From positions 1,348-65,347 of the forward strand of contig NW_018405566.1 in NCBI RefSeq assembly GCF_002113885.1: 64,000 bases of DNA. Direction: 5' to 3'. The stretch is from Mizuhopecten yessoensis. Lineage: Eukaryota. This document shows, in pieces, positions 1-64,000 of the stretch. The notes beneath the pieces were generated by a model, which saw only the letters and a program-made list of their open reading frames with translations, had not been told where the DNA came from and did not search any database. Each line of letters starts with the position of its first letter. Within the stretch, counting starts at the first letter, position 1. The position numbers and the translations under genes are program-made.

Positions 1-258
1 TCTGTAGATCAGATCCCTGGCGAGGAAAACTACGATCCACGTACATGTACAAAATGGCTATGTTTACCTATACACGTATATTGGACCATGTCCATACTGT
101 ACGTGTTATCATTTTACATGAGTCGATTTGGGTCGTTTACAAACAACGATAACACAAGCGACAACATAGATAGAAAAATCAGCCTAGAGTATAGCATCGT
201 ACCTAAAGTTTATATGAGCACGAGTTCGTATATATTGTTTAGCCATTCCCCAATTTAA

Positions 259-379
259 ACCAACCACGATTGTGATCGCACAACAATCGTCCATCGTCCG
301 CAACAATGTGCGCAAGCAATTATCGTCCATATTTTGATCGTTCGCGCATCATGTAAAGTTGTGCGATCCCACAACTGTA
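259..379. mobile_element. One end (palindromic ~120-bp TIR) of a Tc1/mariner-type MITE family
   Basis: Reverse complement matches 19248-19386; ends ...gtgcgatcccacaactg|TA. Confidence 0.55.
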
Positions 380-1396
380 GGTAACTGTCATGGCAACAGC
401 TTTAGTAAATACAGTTACACAATACAGGTGTGCTCTTTCGGATGTTTGTTTGGCTTGACTCAATACATAACCAATCACAATTACAACATAACCCGAAATC
501 AATACTTTTCACCATGTGCGCCTTCTAGTTTCTGTATATATGACAGCAGTGCTTCCTTATCCGGTCTCCGTACGTACAGTGAAAGGCTGACGAAACTATT
601 GCTACTGAGGGGTATAGAAGTAACAGGGAAAATAAATGTTTAAATGGCGTATCCTATAACATAGTCTTGTCTGGTTTCAAGGATCTGATCTTATTTTTTG
701 TCTTTTCGGGTGCTATTGGTTTTGTCTCATGGATCAGCCAATATTATTTCATTATTTTTTCTCTTTTTACATTGCATGAAAGAGGATCAATCAATCAATC
801 AAAATCTTGTTGAATTAAATTGTATAAAGCTATGTATGATTTCTATTATTATATTCGTAACGGCCCATCAACACATAAGAGGTCATAAAGGCCTATTAAA
901 GTAAACGACGCATGTTAAATGAAAAACATCAAACGAACGAAATAGTAAAAGACAAACGTCAACTACTTGAATACCTTGTAACATTTGCTATGATTTAGTT
1001 TTATCTTTTTGAACAGACCGACAGTTTTTAGATAGTTTAGAATTGCAGAGATATTGACTTTTTTGAAAAGTGATTTGAGATCTGTTCCATTATCATTTAG
1101 AAATTATCTTAGCTTTAGGTTGGGGTGGAGGTGGGGTGGGGNNNNGGGGGTGGGGGTGGTGTTGGGGGTAGCAGCACCAGGCAGCACGCAGTATAGATAC
1201 AACTCAATCCTAAAACACAGTCACTTTTACCCAATTAAAAATGCCTGTGTTAAACATTGCGCGATACGCTATTTGTGGAACAACTGTAGATCAGAAATAA
1301 GCTGATTCCAGCATCCAATAATTAGGCGCTGTGTATTACAGTCAAAGTATGTAGGGGAGATAGAAATATTTCAAATCATACTAAATACAGGTACAG

Positions 1397-1523
1397 TTAC
1401 CACGATGCGCACGCATCACGGCATGAGAATAAAACAGTCGTCCATGCTTGAAGTTGTTTGTGTTCCCCATCCAGCCGGTATTTTAGATGATAACATCTAA
1501 AGATATAGTGCGGACATGAAACA
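1397..1523 (+). repeat. 5' LTR (missing the first ~50 bp present in the 3' LTR)
   Basis: Aligns to 6189-6316 with ~6 substitutions + 1 indel; ends ...gaaaCA. Confidence 0.9.
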
Positions 1524-1537
1524 TGGAGTCAGAAGTG
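1524..1537 (+). promoter_or_regulatory. Primer-binding site, tRNA-Leu type
   Basis: tggagtcagaagtg directly after the LTR; 13/14 match to TGGTGTCAGAAGTG, complementary to the tRNA-Leu 3' end. Confidence 0.85.
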
Positions 1538-1743
1538 CCAGTCAGTAAATACTGTCGTTTTTTTACTACGTCTGTAAGTAATGTCAATGAGTAGTGACGG
1601 TCTGAACATTTTGTGTGAAACATGCAACAGACGCTCAGGACCACGTGCTCGACGAGAACCCGCACTCTGAATTATCTGAATCAGATATTAAAAACAAGGG
1701 AGAGAGGCTTAATACTGTAAGTATAAATACAAATACTACAAGT

Positions 1744-2510
1744 ATGGCTCTAGGACGGCTCCCTCCTCTGAGCAAACTGATCTTTAGCACCAAAACGGGG
1801 GCTAATCTTGCGGAAGATTGGAGGAAATGGAAGGAGGAATTTCTGCTGTTTAGCGTGTTGGCGCTAAAAGGAGAAGAGCAGATAGGAAAACTGAAAATGA
1901 TGAAGTATCTGATTGGGCCTGAAGATATATAATACTCAGAGATGGGAAGGGGACGAAACCACACGAATTGTTCAAAATGCATTGGATGTTTGGCAGGTAT
2001 TGTGAGCCAAAGAAAAACGAGACTGTGTAACGGTTTAAGTTCAACATCACAGTACTAGGGGAGAAAACTATGGAAAAATTCATCACGGATGTAAAGACTC
2101 TCTCCAGGACATGTAGCTTTGGTGAATCATCGGACTCTTTAGTCAGAGATAAGATAGTTTTTGGTATTAAAGACACACATCTTCGAGAACGATTACTAAG
2201 GACAGCAAATCTCACACTAGATAATGTTGAGGAAATGTGCCGAATAAGCGAAACAACAAAACAAAGTGTAAGTACATTAGACCAGGCTGCAACCATGTCA
2301 ACAGTACACAGGATTAAAGAAAAGGTCAACATGGCCTGCAAAAACAACTTATAAACCAAACAATGGAGCAATAATTCAGGGCAGGAAAAGAAATGCAAGT
2401 TCTGTGATTTGATACATGAACACAAATAGGAAAAGTGTCCGGCATACGGTCAGCAATGCAGAAAATGTAAGGGAATGAACCACTTTGAAGTGAAGTGTAA
2501 AGAGAGAGAA
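1744..2510 (+). pseudogene. gag: Gypsy gag, disrupted
   Basis: MALGRLPP..EDWRKWKEEF start; RDKIVFGIKD..LRERLL; two Zn knuckles (CKFCDLIH..C, CRKCKGMNHFEVKC); frameshifts and stops. Confidence 0.85.
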
Positions 2511-2634
2511 ACCTTATAAACAGCCATGGAGAAGAAACACACAAAAGGTGCACAATGTGGAAGAACAGTCGGACTGTAATTAAGATTAACAGAACTCAGA
2601 ATTTATTGTACATACAGTTAACACTAACAATCTG

Positions 2635-5600
2635 ATGGCAAGGTTACATATAGGTAACCAACAGGTACAATTTCAGTTAGACAGTGGTGCACAGTGCAAT
2701 ATCATTCCTGAAAATGTAGTACCACACAAAACAGAAGTAACCCCAACAAAAACCACTCTAAAGATGTTTAACAAAACAACAGTTATTCCCAAAGGAAAAT
2801 GTATTCTCAAGGTTGTCAATCCAAAAAATGGCACTAAATTCAACCTAGATTTCTTCGTAGTGAAAGGAAACTACACACCACTATTAGGAAGCAGGAGTAT
2901 GGTAGACATGGACCTGATTCAAGTTCGTCATGAGAACATTTTGGCAGTGGGCCAAACAGAAAGTGTCATGTCAAGTGCCTTAATTATTAAGGACATCACG
3001 ACAAGGTATGCTGACATTTTTGAAGGAAATGGCTGCTTAGAGGGACAGTATCACCTCATTACTGATGAAACGGTACCGCCTGTGATACATCCTCCTAGAA
3101 AGGTGCCTATTGCACTTTTTGATAGACTGAAAACTGAGCTGGAGAGATTAAAAGATTGAGGTGTGTTGACGCCTGTAACTGAACCTACACCATGGATGTC
3201 GAGCATGGTTGTAGTTGTTAAACCCAACAAGCTCAGGATTTGTATTGATCCAAAGGATATGAATAAAGCTCTGAAACGTAGTCACTACCCTCTACCGACA
3301 AAGGAGGAAATACTGCCAAAGCTCCACAATGCTAAAGTCTTTAGTGTTCTTGATGCCCGTAATGGTTTCTGGCATGTTGAGCTTGATCGAGAAAGCTCAC
3401 TACTAACAAATTTTAATACACCATTTGGCCGATATAGATGGCTAAGAATGCCATTTGGTTTGTCCACAGCTCCTGAGGAATTTCAACGGAGGCAGGACCA
3501 GGCTGTTGAAGGCTTAGCAGGGGTTCACATTATAGTTGACGATATACTTGTTTATGGTGAAGGCGATACAAAGGAGGAAGCAACCAAGAATCATGATAAG
3601 AAGTTGCTTGCCTTACTGGACCGATGTCTTGAAAGAGGTCTAAAACTGAACAAGGATAAGCTACGTCTAAGGCAGAAGGAGTTGTAATTTGTGGGATATC
3701 TGCTGAGGGTCTGAAACCCGATCCAGAAAAAGTACGGGCAGTGCTAGAAATGCCGAATCCAACTGACGTCACTGGAATACGACGTTTTCTAGGGTTTGTG
3801 AATTATCTAGGCAAATTCCTTCCAGGATTGAGTGACAGATGTGAACCGCTACGCAAATTGACAGTACAAAATGTGGAATGGTGTTGGTTGAAAACCCACA
3901 GTAAGGCTGTGAAAGAAATCAAACGATTGCTCACGTCGTCACCCTTACTGAAATACTATGACCAAAAAATTGAACTGACACTACAATGTGATGCCTCTGA
4001 AAAAAATTTAGGAGCCGCCATAATGCAGATGGGTCAACCTGTGGCGTATGCAAGTCGTGCACTGACAGATGTGGAAACGCGTTACGCACAAATTGAAGAA
4101 CTACTAGCAGTGGTTTTCGGCATGGAAACATTCCATCAGTTTACATATGGGAGACCGGTAACTGTACAGAGTGACTACAAGCCATTATAGATGATCCTGA
4201 AGAAATCTACAAAATGCAACAAAACGCTTACAGCGATTTCTACTAAGGCTGCAGAAGCACAACTTTGTACTCGCGTATAAGAAAGGTGAAACTATGTATA
4301 TGGCTGACATTCTGAGCAGGGCATATCTTGATGTCGGGGACAAAACAGCTCAGATGGATGATACAAATACTGTAAATATGGCACAGTTCTTGCCAATCTC
4401 GGAACCACGACTACACGAGATACAGAAGCAAACTTACACGAATAAGTCGTTACAAACTCTCATGGAAGTCATATTGGAAGGTTGGCCCGGGTCCAAGTCA
4501 AAGACACCTGCTCTCGCGCAACCATACTTCCATGTTCGCGATGAACTTGCAGTCCAGGATGGAATTATCTTTCGTGGGGAACGCGCTGTGATTCCTAGGA
4601 CACTAAGAGTAGATATTATGCAGAAAATTCATTCTTCGCATGTTGGAGTCGACGGTTGCCTGCGGAGGGCACGTGAAACAGTTTATTGGCCAAGGATGAA
4701 CTTTGAGGTACGCGACTATATAGAGCAGTGTAGTGTGTGTCGTTCATTTGACACAAAACAACAGAAAGATATTTTAATCTCACATTATGTACCAGATAGG
4801 CCTTGGGCTAAACTCGGGTCAGATCTGTTCTATTTTGACCAGAAGAACTACCTAATTACAGTTGATAATTTCTCAAATTATTGGGAAATAGACTACCTAC
4901 AGGACACCATATCGAAGACGGTAATCCGAGCCTTGCGTAGTCAGTTAGCGCGTCATGGAATACCTGATATTCAGTGTAGTGATAATGGTCCTCAGTTTAG
5001 CTCTGATGAATTCCGGCGTTTCAGCAAAGAATGGGAATTCGATCATGTTACCTCGTCGCCAGGTTACGCTCAAAGCAATGGAAAATCTGAACAAGCAGTC
5101 AAAACTGCGAAGAGGTTAATGAAGTTGGTTAAACCTTCACACAAAGACCCATTTCTGGCACTCCTTGATTTCAGAAACACTCCGTCACAGGGTATGGACA
5201 GTAGCCCTGTACAGCGTCTCATGAATAGGCGCACAAAAACGCTGATGAAGACGAAAGCAAGTCTTTTGAAACCACAAGTTCAGATGTCGTCAAATGCAAA
5301 GAAACAGTTGAAGGGTGTTAAGAAACGACACGCTTTCTACTACAATCAATCTGCGAAAAACCTGAAACCTCTAGGTAATGGAGAAGTTGTACGAATAGCT
5401 CCTCATGAGAGTATGTTAAACAACCAGAAAACCTGGAAACGTGGTGTTGTAAATGAACAAATTAACAAGAGGTCATATGACGTCACCACTGAGGATGGAA
5501 GGACGTATCGGCGAAACCGGCTTCATCTGAGACTGTCAAAGGAAACTTTCACACCGGAAGTTCAGGATTTTGGACCGAATGTGGAAATGGAGAAGGAACC

Positions 5601-5739
5601 ACATGTGGCCCAGGAACCACATGTCGAGACCAGTTTGGTACCACCACCTGAAGCACCATCCAACATGTCAATCAGGACCAGGTCAGGCAGACAGGTAGCT
5701 CTTCCTTCGAAATTTAAAGATTTCGATCTGTCCAAGTGA
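2635..5739 (+). pseudogene. pol: Gypsy pol (protease, RT, RNase H, integrase), disrupted
   Basis: LDSGAQC protease; RICIDP, MPFGL, IVDDIL RT; CDASE RNase H; HHCC, DNGPQF, SNGKSE integrase; split over four ORFs. Confidence 0.95.
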
Positions 5740-6124
5740 TGATTTCATTAATAACAGTGTTTACGTAAAAGTGTTTAATTTGCGAAACAAACAGTTCAAA
5801 TTTAACTTTTAATATTGTGTTATATGAACGTGTTTGAAAAGACAGACAATAAGTTACAGTACATAGTTTGTATGGTGCAGCTCGGTAGTACAAGTATTAT
5901 ATCTTTTCAGTGTTATTAGTGCTTATTACAGTGGAACAGTTCTAATTATCATTAATGACAATATTGTTTTGTGCACTAGAAACTTTAGGACAAATTCTAT
6001 ATGAACTTTATCGAAAAATATTCTTCTAGAATTTAAAACTCATAATTTCCTACCTATTTGTCCTATGAAATTTTAGACATTTCAGTTTTTAAATTAATTT
6101 GTCATTCAATTCAGTCTTAATTTT

Positions 6125-6138
6125 AAAAGGAGGAAAGA
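6125..6138 (+). promoter_or_regulatory. Polypurine tract
   Basis: aaaaggaggaaaga immediately before the TG of the 3' LTR. Confidence 0.85.
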
Positions 6139-6316
6139 TGTAATACATCTTATATTTCGTTCCGCTACAAATGTTTAGTCTGTAATATTTACCACGATGC
6201 GCACGCATCACGGGATGAGAATAAAAACAGTCGTCCATGATTGAAGTTGTTTGTGTTCCCCATCCAGCCGGTAGTTTAGATGATTACATCTACAGATCTA
6301 GTGCGGACATGAAACA
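6139..6316 (+). repeat. 3' LTR (178 bp, TG...CA)
   Basis: Starts TGTAAT after the PPT, ends AAACA; matches the 5' LTR. Confidence 0.9.
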
Positions 6317-7375
6317 ATCTATGCTGATTCAGGAGGGGCCTGCTCTGTTTAGTAATTAGTATACTTAATGATATCTCCAACGATCCGTGTAAATTCAAAG
6401 TGTGCTTACATGAATAGCCATATATAGAATTTCTTGTATGTTTGTTTTCTATTAATCGTCCTCGTCAGAACTGACGGTATGCGAAGATAGAAGTCACCAT
6501 AGAGAGATGGAAAAGTTGAATGAAAAACCTTCCTTTCGATTCTGTTCGATGCCGGCATAAACCAAAGTTTTATTAATAATGCTCAACATTTAGAGTGAGT
6601 TCAACGTCTGATTTATCCGTTGTCAGTATGTAACTGATGGAGGAATAAACCGGGTACTTTCGGCATTAAATTGCAGTGTATTTTGAAGACGTATACATTA
6701 CAAAGAACAACCCTGTTTTGGACACGACCTTAATTGATCTATTGTATTATGTCAGTGTCCTAATGACAACTGGGCTCATTTTGTGACTTGCCTCCCTGTG
6801 TACAATTAGTGCGTGAGGGAAGCAGTATGATGATGTTTTTACCTCCTTCCATAGCACTAATCTGATGCACTGTTAGAGGTACTTAGCACAATATTCCAAC
6901 CGGTCAAATTATACTGACAAGTGGCATGGAAGGTGTAGAACCTTAGGAAGGCAGTTTGTTCTTTTCCCTGGTTTTGTTTGTATGGGATGTAAGGAAGACA
7001 CGGTAAAAAGAAATTTAAGAGACATGACAAATTATCATTATTGCAATCAGTGAAGCAAATATATATTGTGTATATGTATTTGGCGTTAAACGTCGTCGTA
7101 AGAGCCCGGACTGATGAAGACGGTTGCCAATGGAGACACTGCCGGAATGAAAGAGTAGTGCAGTGGAAGTGAGAAAAAGATATATAAATCTCCGATGTTT
7201 CGATTAGGGTTGTATATCAATTATGGTTGCACATGTATTTCTTAGCAAAAAATCATAAAAAAAAGTTCTTCAGAGCTGTTCCCGAATCTTCAGAGGGACA
7301 GGAGGTATATAAATAATAAAAACCAAACCAAACCATATCGCCAGCCCACACACGCCTATATTATGAAACCATCAT

Positions 7376-7686
7376 TTTGGTTTGGTTTATAATTGTTTAA
7401 CGTCCTATCAACAGCTATGGTTATTTAAGGACGGCTTCCATTGTGTGCAAGATGTATGCGTGTAGTGTAAGCGTGCGTGTGTTGGGAGGTTGCGATATGT
7501 TCGTGTTTGACTCCTTGTGATGGCGACTTTATATTACTACCTCACTGAAACATACTGCAGAAAACACACAGCAGGTCACCTCAAACGGTCCCACTCCTTA
7601 AATGCTGATCGTTAAGCATGAATAGAAACTACCGTTATTACAAACTCTGGTATGTCTCAGCCAGGGAACAGAACCCAAAGCCTTCC
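7376..7686 (-). mobile_element. tRNA-derived SINE (Meta-domain family), partial
   Basis: Homologous to 24996-25287 and 48628-49068; (AAACC)n tail and LINE-like 3' end on the minus strand. Confidence 0.75.
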
Positions 7687-8413
7687 ACATCATTGTATGA
7701 CTTGTACCAGAGTAGCGCCATTAGTTGTAGGCGCCTTTGATCATGTCAAGGACTCCAGGTGAATTGTGCTCCCCAATACAACAGACTGTTCGGTAAGAGG
7801 GTATGGGAGAGAAATAATCAATTACTCCTCTCTGATGCAAGAAAAAATCTCAATCCTCGTGAATTTTTTTTGTGGAAGTTTGGTAGGACGATTTGAAAAC
7901 TCGGCAAAGTCTCAGGAGAAACTTATGAAAATGGCATCTGTTTATGATGTCTCCATCCATTCAGGAAAGGTTCCGATAAACTCAAATTGAAAACGAGTTT
8001 ACCTTTCGGCGACAAACCATGTGATCAAGAACACTGCAAAACATACTTCAAATACAGATTTCATTCTTACGTTTTCGTCAATATTAAATTATGTAAGTCT
8101 ATAAGTCCTGTGGGATAAAGGCGATTTCGATGCAGCAGCGGGAATTAACTATGTATGGGGCATGATAAGTCCAATATAATGATGTAATGATCGACACATG
8201 TCACCAGGATTTGCTCGTGGTAAGCTGGATTTACTAAACAGACGAGTTTTGAATAACAAATTCTGAAAGACAACGTGATGATTTATATTGATTTATTGAA
8301 ATGCTGCTGTGTTATTTGAATAACTTTGTTAGGTAATCATGACGTTTGATGTATGATAATGGAAAGCAACATAAAAAGTCGTAATCCTCTAAGGTTGTTG
8401 ACACGAAGATGTT

Positions 8414-8761
8414 AAATAATAATAATAACTCGAGGTTCTTATATACCGCTCTATCACAACCTATTTGGTAGGTCGTCTCAAAGCGGATCACAAATTATTA
8501 TCCGTGGTCATAGGGCCTTTGCAACCAGCTAATATCTTTCTCAACTCCCTCGGGAGCATACAGCCGGTGCTGCCATTTCGGCACTCACAGCTAGCATTCT
8601 ACAATTCTAGCACTACCCAACCACGTACTCATTTACAGTTGAGTAGACTGGAACAAGCGTGGTAAAGTATCCTGCTCAAAGATACAACACAGTGCCGTGA
8701 CTCGAACCCGCAACCGTTCGGTCACGAGCCCGGCGTCCTAACCACTAGCATATCGTGCCTC
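8414..8761 (-). mobile_element. Apparently full-length tRNA-derived SINE (Deu/Nin-domain-like, L2/CR1-type tail)
   Basis: Minus strand: tRNA head (tagtggttagg A box, ggttcgagtc B box), central ccagtctactcaactgtaaatgagtac and ctgtatgctcccgagggagt blocks, tail gctttgag..gcggtatataag + (TTA)n. Confidence 0.75.
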
Positions 8762-9251
8762 ACATTTTAACTGAAGACATTCTAGACAACATGTCTTAAG
8801 CACTTTCATCTCCTGAAGGATATTATTTAAACTCTGCTTTTATTTTATTCTATTACAATATTTATCACATGAGTTCTAGGTTACTTGATGAATACAATGA
8901 TATCACATATTTAGGTATGAAGTCGTTTAATTCTTCCTGTTTGGACGTCATGATGGAATGAAGTTACAAACATTCAGATCATATGATAAAATATTTACAT
9001 TTACATGGCATTGTCACTATATAGTCTCTTTGAAAGCTGTGTCGTTGATGGTTCTTTAAATACCATGCACCACGAGATATAATTCTTAGCGTATTAATAC
9101 AACACCGACCGGAACTACAATATCCAATGTAAACAAATATGACGGCTGCTGAAATATCGTTGTGAGACTTGACAATGTAATTGTAAATGTTTAAAATGAG
9201 TGTTAAAATTGTTACCAAAGGATGCTCCAGACTAAATAAGGATAATATCTN

Positions 9252-10620
9252 TGTTTCCCCTATTGGGCCTCGCCCCTCAGACCCCTGGGAGGCCAGACCC
9301 ACGGTTTATATAAAATTGGTTCCCTTTCACCCAAGGATGTTTCCGAACAAAATATGGAACAAATCCTTTCATTCCTGCAGAATAAGAAGGTTTTTAAAGA
9401 AGAATTTGCTATATGTTTCCCCTATTGGGCCTCGCCCCTCAGACCCCTGGGAGGCCAGACCCACGGTTTATATAAAATTGGTTCCCTTTCACCCAAGGAT
9501 GTTTCCGAACAAAATATGGAACAAATCCTTTCATTCCTGCAGAATAAGAAGGTTTTTAAAGAAGAATTTGCTATATGTTTCCCCTATTGGGCCTCGCCCC
9601 TCAGACCCCTGGGAGGCCAGACCCACGGTTTATATAAAATTGGTTCCCTTTCACCCAAGGATGTTTCCGAACAAAATATGGAACAAATCCTTTCATTCCT
9701 GCAGAATAAGAAGGTTTTTAAAGAAGAATTTGCTATATGTTTCCCCTATTGGGCCCCGCCCCTCAGACCCCTGGGAGGCCAGACCCACGGTTTATATAAA
9801 ATTGGTTCCCTTTCACCCAAGGATGCTTCCGAACAAAATATGGAACAAATCCTTTCATTCCTGCAGAATAAGAAGGTTTTTAAAGAAGAATTTGCTAAAT
9901 GTTTCCCCTATTGGGCCCCGCCCCTCAGACCCCTCTGAGGCCAGATCCACGGTTTATATAAAATTGGTTCCCTTTCACCCAAGGATGCTTCCGACCAAAA
10001 TATGGAACAAATCCTTTCATTCCTACAGAAGAAGAAGGATTTTAAAGAATTGGCTTAATTTCCCTTATTGGGCCTTACCACCAGCCCCCAGATCCACCGT
10101 TTATACAAAATTGATTTCCCTTTATCCAAGGATGCTCCAAACCAAATATGGACTAAATTCTTTCATTCCTACAGAAGAATAAGGATTTTAATGAATAATT
10201 TGCTCGGTTTTTCCCTTATTGGGCCCCGCCCCTCAGGCCCCTGGGGGCCAGACCCACGGTTCATACAAAATTGGTTCCTTTCACCCAAGGATGCCTCAGA
10301 CCAAATATGGAACATACAGATGTGTCCTTTCATTCCTACGGAAAAAGAAGGATTTAAAAAAAAATGTTATATTACCCCTATTGGGCCCCGCCCCTCAGCC
10401 GCCAGGGGTCCAGACCCACCATTTATACAAAATTGGTTCCCCTTTACCCAGGGATGCTTCAGACCAAATATGGACCAAATCCGTTCATTCCAACAGAATA
10501 AGAACGACTTTAAAAAAGTTGCTATGTTTCCATTATTGGGCCTTGCCCCTCAGCTCCCAGGGGGGCCAGACCCATCATTTATACAAAATTGGTTCCCCTT
10601 TACCCAGGGATGCTTCAGAC
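9252..10620. repeat. 162-bp tandem satellite (~8.5 units), central array of a Helentron/HINE-type element
   Basis: Period 162 (9253, 9415, 9577, 9739, 9901); followed by gacggacagacgacggacg microsatellite and ataagctcacc end motif at 10679-10720. Confidence 0.9.
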
Positions 10621-10726
10621 AAAATTTGATCAAAATCTGCTGAGTTATCATGACTAGTAGTGTTTTAAAGGAAAGGTTGACGGACAGACGACGGACGCTG
10701 CGGTATGGCATAAGCTCACCAGCAAG

Positions 10727-10745
10727 AGGGTTAGGGTTAGGGTTA
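10727..10745 (+). repeat. Short interstitial telomeric repeat, ~3 x TTAGGG
   Basis: agggttagggttagggtta. Confidence 0.6.
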
Positions 10746-11099
10746 TAATACAAACAAACATTCATGATGAAAATAGTAATGCACACTCTACAAGTATAAT
10801 ATGTTTTTCGTGTACGATGTGGTTCCATCATTTATGGTGAGGATAATAATGTACCGTTTACGGAGAGCCATGTCAACATGTACTCAAATTATTACCATTC
10901 TTTACTTTAGTCAAAGTGACATTTTATAGAATTATTAGAATGATTTTACAACAGATTCAACATATTCAGGTAAGTAATACATAATCGCATTGTCCCTTTC
11001 ATTTTTAAAGAAGTTGGATTGGTACAGAACAACACTCGTATTAAGGTTTGTCACCCTTCTAGTTTGTAATATTCGTTCTGATTGAGCCAGAACAATAGA

Positions 11100-11580
11100 A
11101 AAGAGAGCCAAACCAGATGCAAAGGCTGGGTCACAGTACCCTACATGAAAGGGATACCTCATGCGTTTGCCCGGGTGACGAGGAAAGACCATTTCAGCAT
11201 ATCGATAAGACCACTGACAACCCTCAGACAGTTACTGGTGCACCCCAAAGACAAGACTGATATTTTAGACAAAACAGGAGTTCTATATCAAATTCCGTGC
11301 AGAAATTGTCAGCAGTCATATATAGGAGAAACTGGGAGGAAATTTGGTACACATCAGAAAGAACATCAAAAGGACGTAGAGAAAATGAGCAACATAACTT
11401 TAACCAGATCCACATGCAAAACATCCGCCATCCAGTAAAATAAATCGGCTTAAACAGATCACGCTACCACCCAAAATCACATCGTCGATTGGGGCAATAC
11501 TAAAATAGTTGAAAGGGAACAACACACCATAACGAGACAAATCAAAGAAGCAATAAAAATCAGGAGACGAGGGTGAAACA
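11100..11580 (+). mobile_element. Penelope-like element fragment (GIY-YIG endonuclease)
   Basis: VPYMKG..LVHPKDK..GVLYQIPCRNCQQSYIGETGRKF..KEH, then HIVDW..RQIKEAIKI after a stop. Confidence 0.9.
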
Positions 11581-12576
11581 AGCTGAGTCATATGTATGGC
11601 CCGATACTGACAGAACAGGGAGGGGGCAAGATCCACATCATACCTGTAACATTTTTTGATGCGGTATGCATGCGTTCCCTATCGGTAGGCAAAACGTCCC
11701 CGGTCGAGTGACATAAAAAATATACAATTTCGTCACACCGTTGTACAGGTAAAAATACAAATCGCTGAGTCATAGCTTGACAAAGGGACCAGTCGGTCTT
11801 GATACGTTGCGACACGTTTAATAAGTGCATTGTTGTGTAACTTTCTGATAAGATATTTTGCTGGGGTCTATATTTCTAAAGAGCCCGCTCTGCCGGGGTC
11901 TATAAAAGCACGTGCGAGGGGAGATAACTCAAACTAGAATATCTTCATAACAACAAAGATGGCGTCCGACACACAAAAGCGATCGATAATTGCCAGCAAT
12001 TCACATGATGAAATAGCGCACAAGTAATCAAAAACGACAGCAAATTCAACGAAACAGACAATGAGGGGGCTGCTATGGTGCTTATTCCAAAGATGGTTGT
12101 GTATTGTCTGAAATATTGCCGAAAACGTGTCCTCCGGTAGGGGCTATTTTGGTAGCAGTTAAGTATAACTCAAATTCACAAAGTGACTTAAAATTTTGCA
12201 GGAAAAAAAATATATATATATATATTGTGTGGATGACAAATTCGTTATTTCTGGGCTAGGAGGGGTCTACTGGCTCGTTATAGACCAGAGTAGGTATATG
12301 AGCTCGTAGGCCCCTACTTACTCAGTGATAACTAACATAATTCATATTGCTTTTTCTGCACCATAAGTACATATCTATCAGTATAATGAAACTGGGCTGA
12401 ATACCGTATTTCAATAAGGTATATATATTGTAACAGTCTAGTATCAGATCCGCACTTTAAAACACCAACATAACTTGCATTCAGCAAATATTCATATGTG
12501 CATACATAAACACGTGGAACGGGCATTGGTGTTATTATTATGTTAAACAAATAAAACCAAAACAAATGCACAAATG

Positions 12577-12775
12577 AGTAGAAACTACCATTGTTACAGA
12601 CTTTGGTATGTATCGGCCAGGGGACAGAACCCAAAGCCTTCCTCACAGGGATGAACGCTCAACTAAAGGCCAAAAATGAGGCATTGTCAAGGGAGACATT
12701 AGGAAGGAAGTTGTTTAGAAAGAAGAGAAAAGATAAGATCCCAAAATACAATTCTTACGCCCTACCTGCAGGGAC
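12577..12775 (-). mobile_element. 5' fragment (tRNA head + leader) of the Meta-type SINE
   Basis: Clearly homologous to 48870-49040. Confidence 0.7.
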
Positions 12776-14779
12776 TGGAATAAAGGAGAGGGGCTGGAAT
12801 AGGAGAGGAGGCGGAGGGGAGAGAAAAATGTGAATAGTCAAAGTACGTATCCTGGTTATTCGATATGACTGTTGGATATTATATGTTAAACTGTGCAGAG
12901 CTTAACATGAACGATTGTACTGACCTACACATTTGAATGTTTAGATTGGTGTCAGGTTTTACATCTCCGAAGAGAAGGTGTTCCACAGTTATTTCATTAT
13001 ACCAGTCGAGGGACTGAAGCATTATATTACGGGATTTTTTCTTTTTTTTTCTTTTTTTACAGTTTAGTAAGAAATGGGAAGAGTCTTCTGAGTCATTTCC
13101 GCAGTCGCAGGTGGAGTCGTCTATAAGGTGAGCTTTATACTAGTCGTAATTTAAAGACCTACTACGGTTTTGTAATTTACAATGTAAAATATTAATAGAA
13201 TCCATCCCTGATGTGAGTTATGGATAAGATTATTCAAACCCAAGGGATAAAATGTGTGTGTTGAGTAGGATATTTGCTCAATATTTCATCCCGAGGGTTT
13301 TAATAACCTTTTCCTTCTACTTTGTTTGTTATGTTATTTAGGAGTTACTGATCATGTATCACTGGGGTTTTTGTGCAAACCAAGTAACATTCCCTGACTT
13401 CAGCACATCTACACACATGCATGATTTACACATAAAGAAGAACCACCTTAAATGACCTCTAGTTTAAATAGAACGTTAAGTAAAATAAAACTTACAACCA
13501 AACTGTTTTTATTCTGATTAGTGTGTAAATAACCTCTGCCGTCTAGAGCTGAATGTGATAAGATTGTTACCGTGACGTCATAGTATTTTTCTTTTCCCCT
13601 GTTGTCGGACATACCGTAGAAATCAAATCAAATGACAGAGAAAGTATACCCTTAAGGTGATAAAAGAATCATTAAAATGGTAAACGGGAGAAAAGTATGA
13701 ATGTTGGGAGAAACATATTCTTGAGCCTCGCTCGACACTTATGTGTATGATGCAAGATCGGCAAGAATCTGCATACCTGCACTTCACAGGAATACACAGA
13801 GTCTGTCGAATATAAATTACCTCTTTTAGGATTCTGTTACCTTTTTTTGTATAACTCACAGCCTAAATTAGACCAGGATTAGTGTCTCGGGATTTTATTC
13901 CCATTTTATTTGGTTAACATTGTACGAGAAACCGTTGCAAATAAGGCAAATAGTCGGAAGCTTTTCGGTAGAGGACGTAAATTATTAAGACTACAAAATC
14001 TTAGAATAACATTTATTAATTTATCACATTTAGGTTACAACATGAATAACATTGCTTGAAACTAACACGCTTAACTAGAATGGATAGAGACCTGTTAATT
14101 TATAAATGTTATACAGACTTTAAGAATAAAAAGTGAAGTTAATTATACTGCAAAATGTATATGTTTATTCATCAGATAATTTTAAATAATAATTAAGAAG
14201 CTAATAAAGCAATACAAATGAATTAAACAAGTGTCACTTACCCAACAGCTATGTTGCATACGTCTACATTTAATTGTTAACATTACAAATGACATACGAA
14301 CATGTAAGTGTGGCCAAAGTACAGGTCAAAAATGTCCAGGTGAGTAAACTCAACTGCAAATCAGAGGTCAGTCTGGACAAACGCTTGGTCATTTTTCAGT
14401 CCTGTGTCATACCATGCTTGCATTATCAGCCAGACATGATATAACTTTAAAACATACAAACTACTTATTATTTACTATACCCATACATTATCTTCCGTAT
14501 ATTTATATATTACCAAGCAATATAGATATAAACATGCAATATTCGTTTAAAGACCAAATGACCTCCATTTCAATAAGTCATAATCGCAGTTCACACCATT
14601 AAGAAACTAGGATAAATGTGTTTACTGCCACCGTTTTGTTGGTGACTGACACGCAAACGTTAGCGGCAAAAATGAAGTACAGTGTAACTATGTGAAGTGT
14701 GATACGCCAAAACGCAATAAAACCGTAAAGAATGTTTAACGTTATTGATTTTAGCATTACCTAACCAATTCGAAAGGTC

Positions 14780-15362
14780 TTGCATTTACTACAGAATGCC
14801 CTTATTTGGCAATGAAAGGAACATAGCCCCGCAATGAAAAAGGGACAAAACCCTGCTAAATAGCATTTAAAAATCACCATTTAAGAACCCATCCAATACA
14901 TTTAGGTAATGAAACATCCCACAACGTTTGACAAAAAATGAAGAACAATAGTTTGAGTTATCACGGAAACAAGTAACGGTTAACGGTAAAAACAATGAAT
15001 AGCATTGCTATGTCAAGTATGGCAGCAAAAACGAGGAAAGTTGAAACTCAACAAAAAACCCGTAATGTATGTTTAACATTAAAATTTGATTGCTTTAAGC
15101 ATAACCGTTCTGAAATTTTAAGAAATTAATTAAAGAATAAAAAAAGTTCTTTCATTTACTACAAAATGCCCTTATTTGGTCATAAACGGGACATTCCTCC
15201 ACCAAAAATAAACGTAAACTTCTGAAATGTGAACTCGTTTGAGCTCTGTTTGTATACACTATGTGTTCCGAGTTTCATCAAGATATGTTTATGAATGAAG
15301 GCAGGAGAGCAATGAAACGGACGGACGGGCATCAGTCAGTGAACGCAGCCCATACCATTATA
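14780..15362. mobile_element. Degenerate Helentron/HINE-type element
   Basis: Internal repeat tttactacaNaatgcccttatttgg x2; tttcatcaag motif; acggacggacg microsatellite near the end. Confidence 0.5.
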
Positions 15363-15604
15363 CAAATATATGACTATGTAAAAATGAACGAAACGTTGCA
15401 TTTTTATGGGATCCTCAACAAAAAATCGCACCTATAGCATCCACCACCCGCTCCGGCATATGGAGTCTCCCTCTGTTTTGTTCACACCTAGTCATCTTTT
15501 ATTTTTACAGTTCCTTAGCACATATCATAAAACATCGGAATGTCATATGCCAGGGTGTTGCCATCTTGTGTCTTGAAAAATTCGCAGGCCGTTGTAAAGT
15601 CTAC

Positions 15605-15760
15605 TCCTTAAGAATATTAGTGCCCAGAAGTAATGGTACAGCCTTGTTGAAAACATTATCCGAGTCGACAAGAAACTTCATCAAGTCCTCGGAGGTAACC
15701 GACTACTACCTCAACACAATATATGGTAGATATGTAACCATGCAAACTCTATGTCCAATA
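15605..15760 (-). mobile_element. Degraded Gypsy aspartic-protease fragment
   Basis: Minus strand reads LDIE..YLPYI..(frameshifts)..FLVDSDNVFNKAVPLLLGTNILKE. Confidence 0.45.
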
Positions 15761-15950
15761 TTTCTAAAAAGTGTTGAGGTTCCTCGTGATTCTTAGTATG
15801 ACATCCCCAAAACATATATTCTATTTATGGTCACCAGTGTTCCATTTGACTCCCTAATCAGCTAATACACCTGCTGTTACCCTCTGCATGTATCGTAGTG
15901 GGCGACTGGTGAGGGAACCCACTCCAGAATTTGAGATTTGCCTTTGTGTC

Positions 15951-16650
15951 TTCTAAGCATGGGCTAATGTTGTCTTGGATGGGATATAATCAATCCGTGA
16001 CTCATGAGTTAGCTGACGAGCAAGCGAAGCAATCACAGGATGTTAATCAAGAGCATTTCATTTTTTATTTCCCGATTTGCCAAGGCAAAGCGTCCTACCA
16101 ATAAGTTGCTCGTTGCTTTTTGCTGGTAAAACAACAGAACAAAAGCGTGCAATGGTATTGAAGACGACATTACAACCACTAGCGTCAAAATAATACCAGG
16201 GAAAACTACAAAACTGTACAATAATTAAACAGACTTACATCACGAGTTACCTTACCCGTGAGGAAAAGGGGTTTCCCTTGGAATATGGTATTTTGGTATA
16301 CAAAGGCTTAAAGCAAGTCGAACGGCCACTAAGGGTAAAATACAGGCCACACAATTTGTTTTGTATANGATTTAAAATCTGGGGGGGGGGGGATTTCCGA
16401 AAAAACATTATCAAAGGTTGCAGTTTGTTTTGATAATGTGTTTATAACAAAGCGACGGTGAATGTAAGATGGGGGAAATTTACAGTTCTGGAGCTAGACA
16501 TTTTGTGTATTGAGCAATATGGAAATACAAAACATGGAAGTACTTTATCAACCTGACAGGACAAGAGTTTCCCCTACGAACTAACGGATAACTTGTCAAG
16601 ATATTGAAAATATATAATGGCACCAACGACGTTGCTGGTACGCTGAAAAG
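15951..16650 (+). pseudogene. GCNT: GCNT paralog A, exon 1 (5'-truncated, frameshifted)
   Basis: Aligns to 31953-32654; lacks the first ~44 codons; indels; same AG|GT donor. Confidence 0.85.
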
Positions 16651-17115
16651 GTATCCTGTTTTCCTATTGATATATTCAAAGTCACTAGAAATTACTCCGG
16701 CAAGTCGATGCAGACATACTTTGTATATTTATAACTTCCTAACGGTACTTAGCGTCCAGGTAACGAATATCCGTTTAAACTGTGGTCCGAAAAATATTTA
16801 GAAATACAGTAAAAATGGTGTCTTCCAACCCCGTATACTGTTACAAACTTACATATTATGGGTACAACGCTATTATCGTAAGATAATCCATCAACACAGT
16901 AAAACGCTTATGACTTGAACTTTTAAGGGGAGGATTCGCATACATTAAGTGGCATCAATGTTTTCTGATATCTTAACAGTGCATTATTAAACACAAAAAT
17001 GGTCAAATAAATGTTTTAATAATCAATATAGTAACAACTAGGTTAAGTTGTATTTGTCGTAGATTATTTATTTTGTTGTTTCACAAAATATAAGAACTTC
17101 ATGTTTACATTTCAG

Positions 17116-17337
17116 AGCGATGGCGATGGGCGAATGCAGGAACGCCCCCTGCTGGTATAATCCTAGGGAAGGGGGCTGTTCATATCACAGTCAACAGACA
17201 CTTCGTAGATTATATACTTCATAATCAAACTGCACAAGCGTTTTTGAACTGGTGTAGAAATGCATCTGTTCCCGACGAGACTATTTTTGCTTCGTTGAAC
17301 CACAATGCTCACCTGGCTATCCCAGGGCCTGCTAACG
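17116..17337 (+). pseudogene. GCNT: GCNT paralog A, exon 2 (5-nt deletion)
   Basis: 222 nt vs 227 nt in the intact copy; splice sites retained; PDET motif. Confidence 0.85.
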
Positions 17338-17771
17338 GTAAGTAGAGGATGAAATTTATATTTTATTGTATCTCCAACTAACTTATCTATCTTGTCACCT
17401 GCAGTGGACTTGCCCAGTCGTGCAAAAGGTATAATTAAAGCGAACAAAATGTAGGTTATATATGTAACACTAGAGTGGAATTGTCTTTCGCTTCGCCTTC
17501 AATGGTACAGGGATCATTAATGGTCTTAATAAGGATACCAATTTCATATATGAAAATATTAAGAGCTTATATCACTAATCTAGTAACTTCTCGGTTGTGA
17601 CATTTGTAAAGGTACATTTTTCCTTTTCATAACTTTTGCCCTAAATGACATGCATTGTTGATGAGACGTAATAGAATACAAAATATGAACCCTGAATTAA
17701 TCTCCAGGACATGGTCAAATGCAACGTCTTAAAAGCACATTAAAACGTTGCTATGATGCAGCCCTAGGGAT

Positions 17772-17914
17772 TGTAATGATGTAGGTTGTGTACACTGCAA
17801 GTGACTGAGACTTTTCTAGATTTGAGCTGGTCACTAAGACCAGTGCAGGATGTCCTCTGACACTATAGCCGTGAGTTGGTCACTAAGACCAGTGCATGTG
17901 CAATGAGAATTACA
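17772..17914. mobile_element. Possible solo LTR
   Basis: TGTAAT...ATTACA termini; flanks gggat/gagac (degenerate 5-bp TSD); not seen in the paralogous intron. Confidence 0.35.
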
Positions 17915-18496
17915 GAGACCACTCTAGCTTTGTCAGTCCGGTTTTGGACAAGATATCTATCTGTGATAAGGTAGTTCGGTGAATCTTGCCCCTGCAGGTT
18001 TAGGGACAGAAAAGACCTGCTGTGTACCACTACAGATTGTTGTAAGAAGCCAGGCAGAACTGTGTGTCTTCTGCCTGAGGGACATTTAAGGAGCCTTTTC
18101 AAACTTCCCTTTTTTCGGTGCTGCCTTGGAAATCATCTTCAAGTGACGTTTATTGTTGCGTGGGAGAAACAGACAAAGCTTAGTTGGTTCTAGATTCGAG
18201 GTATGAAGGCTGTGTTAGGCAGGTTTTAGGGTCGCCATTATGGTCTTATTAAAGAATACTGTCGGTTCTATCTCCTTGTGTGTATATGTGCTGAAGGCGG
18301 TATATTTAGCCAGGACATGATGCCGTCTCTGCCTGAAGGTCAATGTTTTATTACGTTTATACGTGTGTCTTGTAGTGTTGTCATCATTGCATTTTCTAAC
18401 CAGTTACATAGGAATAAATTTGAGCAGTTGTTAATTTCACAATCGTTTTCAACTATTACTGTTGCCCATCTTTAACGTCACGATTACATTTTTCAG

Positions 18497-18783
18497 GTTA
18501 CGTAAAACCGTATATAAAGAACTCCAGATACAAAAATTGGGGAACCCAACCTTGTGCTGGAAGGATGGTACGATCAATTTGTATATTTGGCATTGGAGAC
18601 TTGCCTGTACTTTCCAAAAGAAAGGAATTATTTGCAAATAAGTTTTACATGAACTATCAGCCTTTCACATTCGACTGTATGGAGGAGCTTATCTACAACA
18701 GAACAAAAGAAGGTTATTTCAAAAAGATGGACGTAAATACGACGTATTACGAAAATCTGCAGTTTTTGAAAAATCACATTTAA
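18497..18783 (+). pseudogene. GCNT: GCNT paralog A, exon 3 (open, near-identical to 34827-35113)
   Basis: tttcag acceptor; CAGRMVRSICIFGIGDL..LFANKF; TAA at 18781. Confidence 0.85.
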
Positions 18784-19249
18784 AGGGACATCACGGTAAA
18801 GCCTTTTTTTCAAATTCTCATTAAACACATCAGTTTCCTTATGGAAAATAACGGTCGGATTTTATTGATACATATTCGTAACAATAAATAATTTTAAGAT
18901 AATTATCGAGATTTCTACCCGTCTGTCCATCGTTTTGTCCTGAGAAATCCTCTGCGTCATAACTACAAACACATTCGGATAGCACGCCACATCATTATAA
19001 AACAGAATGACTGTCCGTGGGAAGTGTTAGCCAGTGAAAATCGTTACCGTGTCAGCTTCGAAATGAAAAGTTGCCAAATGGTAAAAAAAATAGCACAGGG
19101 GGTACGTTACGGAACATTTATGCAGGTGGAAAGTATTCAAAGGAGAAAATAACTTCCCTAACAATTAACACGGTGCATGTATTCTTCCGGATAGCATCTT
19201 CAAGGTAAATAACAATGAAATGGTATCGACAGAAATACAGTTTATGTTA

Positions 19250-20057
19250 CAGTTATGGGATCGCACAACGTTATACGATGTGCGTTGTGCGTGCGATATG
19301 GGGACGGTAAAAATCTGGACGATTATTGGTCGCGCACATTTGTGCGGACGATAGACGAACGTCGTGCGATGACAATCGTGGTTGGTGTTTCGTGTTTTAA
19401 CATATAAACTTGATTTTCAAGTATATTTATATTCTAGTTACATATTCTTTAATTTAGAAATGGTGTTTCCGGTGTTTTTTAAACCACCCAAATCGACAAA
19501 TGTAAAATAACACATAAGGACACAGTCCTTCATACAGGTAAATACAGCCACTTTGTACCTGTACTTTGACCGTAGTTTTCCCCATCCGGGGCTCTTACGT
19601 AACTCGAAAGGTATGGAAATCAAAGTGAACAGGAGCTTAAGACTGAAACAAATGCAAATATCAAATACTAAACGTCAAGTTGTGATTTCATAAAGGTCAT
19701 ATGGTATCACATATGAGCTCTCTTTGTCAGGCACAGGCAAGGTAAAACTCCGGTAAATCATCACACTATTATTTACTGTTACCTGGGGAAAACTCTTGAT
19801 AGTCTAACGGTCACTGTAATAATGTGCGTGTGACATGCATTGTAAAATTAAACACAATTCTTATTGTTATGATGAAAAATGTATAAATAGTGTTCCTTAT
19901 TCCATACAAGCCTTCGATATTTTTTTCATACCATATCGCACTTTGTGTGGAGAGAAGCGCACAATAGGGCGAACGATAATTAAATAGCAAAGTTGTGTGG
20001 ACGGTGTGTGCACGATGTATGCACGACATTTTGGTGCTCTGTGCGATCACACAACTG
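19250..20057. mobile_element. Tc1/mariner-type MITE with TA target duplication
   Basis: TA|cagttatgggatcgcaca ... tgtgcgatcacacaactg|TA (18/20 inverted match). Confidence 0.65.
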
Positions 20058-20914
20058 TATGAATGAATATATAAAAAAAATATTGACCTCCCTAGTATCT
20101 TTGTGCAAATTGGAACACAGATGAACTTATTTTGTCAAGTAAATAGGCATGAGATGCGGGAGCTATTATGTTTTATAATATTCAAGGGTCGAGTAAAATG
20201 GTATGATTTCATTATATTGCTGAAGTAAAAGAATTTGTTTATTCACATGCAAGATTTGTATTAGTCATTTGTTTACGTTGTAAAAATGGTGCGTGCAGTC
20301 GAGGACTACGGCTTATGTTTCGGACAAAAAGAATTAGTTTATACCATCCTACCAATTCCAGAGATTAGGGACGAGACACTATTTATTACCGGGATACGAC
20401 CGGTAATAAATTTGTTACTAGAAAAAGGTTGAATGTGCTGTGTCCTTGACAAAATACAAAATAAACTTGTCCCTTGCCTGCAGTTGTGTTAATAAAAGTC
20501 AATGTCCCATTACAAGAGAACACAAAAACGCCATAAAGCAAAGTTATCTCAACATAAAAAGTTTTCATTTACAAGTAGGCTTACATCTCTGTAACGTATG
20601 GAAAATATGATTATTACGTATCTCAAGACGTTCCCTATTTGACAAACTTTCTACGTGTACGCGTAGTGGCTTTGCCAGAAATGTTGATGTGTAATTACTA
20701 ACACGATTTGCTGACGTATGGAGACAGTGAAAGTGGGAAGAAGAGTATACATGAATATATAGTGCATGGTCTAGAAAAAAGTAGTCAAAGACATTGAATT
20801 ATAATAAAACAATTCACAAGTGTTTATCTGTTTTATACTTGTAAATGCATACATACACTTTATGAAACATTTCAAAAGGATTATTCGTCTCGTGAATGTT
20901 CCTTTTTTACAAAA

Positions 20915-21440
20915 AGGTTTGTCCCGTTGTTTAAGAAGTGTGTTTAGCCTCATTTGTACTCGGCTCCGTACTGGGCACACTTATCTTACACATGTACACT
21001 GTACCTTTTAAAACGAAAGATCCACCTTCATGCCACGCATGTGTCACTCAATTTACAGTGGAATATTTTTTAATAGAATGTTCCGAATTCAAACACATTC
21101 GTGGTAATTACTTTCGAGTCCCGAATATGAAAACTCTTTTCAGTTCCGTGGACTCGAGGGCATTATTTAACTATTTGAAATAAATCGGTCTATTTTATAG
21201 GCTGATTTTTAACCCCACTTACGTTATTTATATATCACATACTCCATATCATCTATTTATTGTCTCTTTTGACACCTTTTTAATTTTTAATTATTTACAC
21301 GATTATGCGAATGCTTTTAAAAATGTTATTTTTTTTCTGTTTTATCTTTGTTACTCACATGTTTGTTAAAAATAAATAGATAAATCACCGTGGCCCTAAA
21401 TGACCATAGTTGTCGATGGGCCGTTAAACTAAAACAAACC
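20915..21440 (+). mobile_element. 3' end of a Nimb/I-group LINE (C-terminal Zn knuckle + 3' UTR)
   Basis: TRLRTGHTYLTH..PPSCHACVTQFTVEYFLIEC; tail ccctaaatgaccatagttgtcgatgggccgttaaactaaaacaaacc. Confidence 0.8.
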
Positions 21441-22711
21441 GGTAATAGATATTTTCTGGTGTCTATACATTATGCCTAGATGACAACAAATATTTGAATA
21501 TTAGCATCTGTGCAATTAACTTCTGATGATGAATAATTACTGCTAAGGGGATTCAACAAGTTTCAACACGGACTTCGAATATTATTCATTGGTTTTATAG
21601 TGCGGTAAGAAGTTACCCGACAGCCCCTTTGCAAACGTTGCATCTCGGTTTGACCACCTGAGTTTATAAACTTGTTTCAAAGCCGTCATGTGATGTTATC
21701 GGCGCTATTTTTAACAGGGCTTTCCCGAACAATGTAAGTGATCAAACTGGACATATGGAACGGACTTTGAATATGGAAATATCAAGAAAACATAATTTGC
21801 AGCAGAGCAGACAACATGTACATTCAATAACTGACACATTGGTGTTAACGGTTCATTAATGAGAGACATCGAGGTCTCCGTCTTCTAATGTGATCAAAAG
21901 ATAACGAAAATCAGGTGTATACCTACCTATCTGGTAGTAATAAAAATGCCATTCATTGCATATCCTTTGGTGTTTTAGGCCACACTACTATAGGTATTGT
22001 GATGTTTAAATAAAAGTCGCCATCCTAACCAGACAGACGTTATCTACCGTGGTGGTTCCGGACGTATGGAAGAAACAAAACAGCAGATTATTTTAAAAAT
22101 TTAAAAGAAATCCTAATATCAACAAATACTTACCTGTATACTGAAAAGATTGTTTTCATTAATAAATCGTATAATCCACATATTTAAAAATATATTAAGT
22201 AATTTGGCTATCTTTTTTATATCATCTTTTGGAATTGTTTATCATATCACTGTGGGAGATTTGGGACCTTTCTATTTAACCGACCAATCTACCAGCTTCA
22301 GCATGGCCTAGTTAAGCATGAACGCATAAAGTACAACGCATAAAACATCGCATATCGCAATATGTCCAAAAAGGTTCCTTTTTACAACAAGCGGTTTAAA
22401 TCCTCTCATATTGGTAGGTGCTAAACGATTCCGGGTCATATCCGAACTAGTTTTCGCTCTTTACCATTGTCGATAGAAGATATGTATTCTCTGATTTAGT
22501 AATTTACATGGATGTCTTAACCGTCTTTGATAAAAGGTTGATTATCTGTACCGACCCTGACGACAATGCTAATGTTGTCGATTAGGTAGGCAAGACATGC
22601 TACAGGAGAACGAAACAGCACGGGGGTACTGGGCAATAAAAACAGTTAAACGAAAACGTATTTTACAGAACAATGTGGAGTCTTAGTTGAGAAACATCAA
22701 TCTTACGACAG

Positions 22712-22867
22712 TGTAACAGCTAAGGTATATGAACGGAAAATACTGCCTTACTGGCAAGCTAGCTTTTCCTGTGATGCAGTATAACACCCGGGGATCCGCT
22801 CACTAGTTCAGCAACGTCGAGCTTGGTCAGTAGTTGGATGAATGATTTTCGTCAGGAGCCAATTACA
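22712..22867 (+). mobile_element. Solo LTR of the 5S-rRNA-containing TRIM
   Basis: TGTAAC...ATTACA; internal agttcagcaacgtcgagcttggtcagtagttggatg matches 5S box A to box C; homologous to the LTRs at 51125-51965. Confidence 0.75.
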
Positions 22868-22937
22868 CTAAAACACAACCTCCGGAATACATAAACACAT
22901 ACACGCATTTATTACATAAATGGAGGCATGCCCTTAA

Positions 22938-23574
22938 GGTAATAGGATTGTGTCGCCATGTGTAGAATTTCTGCAAATTTTGTACTTGTATTGCTTCGAA
23001 GTAAAGAAAATGTTCTGCCACAAAAATAATATAGGTTGTCAGAATTTTAAGGATTTTAAATGGAAATTTATGTAAAAAGGAGCTAGTTTTGAAAAAAAAT
23101 ATGAAACACACAATTTTTTGTCAAATAATGTCAATAAAAATGATACTGACATAGATTAGTATTGCATTAATGTATATCAATTTCATCATCAATGATGAAA
23201 TTGTGTAAAATTAGTTATCTTTAAACTATTAAAAATTGACATTTTATAATAAAACCATATACACATAGTAATTGCATGTATGAGTTATCGTTCTTGAAAA
23301 ACTTCACAGCAGTGAAATAAGTAGCCGGTTTCCTGAAGTACAGAAACATGGACACATGTGACTCATTGATTAAAAAACTTAATTGATGCCTGGATTGCTT
23401 TGAAATACTTAAATATTGAAATAACACACTGTTCTGTCAATAATAAACATATAATATTCATCAGTTTAATATTAAACATTAGAATATGCGGAAATTGTGA
23501 TACTGTCTCCCTACATTGGATTTTCAACTAGGGATGTACTTCCTATTTCCGTTTAGCAATACACTCCTATGACC
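22938..23574. mobile_element. Non-autonomous TIR element with TTAA TSD (Kolobok-like)
   Basis: TTAA|ggtaatagga ... tcctatgacc|TTAA. Confidence 0.6.
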
Positions 23575-24995
23575 TTAAATTGCATTAGCTGTTTGAAGGA
23601 CGTTTAACAAGATAACGCCAGACGTATCCCTATAAGCCAAACCGATAAAATTCTACTTACGCATTGTTCTTGATAACATTGCAGGAAACTGTCATTACTT
23701 GTAGATATCACATAAGTTAAATATATAACTGACAGTTTTTTTTTATAACAAATTATACCAAAAGAAAACAAACAGTAATACAACTTGGGGACAATAATTC
23801 CCTAAGGTCGCCATTACCCCAGGCAGTCGGCATACGAACATGACTAACAGAAATTATAATTTTACTCTGCAAAGTAAAAATGTGGCCGTATATGATAAAA
23901 CAAACTTTTGTTTCCCCTTTAAACATGAACAGGTAAAACGATCTGTATAAAACAGATTACAGGTAACATATGCTAGTATATCAACCACACAATCAAAAAC
24001 GTTAATAAAAGATTAACATATGTTTCAGGTCATGCGTGTGAGTTCAATATTTACGTATAGTGACGACTTTGAAAAAATAAAAATGGCTTTCACTTAACTG
24101 TATCAATGACCAACTTAAAAATATAATCCTTAAAACTCAACAAGCATACTGTTACTGTACCACGTGTGTCTAGTGATAGTAATCGGATCTGTTATTCGAT
24201 AACACAACTGTTTCATTCTGTTTCCTTTATATCATAGAAGGTGGCTAAGCCTGTTTGTGTGTATTCTTTTGTAGATGATTGTAACCACGCAAACACTCAA
24301 TAAATGTTGGATGTTGAAAAGAATGTCCGTGTTTTCTATTTGCACTACGCCACCTATTTGTAGACTTGGCTCAAAGTATGAACAGAACCTGAAATTGAAC
24401 ATCATACTTAAACTTACCTATACTCGCTAGGAGGTTATATCATACTGGTGTATATAAGTTTCAGGCTTTGTGGAAATTACACAGCGATAATTTAGTTTGG
24501 CCTCCAGAAGTAGCAGATATTGTGAATTTTATATCTTATTTATCACTGGAAAAGTTTGCATGCAGCTCTTTAGGTCATGTCACGGCAGTTGGCTAATATT
24601 TATAAAAGTGTATATCGCCAACACAGACTTATTTGGTCGAAAAGATACGACAATGTTTAGGTCATTTAAGCCTTTAAAATATGTCCGATTACTGATTACT
24701 CCTTTCATACAGACAATGTTATAAGCACATTGTCAGTAATGTGTAATAATTATTATGAAGTATGTTTATTTCAACTTGCCTATTCCTGGTCTTTCAATCG
24801 GGTTTTAGGGTGGGTGAGCTAGTGATTACTGCGGCGGAGCATGGTTTGAAAATGTACCATTAATAGGATAGGCCTGCGAAATCTCTGTCGGTTGGTTTGC
24901 AGTCATCAGTATCAGTATTAAGAACTTCGGTAGGTCCCGGCCTAGGAACAGAACCCATTGCCTTTCTCACCTGGCCAAACATTCAGCATTCAAGC

Positions 24996-25287
24996 TTGTT
25001 TGGTTTGGTTTAGTTTGGTTTAGTATTTTTTAACGTCCCATCAACAGCTCATATAAGGACGGCCTCCCCTGTGTACAAGATGCATGTGTGTAGGGTATGC
25101 GTGTGTGTTTTGGGAGGCTGCTATATGTTCGTGTTTGTCTCCTTGATACCGCGGAACTGATGCCGACTTCAGAGTGCTACCTCACTGGAACATACTGCCG
25201 ACGACACCCAGCAAGACACTCCACCCGGTCACATTATACTGACAACGGGCGAACCAGTCGTCCCACTCCTAAATTGTTGAGCGTTAA
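24996..25287 (-). mobile_element. Meta-type SINE (3' part)
   Basis: Contains gtcacattatactgacaacgggcgaacc (Meta-like core on the minus strand) and (AAACC)n tail. Confidence 0.8.
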
Positions 25288-26151
25288 AGACCGAGCTCAT
25301 CTATATATAGTGGACCATACTAAAACATTGCAGATCATGTACAACTTTAAACTGCAGCAGAAGTGTTTCACTTGCTCTACTATTATTGAAATGTTAGTCT
25401 TAATAACGATATATTTTTACCAAAAGTGTGCTTGTTTATTAAATCCTACTCTGAAGAAATGAGTTTTCTTAATAATCAAAATAGTCCCTTACTGGCTACC
25501 ATTAGCAGTATAAAAATAAGTAACGATGAACTTGACCCAACAGCCCTGAAACTGAAACTTGTCTGATATTATGGTCCTTAACTAGTGTTTCAAACCGATG
25601 GAAATCCTTCAAGGAATGAAGCTGCTACAGCGCAAACAATGATCACTGCAAACCAAAATTGACCCGTAAGATTATAGGAAAGTTTACGATTAAATAAATA
25701 AATAAATAAATGTTATACAGATCACAAAAATAAATAATTATGATATTATTGTTACAATTTTGTATTATCATGGTTAATTATACAAAAACTTGAAACGAGA
25801 TTGTATAATTTCCAATGCTTGTAATCACGGACTTATGCAAGTCCCTTGTGTATCTCTCCTTCTCTCGATATTGTAACGAGGTTAAAGACCTATATAACTA
25901 TTCAGTTTCTGGTTAATGTGAATAATATGTGTATACGGTTTTATTTTTTGATGTTCAATATGCTACTTGTATTATACTAATTGGGCAATTATCTATTGGG
26001 AAGCTATCTATAAACTCGTGAGGCACAGCTGCTGACGGCTACTTTAGTATAAGTCATCATTCTCTTTCATTTGGAGATTTTACAAACTACGCAATGATGG
26101 ACAAGGGGGAAAATCTCTTACACACACACATTAGAGTATCTGAATACGAGG

Positions 26152-26560
26152 CGTAGTAATTTGAACCAAATATAGTTCGTAACTTTCACTGATTAAAAAC
26201 ACCACTGTTAAAGATCTTAACATATTTTCTTTGATTTTTGTCTTATACAGATATATTTTACCATATTATAGCATTGATCATATCATGAAATAATGAACAC
26301 ATTATCTAAAGATCTTTCACGGAAGGAGATAAAGTGGTTTTTTTTTTGTTTTTTTGTTTGTTAAATTATTCGTTCCAAAAAGGGTAGTAATTTGAGATTG
26401 ATATAGTTCATGGTGCTCACTGAAAAAACTTGCCTTTTCGTGAAATTTTAACATTTTTCTTTGATATATTGATCGTTTTCATATGTATTTCATCATTTTA
26501 TAGCATCTATCATACCATGAAATAATCAAGACAGCAACTAAAGATCTTCCGCGGTAGAAG
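26152..26560. repeat. Diverged tandem duplication of ~230 bp
   Basis: gtagtaatttga..atatagttc..tatagcat..catgaaataat..ctaaagatctt occurs twice. Confidence 0.65.
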
Positions 26561-28479
26561 AAAGTCTGTTGTTTTGGTTTTGATTTGCCCAGGCTTGGCG
26601 AGGACCGGTATGAATGCTGTACACAGCATCCAATAAAATCCAAAGAATGAATTCAAGTATACAGGGTCTGTTCCTCGTTGTCGTTAGATTGTCAGTGAAT
26701 TTCATCAACATATCTGGTGTCCAGCAGCTTCGCTGCATTTGCTTGTTTCATCTGTCAACAAAAGTGTTTTAGTATGTGTTGGGAGAGTTGTCTGTCTTTG
26801 TACAGCGAAATATTAACTGATCCGGATATTTGCCAGCTTTGGTTTAGGATTCATACGTTTAAATCAGCAAATCCGCAAATTCCTCTGACGATTTTAATTC
26901 CTACCTAAATTATGTTCCGGTTAAATAAAATGTTTGTAATATGTCTTCTATTGCTTGAAATCTACAGATGTTTAACTTTAAAAAGGTATAGTTTTAGTTG
27001 AATTAAATATGTGATGGCGGATTTATAAGGTGTCAGAACCTCACCGGTTTGGTTTGTAAAACTTCCTGTTGTCAAAAGCAGAAGCCTGTAGCGCTCTTGT
27101 GTACCATTGAAACCTACGTCAGGTACATTGTATGTATCTATGAATCTACACAGTTGACGCTCGTGTTGGACTTCATATTGTAACGATATAAGCTAAAAAG
27201 TTAGTAATAACATGTAGTACATGATTAAGTTGTGTTAGTGCTTTTTGATTACTACAGTACGTGCGACAAAAATAAATATCATAAGCTCTAAAGAGCTATT
27301 GACCGACACACCGTGTTTTTCAATTTGTGTCTAATTGATAAACAGTCTTGTCTACGATAAATCACAGTCAGCAGTTTTAGACTTTCAACAATTGTATACA
27401 TTAGGTAATATAATAGAGTCGGCGATATATTGTTTATTAAGGGATATAATACAGTCGTTGCCTGTTTCAAACCGTCAAATAATTCAAATCTACTAAATAG
27501 AAATGACAACATACCACTTATAATTGAAGTTTATTTATACCAATAGACACAGGATTACATACCAATAGTACATGTAATGTTTTCCAGAACAGTGACTGTA
27601 TATGTTGGTGGAGTAACTACTGTGGATACACTATTAGGCAAACATCTTGTATCTGATGAAATAAATGAGTGAGTTAAAACGAAACTTCTTGTGTCTGTTG
27701 ATGATAAGTTATCGTTTGAACACGACACCTCCTGTCACTTCCGATAACATGTTGTTGTTTCAGCACGTTGCTTTTCTCTCTTTCTGCGTCAGGTGATGAA
27801 AACCTCTGACGGAAACCGACAGACGACACTTTACTTAATAACAAAACATACGAAAACATTTTCTCTTTTGTTTCTCAATATCATAACAAAAGACGAACTT
27901 AATGACTGAAAGTCTTCCTGGTATATGGATTTTCTTGATTAACCAATCGGAGCTCCTGGAGGCCATTAAAAATATTTCAATAATTATGTAGTTATCCCAA
28001 TTTCGAAAGTAGTTGGATGAAATTTGTTCAGAAAAATCTTCAGGAAAAAGATGTTCAAAAAGGACGAAAGGAAATAGTTAAAATTGTGTTTGACGTTAGT
28101 TCAAACGTTAAAGACAACAAAACGAAGACGTTAAACTCATCATGATAGAAATACACATCGATCAGTACACTGTTAAAGAATTGTTCAAATGAAATGAAAG
28201 AATGTCGACCTTTGAACCAACAACGATAGATTTAATGTCACATTTTTTTCTAGAAGGTAAGCCCGATAAGTATCTACAAATGGTATAATTGCAGGAGAAC
28301 TGTTTAATCAATATTTTTTCTAAAACGTTGCAACGATATTGACAAAGATGATGCGATCGTTTTAACTTGTAAAGAACACCACAGTGTTGTATATGTTATT
28401 ATTACTATTTATCTAAACAAATGATGCTTTGATTCGTAGTTCCGTAAATTAGAATAATTTTTAAAAACTCATTGCAATG

Positions 28480-28710
28480 TTAATTATAAAGAAAGCATCA
28501 TGTGGAGGAGTTATGTCAGAAGGATTTTAAAAGCTGCTGCAGAAATCTTTACTCCTGTAATTACTTCCATTTCTAAGCACGTGCTCCTGAATCAGACTTG
28601 TAATAAGAAGAAGGCCCAGGTTTTTTGTATTTTTAAGTTGACCAATCAAATTGATTAGAACAATTTAAACAGGAGGTATTTTATCTTCATTGTCTAAATT
28701 ATTTGGTAAA
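28480..28710 (+). mobile_element. Highly degraded CR1-group RT fragment
   Basis: Remnant RILKAAAEIFTPVITSI..KKAQV..IFK..ILSSLSKLF across frameshifts. Confidence 0.35.
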
Positions 28711-31700
28711 AGTTTTAAACAGAAACCTGACGTAGACAACAAAGTAGTTTTATTTATTATCAAACTCAATTTAAATTTTATTTAATTTTGAAATAATTTT
28801 ACTACTGTACTAGGTTAACTATATGAGCAGACATAGTTTTCAGATTTGATTTACATGTATCTGCTTTTTGTTTTTTCCTCATTATCATTTTTACCTTTTT
28901 GCTATATGCTAAGAAATTAACCTGGATTCTAAGGTTACTTGTTAACGGGATTAATGATTACATTATAAATATTTATATAAAGATTTTTTGTTCTCTATTA
29001 TCTGAACTAATAACATACTAGAGCACGCAATACAGTCAAATTCTGGAAGGAAAGACAAAAGAAAAGAGGTGATAAGGAGTTCAAAAAAACTAACTTAACA
29101 TGTCAATAACGGTGAAAAGTTATTGAATAATTGAACTGTTCAAAAGCTCCTCCTCTGTACAGCTGAGATACAACTTGGCCCTTATGAATATCAAGGTTAT
29201 GGATTTGAAACTTCGTATGCACAAGCCTTTCGATTATGAAGAAGTATTTAAAGTGGATAAAGAAAGGACATGTTTTCCACATTTCCAAATAAACATAAAT
29301 CAGTATTTGCCTCAGGAAGTGACAACACATTTAGCATGATACACTAATTTAAAAGTATAAACAAGCAGATTTCTCCCTTCGTGGTTGCGAAGTCAATAAT
29401 TAGGTTAATAGGTAATTAAATAAAAAGATTTTTAAATTGGTAAATATATACATATCTAAGTTTACTTTGACCCCAGTTTAGAACTATTGAAATTGGGATA
29501 GCATTTAGGTACCGTTGCTATAGATCAAACTGGATGCTTATGCATGCCATTCGGTTGCTATGGAATAACAGATGGATGTAACTTCAAATTAAAATATGAT
29601 GCTATTTTTTTGTACAAGCCAACATTTGTCTATCTAGTGTATAATAACTAGGGAATGTATTTCTGGTAAAAACAATGGTTGCAAAGGTCAAAAGTTGGTT
29701 GCTATGGAAAAAATATAATTTATAACTATTATCTTTCCACAATATTAACAAAAGTTCACTATAAAGTGAAAAAAACGACCACAAGTTATATATTGGGTTG
29801 CCAGGGCTGTTGCTAAGCAACGCAATATCGGAATTCTTGGAAACTGCACTTATTGTAAATGTCAAACAAGGTGGGACAAAAAATGGCCCTTAGTGCACCT
29901 CCCTCATTTAGTATGTTACCACATATTTTAACCGAAGTCATTTAAAATAAAGAAATAGACATAAAGAAAAAAAGAAAAAGTCTTGCACCTTCTTTCAGTT
30001 CGATGACAATACTAGTCTCTAAATGATATATATGGCATTAAAGAACCATAAAGTTATCAGCGATGTGACATGTTTGTTGAGGTCTTTTTCAACAGATGGT
30101 TTCCATAACAAATACATCCCGGTTTTTTTGAGAAAACAAAAGCAAAAAGCTGTCAAATTCTGGTTATATTCGCTGCTAATCGTATACTTAATACCCTGGC
30201 AAGGAAGAACCTAAAACCAGTAAAAAGTTCGTTTTGATGCTTCAGCCTTAGGTCTGGAACCTTTCTTCCCTATCATGGCAATTTTGACTGGCTTATAGAT
30301 ACCCATCACGCTTAACTTTCATTTCTATCAACTGCAGTTTAATCCGTTAAAATGTCCAAGCGACATAGTGACTGCCATAACGTTCCATTATAAGTACGAT
30401 AATACGGACATGTTTAATATTAGAGACCTGGTCTCTATATTATCACAGTTCACCGATAACGTAGCGGTGCTTATCATGTATTTACTGTCGGTGTATTTAT
30501 TGATTAAACTTGTTGAATGAAAGTTAACTCATCGGTGGCCTACACGCACCCCTAGGTTTGACAGGAGACAGATATCGTAAAGGAGACAGGGCACTACTCT
30601 CCTTCTGGACCGTCACTTATCGACTCTTGTAAGCTCTAAGGTAACACTCTATTCAAATTGTTTCCGCTTCTATTTATTTTTTTAATAATCCTTATACCAG
30701 ATGTTGTTTTATTTGATCCTTTTAACACTTTTATTCTAATCTGTTTCAAATTAATTTTCATTTCACATAATCCTTATGCCTAGTTATGTCTTACATAATC
30801 GGTACATCAAACTTGTTTCTCCTGTGTAGGTTCGGGAAAGCATTAGGCCTGCTTTATCTAGCTGCACAATATTTTCAGATGTGTTTAATGTGGGGCCTGC
30901 GGCAAAATTTGGGTTTTTTACTGAGGAAAGCAAAACCTATCATTGCAACACTCTGGATCTGATCATTTCTCTGTTTTCTTTCTTTACGTCGGTTAACCCA
31001 TGGAACAAGTTTTAACATGACCTTAGCTATTACGAGACCGTTACCTAAATAAACAGAACATGCTTCGCCTTTTCCTTAGAGTTATTTCTTTTCAACATAA
31101 CCCTTATAATATTTATTATTTTACGAATTTTTTATATCAACTTTCTTTCACTTTATTCCTGTATCAATGATTGTTTTAAAATCATAGTTTAATTATTTGT
31201 TAAATATAATGTTTAACTGATGTTAATATAACTTTCTGTGTAACATGATCTGTTTATCGATTTATTGTTATCCATTATCCATGCATCAACTTCTATTTTC
31301 TGTTTTTCAGTGTCAATCACTTTATTATCAGTAACAGTATTAGTATATCAAAACATTATGTTAAATGAGCTTTTAGGTTAATTGGACTTGAAATACTATG
31401 AAAGCTAAACCGATTTATACTTGTTTTTTTTTTTTTTTATATCTGATAGCAATTAGTACATATAATTATCTGTTTTTCCAGCTCTATTCACCTTTCCGCA
31501 CCTAACTATTTTGTACATGTTTTAAATCTACTTTTAATACATCATAATAATGTTACAGCTAGTGAATTTCGTTCTCTTTCAGACAAACAAAGTCAAACAA
31601 CATTAAACCAGTCCGGGAATAAAATTCCATAAACTAACAAGCTTTTAACGAACACCCATAGCGATCTATATTTCCGGGTAACCGCTGCACAAATTCCATT

Positions 31701-31821
31701 AAAAATGTGTTACCAATGGTAAGAAAGGCTTAAATCTCGCTGCATGTGTGCATTAAGTTACATATAAGAAATCTGCACAGATGCCTTACCATCGTCAGGA
31801 CATTAAAGGTATTATATAGAG

Positions 31822-32654
31822 ATGGCGAAATATACAAAAATCAAACGCTACTGTATTTTTGTATTTCTGTTTGCTTTTGCAATGGAATTGCTACAATTCC
31901 TTCATACCGAATCATGGATCAAAGTCAAAAGTATATGTCCATCAACCATCTGTTCTAAGCATGGGCTACTGTTGTCTTGGATGGGATCTAATAAATCCGT
32001 GACTCATGTGTTAGCTGACGAGCAAGCGAAGCAATCACATGATATTTATCATGACCGTTTCCATTTTGTTTTTCCTGATTTGCCAAGGCAAAGCGTCCTA
32101 CCAGTAAGTTGTCCGTTGCTCTTTGCTGGTAATAAAACAGAACAAAAGCGTGCAATGTTATTCAAGAGATCGTTACAAACAACATCGTCAATATACTACC
32201 AGGAACAGGTACAAAACTGTACAATATTTAAACAGAGTTACATCACGAGTTACCTAACCCGGGAGGAAAAGGAGTTTCCATTGGCATATAGTTTATTAGT
32301 ATACAAAGACCTAATGCAAGTCGAACGACTTCTAAGGGCAATATACAGGCCACAGAATGTTTATTGTATACATATAGATTTAACAACTGCGGAGGATTTC
32401 CGAAAAACATTATCAACGATTGCAGATTGTTTTGATAATGTGTTTATAACAAAACGATCGGTGAATGTAAGATGGGGGACATTTACAGTTCTGGAGCCAG
32501 AAATTTTGTGTATGGAGGAACTATGGAAATACAAAACATGGAAGTACTTTATCAACCTGACAGGACAAGAGTTTCCCCTACGAACGAACGGAGAACTTGT
32601 CAAGATATTGAAAATATATAATGGCACCAACGACGTTGCTGGTACACTGAAAAG
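31822..32654 (+). CDS. GCNT: Core-2/I-branching beta-1,6-N-acetylglucosaminyltransferase (GT14), coding exon 1
   Basis: N-terminal type II signal anchor; EEKEFPLAYSLLVYKD..RLLRAIYRPQNVYCIHID; WKYFINLTGQEFPLRTN; AG|GT donor, phase 2. Confidence 0.93.
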
Positions 32655-33186
32655 GTATTCTGTTTTCTATTGATATTATTCTAGTCACTACAAATACGCA
32701 GTAAAGAAACACCTTTTTCATTACTCAGGCAAGTCGATGCAGAAAGCTGAACACAATTTCACTATACCATATATATAGATATAGATATACTCCCAAACGG
32801 TACTTAGCGTCCAGGTAACGAATATCCGGTTCAATTGTGGTTCGAAAAATATTCGGGAAAACAGTGAAATAGTGCCTTCAAACCCCTTATACTATTACAA
32901 ACTTAAACCTTATGGGTACAACGCTATTGTGTGTAAAATAATCCATCAACATAGTAAAACAGTTGAGGATAATAATTTTAAAGGGAAGGATTCGCATTAG
33001 TAAAGTGGCGTCAATGTTTTCTGATATTTACACAGGCAGTGTTACACACAAAAATTGTTAAATAATTGTATTAATAATCGATGAAATAACAACAAGGGTT
33101 ACATTTTATTTGTCGTATATTATTTTGTTATTCCACCAAAAATTTCTGTTTTTATTTTTGTTTCAAAGTTTCTTTTTACATTTCAG

Positions 33187-33413
33187 GGCTAATGTACGGA
33201 GATGGGCTAAAGCAGGAACGCCCCCTGCTGGTATTACCCCTGGGAAGGGGGGTGTCCATATCACAGTAAACAGACACTTTGTAGATTATATACTTCATAA
33301 TCAAACTGCACAAGCGTTTTTGAACTGGTGCAGAAATACATCTGTTCCAGACGAGACGTTTTTTGCGTCGTTGAACCACAATGCTCACCTTGGTATCCCA
33401 GGATCTGCTAACG
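33187..33413 (+). CDS. GCNT: GCNT coding exon 2
   Basis: tttcag acceptor, phase 2 to 1; KGGVH..R.FVDY; SVPDETFFASLN catalytic motif. Confidence 0.92.
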
Positions 33414-34826
33414 GTAAATAGAGAATGTAATTTACATCATACATTTTAGGGTGCATATTGTAGGTATATCAAGGTGTTGGTTAATGTTGAAGTGTATCGA
33501 GTGATGTTTACACATCCTGGGACTGGTTTTTCCGATGTAAAAACGCAGACAAAACATATTTGATACGTTTGTTAATACAAAGCGTTTGCTTACGGACATA
33601 TGGTCCTGGGTTATGTACACAAAGAAAACGTATGAGAAAACAAAATAAATAAAGATTCCAAGTATTGCAATTGATGCAGCAGATTTATTTAAATCGATTC
33701 TGTAGGGGTTTAAAACATTAGTCGCCTCTTACGATAACAACAGGTATATTCTTTCCTCAATCCCCGACCTGCAGGGGTGGATCAGGGTTTAAACCTCTGA
33801 TCATTGTTCGTTTTATTGTCCCTCCAACTAACTGATCTACCTTGTCATCTTCAGTGGACTTTCCCAGTCGTGCAAAAGGTATAACAAAATGCATGTTATA
33901 TGTAAAACTACAGTGAAAGTATCTATAACATCGATTCCAGTGATACAAGGATCCTTAATGATCTAAATACGGTTCCCAATTTTATATCTGTGAAAAGTAA
34001 GTTCGGTGTATTATGCCCATGTAGGTTCAGGGAAAGAAGATACCTGCTGTGTACCACTGCAGTTTGTTGTAAGAGGTAAGGAACGTGGGGTCCCAGCAGA
34101 ATCGGGGTTATTATACTGTGTCTTTTGCCTGAGGGACATTAAAGAAACCAAAAATAATATGCTGCCCCTATTGTAATACTTGGGTTGTCTGTCCTGTTTA
34201 AAATCCATTTCTTTTCGGTGCTGCCTTGGAAATCGTCTTTTAATTACCTTTACTGTTGCGAGGGAGAAACAAACAAAGCTTAGTTGGTTCTAGATTCGAG
34301 ATATCCAGGCTGTGTTAGGCAGGTTTTAGGGTCGCCATTATGGTCTTATTAAATAGTACTGTCGGTTATATCGCCTTGTGTGTATATGTGCTGAAGGCGG
34401 TATATTAATGTATTTGTAAATGAAGGTCGATGTTTTATTACGTTATACGTGTCGTGTTGTTTTGTTGTCACTTCCCTGCCCTCGCTTTGAGGGCGCGGCA
34501 TTTGTTGATTTTGTGTGCTGTCGATTACGTTGAAGACTTTTACCCTTCCAGAACATCTGGTCCTAATATCCGTGTACGTTTCGACGAATCCCATTGTAAA
34601 GCTTTCCTTTTCACATATCTCTCCCCTAGCTTAATCTATTGTGTAGATCGTTTAGCGGTAATCCATATTGTTTTTATCTCTACAAGGTCATGAGTTTGCA
34701 CCTACTTTGTCCCTGTTATATTTTCCTCTCTTGTTGAATAGGAATACCTTTGAGCAATCGTTAGTTACACAACAATGATCAAAACATTACTGTAGCAGAA
34801 TTTTAACGTCTCGTTTAAATTTTCAG

Positions 34827-35113
34827 GTTACGTGGAACCGTATATAAAGAACTCAAGATTCAAAAATTGGGGAACCCAACCTTGTGCTGGAAGGATGGTA
34901 CGATCAATTTGTATATTTGGCATCGGAGACTTGCCTGTACTTTCCAAAAGAAAGGAATTATTTGCAAATAAGTTTTACATGAACTATCAGACTTTCACAT
35001 TCGACTGTATGGAGGAGCTTATCTACAACAGAACAAAAGATGGTTATTTCAAAAAGATGGACGTAAATACGACGTATTACGAAAATCTGCAGTTTTTGAA
35101 AAATCGCATTTAA
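34827..35113 (+). CDS. GCNT: GCNT coding exon 3 (stop); spliced CDS 1347 nt = 448 aa
   Basis: tttcag acceptor, phase 1; SRFKNW..CAGRMVRSICIFGIGDL..LFANKF..DCMEE. Confidence 0.92.
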
Positions 35114-36814
35114 TGATGAGTGGGAACCGTTGATGACTCCATAATCCAATACGATCCAAAGAAAGAGTGAATCCGACATTTACCGCACATGTTTTGGTGT
35201 TTAAGGCCACATTACTACAGGTATTGTGATGTTTTCATTAAAGTGCCAATCCTAATAGTAGACACGCTATCTACTGTGGGGGTATAGAAGAAACAAAACA
35301 GCAGATTATCTTAATAATTTAGAAGAAATCCTGACATAAACAAATACTGACTCGTATACTTAAAAGTTTGTTTTCATTAAAAAAAACATATAACAAACAT
35401 ATTGCATAATGTATTATATCATCTTTTGAAAATATTAATGTGGAAGGTTCTGGATATTTATATTTAACCGACGAATCAGCCTATTTCAGCATAAATCAAT
35501 GCAATAACAACAACGCATAAAGCAGCACATGCTGTTTTGGCGACAAAATCATTGACAGAAAATATTATATCGAACTCTGTCCGAAATCTGTCAAACAAGT
35601 TTACACCAAATGGTTTGAAATCCGGGTCATATCCAAACTAGTTTCTCTTTTCACCGATGTTGATAGAAGATATGTATTCTCTGATTAAGTTATTTACATA
35701 GCCGTCTAAACCGTCTTTGATAAAGGTTGATTATCTTCTCCGACCCTGACGACGAGGCGATTCGCGTAGGTAGGCAGGACATGATAAAGGCGAAGGAAAC
35801 ACTACGGGGATATCGGGCAATACAACAGATGAAAGAAAACGTGCGTTACAGAACTGGGTGGTGTCTTAGTTGGGAAACATCAATCTTCAGACAGTCCAAT
35901 TGAATTAACTTTAATACGAAGGGGACTTTACCTAAAATTGAATTTCTTATATTTTCTTCCTAAAATGCATATCTTGTACAAACGTCAAATAAATAGCTTG
36001 TTAGACATGTGGAAATGTATACATATAACCCAACCCTTCTCAAACAATATTACTACCGAAGGACAATAAGTATCCGAGGTACCTGTGGATGATAACAAAA
36101 TATTGTTTTTCCAAAGGACACGAACAAGTAAAAGCATGTGTATAAAAACGATAAAAAGATAAATATATGTTACATATACATATAGTAACGATTTTGTAAA
36201 AAAAAACTGCTTTCACTTAATTGTATAAAAAAAGAAATACCAGAATAAAAAGTATCCATAAAAACTCAACAGGTATACCGTTACTGGACCACATGTGTCT
36301 AGTGACAGGATAAGGATCTATTGTGAGGTCGGAAGAACAAAATTAATTATGTTTCATTCTGTTTCTTTTATATCATTTGTTGTAAGTGGCTTAGACTGTT
36401 TTGTGTGTATTCTTTCATAGATTATTGTTACCACGAACACTCAATAAATGGGGGATGTTGACAACAATTAGCATGTTTTAAATTTACACTACACCAAGTA
36501 ATTTTGCATATTTGGCTCAAGATACATATACTAACTGAAACTGAACTCTGAAAGTAAACTCAAACTAAACCGTATTAAAATCCGTATTCCCTCCTCTTAC
36601 GATAAAAAACTTCATGACCGACATGAAGCAATATTGCATCTAATAATTAAAGTTTGTCGGAATTTGTAAAGTTTTTCGAAAATCTTTGTCACATCATATG
36701 AAAGTTTCCATTGGTCTGTAGTTGAACATGTTTCATTGTGAGACTGATCAGAACAGCAAGGTTACCTTTCGACAGTATAATACACTCAACAGTACAAACA
36801 TAGTTGGCTACATA

Positions 36815-37240
36815 CAGATGTGAGATATCACAACGCTTCGCGATTTTCAATGCGCGTACTGTGTGTGAAGGGAGTGTGCCAAATATGCACATCGTGTGCC
36901 AACGACAGACATATATCTTTTGCGCATATCTGTGGGGGAATGGACGATCCCCATTCTTGTCAGTTTTACGGCCATTAACATGCGTTGTAAAATTGGGCAT
37001 TATACAAATTTATCTGAAATTAAATATCTACAATGTAACTTAAGTCATTCGAGTCTTCCGTATTTTACTCATTCCGAAATATTGAGCAACTTAATTTCCC
37101 ATTTGTCCGGATATCATCGCACAACAGGGTTAACGATTGTTAAATCGCCTTGATATGTGTACAATATGCGGGTGATGTGTGCTCGAAGTATCCACGATTT
37201 GTGCACGTTTTTTATGGTGCGTTGTGCACTCACAAACTAA
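36815..37240. mobile_element. Degraded copy of the 19250-20057 MITE family
   Basis: TA|cagatgtgagatatcacaacg ... gttgtgcactcacaaact. Confidence 0.45.
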
Positions 37241-38149
37241 ATACAGTCGAATGAAAAACACAGCCGCTACAATTAAAAATAGTCGGCAGTTTAATACATT
37301 CAGCGTATTCATACTGTTTGCAATGAAATACAGTCTGCGCGGTATGACAGGGTCTGAATTATAAAACAATCGGTGGTTAAAGACAGTTTACGATATATTA
37401 CAGCCATATTTATAATATAGTTGATTTTATCACATACCTGTTGAATCTTGTTATAGTAATACAAGCAATTTTCAGACCATGAAATACAACGTTCTGTATT
37501 GCACATGTTCAATACGGAATGTTGTATTTACCTACTAGCCGGAACTACTTTTTATGGGAATCCCCTTGTCATGTCGAACTGAAAAGTTCCCGGTATTTGC
37601 AAAAAATATCAAAGTTTATAAAAATCTTTGTATCGATCTCTACCAAATACGGAAGGTATGTGATAAAAGCATTTATTGCGCGGACGTATATATTCACTCG
37701 TGCGCTCCGCGCTCTCTTGAATATATATTCGTCCGCGCAATAAACTCTTGCTTTCTGATTCGTTAGAAAAACACAAATGTGTGGTCTTGCATATGTATAC
37801 TACAGTACTACCAAATGATATAAGACAATCAATATTAGTATACAGTCCAGTCTGCTAGATGTCACAGTCATCTGTTTGAGACTTCGACATTTGTATACAT
37901 TTGGCGGTATAATACAACCGGCGAGATATTATATATTAAGGGATATAATACAGTCGCTGCCTGTTTTAAACTGTCGGCGAATGAAATCCAATTTACTCAA
38001 TTGAAGAGACAACACACCAGCTATACTTGAAGTGGAAATATTTATTATACCAAGAGACTCATGATTTCATAAAAATAGTAATGTTTTCCAGGACAGAAGT
38101 TCTAAATGTATGTGGACTACCTGTTGTGTTCGTATAAACTTCGTGTATC

Positions 38150-38770
38150 TGATGAAGGTAAATAAGAGTTTTAACACGTCAATTCCGGTATCTAAAGGTG
38201 GCAAAATGATGGAACACGACACTTTCTATGGCTGTAGATGATAAATAATTGTTTGAACCCAACTTTCTCTGCAAATAATAATAACAACATGTCCTATGAT
38301 GAGAAATATGGTTTGAACTCGACACTTCCTGTGACTATTGATGATAAAAGATTGTGCGAATACACTTCATGTGTCTACTTATGATAAATGAGTGTTTGAA
38401 GACGACACGTCCAGTGTCTTGTGATTTTAAATACAATTTGATAACGACGCTACTCGTGTCTGCTGATGATATTCTCGAGTTGAAACACGGCACTTTTTGA
38501 GTCAGTTGAACACGTATGATCGTTTGAACAAGACATTGCCTTTGACTGTTTATGATAAATATGATTTGAACACGTCACGTCCTGTATTTGTTGAGGACAA
38601 ATGATCATCATGTGCTGTGACTTTTGATGATCAATAACTGTTTTATCAAGTTACTTCCTATGTCTTGTGATGATTAACTATGGTTCGAACACGAAACTTG
38701 CTTGGCCTGATGTTGACAAATATTTGCTGTAAAGCACACTCCTATGTCCAATGTTGATAAGTGCTTGTTG
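38150..38770. repeat. Degenerate ~42-bp minisatellite (~14 units)
   Basis: Consensus ~gatgataaatNNtNgtttgaacacgacacttcctgtgtctgtt; ~3 units at paralogous 27655-27770. Confidence 0.7.
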
Positions 38771-41394
38771 AGCAAGTGAAATACCAATTCACAAATTCAG
38801 TCATTTTATATAAATAATTGTTTGAACTTTTGTGCCAGACAAAGGGACATGCTAATTGATCACATTACATATATAAGACCAGTGTGTTTGTAGGGAGTAT
38901 GAATTGATGTTTGATGACGCTGAGGGGAATCAACTGATTTCTGCCCGTACTTCCACTGGTCTTCGAATATCCACGTATTCTGTTTCTGCAACAAAAGTAC
39001 GATAGAGACGATATGATGATATTTGTTACCTATATAGATATAAATCTGCTGGGTAATCTTTTGGGGAAAATGAAAAATAAACGGAACAGAAAATCAATGA
39101 ATTGGAAATAGACCTAACGTACTTGTAAGAACTATTTTGACCTGTTGACCTACACTTTACATATGTTTGTGTACCAGATCATAATATGGGACCAGGGAGT
39201 ATATTTTAAGACTAGAACAAAGAGGGTTTTGTTATCATTATCATTTTTCTCCCGTTTTTGTGTGTATGTTTTCACAGTGAATGTATAAACGTACATAGCA
39301 GTCTATGTATAAAATCAATAAACGCCTTGAATGAGTTTCAATTTCACATAAATCCAATTACTTCACTAGAACTTGTGTTAATGACAGTTTTTGCTTGTTT
39401 CACTACAGAGCCTTCTGAATTGACATTCTTTATATCAATACATCTCCAGAAGTAAGATTTTTTTAACGATTTCTAATCACATTACCAAGATTAAATCGGA
39501 ATATTCGCAAAGACCACATTAGATGACTTAGAGTTTTCTATCGTCTTATTCATCAGGTCCATTGTTTACACTACACTATCACAAAGTCATCACTTCATGA
39601 CCTGCTTTTAATCTGACGTCATAAGTGAGTGATATTCTATAAAATTATCCGCAATAATATAACAGAACAAATCTTTGTATGCGGTTTTGGAATTATTTGA
39701 ATCTTCAGGAGGGTTTCGGGGTCAAGTTGAAGTATTTACAATTACAACCTGTACGTGTACATTACACAATACAATTGTGAAACGTTACACATCAATATAC
39801 GTGTTTAACATGTTTACAAGTTGTATACACATATTACTATCAGTGAAATGTGTTAATATTATACATGTATCAAATCAAGCAATGAATCTTTAAATAAATG
39901 ATTTTTTTATACTATAACACGGATTGCTAACACTGACAACTTAAAAAGCCCCGGTAGGTAATTATCCCAGTTAATCAGCTGGCGTGATAAAGGACTTTAC
40001 CACTATTTATTTATTATATTTTTACATATCAAACATATCAATAACAATTCCTTTGTTTAACTCATTCACCCCTACATTTTTAAAATGGACTTGCCCATTA
40101 TTTTGTTTTGTAAGGTTTCAATGTGACTTTAAGGGTTACTGGGTTAATATGTTTATGCTCCTTATGTCTTTTCGTGAAGTTCTCAGATCAACATAACCAA
40201 TAGGAAGAAATCGATCATCTGTAAATGTACTTAGTTTGATTCCAGAATCGAGAAAAGGTAAGTTTGAAACAAAGAAACCATAACAGAGTGTTAATGAATT
40301 GATTTAAGGAACCGTTAATACAACTACGTACCTGGGACGCGCATGTCCATATATTCACAAGGGCTACCAACGTCTTCTGCAGGTTTATCATCCGTTCTAA
40401 AGCAACATTATTTAAACATTTAAATTGTTATTTAAGAATTAAACATAAAGGAAGTCTATAAAAAGTTGCGCATTATTTGTTTCTACAAAGGTTATTACAA
40501 AAAACGGATTCCCACAATAGTCACCTCTCATAACATGCAGTAGGATACAGCAGGTCCTGTCCCCATACCAGCACAGAGTTATTTTGTTTCTTTTACAAAT
40601 TAAGACAATATCATTGAAGGAATTTTATGAAAATAAACCCCATATAAATGCTGAAGAGCATTAGCAGGGAAAGAAAAGTATTATAATAACATAACAATGT
40701 CAATTCAAGGATGAAGACAAAAGGTCATTCTATAGAATAACTTGTTGTAGACTGTCTACCAACTACAAGCTTCTTAGCTTTTTCATCAAAAACATATATA
40801 TAACTAATAAAAACTAATTTGATGCAAAAGATTGTATCATATTTTTGTTTTGTTTTTGTTCCAAAATGCTACGATTTTATTATTGCGTATTTTTCCCAAA
40901 AACTCCATGAAAAGCAAGATATATATATGCATGTTACAAATGCTCAAAGAAGAAACACTTACTTTTCTGACTCGCCCTCTACAAAATAATATAATACAAA
41001 TACGTTTCACATTAATGTAAATCAGGTCGATATCCTAAATCTGTCATCAAATCTATCCTATATTTACTATATTTAACTGTTAAAAATATATAATTATCTC
41101 GTAGTTACATGTCCTTTTCCTAGGTGGTGACAAACTTTTCATTATGGCGTCATTCGTGATAAATAGAAGTCGAGGGTGGGGGGAGGTGGGGGTGTATTCA
41201 CAGATAACGTTACAAGACCTATCTCAATTTATAAGAATCAGTGGTCGTAATAATAAACCAAGGCGAACAAAACCCCAATTAATATAGGAGACGTGTATCA
41301 CAGTAAATCTAAAAGCTTAGGTAAACAAGATATTTTGAATAGCGTTTACCAATAAGAATCCAATTAACTAGCACACAAGAACAATATGAACCAC

Positions 41395-41606
41395 AATACA
41401 CGACCCCGTCAACACACAACAACAAATACACGACCCCGTCAACACACAACAACAAATACACGACCCCGTCAACACACAACAACAAATACACGACCCTGTC
41501 AACACACAACAACAAATACACAACCCCGTCAACACACAACAACAAATACACGACCCCGTCAACACACAACAACAAATACACGACCCCGTCAACACACAAT
41601 AACAAC
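41395..41606. repeat. 30-bp minisatellite (~7 units)
   Basis: aatacacgaccccgtcaacacacaacaaca. Confidence 0.95.
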
Positions 41607-41682
41607 ATAGGCCACAGTTTTGTCTAAAATGACAGTTTATACCAAATAGTAACCACATAAAGGAAGCCAAGGGCTGTTCAAT

Positions 41683-41705
41683 TCATTGCCAATATTTGTA
41701 CTGTT
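41683..41705 (-). CDS. IgSF/FN3 receptor, candidate last coding exon (EQYKYWQ*)
   Basis: attcag acceptor, phase-compatible with the upstream exon; tentative. Confidence 0.35.
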
Positions 41706-42482
41706 CTGAATCATGAATGTGGAAGCTGATATATATCGTAATATATGTGTGAGCAGTTTTTGGTGTGCCCATCTCCATATCATTTCAGAAGATAAACATG
41801 GTGACATCAGGTGTTGACAATTGCAGAGCCCGCGGCAGCCATCTTATAATTTGGGTTGATTCGATAATTCACATAAGTTACAAGAGGCAACCAAGGAAAC
41901 GGTGTAGCATGTTAGGTTAATAATGGACAGGTAGAACTAACAAAGAAGATTGTTGAAGGCAACTGTCAAATCAACATTCATTTAACTGTTATCGAAAACG
42001 AGAGGTTGACATTTTGCTTACTTACAATATGTCAATATGTTAATACAATATTAACCAAAGGAATATTTCTATTAAGTATGACTTATACTGGAATAGTCGT
42101 CCGAATTATTCTGACGTTTATCGACTTTTTTCATATCGGTCTGTGGTCGATTAACGTCAGAACTCCGGCCCTCTATAATATGCGGGAAATATGCGACCCG
42201 CGCCCGGAGCGCACTTCAAACTGATATTTTAGAAACAAATCGTCACTTTCACACACATGTCGCACATGGATCGAAAGATCTATTCTTTATTCTTTATATA
42301 TTTTCAGAGGTGATAATGTTAATGTTTCCTGGGATCATATTTTAACTTCTTTTTTTATCAAATTCGAATTCAAATTACGCATTTATGACAATTAATTAGT
42401 CATACAACATGACCATCAAATATTTTGACGTAAATTCGACACCACACTTTTCTGTGTATGCACATGTATAATTTATATTTAC

Positions 42483-42636
42483 CCGTTTCATCCACTTCCG
42501 TTATCGTTATTGAAACCATATCTCCCGATGTTGAGTCTTTGTTTACAATGTCGGGCGTGGGCACTGGGCTTCTATGTTTACGACTAGCAGGCTTCTTTAA
42601 GACAGCCGGTTTCGGCTTCTTTGCAGACAGATCCTT
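42483..42636 (-). CDS. IgSF/FN3 receptor cytoplasmic exon (Lys/Pro-rich)
   Basis: tttcag acceptor, gtaaat donor; KDLSAKKPKPAVLKKP..; phase 0 to 1. Confidence 0.7.
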
Positions 42637-43224
42637 CTGAAACATAATCATTGCCAACACTTAATGTTAAACAAACTCACAAATAGCTAAGCATAAAGTC
42701 ATAATATATATGGAATTGAGTTTGCACGGGTTTTCCTCACCCATTTGGGCTCGAATTTGCTTGAGAGGGTGAGGTTTGCAGTTTTCCCCTCATCCCTTTG
42801 TGCTGGAGTTTGCACGATTTTCTCTCACCCTATTGAGCGCTGCTTGCACACCAACTTCACTCCATTGAGCTAAATTTTACGTTCACCCCATTTATCTTAA
42901 ATTCTACCTTCCCTACGATTGAGCTGGAGTTTTAACCATCCCCAATATGCACGTTTGCTCTGACATATCAATACATAATGTATAATTTGAAAGGTTCAGA
43001 TGTTAAACCAACGAAAATAATCATCAATATATGACGGGGCAACATGACCTACTCTAATTTGTTTAGATATAAAGCAAGAGAAAGGATTGCATTACTTTCC
43101 CTTGAAAAACATACATGATCGTATGGAAAACATAGTTTTTTCGATAAAGGTTGGGAACACTTTTCAACACGTTTTCAACAATCAAAAGCTACTTTGACTT
43201 TGAGCTTAACTCGGCAAGACTCAC

Positions 43225-43345
43225 CTCCTGGTCAGTTTTTGGAACAACTAGTGACACATTTCCTTCTCCTGCTGTTACTGAACCGGAACCCGAAGATGTG
43301 AAAAGAGCAGATCCACCAGGTATGTCGTCATAAATATTGCCAAAG
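43225..43345 (-). CDS. IgSF/FN3 receptor cytoplasmic exon (NIYDDI)
   Basis: tttgtag acceptor, gag|gtgagt donor; phase 2 to 0. Confidence 0.75.
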
Positions 43346-44369
43346 CTACAAATTGATTCAAATTATTCCGAAAATATCACATTTAGTAATAATGTTTCAT
43401 TATAGTTGATCAAAGTATATTGTTTAAAAATTCGCTCTCTACAAAATTTAAAAACACCATCGATTGAGTGTCCATCAGTAAAATCAATGACTCTGTGACA
43501 TAAAATGATCGCTAGAAACACGAAATAAGTAACCTCTTTAAAAATGAAAGTTTAATTCGTAAACGATGCAAAATGTCAGGCAAAGCATATATTGTTACTG
43601 CGCCATATGGACACGACGTCTATTTTTTGTTAAAAGAAAGCATGCATATAAGACTAATGTACGTCTTACTGCTGTATTCAGCTGTCCTCGTCAGATTTAT
43701 AACAATGACAAGCAACAAAAAAAAATAAACGCCTTTTGATACATTTATACAATACCTCAGCACGTGTCAGTGTAACCTTTGGTGTCCCACGGTTTAACTG
43801 AGGAATGTTTGACGGCGATGTATGTAATAGTATGGATATTTTGTTATTTGATTTGTAATGCATTAGCTGTATTTCTTAAAAAACAAATCAGTTCCATGTT
43901 TTAACAGGTAATCGGATTATTCGGTCGGAGGTTAGATCGGATAATGGATTAGCCATACAATTGAGTAGTTATCCAAGTGTTTAATATAGTTTTTCACTGT
44001 AGACGTAATATTACTTCATCGGCCCATAATAATAAATAAAAAAAAAATGGATTGAAAGAATACGTACTCGTTCAGTATACATTGTATCAAATATATTTTT
44101 GTGATTATATATGGCCAAAGTAGATACCCGTGGTTTCCAGGATTGTGTAACAACTTATTTAAAATGGTGCAGGTCAATTTTCAATTTTATTAAAAAATTA
44201 ACTTGAACGCGATTTGCTCATCATTTTGCTCACATATACTGTTGCCCGGTTTCGTGTTGGAAATCCTTCACGGGAAGCTTGTTCATTAACTTAAACCTTG
44301 TTATTCGCCGCTATGACAAATGTTATTGCATACAAAAATTTCATTATTCCCAAAAATCCATTTTCACAA

Positions 44370-44838
44370 AAAAGGACAATTAGGAACCTTAGTGTCAATC
44401 TTGAGTAGGATCCCTCCGGCACTTTCTAAGAAATAGCGCTAACAATATTTGATTATCAAAATTCAAGATAGCCGCCAAACGGTCATCTCCGTTTCCAATC
44501 AGTCAAATAATTCGATAAGCGTAACAAGGGGACATGAGGATCCTTCATTTGAAATTTGAAGAAAAAACTTAAACTCTTCTTCATAAATAGTGCTAGCAAA
44601 CTTCAACTCCCAAAATTCAAAATTGATGCCTACCGTCTTGGTTTTCCGACCAGTCCCAAAATTCGATATGATTATTAAAGGGCTATCGGAAACCTTAATG
44701 TGAAAGTTGAGAAAGATCCCTTTAGCACTGTCTGAGAGATAGTGCTAACAAGAATTCTTAAAGAACGGAGGAACGACGGAACGCGAACGAAGGATAATTT
44801 AGATAGCCCAATATCAGATTGTGGTGGGCTAATAAAAA
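44370..44838. mobile_element. Helentron/HINE-type element (~150-bp internal repeats)
   Basis: Three diverged units containing aatagNgctaNcaa; gacgg motifs; terminal hairpin tagccca..tgggcta. Confidence 0.6.
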
Positions 44839-44977
44839 GGACAACGGTACATATTTGACGCAGAAATGACTGTTCCAGTCTGATGTAATAATTAAATGTA
44901 TAGTTCTGAGACCAATGTCCACATCACAACAGTTGGAATAGAGGAGAGATAAAAGCATCAGGTATCGTTTGACTTAC

Positions 44978-44999
44978 TTTTCTTTCTTGTTTACGTCAT
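44978..44999 (-). CDS. 22-nt micro-exon of the IgSF/FN3 receptor
   Basis: ttacag|atgacgtaaacaagaaagaaaa|gtaagt; phase 1 to 2, required for frame. Confidence 0.7.
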
Positions 45000-45250
45000 C
45001 TGTAATAACAATTTTTAATTATAAACGGATATAGCTGTTAAGTTGTTATGGAGGTAACGATGGTCGCGAGTAAAATAGAAACATCCAATTCGAAGGTTAA
45101 AGTAACAAAAGGAACAGAGATGACACAAACAAAACCAAAATGACATGTTAACCGCATTGCTCTTAAAAACTACAACAGAGACCAGATCAATTGCTCAGAA
45201 AAGGCAAACGTTTTTAATTCGCGTGTGGCATCCAAGTTGGTAAGAATTAT

Positions 45251-48205
45251 TATATTACCTACCTATATTTCTAACAGTTATTATATATCACCTACCTTTA
45301 TTTGTAGCAGTAGTTTATATCACATACCTTTATTTGTAGCAGCAGTTATATCACCTACCATTATTTGTGACAGTAGTTTTATCACCTACCTATATTTGTA
45401 ACAGTAGTTTATCACCTACTTATATTTGTAACAGTAGTTATATCACCTACCTATATTTGTAACAGAAGTTTTATCACCTACCTATATCTGTAACAGTAGT
45501 TTTATCACCTACCTATATTTGTAACAGTAGTAATATCACTTACCTATTTTTGTTACAGTAGTTATATCACCTACCTATATTTGTAACAGTAGTTATATCA
45601 CCTACTTATATTTGTAACAAATAATATATCACCTACCTATATTTGTAACAAATGTTATATCACCTACCTTTATTTGTAACAGTAGTTATATCATCTACCT
45701 ATACTTTTAACAAATGTTATACCATCTACCTATATTTGTAACAGTAGTTATATCACTTACCTATATCTGTAGCAGTAGTTATATCACCTACCTTTATTTG
45801 TAACAAATGTTATAATCACCTACCTATATTTGTAACAGTAGTTATACCACCTACCTATATTTGTAATAGTAGTTATATCACCTACCTATATTTCTAACAA
45901 ATGTTATAATCACCTACCTATATTTGTAACAGTAGTTATACCACCTACCTATATTTGTAATAGTAGTTATATCACCTACCTATATTTCTAACAAATGTTA
46001 TAATCACCTACCTATATTTGTAACAGTAGTTATACCACCTACCTATATTTGTAATAGTAGTTATATCACCTACCTATATTTCTAACAAATGTTATAATCA
46101 CCTACCTATATTTGTAACAAATGTTTTACCACCTACCTATATTTGTAACAACTGTTATATCACCTACTTATATTGGTAACAAATATTATATCACCTACCT
46201 ATATTTGTAACAGTTTGTTTGATCACCTACCTATATCTGTAGCAGTAGTTATATCACCTACCATTATTTGTAACAAATGATATATATCCTACCTATATTT
46301 GTAACAAATGTTATTCCACCTACCTATATTTGTAACAAATGTTTTATCACCTACCGATATTTGTAACAGTAGTTATACCACCTACCTATATTTGTAATAG
46401 TAGTTATATCACCTACCTATATTTGTAACAGTTGTTATACCACCAACCTATATTTGTAACAGTAGTTAACCACCTACCTATATTTGTAACAGTTTTTATA
46501 TCACCTACCTATATTTGTAACAAATGTTATACCACCTACTTATATTTGTAACAGTAGTTATACCACCTACCTATATATGTAGCAGTAGTCATATCACCTA
46601 CCTATATTTTGTAACAGTAGTTATATTACCTACATATATTTGTAACATTAGTTATACCACCTACCTATATTTGTAACAAATAATATATCACCTACCTATA
46701 TTTGTAACAGTAGTTATATCACCTACCTATATTTGTAACAAATGTTATATCACCTACCTTTATTTGTAGCAGTTTGTTTTATCACCTACCTATATTTGTA
46801 GCAGTTTGTTTTATCACCTACCTATATTTGTAGCAGTTTGTTTTATCACCTACCTATATTTGTAGCAGTTTGTTTTATCACCTACCTATAATTGTAATAA
46901 ATGTTATATCACCTACCCATATTTGTAACAGTAGTTATATCACCTACCTATATTTGTAACAAATGTTATACCACCTACTTATATTTGTAACAGTAGTTCA
47001 ACCACCTACCTATATATGTAGCAGTAGTCATATCACCTACCTATATTTTGTAACAGTAGTTATATTACCTACCTATATTTGTAACATTAGTTATACCACC
47101 TACCTATATTTGTAACAAATAATATATCATCTACCTATATTTGTAACAGTAGTTATATCACCTACCTATATTTGTGACAAATGTTATACCACCTACATAT
47201 ATTTGTAACAGTAGTTATATCACCTACCTGTATCTGTAATAGTAGTTATACCACCTACCTATATTTCTAACAAATAATATATGACCTACCTATATTTGTA
47301 ACAAATGTTATATCACCTACCTTTATTTGTAACAGTAGTTATATCACCTACTTATATTTGTAACAGTAGTTATATCACCTACTTATATTTGTAACAGTAG
47401 TTATATCACCAACCTATATTTGTAACAGTAGTTATATCACCTACCTATATTTGTAACAGTAGTTCTATCACATACCTATATCTGTAACAAATGTTATATC
47501 ACCTACCTATATTTGTAACATTAGTTATATCACCTTCCTATATTTGTAACATTAGTTATATCACCTACCTATATTTGTAACAGTAGTTATATCACCTACC
47601 TATATTTGTAGCAGTAGTTTTATCACCTACGTATATTTGTAACAGTAGTTTGATCACCTACCTATATTTGTAACAAATAGTATATCACCTACCTATATTT
47701 GTAACAAATAATATATCACCTACCTATATTTGTAGCAGTTTGTTTTATCACCTACCTATATTTGTAGCAGTTTGTTTTATCACCTTCCTATATTTGTAAC
47801 AGTAGTTATATCACCTACCTATATTTGTAACAAATAATATATCACCTTCCTATATTTGTAACAAATGTTATATCACCTACCTATATTTGTAACAAATAAT
47901 ATATCACCTTCCTATATTTGTAGCAGTTTGTTTGATCACCTACCTATATTTGTAGCAGTTTGTTTTATCACCTTCCTATATTTGTAACAGTAGTTATATC
48001 ACCTACCTATATTTGTAGCAGTTTGTTTTGTCACCTACCTATATTTGTAGCAGTTTGTTTTGTCACCTACCTATATTTGTAGCAGTTTGTTTTGTCACCT
48101 ACCTATATTTGTAGCAGTTTGTCTTATCACCTTCCTATATTTGTAACAGTAGTTATATCACCTACCTATATTTGTAACAGTTTGTTTATCACCTACCTAA
48201 ATTTG
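45251..48205. repeat. 31-bp minisatellite, ~95 units, derived from an exon-intron junction
   Basis: Unit atcacctacctatatttgtaacagtagttat; on the gene strand GTAGGTG...CAAATATAG. Confidence 0.97.
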
Positions 48206-48270
48206 AACCAATGGAGTTGTAAATACCAGATACCGGGCCTGCAGTTCTCTTTGTTCCTTCTTTACCTTTT
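48197..48270 (-). CDS. IgSF/FN3 receptor cytoplasmic exon (GIYNSI)
   Basis: ttttag acceptor, ag|gtaggt donor; KGKEGTKRTAGPVSGIYNSIGSNL; phase 2 to 1. Confidence 0.75.
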
Positions 48271-48561
48271 CTAAAATAATGATCGTGATATTATATCAAT
48301 AGTTTTATATCAATATAGACAAACAATTTACTACAATCATGTTTGGGAACCATGCATCCTTTGAAATGAAACAGAATTCAGTTTTTGATGTCTGACCGAA
48401 ATATTATTTTAATGACATATTACAAATAATCAAATAGTAATCGACGACTCCCATGGTAGCAAAACATTTAATTATGTATCAGAAATCCGACTATGTAGTT
48501 GTTTTTTGTAGGTTTTGTATTCAAAGCAGTAAAAACCCTAAACGACCTGCAGCCAACTTAC

Positions 48562-48583
48562 CTTGCATTTCGAAGTCGTTTTT
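48562..48583 (-). CDS. 22-nt micro-exon of the IgSF/FN3 receptor
   Basis: tttcag|aaaaacgacttcgaaatgcaag|gtaagt; phase 1 to 2. Confidence 0.7.
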
Positions 48584-48627
48584 CTGAAACGGAGAACCCA
48601 GTTATCATTAGTATTGTACAAAAAGAG

Positions 48628-49068
48628 TTTGGTTTGGTTTGGTTTGGTTTAACGTCCTATCAACTATTCGTGTAGTGTTTTGGGAGGCTGCAAAATGTTC
48701 GCGTTTGTCTCCTTTTGATAGCGTGGAACTGATGCCGACTTTATAGTGCTACCTCACTGAAAAATACTGCCGAAGACACCCAACAAGATGGGGTACCCCA
48801 CCCGGTCACATTATACTGACAACGGGCGAACCAGTCGTCCAACTCCTAAATTGCTGAGCGTTATGCAGGAGTAGAAACTACCATTTTTCCAGACTCTAGT
48901 ATGTCTCGGCCAGGGGAAAACCCCCAAAGCCTTCCTCACAGGGGCGAACGCTGAACTAAAGGCCAAAAGTTAGGCATTGTCATGGGAGATTTTAGGTGGA
49001 AGGAAGTTGTTTAGAAAGAAGAGAAAAGATAAGATACCAAATTTAGTCGCCTCTTACGATTATGCAAT
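48628..49068 (-). mobile_element. Near full-length Meta-type SINE with 5' leader
   Basis: Degenerate tRNA head, cagtataatgtgaccgggtggg core, Nimb-like tail, (AAACC)n. Confidence 0.8.
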
Positions 49069-49425
49069 GATAACAATTCTATATTTCATTACGTTTGATT
49101 TTTTTTCTAGTAAAATATAGTGTTGAACGCTCAACATTAAAACCAAACGTGAGGTATTAACAAGCAAATCACTAGTAAATAAAATTACTTTAAAAGTAGA
49201 GAGAAATATTAATATCCCAGCTATTGCAACGGGTGCAGCAGATTCATTTTGGTCACTTTTGTGTCCCCAAGTAGAGGACACAAAAGCAAAACCCCAATTC
49301 TGCATCGGATTCACGCATTAGTCGCCTCTTACGAAACCAATACAGTGGGTAACAGCAGGTGTATTCTTCTCTCGATCCTCGACCTGCAGGGTTGGTGTGT
49401 GCTTCATTAATTCATATTATATACC

Positions 49426-49601
49426 TGTGTCAGGGTTCAATTGTACATAGGATTAAGGTCGCCTTCTAGCTTCGAGCTAGAGGGAATTTCCCTTTAGCTC
49501 AGTGGTAAAGCGTCCGACTAGGAACCTGGAGATCGAGGGTTCAATCCCCGGTGGAAGCACACTATTCTCTTTCCTTTTACAAATGGGGCCGTGACCAGGA
49601 T
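49426..49601 (+). mobile_element. LTR containing a tRNA-like Pol III cassette, followed by a tRNA-His-type PBS
   Basis: A box tagctcagtgg, B box ggttcaatcc; LTR end ccttttaCA at 49581; PBS tggggccgtgaccaggat 49584-49601. Confidence 0.6.
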
Positions 49602-49984
49602 ACCATACCACATACCATTAGTGATCGGTTTGTTTCAGAGGATAAATAGCTACCGATACGAATCATGAAATATGTATCATATTACTAATGCTAAGTTACA
49701 GAAAAGATATAACAAGTTATCTAAATTAGCACGATATACATTGATATGAATGTAAACAGACTGAATGAAATGTACAATTTCTAAATGAGTACCTACTGTA
49801 TCTTAGACGTACCTCAACATGTACTTTTGTTATATGTATTGCTGATTATGCCTTTGAATGAAATTTTAAAAAATTGAAAGAGAAAAATATACAGTATAGG
49901 TTTTAAACCATGGTGTCCAAGCCTTTATCAAATATAACGTCAATTAATGAAATATGTTGGAATGTTCAGTAGATCTCTACTCAC

Positions 49985-50110
49985 CGATGGCAGGTGCATC
50001 GGTTTTGCTAAAGTTGTCCAAGTCTTCGTACACAGGATCAGACTCTTTGACCTCCGGTGACCGACACGGAGCGGGCAGTCCACAGAGGCTGCTGCCCCGT
50101 GATACATTTC
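49985..50110 (-). CDS. IgSF/FN3 receptor cytoplasmic exon (PVYEDL)
   Basis: tttcaaag acceptor, g|gtgagt donor; phase 1 to 1. Confidence 0.8.
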
Positions 50111-50637
50111 CTTTGAAACAAAAGAAACTGTTAATTAACATTTTACTAAGATGAGGGTAAAAAGAAGAATGGTAATATGAATATGGACATATGTATTAAA
50201 ATACGACAACTGGAAAATCATCTATTTTCGAGAGATTTTTAATTTATTGATCTTGAATAAATAATGTCGATCGACAAATGCATGGATTTTCCTAATTCGA
50301 TGACCTGGAATCAGGCCAAATCGACTCTTAAGAAGTTTCACCATAACAATATTGACGATATCTTTTCGCGAATTCATATCTTCAATCTTGATTATTTTTA
50401 GCAGAACGAAAACGCCAAACAAGAGGGATAAATACAAGTTGTAATAACTTATTAAATAATTTCTGTAAATTAAATAAGTTTTAGATAAAATCCTTTTGAA
50501 GAAATCAGCCTGTATTCACAGATATTTTCTAACCGTAAAAGAATTCTGTTGGAAATATTTAAACTAAGGTACTTCATAGAGATATCTACGTTTATTGCTT
50601 GAGACTTGTGCATGTGAATTTTCTTTCTTTATGTTAC

Positions 50638-50742
50638 CTTGCTTAAGTCTAATCGCCAAGCCGATTCCAATCATCAGCAGTATAAGGCTGGCTACCACAA
50701 TCAATGATAAACCAACATGGAAGTACGCTATTCCATTCTCAT
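50638..50742 (-). CDS. IgSF/FN3 receptor transmembrane exon
   Basis: DENGIAYFHVGLSLIVVASLILLMIGIGLAIRLKQ; tttcag acceptor, aag|gtaaca donor. Confidence 0.85.
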
Positions 50743-51124
50743 CTGAAATTATACAGCCACTGCTATTATATTTTTTGATAATGCCGTATAACAACGCTGA
50801 AATACAGCATTCCACCCTTATCTGAAATCTTACAGCCACATATATTTTTGTTTTATAATGCCGTATTATATGGAAAAACAGCATTCCATTTTGATCTGAA
50901 TTCATACAAAATCAATAATTTGATGTTTTAAGATGCGATTAATGCGAAAATCACGTTTAAATGTAAAAAGTTCTTTCTTTCTTTCTTTAAAATAATCGCA
51001 TGTGAAACAAATGACGCATTATTATGCCAATATTCACATTAAATTCCAGAATAAGTCTTTAGTTTCTTGGGTATGTATATAGTCCAATGTTAGACCAAGA
51101 GCTACTCGTAAACCTTTTTGCAAT

Positions 51125-51965
51125 TGTGACACAGCCAAACAAGAAAATCCTGCCTTAGCGATGCGGCATAACACGGGAACGCGATCACTAGTTCAGCAAC
51201 GTTGAACGTGGTCTGTGGTTGGATGGTTTACCGTCTATACGTTACATTTGGTGACAGCGGTAGGATTTTGTGGTATGTCGTGAAAGGCATGTTAAGGTGG
51301 TGGTTAAGGAAGGTAAAATGGTACACAAGGGGGGCTCAAGGGATTTTCAAGGTACAGTCTTGGGACTAGAAATAAAAAAGCAAAAGCAAAAGAATAAGAG
51401 GGTAAAACATTGCCTTACTGACAAGCTATTTTTTCCAGTGATGCGGTAAAATCCGGATGAAATGGTACACAGGGAAGACTAACAGAATTCCTAAGACCAA
51501 GTCCTTGGACCAGATTTCTAGGAGGGGAATAGAGAAACAGCCAAGGAATCAGAGGAGAAAATAATGCCTTACTGGCAACCTAACATTTTCATGGATACGG
51601 TTTAATCCTGGGACGCGGTCATGAGTTCAGCAACATCTCGTGTAGTCAGTGGCTGGATGGGATACGCATGTAAGTTGCTTTTGGTGGCAGTGGTGTGAAC
51701 CTGTGGTAGCATGTAAGGTCAGCTCTCGGTGGCTAAAGAAGGTATATGGTACACAGGAAGGACTCGCAGGATTTTCTAAGGCCATGTCTTGGGACTAGAT
51801 TCTCGTAGGGGAAGTGGGTTAACAGCCAAGGAAAAAGGGGGATAACTAATGCCTAACTGGAAAGCGTGCTTTCCAAAGGATGCGGTGTAAACCTTGGACG
51901 CGCTCACAAGTTCCACAAGGTCGAGTGTGGTCGTTACCTTGATGGCTGCCGACTTGCACGTTATA
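51125..51965 (+). mobile_element. Tandem array of a 5S-rRNA-containing TRIM (LTR-PBS-internal-PPT-LTR)
   Basis: Four LTR copies (one truncated), 5S box A/C in three, tRNA-Leu PBS at 51249 and 51682, purine tracts before LTR starts; unit ~287 bp. Confidence 0.75.
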
Positions 51966-52320
51966 ACTCAAGGTGACAGTGTCTAAAGTGACGTTCATAA
52001 CCGATTACATATGCTTTCACGCGATCTTTCTGAGATAGTATAGTCATATAAAAAATAATTGTATAGGTCAACACACTGTCAAATATGCAGGGATATATCA
52101 ACACACTGTCAGATATACTAGTATATATATACACACTGTTAGATATGCCGGTAGATATACAATGTATAGTAGGCCAACGTTTATTACAAACCACAAGCTA
52201 CATTGTCGACATGACACCTGAATTTATTTTGATATTGCATCGTTCAATATCAGAGTCAGTTAATTGTTATAAATATATCTCGCGACTTGACACAAATATG
52301 AAAACAAAAGTTCTACGAAC

Positions 52321-52470
52321 CTGATGATATGGCAATGTAGATAGATACTGAAGGACTCCTACCTACGGCATTGTAGGCCGTGACAGACACGCTGTAGGCT
52401 CTGTTCGCTTGAAGACCTGTGATTCTGCTTGAGAACTGTATATCTGCCTGAGCGTTACCAGACTTTATTC
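52321..52470 (-). CDS. FN3 domain, C-terminal half exon
   Basis: ITGLQANRAYSVSVTAYNAVGRS; phase 1 to 1 using the ttgaag acceptor. Confidence 0.8.
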
Positions 52471-53214
52471 CTTCAACACATAACAGAAACCTATGCAAAA
52501 GTACAGAAAAAATGCCCAGTGTCTTCTACACGAAAATATCTCCTGAATATGCCTTGAACATCATTCATATTTCAGAATGTGTATGGTGGATTTGATTTAG
52601 TCGTATATGTTTTTGTTCGCGATGAAGCAGAAAATTGTTACCCTTCTGGAACACATGGACCTGTGTTTCTTGTTTTTATCAAGGGTCACTATGTTAATCT
52701 TTTCTAATTGTCATATTTATAAGTTAAAATTACTGTTTGGTTCACACTTAAGTGTTTTACTGTCGTTGATTTAATACATAAGATGTTTGACTCTAATTAC
52801 TTTATAATATTGGGTTATCGAGGTTCTGTCAACAGCCTGTAGCTAGACACACGCTCTTAGTTCATATTTATATTAGCTACATACAGAACATAAGGAAATG
52901 GCTCTACATTTATGCAATTGTCTTAAAAATTTAAAATGAATAACAAGGAACACCAACCTTATTGTCATACATGTGATCGACTATTTACAGACAAACACTA
53001 AAAAAAATCAAAACACAAACGGATTGGGCAGCAGGCATAGCCTATTTAAGCCCTCTCCAAACACGGTAACAAACAGTGGTAAAAGCATAGACATAGACAT
53101 TAGAACACATACAAACACATATAAACAGGTTGATATTTATCGAATTAATAATTAAATTAGGGGAAACAACTACTAAATCATATCTTTATCATAATTGAAT
53201 AAAATGGTTTAAAT

Positions 53215-53540
53215 TCTAACTTTTTTATTTTGATACCAAAAAGTACCTATATACTAATGTCCATGAAAATCGGAGGATATTTAAATTTGGATGATCAAAG
53301 GCCATGAAATGGCAGCTATTTTGTTGAAACCGGATATGGACGTTACAGTTTTATGTGTGGTATCATATAGTACCTATATATACCAATTTTCATGAAAATC
53401 GGACAATATTTAGATTTTGACATATTTGTTGCCTCCTCATGGCGGCCATTTTGTTTTAAGAATCAGAAACCGGTATGCGCACTGCATAAGAAACGGGGCA
53501 AAAACAATAAGTACCCCCTCTTCGTTTAGGGGACATAATA
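53215..53540. mobile_element. Helentron/HINE-type fragment
   Basis: catgaaaatcgga x2, ggcggccattttg, terminal cccc..gggg hairpin. Confidence 0.5.
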
Positions 53541-53604
53541 ACAACAACGTACAGATTGTGGAATAAGGCATGGTATCGCCATTTTGAATTAGGATTACAC
53601 TTAC

Positions 53605-53769
53605 CGTCCACTTGTGTGTATGGACCGACGGTCAGTCCGCCAGTGTCTGGCAGGACAAGGATGTTGAAGCTCACGCGGTACACTGACTCTGGCTCCATGT
53701 TCCATATCAAACTGACATCCACGTCGCTAATGTACTCCATGGAAATAGCAGTTGTTTTAGTCGGTAAAC
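53605..53769 (-). CDS. FN3 domain, N-terminal half exon
   Basis: SLPTKTTAISMEYISDVDVSLIW..YRVSF; cattag acceptor, g|gtaagt donor. Confidence 0.8.
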
Positions 53770-53830
53770 CTAATGAAATAGCAGCAAGTTTAGCAAGTTA
53801 ATCTAAGTACAAAATAGAATAGCATGATGA

Positions 53831-54027
53831 NNNNNNNNNNNNNNNNNNNNNNNNNNNNNNNNNNNNNNNNNNNNNNNNNNNNNNNNNNNNNNNNNNNNNN
53901 NNNNNNNNNNNNNNNNNNNNNNNNNNNNNNNNNNNNNNNNNNNNNNNNNNNNNNNNNNNNNNNNNNNNNNNNNNNNNNNNNNNNNNNNNNNNNNNNNNNN
54001 NNNNNNNNNNNNNNNNNNNNNNNNNNN
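53831..54027. other. Assembly gap flanked by a (GAT)n microsatellite
   Basis: Run of N; GAT repeats at 54028-54160. Confidence 0.95.
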
Positions 54028-54784
54028 GATGATGTTGTTGATGATGTTGTTGATGATGATGATGTATTAAGATGATAATGGTGTATTACTATTGATGATG
54101 ATTGACAAGGCTGAAGATGATATTCAGTCACGATGAGGATGATGATGATGATGATGAAAGATATGACGATGCAAGAGACAAACCATGCAAATGGGAATTG
54201 TATGTATGTGGGTGTATATGTGTTTATGTATTTATGTAATAAAAATGTCTTTAAAAATAAACAAATTATAAAAAAAATAATAATAGAATAGCAGTAAGTT
54301 TAGCAGATAAGCATTAGTACAACAACAAAATGGTGTTTGGTTTGGCAGGTGGAACTTAGTACAACTATCAAATAGCAGTAAGTATAGCAGGTAAACATTA
54401 AAATTATAAATTATAAAAATTGCAGTGTTTCTAGCAGGAAAGCATTAGTACATCAATAAAATTGCAGTGTGTTTAACATGTACATTAGGTAAATCGATAC
54501 AATAGCAGCAAGTTTAGACGGTATCTTAAGAATTAAACAGTCGTGCGTTAAGCAGGTAAACATACCTGTAGTACAACACAACAATATCAGTAAATTGATA
54601 GGTAAACAATAACAACATAGCTGTAGGTTTAGCAGGTAGACCTTAGTACAATAATACAATCGTATAGGTTTGAACGGGAAGACCCTAGTTCCACAAAAGA
54701 CACAAGTATTAACCTTTTGTTTGACATTTTCTTTAATCGGCCACACTTTACAAGCCGAACACGAAGTTAATACATACAGTAGAA

Positions 54785-54897
54785 TAATATTGTGTTTACA
54801 GTGTAATATTGTGTTTACAGTGTAATATTGTGTTTACAGTGTTATATTGTGTTTACAGTGTAATATTGTGTTTACAGTGTTATATTGTTTTTACAGT
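54785..54897. repeat. 19-bp minisatellite (~6 units)
   Basis: taatattgtgtttacagtg. Confidence 0.9.
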
Positions 54898-55008
54898 AAA
54901 CGTCTCATTCGCCATATGTGGAACCTCTAATAATATATCTTGTAAAAACAAAACGTATGTTGTTTATTGACATCATTCTTTAGTATAAACGACCCGACAA
55001 AGACTTAC

Positions 55009-55341
55009 TCAGGACGATAATCTCAAGTAGGTTGGAGTTGACGCTAGAACGGTTGTTGACTGCATTACAACTTATGAAGGAATTCAATGATCCAGAGGAC
55101 CTCTCCGCCATTATAGTCAAGTTTTGGTAAGTTCGAAACAAGTCTTTGCCAACAGAAACAATAGACAAGGTATCAGCTGACGAGGATATGTCGCCGTTGT
55201 CTCTGATCCAGCTGATGGTGGCCTGGGGTCGACTAGGGGACGTCTCACAACGTAAAGTGACATTTTCACCTTCTTTCACTACTAGTTGGTCTCCGATAAT
55301 ATCCCCGGACAAACTTACAAGGTAGACAGACTCCACGGGCT
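55009..55341 (-). CDS. Ig domain exon (C2/CD80-like, nephrin-type)
   Basis: VKEGENVTLRCETSPSRPQATISW..ISCNAVN; cccag acceptor, a|gtaagt donor; phase 1 to 1. Confidence 0.88.
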
Positions 55342-57302
55342 CTGGGATATGAAATAAAAATGAGCAACATTATGTATTTGCAAATCAGTTGTGGCACGAC
55401 GAACGGTGTATCTGAATAAACACAAACAACAGTATGCATAATACATGTAAGTTTTCGTAATACAAACTATTGATATCACCCCTGCAGATCGAGAGAGAAA
55501 AAAGAATGCATGAGGTAACTATGAAGACAAAAACACGTGTAGCAAGCATCGGTGATTGGCTTCTGTGCCTTCCAATTCGGGACACAATGGTGGAAAAAAT
55601 AATATACTGCCACACTTGGCTTTAGTGTTGAACATTCAGCCAATGACGAGGAATTCTGTCCCCAGTAGTTGTTATTTCATGCTAAAGGGTATTCGCAACA
55701 ACTGGTTAACCCGTTGTCATTATAATGTGACCAAGCGGAATGCTAAAAGAACCTGCTAAATACATGGTGTTTACACAGAGGTAAACACATTTATACCGAG
55801 TGCTGTTTTAGTATACATGGCTAAACTCGAAAAAATATCAGTTCATTCCTTGAATCAAGGATATGCACAAATTTGGTCTGCCCCAAAAAAGCATTAATAC
55901 TTTCAGGAACAGAAAGTATATCTTGTTTGGTGTCAATAAAAATGTCTTTCTATAGACTTTATTGTTTTGTTCTACAATACTAGAAACATCAACCAAATAA
56001 ACATACAGGGATGTTTTCTATGGAACCGGGACCCAATTGAGAGAGCAGTTTCTTTGAAACCACTAGTCACTGTAATAGCAATTAACTAATATGGAAATTC
56101 TTCTGTACGCTTATATGAAGATGTTTGACTGATAACATTCCTGCACAATAGTTAGTTTCGAATCTTTTGATTTTCAACTTAACGAAATAATACGAAGACA
56201 TGGTTTTATGATTTGAGATAAAATAACAAATAAGTAAATAAATAAAATTTCAAGCATTTCAAATGAAACAATTTTCATTTGTTCTGTACACTTTTTTGTC
56301 ACATTTTGGTTTTACTTTGCAATTTTTCAATTATAGTACAAGGAATAGATGGCATACCAGCTTTAGAAGTACCCTCAGAATTACCGAAAATCTTATATAA
56401 TATATAGATTTTGGCCTATTAGAATAAATAACACAGACCCATAAACTGCCAAAATATAGCTGTCCTGCTACTATTAAAACGAATACAGACCATGTCTTAT
56501 AGTAACTATTGTTTTTATAAAACACTGGATAACGCATAAATACAAAATAGCGACAGTCTATACTGAAAAAAGGACATGTTTATACTTTGGGCTTCACCAA
56601 ACACCCTTCGTGTCCTTGGTAAGCACGAAGTTTAGCGTCATGATAGAATACTATGTTAAGATTTCTTACTGATACGGGATCTATAAAGATCGTCTTCACT
56701 GGACTCAAAATAATAACAATGTAAACATAGACCAATAAGTAATTGCAGCTTGACATATTACTTTTGTTTTAATTGTCAATTGTTTCAATACACACACAAA
56801 AATTGTGTTGACATTGGATATGAAATGTGATACTTTCGGAGGAGTGTGCAATGCTTAAGTAGATCCAGCAGAACTTTATTTCAAATAGTTTGTTTTGACT
56901 TCCTTTCTTCTTAATCATTTGCCATTTTCCTATGCTATCCTGTACTAGACATATTGATAGAAAATAGTGCCATATACTTTTTTCCAGTTATGATTAATAA
57001 AACAATATTATATTTAAAGTGAAAAAAAACTATAAAGACTAAGTTTATTTTCAACACAAACAGGAATTGAAAACTTATTTGACGAGATTTCGAAAACGTC
57101 TGTTTCCTTTATCAGGCAAAGAGTGCATCGAAACAAACTTAGTCATTATCATTCAAACCAAACTTACGAATCCTACTCCAAAGAAAAAATACTATGTCAT
57201 GTTAATGCAGAAACATAATCAATAAATAAAAGATGTCCAAACCGAATTTTTGTTTTTGTAATTATTCTGATATTTCATAGTAGACCACTGTTTGTAGCTT
57301 AC

Positions 57303-57710
57303 CGATGACGTAGATCTTGGTAGAGATGGTAAGTGTAGAACGGGAGCTCCAGTTACCCACTATCACAACACAGTAAATCGTGTCGTCATGTCGAGGCTGT
57401 TCAACAGAGAACCGTACCAACGTCTCGTTTACCCAGCATGCCTGCGAAATGTTCCTACCTTCCTGGCACATATCTATTGCTGATAACGTCACGGATCCAA
57501 GGGTGTTTTCGCCTGTGCTGCTAGTTGACCACTGCAGCACCGATGCCGGTGATGTGCCGGCCATTATTGTGATGGTCAGTATCAGAGGCTGACCTTTCAC
57601 GACTGTGGCTTCAGGATGAGGACTGAGAGACAACACAGGTGACGTAGACATGGACGTTGGTGAGGACGATAGGACCGATGTCCATGGTTCATATGTGACG
57701 TAACATCCCA
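57303..57710 (-). CDS. N-terminal non-canonical Ig-like domain exon
   Basis: ATVVKGQPLILTI..LQW..DDTIYCVV; ttgtag acceptor, g|gtaagc donor; phase 1 to 1. Confidence 0.8.
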
Positions 57711-58489
57711 CTACAAACAAAATAACGTACTGCAGTTATGAAATCTTTAATGTTTTTTAAACAGTTAATATCTTTATAATTCAGAACTACCTGAAAACGT
57801 TTGGTCTGTTCAAAACGATATAGTAAACACGTACTGTTCCATCAGACGTTTGTCTTTTACTATTTCGTGTTGGTGTCATGTCCATGTCCGACCTTTATTG
57901 ACCCCAATGACCTGTTAGTAAATGGGCAGTTAGGAATATAATTATAATAATTTAAATCAAATAATTCGACTTTCTTAAGCCTTTGTACTAGAAAGTAGTT
58001 CAAGGTCATGAGCAAGTGTACGAGTCCTTTATTAACATTAGATCAGCGACAGGATAGAACGGCAAACAATTACATCTGATCTTGGCTTTATTGTCTGATG
58101 TATAGAAGTCGTCGGATTTTTTTATTTTATTTTTATTAGATCTGAAACGTTATCTTAACAGTACTTAATATTATTTGATAGCCTTTCATCTAAACAAGCA
58201 ACAACTAAAGGCACATTATGTGACTCCATGCTTCACAGTTCTGTAGAAGTCATTCTTTGGGAGTGTTTAACAGGGTAATAACTGACCTTAAAGACCATGT
58301 ATGTGTATAAATCTGACAGCCCAAACTGGTTTACAGTTTTCAGCACTTTTGGAATTTGTAGCTTTGCATAGGGGGTGTATGACTAAATTAACCGTGTACT
58401 AACTAGTATGTACACGTCGTTCATAAATTTCCCCTGTATACACAATCTGAAAAAACTTTCTTTTCTTTCTCTATGTGACTAGTATTTTA

Positions 58490-60465
58490 TTAATCAGCTG
58501 TAATGATATTAAGTTAAACCCAGGTCCTCTAGAACCTAGAATGTTCTCACCTCAATATAAGATCCTTAAGAAACAAGACTGATATTGTTGAAACCGAATT
58601 ACATGAAAGGGATAATATCTGCCTAACTGAAACACACCTCAACCCTGAAATACCTAATTCTGAACTAATAATTCCATGTTACTCTGAACATCTTTATAGG
58701 CTGGATAGAAAACTGGTCCCGTTGTTTGGGTTTTAATCTATCACAAAAATAAAATTTTCGCTAAATGATGATCTTGAACATAATGAATTTGAAATGATAT
58801 GTGTGGAAATCCATATTGAGGCGCACAAGTTTCTTCTGGCTTGTCCATATAGACCAGAATCACCAGTTACATATTGGGAAATTTTAGATCGAGTCATTAA
58901 AAAAGCTGTAAACACTAACTTAGATATAGTGATTACTGGTGATATTAATATGAACATGTTAAATCTTCAACCCCATTCTCACCTTGGTAGACTAATGACA
59001 AAATTTAATCTTTCTAGTTTTATCACAGACCCCACCCGTATCACTCCAACTCCATCAACTTCAATTGATATGGTCTTTTCCAACAACAGAAATCTAGTTA
59101 GAAAAGCATCTGTGCTTCCTCCTATATGTAGTGACCATTCTCTGATACAATTAAATATTTCCTATGCAGTTTTCAAAAAAAAGCAATATTTTATGCGACA
59201 CTATAAAACACTTAATTAATTAGTCTATAGCCGTTAAGTATGCAACAGTTAGACCAAACGATAAAAAATGGATGACTAATGATATTAGACTACATATAAG
59301 ACAACGAAATAGGGCTCATAGGGTTGCAAAATCTAGTAATTCGGCTTTTTTCTGGGAAAATTACAGAAACAAAAGAAATGAAACAATTAGTAAAATATGT
59401 GATGCCAAGAAAAGGTATGTTGAAAATTTACACAAAGCATTAACCGACAAAACTATTAGCCCTAACAAGTGGTGGAAAATTGCACAAATGTCCTTAATAT
59501 AAATAACAAATCTACTTCTACTCCCCCACTAACACACAATAATTCATTGAAATACTTTGTATCAATATCTACCACTTCTGAAAATGCTGAGCCTATACCT
59601 GAAACTACTAACGATTTTCCTTATTCCATTAATGATATTGTTATAACCCAACAGGATGTTGAAGATCAGCTATTTCTTTTGAATGCTAATAAACCTGCTG
59701 CACCAGATAATATGATTCCCAAAATAATCAAACAATAACATCCATCTAACCTCTTTCCTCTAACTCTTCTATTTAACAAAACACTTGAAACTGGTAGCAT
59801 TCCCTTCAGCTGGAAGATGGCTAATATTAACGCTATTTATGAAGGTAAAGGATTAGTTAATGAGGTGATTAATTACAGACCTATCTCTGTTACTTCATGT
59901 TTGAGTAAAATGTTAGAAAAATCATTTTTAAATATCTATATAATTACCTCATTACTTATAAAATCATTAAAAAATACCAGTCTGGCTTTACATCTAAAGA
60001 TTCAACTGTAAATCAATTATTGTCTATTTACCAAAACAATGTTAATTGCCTAGATCAAAATAAAGAAATCAGATTTATATTCTGTGACATAAACAAGGCT
60101 TTTGATAGAGCTTGACACAATAGACTGCTAAAGGTTATCTCTTAAATTGGTTTTCGTAACTTTTTATCATACAGAAAACAGAGTGCTAACTGAAGGTTAT
60201 ACATCAACCTTTGACCCTGTTCAAGCAGTGGTTCCAAAAGGCTCGGTCCTCGGTCCGTTATTGTCTTTGATATGTATTAATGATATTGTTGATTGTGTTT
60301 CCAGTAGAATTGAATTATTTGCAGATGACCTCTCTCTATGGTATATGTGATAATAATCCCATTGAATTGGCACAAAATCTTTCTAATGACTTGACTAATA
60401 TTAAGCTGTGGGCCATTAAATGGGACATTAAATGTAATCCTTCTAAAACTGAATCTGTAATATCC
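58490..60465 (+). mobile_element. Decayed CR1-clade LINE ORF2 (APE endonuclease + RT)
   Basis: DIKLNPGP, ICLTETHL, YRP, ITGDIN, PTRIT, SDH; NYRPIS, QSGF, DINKAFD, VPKGSVLGP, FADD; many stops. Confidence 0.92.
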
Positions 60466-60479
60466 TCAGGGATCGAGAT

Positions 60480-63352
60480 GCTGGGTGATACTATCCATGA
60501 CCAGGTTATGTTTTATTTTACTGCCCGCCCTCTTTCTTCTAGTGATACCATCTGATCATGTAACAGTCTAAAACTCGCTTGGGTAATATCTTTGTCTGCT
60601 ATCTGCTAATTCACTGAATTAGTACTAGCCCAATAGTCTTGTTTCCTGAAGGATGGTATGGACCTTGTATCATACTAGAGTCATTATCAGCAAGAACATT
60701 TGTTTGTCGAATGCTTTTTCCTCCATAAGGGCTGTGTTCTGCATACGCAGTATGTGGTTGGAGTTCTACAGTTCTTTCAGTTCTGATTACAATCACACTA
60801 AGTATGCTTTGATTCGAGATGGTTTTTTTATCGTGGTTGAGAAAAGCTGCGTCCTTTGTTCAGCTCATTTTCCCACTACTTTAGCTTTGGTTTTTATTGT
60901 CGAAGTTGTTTGGCGTCTTTGCTTGATAAAGCTGTTTAAGTGTCATCGTTACTAGACAGCATAGGGGGGAGTTGGGATGACATTCTGGGACCTGCTGGAA
61001 CAAACTAGGCAGGGATATGTACTTCGCTTCTTGTAGTTCCAGGAGGGGAGGTACAGTGCGTTGCTGAATCTGCGTTGTTGGAGTGTTAATATCTGTGATA
61101 CTTAAATCGGTGGCTGTATTTAAAATAGAGGAAGCATCAGCGATAGCAGGGTAGGCTGGGGTGTGTGATCTGCTCGAGACACAGATATTGTCTGTGTATT
61201 ACATGGTTTGGTATGATGTGCCACCACAGGGACAGATATCGGAATGATTCAGTATCTGTAATGCACTTCTGAGACGGAAGGGTTCCTGGTTGTTTAGCCA
61301 ACAGTCTAGTATCAGGATGTTTGCTGGGGGGAGGGGCTTGAACTGCAATACACTGCACGTTTGTAAAATGTATGTGTTCATTTTGTGAAAATAAATGACC
61401 GATAACATATATTGATAACGACATGTCTCAGGTGCTCCATAAAGACAGCTATGTTTTTCCGTTAAAAAGGACCTTGCATGTGGTGTGGTATATGGTGATA
61501 ACGTAGGCTGTACTGGTGTTAAAATCACTATCATCCTCGAGTACCATGCTGGTGGAGACTTTCCATATTTGCTTGACAAAAAGACAATTACTATCGTTTA
61601 TTGAGTTCTTATTGTTAATGGAGCGATTTTTGTCTTTAGAGAGAAGTTCTGTAGTAGGGATCTGTAATAATTGTCTTTAGAGAGAAGTTCTGTAGCAGGG
61701 ATCTGTAATATTCGTCATTAGAGAGAAGTTCTGTAGTAGGGTTCTGTAATATTTGTCTTTAAAGAGAACTTCTGGATTGGGGATCTTTAATATTCGTCTT
61801 TAGACAGAATTTCTGTAGTAGGGATCTGTGATATTTGTCTTTAGAGAGAAGATCTGTAGTAGGGATCTGTAATATTCGCCTTTAGAGAGAAGTTCTGTAG
61901 GAGGGATCTGTGATATTCGTCTTTAGACAGAAGGTCTGTAGTAGGGATCTGTACTATTCGTCTTTAGAGAGAACTTCTGTAGTAGGGATCTGTGATATTT
62001 GTCTTTAGAGAGAAGATCTGTAGTAGTGATCTGTAATATTCGTCTTTAGACAGAAGTTCTGTAGTAGGGATGTGTAATATTTGTCTTTAGAGAAGTTCTG
62101 TAGTAGGCATCTGTACTATTCGTCTTTAGAGAGAACTTCTGTAGTAGGGATCTGTAATATTCGCCTTTAGAGAGAAGTTCTGTAGGAGGGATCTGTGATA
62201 TTCGTCTTTAGACAGAAGTTCTGTAGTAGGGATCTATAATATTTGTCTTTAGAGAAGTTCTGTAGTAGGAATCTGTAATATTTGTCTTTAGAGAAGTTCT
62301 GTAGTAGGAATCTGTAATATTTGTCTTTAGAGAAGTTCTGTAGTAGGGTTCTGTAATATTTGTCTTTAAAGAGAAGATCTGTAGTAGGGATCTGTAATAT
62401 TCGCCTTTAGAGAGAAGTTCTGTTGTAGGGATCTGTAATATTTGTCATTAGAGAGAAGTTCTGTAGTAGGGATCTGAAATAATTGTCTTTAGAGAGAAGT
62501 CCTGTAGAAGGGATCTGTAATAATTGTCTTTAGAGAGAAGTTATGTAGTGGTGATCTGTAATATTTGTCTGTAAAGAGAAGATCTGTAGTAGGGATCTGT
62601 AATATTTGTCATTAGAGAGAAGTTCTGTAGGAGGGATCTGTGATATTCGTCTTTAGAGAAAAGTTCTGTAGTAGGGATCTGAAATATTCGTCTTTAGAGA
62701 GAAGTTCTGTAGTAGGGATCTGTGATATATGTCTTTAGAGAGAAGTTCTGTAGTAGGGATCTGTGATATTCGTCTTTAAAGAGAAGTTCTGTAGTAGGGA
62801 TCTGTAATATTTGTCTTTAGAGAGAAATTCTGTAGTAGGGATCTGTAATATTTGTCTTTAGAGAGAAGTTCTGTTGTAGGGATCTGTAATATTTGTCTTT
62901 AAAGAGAAGTTCTGTAGTAGGGGTCTGTAATATTCGTCTTTAGACAGAAGTTCTGTAGTAGGGATCTGAAATATTCGTCTTTAGAGAGAAGTTATGTAGT
63001 GGTGATCTGTAATATTTGTCTTTAGAGAGAGGTTCTGCAGTAGTGATCTGTAATATTCGTCTTTAGACAGAAGTTCTGTAATAGGGATCTGTAATATTCA
63101 TCTTTAGAGAGAAGTTCTGCAGTAGGGATCTGTGATATTCGTCTTTAGAGAGAAGTTCTGTAGTAGGGATCTGTAATATTTGTCTAGCTCACTTTTCCTG
63201 GCTTCTGGCTTTTTATTAAGTGTTGGTCGTTTATTCAACGTGAATGGGGGTCTCTGCTTACTTGTAGTTGTAGCACGCTTACATGTCTATGGTTTGAAAC
63301 TGTCATGAAGTTTCCTGATTCTAGCTGGACGAGTTAAACACAGGTCAGCCAT
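60480..63352 (-). mobile_element. Decayed CR1/L2-type LINE ORF1, interrupted by a 41-bp array
   Basis: ATG at 63352 (MADLCL); FTLNKRPTLNKK; YVITIYHTTCKVLFNGK; coiled-coil remnant SRIKAYL..SELKEL.NSNHILR. Confidence 0.6.
61632..63187. repeat. 41-bp minisatellite (~38 units)
   Basis: tctttagagagaagttctgtagtagggatctgtaatattcg. Confidence 0.97.
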
Positions 63353-64000
63353 CTTGAAAGTGAAACTTTTGGTAAAATGGCACGATTAAAAGTCAAATTT
63401 GTTAGAATAGGTTAAGGTGTCGGCTATAATGTAAAAATAGTCAAAGCACCATTCGGCAGTTGTATAGACATGACGATAAAGACTACTGATGGAACATTAA
63501 TACAAGTTAATTATTAAAATGCCAATGAAACAAGCCTACAATGGCAGTTCCGTAAACCCATTAGACATTTTTTTAAATCACGCATCCGTAAATTTAAAAG
63601 TCTGAAAAAATACTCAAAACACAGCATAAAAAGTCTTAAGATTTTGATAGCCACCATCTAAGTATCTCAAAAGCCAATGTGGAACCGTAAAACCAATAAA
63701 ACTGGAATAATATATAACAAGCTATTTTCACCGATGTCGACTGCCATGCGCCGCCTTTCCCATCATTCATCTCCGATGGTTGATGACAATCGGACGGAGC
63801 ATAAAATATAATCGTATCCGAGGCTTGCCAGGGATTAGGACTTCATGAATATTACTCCGACAGATGATAAGTTTGTCATGCTCTCAAGATAAAGACATAT
63901 TTGTTAATATAACAATTATTCCAATGTCAATTAAATAACTAAATGTGGCCTCATATATTTACCTACATACATTGTATATACAGATTTGAGGATCACGTAA

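What the first reader, a model, noticed from the sequence alone, without database searches (positions are those of the whole stretch)
41683..57710. Candidate Ig-Ig-FN3-TM receptor with three tyrosine docking motifs, possibly for immunity or allorecognition
Twelve phase-compatible exons give ~567 aa; the signal-peptide exon was not located and the last exon is tentative. Domain 1 lacks the usual B-strand Cys but has W, D..IYC and an extra Cys pair. The tail has VYEDL, IYNSI and IYDDI (hydrophobic-Y-x-x-hydrophobic SH2-type sites, not canonical ITIM/ITAM) and a Lys/Pro-rich segment. Established: Ig domains + FN3-like region + TM + Tyr motifs is the architecture of Hydractinia Alr allorecognition proteins and of many signalling immune receptors. 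Function here is inference only.
Basis: partly seen in the sequence, partly recalled or inferred. Interest (0 to 1): 0.7.

Follow-up and report, generated by a model that had tools for sequence, protein, structure and literature searches.

The report
Scallop-only Ig receptor with tyrosine tail
This is a real but uncharacterised Yesso scallop gene for a cell-surface receptor found only in scallops, with two immunoglobulin-type domains, a fibronectin-type domain and five conserved tyrosine signalling sites; nothing here supports a role in self/non-self recognition.

Summary
The gene is real, on the minus strand. It is Mizuhopecten yessoensis LOC110449066, annotated "uncharacterized", with isoforms X1-X3 of 625, 575 and 573 aa.

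Its tentative last exon near 41.7 kb is wrong. Three more exons (40978-40963, 40396-40332, 38985-38930) end the gene and add two further conserved tyrosine motifs, EYMDM and EYVDI. The signal-peptide exon lies 13.6 kb upstream, outside the window. The N gap sits in an (ATC)n repeat inside intron 3 and touches no exon.

The architecture is signal peptide, S/T/P-rich stretch, V-like Ig domain without the B-strand Cys, C2 Ig, FN3, TM, and a 222-aa tail. All five tail tyrosines sit in motifs invariant across four scallop genera.

Relatives of domain 1 were found only in Pectinidae. The gene has no neighbouring paralogue. It is a syntenic 1:1 orthologue (shown in one genus), and domain 1 is not its fastest-evolving part (dN/dS about 0.2-0.4 throughout).

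It most likely works as a non-catalytic, tyrosine-phosphorylated adhesion or signalling receptor. Immune function is possible but untested, and allorecognition is unsupported. No RNA reads could be obtained. The scan earlier noted another scallop-only Ig receptor group with tyrosine tails, on other DNA.

The parts
57303..57710 (-). Coding exon 2 (408 nt, phase 1-1): poorly conserved S/T/P-rich stretch, then domain 1, a V-like Ig domain lacking the B-strand Cys. The internal donor at 57459 is used by RefSeq isoform X3, which drops the second half of D1.
   Evidence: Exact mapping to P0001/P0005. AF2 model pLDDT 61 with V-set matches. X3 difference. Donor listed.
55009..55341 (-). Coding exon 3 (333 nt, phase 1-1): canonical C2-type Ig domain with the Cys...W...Cys pattern.
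   Evidence: Pfam Ig_3, ig, Ig_2 and C2-set_2 above their cut-offs. Mapping.
53831..54027 (.). Assembly gap inside intron 3, flanked on both sides by ATC/GAT trinucleotide repeat. It touches no exon.
   Evidence: Orthologue junction comparison.
53605..53769 (-). Coding exon 4 (165 nt, phase 1-1): first half of the FN3 domain (strands A-C').
   Evidence: fn3 passes Pfam in orthologues P0003 and P0007. AF2 strands.
52321..52470 (-). Coding exon 5 (150 nt, phase 1-1): second half of FN3 (strands E-G, Y-x-V-x-V-x-A-x-N-x-x-G). It is a cassette: present in isoform X1 and OWF51497.1, skipped in X2. The same skip is annotated in Pecten maximus X4.
50638..50742 (-). Coding exon 6 (105 nt): short stalk plus the transmembrane helix VGLSLIVVASLILLMIGIGLAI.
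49985..50110 (-). Coding exon 7 (126 nt): juxtamembrane tail with Tyr motif 1, DPVYEDLDN.
48562..48583 (-). Coding exon 8: 22-nt micro-exon (EKRLRNAR) that shifts the splice phase from 1 to 2.
48197..48270 (-). Coding exon 9 (74 nt): Tyr motif 2, VSGIYNSI. Its donor is the first unit of the 31-bp tandem array in intron 9.
44978..44999 (-). Coding exon 10: 22-nt micro-exon (DDVNKKEN). It is absent from the Ylistrum model.
43225..43345 (-). Coding exon 11 (121 nt): Tyr motif 3, NIYDDIP.
   Evidence: The second 94%-identical copy on contig C82527 reads NMYDDIP.
42483..42636 (-). Coding exon 12 (154 nt): Lys/Pro-rich segment with the invariant core KKP-x-SRK.
40963..40978 (-).
40332..40396 (-).
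38930..38985 (-). Coding exon 15: Tyr motif 5, TEYVDI, and the TGA stop at 38932-38930. This is the true 3' end of the coding region.

Best explanation
The locus encodes a functional single-pass type I membrane protein restricted to scallops (Pectinidae). From the N terminus it has a signal peptide, a short S/T/P-rich and probably O-glycosylated stretch, a membrane-distal V-like Ig domain that has lost the canonical B-F disulfide, a canonical C2 Ig domain, one FN3 domain, a TM helix, and a 222-residue tail predicted to lack any domain.

Shown: the exon structure, the domain content, the restriction to four scallop genera, purifying selection, and five invariant Yxx[L/I/V/M] islands that hold every tyrosine of the Yesso scallop tail.

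Inferred mechanism: it acts as a non-catalytic tyrosine-phosphorylated receptor. Binding of a ligand or a counter-receptor by the distal Ig domains clusters the protein. A Src-family kinase then phosphorylates the acidic-context tyrosines (YEDL, YNSI, YDDI, YMDM, YVDI). SH2 proteins dock on the phosphotyrosines. YMDM fits the p85 PI3-kinase consensus pYxxM. The pair YMDM-x6-10-YVD[I/V] is an ITAM-like tandem that could hold a tandem-SH2 protein of Syk or SHP-2 type. YEDL and YDDI resemble Src-type pYEEI sites.

Annotated in-frame splice variants remove half of the FN3 (exon 5) or half of D1, and would change the length or binding ability of the ectodomain. Ligand, cell type and biological role (adhesion or immune sensing) are unknown.
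For: Public models of this gene map exactly onto 14 window exons with canonical splice sites, and the signal exon lies upstream.

Pfam Ig domains pass in exon 3, and fn3 passes in orthologues. The D1 model is V-set-like: PD-1, nectin, TIGIT and SIRPa at Foldseek E about 1e-3, TM 0.55-0.62, VIA Z about 9. Distant paralogues keep the canonical Cys, which supports an Ig origin for D1. The ectodomain model matches Ig-FN3 tandems of NCAM and contactin, and Kirre/Neph D1-D2.

Orthologues occur in Pecten, Ylistrum and Argopecten, and D1 found only these among 1.84 billion representatives. An intronless 2,132-nt contig from a public sequencing run carries the Argopecten orthologue, so its exons appear to be joined in mRNA.

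dN/dS is 0.21-0.44 in every domain. The five Tyr motifs are conservation islands: 25 of 40 columns invariant against 29 of 178 in the rest of the tail, Fisher p = 1e-8. All five tail tyrosines of the Yesso protein lie in them.
Against: There is no expression, phosphorylation or binding data.

No canonical ITIM occurs in any orthologue. A canonical ITAM pattern appears only in Ylistrum, as the pair YNSI-x11-YDDI. The ITSM reading of TEYVDI holds in only two of four genera. The SH2 partner assignments are motif matching from general knowledge.

The D1 model has only moderate confidence (pLDDT 61, and below 50 in the three-domain model). dS is near saturation (1.0-1.8), so the dN/dS values are rough.
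Confidence: 0.55

Rival explanations
1. It is a haemocyte immune receptor. The ectodomain binds microbes or damage signals, and the tail switches haemocyte activation on or off. This would parallel oyster CgNCAM1 (3 Ig + FN3 + TM + two ITIMs), which binds PAMPs and recruits SHIP2.
For: The architecture resembles CgNCAM1 (PMC11841013). The family is lineage-restricted and evolves fairly fast, at 43-55% identity between genera against 59-77% for the neighbouring Branch gene. It has an ITAM-like C-terminal tyrosine pair and a YxxM site. Earlier scan notes report another scallop-only Ig receptor group with Tyr-rich tails (unchecked).
Against: No expression data could be obtained. There is no canonical ITIM or ITAM in the Yesso protein. 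No paper mentions this gene or its Pecten orthologue. Ig-FN3 ectodomains with Tyr tails are equally typical of developmental adhesion molecules.
Confidence: 0.25
2. It is an allorecognition or self/non-self marker in the manner of Hydractinia Alr: a highly polymorphic distal domain binds homophilically, and the tail reports match or mismatch.
For: The overall layout matches (V-like, Ig, FN3-like, TM, Tyr motifs; PMC9546547). A language-model look-alike list includes an 'Allorecognition 2' cluster at 0.94, among nephrin, NCAM and other generic IgSF clusters. A second 94%-identical copy of exons 11-12 shows 6 non-synonymous changes, 3 synonymous changes and an in-frame indel.
Against: D1 is single-copy and the gene has no adjacent paralogue cluster. 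Four genera have single orthologous loci, with synteny shown for Ylistrum. D1 is not more divergent than the other domains and has dN/dS 0.34. Scallops are solitary, non-fusing animals (general knowledge). The look-alike score has no alignment or E-value behind it.
Confidence: 0.03
3. It is a tissue adhesion molecule of epithelia or neurons, in the manner of Kirre, nephrin or NCAM. Its main job would be cell-cell adhesion, with the tyrosines coupling to the cytoskeleton.
For: The best sequence and fold matches for Ig2 and FN3 are Robo, SYG-2 (nephrin), contactin, NCAM and Rst/Neph1. The feature look-alikes are mostly nephrin-like clusters. The motifs are invariant across genera, and synteny with the neighbouring gene holds in Ylistrum.
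Against: No orthologue was found outside scallops, unlike the widely conserved nephrin, Kirre and NCAM families. The matches are generic to IgSF domains, at 10-17% identity.
Confidence: 0.3

Closest known systems
Crassostrea gigas CgNCAM1 (PMC11841013)
   Same: It is a bivalve single-pass IgSF protein with Ig domains, one FN3, a TM helix and a tyrosine-motif tail. The paper reports that it recruits an SH2 protein.
   Different: CgNCAM1 has three Ig domains and two canonical ITIMs. The scallop protein has two Ig domains, no ITIM and five other Yxx[LIVM] sites. I did not test homology between them, and no oyster relative appeared in my searches.
Hydractinia Alr1/Alr2 family (PMC9546547)
   Same: Both have atypical V-set-like first domains, further Ig and FN3-like modules, a TM helix, tyrosine motifs in the tail, and splice variants that alter the domain architecture.
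   Different: Alr genes form a 41-member cluster and are highly polymorphic. This gene stands alone with a single orthologous locus in each of four genera and a D1 under purifying selection. No sequence homology was shown.
Nephrin/Kirre (SYG-2/SYG-1, Rst/Neph1) and NCAM/contactin adhesion molecules
   Same: They give the best sequence and fold matches for the C2 Ig and FN3 domains. Nephrin also signals through tail tyrosines that bind SH2 adaptors and PI3K p85 (general knowledge).
   Different: They have many more Ig domains and are conserved across Bilateria. The scallop D1 and tail have no detectable counterpart in them.
Vertebrate non-catalytic tyrosine-phosphorylated receptors with a V-set distal domain (SIRPa, PD-1, TIGIT, nectins)
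   Same: The predicted D1 fold matches their V domains (TM about 0.6, Z about 9). They share the logic of a small Ig ectodomain with tail tyrosines read by SH2 proteins, and PDGFR-type YMDM is a known p85 site (general knowledge).
   Different: Identity is only 10-20%, at fold level. They have no FN3 domain, they carry canonical ITIM/ITSM motifs, and D1 here lacks the canonical disulfide.

Membership tests
Immunoglobulin superfamily | At least one domain matching Ig profiles with Cys(B)...Trp(C)...Cys(F) | tested here: met
   Exon 3 passes Pfam Ig_3 (31-39 bits against 30), ig, Ig_2 and C2-set_2. C175, W188 and C235 are invariant.
Immunoglobulin superfamily, V-set (domain 1) | V-type beta-sandwich with the canonical B-F disulfide | tested here: inconclusive
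   There is no Pfam hit. The AF2 model (pLDDT 61) matches V domains. W and D-x-IYC are present, but the B-strand Cys is absent in all four genera. Distant paralogues keep it.
Fibronectin type III | Match to the fn3 profile above its cut-off, with a seven-strand sandwich | tested here: met
   The Yesso protein scores 19-22 bits (cut-off 25), but orthologues P0003 and P0007 score 25.6 and 28.0. Seven strands are predicted at residues 257-350 of the model. Contactin and NCAM FN3 matches.
ITIM-bearing inhibitory receptors | [S/I/V/L]-x-Y-x-x-[I/V/L] in the tail | tested here: not met
   The regex found none in any of the four orthologues.
ITAM-bearing activating receptors | Y-x-x-[L/I]-x6-8(12)-Y-x-x-[L/I] | tested here: not met
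   Only a non-canonical Y-x-x-M-x6-10-Y-x-x-[I/V] pair is conserved. A canonical pattern appears only in Ylistrum, through the spacing of YNSI and YDDI.
PI3K p85 docking sites | Y-x-x-M in the cytoplasmic tail | tested here: met
   YMDM or YMEM is invariant in four genera. Actual binding was not tested.
Hydractinia Alr-type allorecognition genes | Member of a clustered multigene family in one genomic interval | tested here: not met
   No paralogue lies in the 64-kb window. D1 is single-copy in the genome. Only 29%-identical relatives exist, on another contig.
Hydractinia Alr-type allorecognition genes | Extreme allelic polymorphism of the distal domain | not testable with these tools
The only second copy covers exons 11-12. 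Between genera D1 has dN/dS 0.34.
Nephrin/Kirre/NCAM orthologue | Recognisable orthologues outside Pectinidae with the same domain count | tested here: not met
   The exhaustive HMMER search with D1 found only three scallop clusters below E 1e-10. The profile word search found only scallop proteins.

The most novel reading that the evidence does not exclude
Scallops evolved their own immunoreceptor-type signalling module. This would be a Pectinidae-only V-like/C2/FN3 receptor whose conserved YxxM-x6-10-YxxI/V pair works as a non-canonical ITAM, recruiting Syk-type or PI3K effectors in haemocytes. Conserved cassette splicing (half of FN3, half of D1) would switch its reach or its ligand binding. 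It would be one of several scallop-only IgSF receptor families with tyrosine tails.
Probability: 0.15. Interest if true: 0.55.

Novelty: new member of a known kind. Interest (0 to 1): 0.3.

Why it matters
If it signals as proposed, the gene is a compact, lineage-specific example of an invertebrate building a tyrosine-motif receptor from standard Ig and FN3 parts. It comes with a ready set of five conserved sites to mutate and two in-frame splice variants to compare. That would help in working out which SH2 pathways bivalve cells use. As it stands, it is an already annotated, uncharacterised IgSF gene with an ordinary architecture, and it gives no handle on allorecognition.

Tried and rejected
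- **Paralogues in the window.** tblastn of all exons found none.
- **Word-based protein searches.** The full protein and the tail alone returned only the gene's own models. Only the profile search added Pecten and Argopecten.
- **Tail look-alikes in the ESM Atlas.** The best score was 0.77, which is uninformative.
- **Literature.** A search for the locus names found no papers.
- **Three-domain AF2 model.** D1 came out below pLDDT 50, so I used that model only for Ig2-FN3.
- **My first splice guesses.** I had proposed a weak AAAAG acceptor for the IYNSI exon and a phase clash at the IYDDI exon. The two 22-nt micro-exons, which I had missed, resolve both.
Rejected.
- **Hidden exon in the N gap.** Judged unlikely from the orthologue junctions, but not excluded.
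- **ITSM reading of TEYVDI.** Rejected as a family feature, because the Thr is present in only two of four genera.
- **Orthologue genomic loci.** The look-up of encoding contigs had no record for the Pecten and Argopecten models that I asked for.


Full report
**What is there.** The window comes from the Yesso scallop. The protein accessions name the organism, and earlier scan notes say the same. Pfam recognises an Ig domain in the stretch 55369-54983, with Ig_3, ig, Ig_2 and C2-set_2 above their cut-offs. It also finds the C-terminal half of an fn3 domain in 52525-52316.

**Identity of the gene.** I ran an exhaustive HMMER search with the domain-1 exon against 1.84 billion representative proteins. 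It returned four hits at E <= 0.001, three of them below 1e-10.
- P0001 is 100% identical. It is XP_021351328.1, "uncharacterized protein LOC110449066 isoform X2" of Mizuhopecten yessoensis.
- The other two strong hits are uncharacterised proteins of Pecten maximus (58%) and Ylistrum balloti (50%).
- A profile search added Argopecten irradians.
- Cluster look-ups gave isoforms X1 (625 aa), X2 (575 aa) and X3 (573 aa), and the original genome-project model OWF51497.1.
- No paper mentions these loci.

**Exon structure.** Mapping the public models onto the window gives 14 coding exons, all with AG acceptors and GT donors:

| Exon | Coordinates | Content |
|---|---|---|
| 2 | 57710-57303 | S/T/P-rich stretch and D1 |
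| 3 | 55341-55009 | Ig2 |
| 4 | 53769-53605 | FN3, first half |
| 5 | 52470-52321 | FN3, second half |
| 6 | 50742-50638 | TM |
| 7 | 50110-49985 | VYEDL |
| 8 | 48583-48562 | 22-nt micro-exon |
| 9 | 48270-48197 | IYNSI |
| 10 | 44999-44978 | 22-nt micro-exon |
| 11 | 43345-43225 | IYDDI |
| 12 | 42636-42483 | Lys/Pro-rich segment |
| 13 | 40978-40963 | 16-nt micro-exon |
| 14 | 40396-40332 | EYMDM |
| 15 | 38985-38930 | EYVDI and TGA |

- The two 22-nt micro-exons explain the phase changes that at first looked incompatible to me.
- The signal-peptide exon (MFWNLKVTLGVFFLALAPPH, phase-1 GT donor) lies at L008:7321-7262. That is 13.6 kb upstream of exon 2 and about 7.3 kb beyond the window end.
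That area is a 30-bp tandem repeat in intron 12.
- I sent no joined model of my own to any search tool. Full-length analyses used the public proteins returned by the tools. In a script I checked only that the exon set translates to P0005, and I computed substitution rates exon by exon.

**The gap.** The N run 53831-54027 lies in intron 3, inside an ATC/GAT trinucleotide repeat, 62 nt upstream of the exon-4 acceptor. Exon 3 ends and exon 4 begins in phase 1, and the public models join them directly. Pecten and Argopecten have no extra residues at this junction. Ylistrum has 13 extra residues there, which come from longer exon ends and not from a separate exon. A hidden exon is therefore unlikely, though not excluded.

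**Domains.**
- *Domain 1.* D1 has no Pfam match. Folded alone with its three orthologues, it gives a moderate model (pLDDT 61) with A-A'-B-C-C'-E-F-G strands. Its best matches are V-set domains of PD-1, nectin-4, CD155, TIGIT and SIRPa: Foldseek E about 1e-3, TM 0.55-0.62, VIA Z about 9, rmsd about 3 A over about 96 residues.
- *D1 cysteines.* All four genera lack the B-strand Cys. They keep Trp, D-x-IYC and an extra Cys pair. Distant paralogues on contig C4945 are 29% identical and do keep the B-strand Cys. This supports an Ig origin for D1 with secondary loss of the disulfide.
- *Ig2.* It is canonical.
- *FN3.* It falls below the Pfam cut-off in the Yesso protein but passes in Ylistrum and Argopecten. 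Seven strands are predicted.
- *Whole ectodomain.* The three-domain model matches Ig-FN3 tandems of contactin and NCAM, and Kirre/Neph D1-D2. The profile search of PDB sequences gives Robo, SYG-2 and contactin. All of these are generic IgSF resemblances.

**Tail.**
- The Yesso tail is 222 residues long and has exactly five tyrosines. All five lie in Yxx[L/I/V/M] motifs that are invariant in the four genera: YEDL (YQDL in Ylistrum), YNSI, YDDI, YMDM (or YMEM) and YVDI (or YVDV).
- Motif windows are far more conserved than the rest of the tail: 25 of 40 columns invariant against 29 of 178, Fisher p = 1e-8.
- No orthologue has a canonical ITIM. A canonical ITAM pattern appears only in Ylistrum, from the spacing of YNSI and YDDI. 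The ITSM reading of TEYVDI holds in only two genera.
- YMDM fits the p85 SH2 consensus pYxxM (established knowledge).
- The last two tyrosines form a YxxM-x6-10-YxxI/V pair, which is ITAM-like but not canonical.
- A basic core, KKP-x-SRK, is also invariant.

**Evolution and genomic context.**
- D1 is single-copy in the genome, and the window holds no paralogue.
- The only relatives are distant. A tandem group on C4945 has D1-like, Ig, Ig and FN3 exons.
- In Ylistrum the gene has the same exon layout and the same convergent neighbour, a Branch-domain (PF02485) glycosyltransferase. That neighbour is duplicated in the window at about 16-18.8 kb and 31.8-35.1 kb.
- Identity between genera is 46-72% for D1, 47-60% for Ig2, 43-54% for FN3 and 42-51% for the tail. 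The Branch neighbour shows 59-77%.
- Nei-Gojobori dN/dS between Yesso and Ylistrum is 0.34 (D1 exon), 0.21 (Ig2), 0.33 (FN3), 0.23 (TM) and 0.44 (tail). dS is near saturation.
- The protein therefore evolves fairly fast but under purifying selection, and D1 is not singled out.
- A 2.7-kb contig, C82527, is 94% identical to window 42291-44663. In exons 11-12 it differs by six non-synonymous changes, three synonymous changes and one in-frame 6-nt deletion. It may be a second haplotype or a recent duplicate.

**Transcription.**
- Indirect support comes from RefSeq isoforms in three species.
- More concretely, an intronless 2,132-nt contig from a public sequencing run (SRR19746224) encodes 612 residues of the Argopecten orthologue in one open frame. 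It includes FN3 and all five motifs.
- Exon 5 (150 nt) is skipped in Yesso X2 and in Pecten X4. Yesso X3 uses an internal donor at 57459 that removes 52 residues of D1. Both events keep the frame. Whether they are functional is unknown.

**Interpretation.**
- The most likely mechanism is that of a non-catalytic tyrosine-phosphorylated receptor, as set out under Best explanation. The steps after domain and motif content are inference.
- Adhesion and immune roles cannot be separated with the data at hand.
- The closest characterised bivalve analogue by layout is oyster CgNCAM1 (PMC11841013).
- The Alr comparison (PMC9546547) fails on the clustered-family criterion tested here, and polymorphism could not be tested.
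- A feature-based look-alike list that includes an Alr2 cluster among nephrin and NCAM clusters is only a lead.
- Earlier scan notes describe another scallop-only Ig receptor group with tyrosine-rich tails on other DNA. My profile search did not connect its tail to this one.

**Verdict.** This is an already annotated but uncharacterised, scallop-restricted IgSF signalling receptor: a new member of a known kind. Interest is modest.

Noticed in passing
window 45250-48205: A 31-bp tandem array of about 95 copies fills most of intron 9. It starts exactly at the exon-9 donor, and each unit on the gene strand carries TAG|GTAGGTGA, a copy of that donor.
   Followed up: partly
window 50730-50908: A 79-bp unit repeated 2.3 times just upstream of the TM exon duplicates its acceptor region (TTTCAG|AT...). 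Only the last copy is used in the public models.
   Followed up: partly
window 16047-18774 and 31843-35107 (+): Two paralogous copies of a Branch-domain (PF02485, core-2/I-branching glycosyltransferase) gene lie here. The nearer copy is convergent with the receptor gene, the same arrangement as the single copy in Ylistrum balloti (L012:69019-74195).
   Followed up: partly
window 58794-59219 (+), with ORFs to about 60555: A fragment of a non-LTR retrotransposon (Exo_endo_phos endonuclease, followed by RT-like ORFs) lies inside the 13.6-kb first intron.
   Followed up: partly
G000:C82527:1-2671 (L022): A small contig is 94% identical to window 42291-44663 and includes exons 11-12. It differs by 6 non-synonymous changes, 3 synonymous changes and an in-frame 6-nt deletion (IYDDI becomes MYDDI). 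It is either an uncollapsed haplotype or a recent duplicate.
   Followed up: partly
G000:C4945:205400-251000 (L025-L029): A tandem group of distant relatives has D1-like (29% identity, canonical B-strand Cys kept), C2 Ig, a further Ig and FN3 exons, repeated about 28 kb apart. No similar tail exons were detected.
   Followed up: partly
window 57459: An internal GT donor (AAG|GTAGGA) in exon 2 is used by RefSeq isoform X3. It removes 52 residues (strands E-G) of domain 1 in frame.
   Followed up: partly
window 41395-41605: A 30-bp unit repeated 7 times (97% matches) in intron 12 creates long repeat-derived open frames on both strands.
   Followed up: yes

What the first reader, a model, noticed from the sequence alone, without database searches (positions are those of the whole stretch)
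51125..51965. 5S-rRNA-bearing miniature LTR retroelement (TRIM) in tandem array in an animal genome
Seen in sequence: LTR1 TGTGAC(51125)...GTTACA(51246), PBS tggtgacagcggtaggat (51249), ~130-bp internal region, a truncated LTR2, purine tract aggaggggaa, LTR3 (~51532-51679), PBS tggtggcagtggtg (51682), purine tract aggggaagtggg, LTR4 (~51819-51965). Each full LTR carries gatcactagttcagcaacg..gtggtc..tggatgg, matching the 5S internal control region (box A to box C). Established: the PBS is complementary to the tRNA-Leu 3' end; plant Cassandra TRIMs have this 5S-in-LTR design and form tandem arrays; from memory, an animal counterpart (Ajax) was reported only from nemerteans. Inference: a non-autonomous, Pol III-driven LTR parasite, possibly new for this lineage, mobilised in trans by Gypsy elements.
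Basis: partly seen in the sequence, partly recalled or inferred. Interest (0 to 1): 0.85.

Follow-up and report, generated by a model that had tools for sequence, protein, structure and literature searches.

The report
Fossil 5S-promoter mini-LTR retroelement array
A decayed tandem array of a tiny, non-coding LTR retrotransposon whose repeats carry a piece of the 5S rRNA gene sits in a scallop intron; this design was known from plants (Cassandra) and two ribbon worms (Ajax), so it is a new host lineage, not a new kind.

Summary
Window 51125-51975 is a degenerate array, LTR-INT-LTR(half)-INT(half)-LTR-INT-LTR-PBS stub, with a 285-bp period and units 73-80% alike.

It belongs to a dispersed family of about 430-bp elements:
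- 148-bp LTRs with TGTAAC...GTTACA ends.
- A 19-nt primer-binding site that exactly complements the host's own tRNA-Leu(AAG/TAG) plus CCA.
- A GGAGGGGGGAATAG purine tract.
- 4-bp target-site duplications: 6 of 15 perfect, against a 0.5% control.

LTR positions about 82-139 match 5S rRNA positions about 38-100 (box A, IE, box C), with z 7-12 against shuffles. The Rfam 5S structure model does not match, so only the promoter part was kept.

The family is old. LTR pairs have K2P 0.04-0.20, and the window array 0.30-0.34. At least 278 LTR and 68 internal motif sites exist, so solo LTRs are common. One lies at window 22712-22867.

The array lies in a spliced intron and shows no RNA of its own. The genome is almost certainly Mizuhopecten yessoensis.

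The closest known relative is Ajax (Kojima 2024, nemerteans only). This family differs in its 4-bp TSD and full PBS, and its internal 3' end looks like that of scallop Helenus. Pol III use and the partner element remain inferred. Another window of this genome carries a first-reader note describing a 5S-LTR TRIM (s1-510882); I did not compare the two.

The parts
51125..51246 (+). LTR1 (122 bp). It lacks about 25 nt of the family LTR's 5' half, including the T-run.
   Evidence: It starts TGTGAC and ends GTTACA, and aligns to family LTRs at 77-84%.
51182..51233 (+). 5S-derived segment of LTR1. The box A-like part agttcagcaacgttg is at 51190-51204. The box C-like part tggatggtttaccg is at 51220-51233.
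   Evidence: local alignment to the 5S fragment L032, z=5.8, 0 of 1000 shuffles as good. The Rfam 5S model does not match.
51249..51267 (+). PBS1, with 2 mismatches to the complement of tRNA-Leu(AAG/TAG) plus CCA. It follows a TT spacer.
51247..51379 (+). Internal region 1. Its purine tract is replaced by an A-rich (AAAAGC)n stretch.
51380..51456 (+). LTR2, 5' half only (family LTR positions about 6-78, with its T-run).
   Evidence: (family D1). Read against natural copies.
51457..51532 (+). 3' half of internal region 2, ending in the purine tract aggaggggaatag (51520-51532). A deletion of about 150 bp joins it to LTR2.
   Evidence: (D5, D11).
51533..51679 (+). LTR3 (147 bp). Its termini are mutated (AGAAAC...GTTGCT).
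51680..51817 (+). Internal region 3, with PBS3 tggtggcagtggtgtgaac (51682-51700) and a purine tract (51807-51817).
51818..51955 (+). LTR4 (138 bp), ending gttata.
51958..51973 (+). PBS remnant after LTR4 (about 9 of 15 positions match). The array is truncated here.
   Evidence: read by eye against the family PBS.
22712..22867 (+). Solo LTR of the main family elsewhere in the window. No PBS follows it.
   Evidence: 88-91% to natural LTRs; 5S similarity z=10 and 7.9.
50743..52320 (-). Intron of a minus-strand gene that contains the whole array. The array is antisense to the gene.
   Evidence: RNA-library contigs join 50742 to 52321. The skipped ends read CT..AC, which is GT..AG on the minus strand. 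RNA depth over the array is about 0.

Best explanation
This is a fossil tandem array of a terminal-repeat retrotransposon in miniature (TRIM) whose LTRs contain the internal promoter region of a 5S rRNA gene. That makes it an Ajax/Cassandra-type 'TRIMp3' element, here in a scallop genome.

Shown:
- The family consists of about 430-bp non-coding elements: LTR 148 bp, internal region about 140 bp, LTR 148 bp.
- They inserted by an integrase that makes 4-bp target duplications.
- Reverse transcription would have been primed by host tRNA-Leu(AAG/TAG) at a perfectly complementary 19-nt site, and by a purine tract next to the 3' LTR.
- The LTR's 3' 60% derives from 5S rRNA positions about 5-100, with box A, IE and box C about 85% preserved.

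Inferred:
- When the family was active, TFIIIA/TFIIIC/TFIIIB bound this 5S control region and RNA polymerase III started in the 5' LTR.
- Transcription ran through the PBS, the internal region and the PPT. It stopped at the conserved T4 run at LTR positions 53-56 of the 3' LTR, giving an RNA of about 285-300 nt with a very short terminal redundancy.
- Gag, RT and integrase came in trans from an autonomous LTR retrotransposon that uses the same tRNA-Leu primer.
- Arrays such as this one arose by unequal recombination between LTRs, or by template switching, as in other TRIMs.

The family is now dead, and this copy is inert intron filler.
For: Family and boundaries:
- Hundreds of dispersed matches exist, most spanning LTR-INT-LTR.
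- Homology stops sharply at TGTAACAG... and ...CGTTACA in 15 aligned copies.
- TSDs are 4 bp: 6 of 15 perfect and 5 of 15 with 3 of 4 matching. The control rate is 0.5%, and no signal appears at 3, 5 or 6 bp or at shifted offsets.

Priming sites:
- The PBS TGGTGGCAGCGGTGGGATT complements the 3' end plus CCA of tRNA genes matching that 3'-end pattern (25 exact sites in the genome). All six sampled loci hold tRNA-Leu(AAG) or (TAG) by ARAGORN.
- The PPT lies directly before the 3' LTR.

5S origin:
- LTRs score z 7-12 against two 5S fragments of the same genome.
- An alignment of 26 diverged LTRs shows box A, IE and box C as the best-kept blocks.
- A T4 run at LTR positions 53-56 is present in 26 of 28 LTRs, and none occurs in the 5S-like half.

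Abundance and arrays:
- 278 LTR-motif sites against 68 internal-motif sites, with reversed-pattern controls at 0.
- A solo LTR lies in the window.
- Arrays recur at other loci: C76668 (L006/L043) and C4063 (L026).

Literature: the same design is published for Cassandra and Ajax, including tandem arrays and, for Ajax, a tRNA-Leu PBS (PMC10886601, PMC7215508).
Against: - No transcription evidence. RNA libraries give about zero depth over the array, and only a 153-nt low-depth contig of some other copy.
- The Rfam 5S covariance model finds nothing, even at E<=10 on the best copy. The segment is not a 5S gene, and its promoter role rests on primary-sequence similarity alone.
- The geometry is awkward. 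By box A spacing the start would lie about 10 nt upstream of the T4 run, so Pol III would have to read through it once. By 5S homology the start lies just downstream of it, which would leave no terminal redundancy.
- All sampled copies are old (best copy-to-copy identity 88%), so activity cannot be checked.
- No genuine 5S array is in the assembly for comparison.
- The partner was not identified.
Confidence: 0.85

Rival explanations
1. The element is a genuine TRIM, but the 5S piece is a passenger. It would be a remnant of a 5S-derived SINE or a 5S pseudogene that landed in an ancestral LTR. Transcription would have been by Pol II or by read-through from host genes, not from the 5S control region.
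For: - There is no RNA evidence for Pol III transcripts.
- The Rfam 5S model is negative.
- The T4 run sits upstream of the 5S-like part, not at its end, which is an odd place for a 5S-type terminator.
- About 16 nt are missing between the 5S-start-like part and box A.
Against: - Box A, IE and box C are the best-preserved blocks across very diverged subfamilies, while the LTR's 5' half varies more.
- The element length (about 430 bp, with a transcript under 300 nt) fits the Pol III range that Kojima discusses.
- Two independent precedents keep exactly this part of 5S, and Cassandra is reported as Pol III transcribed (as cited in PMC10886601).
Confidence: 0.2
2. It is a 5S-derived SINE (SINE3), or a satellite built from such a SINE, mobilised by a LINE and not by an LTR-element integrase.
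For: 5S-derived heads are typical of SINE3. The window copy is a tandem repeat with a 285-bp period.
Against: - Copies have no A-rich or LINE-like tail.
- They are bounded by two direct 148-bp repeats with TG..CA ends.
- They carry a tRNA-complementary PBS right after the first repeat and a purine tract right before the second.
- They have fixed 4-bp TSDs.
Confidence: 0.02
3. It is a local tandem duplication or minisatellite in this intron with chance resemblance to LTR-element features.
For: The units in the window are only 73-80% alike, and several landmarks are degraded.
Against: The same unit occurs at hundreds of unlinked places, mostly as exactly LTR-INT-LTR. An independent DNA run holds this array as assembled.
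Confidence: 0.01

Closest known systems
Ajax (Ajax-1_NGe, Ajax-1_LiLo; Kojima 2024, PMC10886601), a TRIM with a 5S promoter fragment in its LTRs from two nemerteans
   Same: - Animal host; total length 421/434 bp against about 430 bp here; LTR 154/163 bp against 148 bp.
- Only the box A-IE-box C part of 5S is kept, and it does not fold as 5S.
- The PBS is assigned to tRNA-Leu-AAG after a 2-nt spacer.
- The PPT is of the type GAAGGGGGGAATGA, against GGAGGGGGGAATAG here.

By eye against the published consensus:
- Both LTRs end 11-14 nt after GACCG of box C.
- Both share two changes relative to 5S (GAGCC>GAGCG and GGTTA>GGTCA).
- Both have a 6-7-bp hairpin just upstream of the PPT, with the stem kept by compensatory changes.
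   Different: - TSD is 4 bp here against 5 bp.
- The LTR termini are TGTAAC..GTTACA against TGTATA..AATACA.
- The PBS here has 19 nt of complementarity including CCA, against only TGGCAG in Ajax.
- The LTR 5' halves and the middle of the internal region are not recognisably alike.
- The host phylum is Mollusca, not Nemertea.
- The comparison with Ajax was by eye only.
Cassandra (plant TRIM with 5S rRNA sequence in the LTRs; Kalendar et al. 2008, 2020)
   Same: A 5S-derived Pol III control region inside each LTR of a non-coding TRIM. It forms LTR-INT-LTR-INT tandem arrays and has many solo LTRs (PMC7215508).
   Different: - Cassandra is 565-860 bp and keeps a near-complete 5S-like domain with its terminator and 5S-like fold.
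- It uses a tRNA-iMet type PBS (TGGTATCAGAGC).
- It is restricted to plants. Kojima judges its origin almost certainly independent of Ajax.
Helenus of pectinid bivalves (Helenus-1/3_MiYe, Helenus-1_PeMa; Kojima 2024), TRIMs with a tRNA-derived Pol III promoter in the LTR
   Same: - Same host genome. A Helenus-2_MiYe LTR lies 1.5 kb away at window 49426-49583.
- Same size class (405-425 bp) and 4-bp TSD.
- LTR termini TGTAAC...GTTACA.
- By eye, the last 45 nt or so of the internal region are alike: CCCC(T/A)GG...hairpin ...TCG-(A)GGA-CGA...-purine tract.
   Different: The promoter module in the LTR is tRNA-derived (box A/box B), not 5S-derived. The PBS differs (reported as tRNA-His or other types, not tRNA-Leu).
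biv-TRIM (Satovic et al. 2019, PMC6934838)
   Same: A TRIM of bivalves that also forms tandem arrays and solo repeats.
   Different: It has 202-218-bp repeats, a 77-80-bp internal region, no canonical PBS and no 5S segment reported. It is not among the sequenced bivalve genomes, which included Mizuhopecten yessoensis, where that search found similarity.
SINE3 (5S-derived SINEs)
   Same: The 5S internal control region serves as a mobile-element promoter module. Kojima proposes that a SINE3 insertion into an LTR gave rise to Ajax and Cassandra.
   Different: SINE3 elements have no LTRs, PBS or PPT. They have LINE-type tails and variable TSDs.

Membership tests
TRIM (terminal-repeat retrotransposon in miniature) | Two direct terminal repeats flanking a short internal region, total length under 1 kb, no coding capacity | tested here: met
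   14 measured copies are 419-457 bp, with LTRs of 140-161 bp and internal regions of 124-149 bp. An internal region of about 140 nt leaves no room for gag or pol.
TRIM (terminal-repeat retrotransposon in miniature) | PBS complementary to a tRNA 3' end just after the 5' LTR, and a PPT just before the 3' LTR | tested here: met
   The 19-nt PBS complements the host tRNA-Leu(AAG/TAG) 3' end plus CCA. The PPT GGAGGGGGGAATAG abuts the 3' LTR.
TRIM (terminal-repeat retrotransposon in miniature) | TG..CA termini and target-site duplications of fixed length | tested here: met
   Termini are TGTAAC..GTTACA. TSDs are 4 bp, perfect in 6 of 15 copies against a control rate of 0.5%.
Ajax / TRIMp3 with 5S promoter (Kojima 2024) | [quoted passage not shown] | tested here: met
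   z 7-12 against 5S fragments of the same genome. See also the alignment. In the window, LTR1 scores z=5.8 and the solo LTR z=10.
Ajax / TRIMp3 with 5S promoter (Kojima 2024) | The 5S-derived part does not form a 5S rRNA structure (promoter only) | tested here: met
   The Rfam RF00001 model gives no match at E<=10 on the window copy or on the best family copy.
Ajax / TRIMp3 with 5S promoter (Kojima 2024) | 5-bp TSD | tested here: not met
   0 of 15 copies have a perfect 5-bp TSD, while 6 of 15 have a perfect 4-bp TSD.
Ajax / TRIMp3 with 5S promoter (Kojima 2024) | Sequence homology to Ajax-1_NGe / Ajax-1_LiLo beyond the 5S block (common descent) | tested here: inconclusive
   Compared by eye only with the published consensus. 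The LTR 3' end, two 5S substitutions, the hairpin and the PPT are alike, and the rest is not. No alignment statistics could be computed.
Ajax / TRIMp3 with 5S promoter (Kojima 2024) | Transcription by RNA polymerase III from the 5S-derived promoter | not testable with these tools
   No RNA lies over the array and all copies are old. Kojima states this is unproven for Ajax as well.
Cassandra | Near-complete 5S-like domain with 5S-like fold and terminator in the LTR; tRNA-iMet type PBS; plant host | tested here: not met
   There is no 5S structural match. The PBS is tRNA-Leu. The host is a bivalve.
SINE3 | Single 5S-derived head, LINE-related or A-rich tail, no LTR/PBS/PPT | tested here: not met
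   Searches show two LTRs, a PBS, a PPT, fixed 4-bp TSDs and no tail.
Helenus | tRNA-derived sequence (box A/box B) in the LTR | tested here: not met
   ARAGORN finds no tRNA in the window, and Rfam finds no tRNA match in the elements. The LTR module is 5S-derived.

The most novel reading that the evidence does not exclude
The scallop family and nemertean Ajax would be one ancient spiralian lineage of 5S-promoter TRIMs. That lineage would share its backbone with the tRNA-promoter Helenus elements of the same scallop genome: TGTAAC..GTTACA ends, a hairpin plus purine tract at the 3' end of the internal region, and 4-bp TSDs. On this reading, Pol III promoter modules (5S or tRNA) and PBS types have been swapped on a single TRIM chassis that serves one lineage of autonomous LTR retrotransposons.
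Probability: 0.3. Interest if true: 0.6.

Novelty: new member of a known kind. Interest (0 to 1): 0.4.

Why it matters
In the searchable literature, TRIMs with a captured Pol III promoter are a recently named class (TRIMp3). Their 5S branch in animals rests on two closely related ribbon worms.

- A mollusc family with a textbook-quality PBS, a clear PPT and clear TSDs shows that the design is not a nemertean oddity.
- It gives a second animal data point for asking whether such elements arose once or repeatedly.
- It hints that 5S and tRNA promoter modules were exchanged on a common backbone.

There is also a practical use. These LTRs are a source of 5S-like hits and of repeats with a 285-bp period. 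Bivalve genome annotation should mask them as transposable elements and not call them 5S pseudogenes or satellites. For the host gene, this copy is inert intron content.

Tried and rejected
- **Rfam at gathering and at E<=10**: no 5S hit. The 5S claim therefore rests on primary sequence only.
- **Search for the host's true 5S genes**. Only a 5' 68-nt fragment in two copies (L032/L033) and a 3' fragment (L034) are present. The top RF00001 hit is on a 629-bp contig with a nematode-type SL1 leader and is probably contamination. The two fragments were used as the 5S reference.
- **Younger copies.** The best copy-to-copy identity is 88%. Elements chosen for an exact PBS are just as decayed, with LTR pairs at 69-79%.
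- **Autonomous partner.** At least four LTR-retrotransposon families carry the identical 19-nt Leu PBS followed by gag-like ORFs. One of them (L074/L102, 5 copies at 85-91%) ends its LTR with CCTGCACGTTACA, against the TRIM's CCCGCACGTTACA. Overall LTR and internal similarity to the TRIM is not significant.
- **Hairpin-PPT motif outside the family.** A scan of all held sequence found it only in TRIM copies.
- **Expression.** Reads and contigs give no support for transcription of this copy. That is no evidence against past activity.
- **Formal alignment to the published Ajax and Helenus consensus sequences.** It was done by eye only.
- **Majority line.** A majority line was printed under the alignment as a reading aid. 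It was not saved or used, and every later query used natural copies.

Full report
**What is in the window**

Reading 50600-52500 and the repeat finders shows a diverged head-to-tail repeat with a 285-bp period between 51125 and about 51975. Each period has a 122-148-bp unit (the 'LTR') and a spacer of about 135 bp (the 'internal region').

The order is:
- LTR1 (51125-51246).
- Internal 1 (51247-51379).
- The 5' half of LTR2 (about 51380-51456), joined by a deletion of about 150 bp to the 3' half of internal 2 (51457-51532).
- LTR3 (51533-51679).
- Internal 3 (51680-51817).
- LTR4 (51818-51955).
- A PBS-like stub (about 51958-51973), where the array breaks off.

The only correction is that LTR4 ends at 51955, not 51965. 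Units are 73-80% identical, with K2P 0.24-0.34.

**It is a member of a dispersed family with LTR-retroelement anatomy**

A search of the window's own genome (987.6 Mb, 82,659 contigs) found hundreds of candidates, most covering exactly LTR-internal-LTR. Re-querying with a natural copy gave 43 scored matches at 79-88%.

In a MAFFT alignment of 15 copies with flanks, homology begins abruptly at TGTAACAG and ends abruptly at CGTTACA.
- Directly after the 5' LTR come TT and TGGTGGCAGCGGTGGGA(TT).
- Directly before the 3' LTR comes GGAGGGGGGAATAG.
- Fourteen measured copies are 419-457 bp long, with LTRs of 140-161 bp and internal regions of 124-149 bp.

Target-site duplications are 4 bp. Six of 15 are perfect and five more match at 3 of 4 positions. 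The rate for mismatched left/right flank pairs is 0.5%. There is no signal at 3, 5 or 6 bp or at shifted offsets. This is the signature of integrase-mediated insertion. It excludes both a SINE and a mere satellite.

**The primer-binding site**

The pattern GGTTCGAATCCCACCGCTGCCA occurs 25 times exactly in the genome. In all six loci sampled, ARAGORN calls tRNA-Leu(AAG) or tRNA-Leu(TAG) there. With CCA added, the complement is the element's PBS over 19 nt.

A second PBS variant (TGGTGGCAGCGTAGTGAC) marks a subfamily. The window's PBS1 and PBS3 are decayed versions of the same site.

**The 5S segment**

- Natural LTRs aligned to the two 5S fragments present in this genome (L032: positions 1-68; L034: positions about 32-120) give local scores 7-12 SD above shuffles.
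- LTR positions about 82-139 correspond to 5S positions about 38-100. Box A-like AGTTCAGCAACGTCG, IE-like CGTGGT and box C-like TGGATGGGTGACCGCCCG differ from 5S at one position each.
- Upstream, GATGCGGTATAACC resembles 5S positions about 3-16, with about 16 nt missing in between.
- Across 26 LTRs from very diverged subfamilies, these blocks are the best conserved.
- The Rfam 5S covariance model finds nothing, even at E<=10. Only the promoter part survives, not a foldable 5S RNA, which is what was reported for Ajax.
- In the window itself only LTR1 is individually significant (z=5.8, 0 of 1000 shuffles). LTR3 and LTR4 reach z about 2. The solo LTR at 22712-22867 gives z=10 and 7.9.

**Abundance, age and arrays**

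- A 26-nt box C motif with up to 3 mismatches occurs 278 times. A 29-nt internal motif occurs 68 times. Reversed-pattern controls give 0. The ratio of about 4:1 implies many solo LTRs.
- The Leu PBS (up to 1 mismatch) occurs 204 times. Of 40 exact sites fetched, 21 are preceded by a 5S-like LTR end belonging to assorted, strongly diverged subfamilies.
- Within-element LTR pairs have K2P 0.04-0.20, mean 0.13. That is hardly closer than LTRs of different elements, at 84% against 82% identity.
- No young copy was seen, so the family is long inactive.
- Arrays with three or more LTRs recur at C76668 and C4063, as described for Cassandra, biv-TRIM and LTR-11_DR.

**Context and expression**

Contigs from RNA libraries join 50742 to 52321. 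The skipped ends read CT..AC, which is GT..AG on the minus strand. The array therefore lies, antisense, inside a 1,578-nt intron of a minus-strand gene.

RNA depth over the array is essentially nil, including in 1.9 Gb of raw RNA reads. A DNA contig from an independent study spans the whole stretch with three differences, so the array is a real, fixed or common allele. A 153-nt low-depth contig of some other family copy in a metatranscriptome is not evidence of Pol III transcription.

**Host**

- The assembly size and contig number match what I recall for Mizuhopecten yessoensis ASM211388v2 (from memory).
- Independently, window 49426-49583 is about 97% identical, by eye, to the published Helenus-2_MiYe LTR consensus from that assembly.
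- The 5S fragments are of the lophotrochozoan type.
- I therefore take the genome to be that scallop or a very close relative.

**Mechanism**

Shown: the anatomy needed for tRNA-Leu-primed reverse transcription, PPT-primed plus-strand synthesis and integration with 4-bp duplications.

Inferred:
- Pol III drive from the 5S control region.
- Termination at a T4 run at LTR positions 53-56, which is kept in 26 of 28 LTRs while the 5S-like half has none. It is the only candidate terminator.
- A transcript starting in the 5' LTR and ending at the T-run of the 3' LTR would be about 285-300 nt.
- With a start about 50 nt upstream of box A (LTR position about 43), the terminal redundancy would be only about 12 nt. 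That is comparable in scale to the 18 bp quoted for Cassandra. It requires read-through of the same T-run just after initiation, and this step is unresolved.

**Comparison with known families**

The literature search and Kojima 2024 show that 5S-in-LTR TRIMs are known as Cassandra in plants and Ajax in two nemerteans.

The scallop family meets the operational definition of Ajax: an animal TRIM with a partial 5S control region in the LTR. It also shares Ajax's size, tRNA-Leu priming and PPT type. It differs in these respects:
- 4-bp instead of 5-bp TSDs.
- Different LTR termini.
- A complete 19-nt PBS, against TGGCAG only in Ajax.

By eye, the LTR 3' ends, two substitutions in the 5S block and a hairpin plus purine tract before the 3' LTR are shared with Ajax. 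The stems are AGTCTCG/CGAGACT here, TGACTCG/CGAGTCA in Ajax-1_NGe and GGATCG/CGATCC in Ajax-1_LiLo, so three pairs change on both sides.

The same hairpin-PPT module and the TGTAAC..GTTACA termini are also seen in Helenus-1/3_MiYe of the same genome. This suggests a shared backbone or a shared partner. These comparisons are leads, not tests.

biv-TRIM is a different element.

**Partner**

At least four LTR-retrotransposon families with gag-like ORFs use the identical Leu PBS. One shares 12 of 13 terminal LTR bases with the TRIM. No wider similarity was found, and no pol sequence could be fetched. 'Gypsy' therefore remains untested.

**Verdict**

It is a new host lineage and a somewhat different variant of a known, recently described kind. 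The copy in the window is an inert fossil.

No family consensus was built or used for searching. A majority line was printed once under an alignment and not used afterwards. No step toward restoring an active element was taken or proposed.

Noticed in passing
window 49426-49605: An LTR with a tRNA-like cassette (box A/box B), followed by AA and a tRNA-His-like PBS (tggggccgtgaccaggat). By eye it is about 97% identical to the published Helenus-2_MiYe LTR consensus. This is a second Pol III-type TRIM 1.5 kb from the array, and it helps identify the host as Mizuhopecten yessoensis.
   Followed up: partly
L031 (G000:C66098, 629-bp contig): The best RF00001 hit in the genome (110.8 bits) sits next to GGTTTAATTACCCAAGTTTGAG, the nematode SL1 spliced-leader sequence (recalled from memory). 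The contig looks like a nematode 5S-SL1 unit and so is probably contamination in the assembly.
   Followed up: no
G000 as a whole; L032, L033, L034: No intact host 5S rRNA gene was found in the assembly. Only a 68-nt 5' fragment in two near-identical loci (C5589:2980715 and C2985:626378) and one 3' fragment (C5199:104980) were seen. The 5S array seems to be unassembled or withheld.
   Followed up: partly
L074, L102 (C13:395978, C5106:606454) and L075/L086/L105, L077/L090/L108, L103/L113: Several low-copy LTR retrotransposon families carry the identical 19-nt tRNA-Leu PBS followed by gag-like ORFs. The L074 type ends its LTR with CCTGCACGTTACA, nearly the TRIM's terminus, and is a candidate partner.
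   Followed up: partly
window 50730-50908: A 79-bp unit repeated 2.3 times (76% matches) overlaps the exon/intron boundary at 50742/50743 of the minus-strand gene. Another first-stage note calls it a triplicated splice acceptor.
   Followed up: no
window 52070-52159: A 30-bp tandem repeat of 3 copies (AACACACTGTCAGATATGC...) lies in the same intron, just downstream of the array.
   Followed up: no
L011 1985-2057 (minus strand): A tRNA-like sequence (Rfam tRNA, 32.2 bits, just over the cut-off) lies about 75 nt downstream of a TRIM copy. It may be a tRNA-derived SINE or a Helenus LTR.
   Followed up: no
family internal region, last 60 nt or so (e.g. L035, L036, L038): In single-sequence folds the purine tract (GGGGGGAAT) pairs with an upstream ATTCCCC, enclosing the AGTCTCG-GGA-CGAGACT hairpin. 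This could be a cis-acting structure. Variation among copies is neutral decay, so covariation within the family is uninformative.
   Followed up: partly
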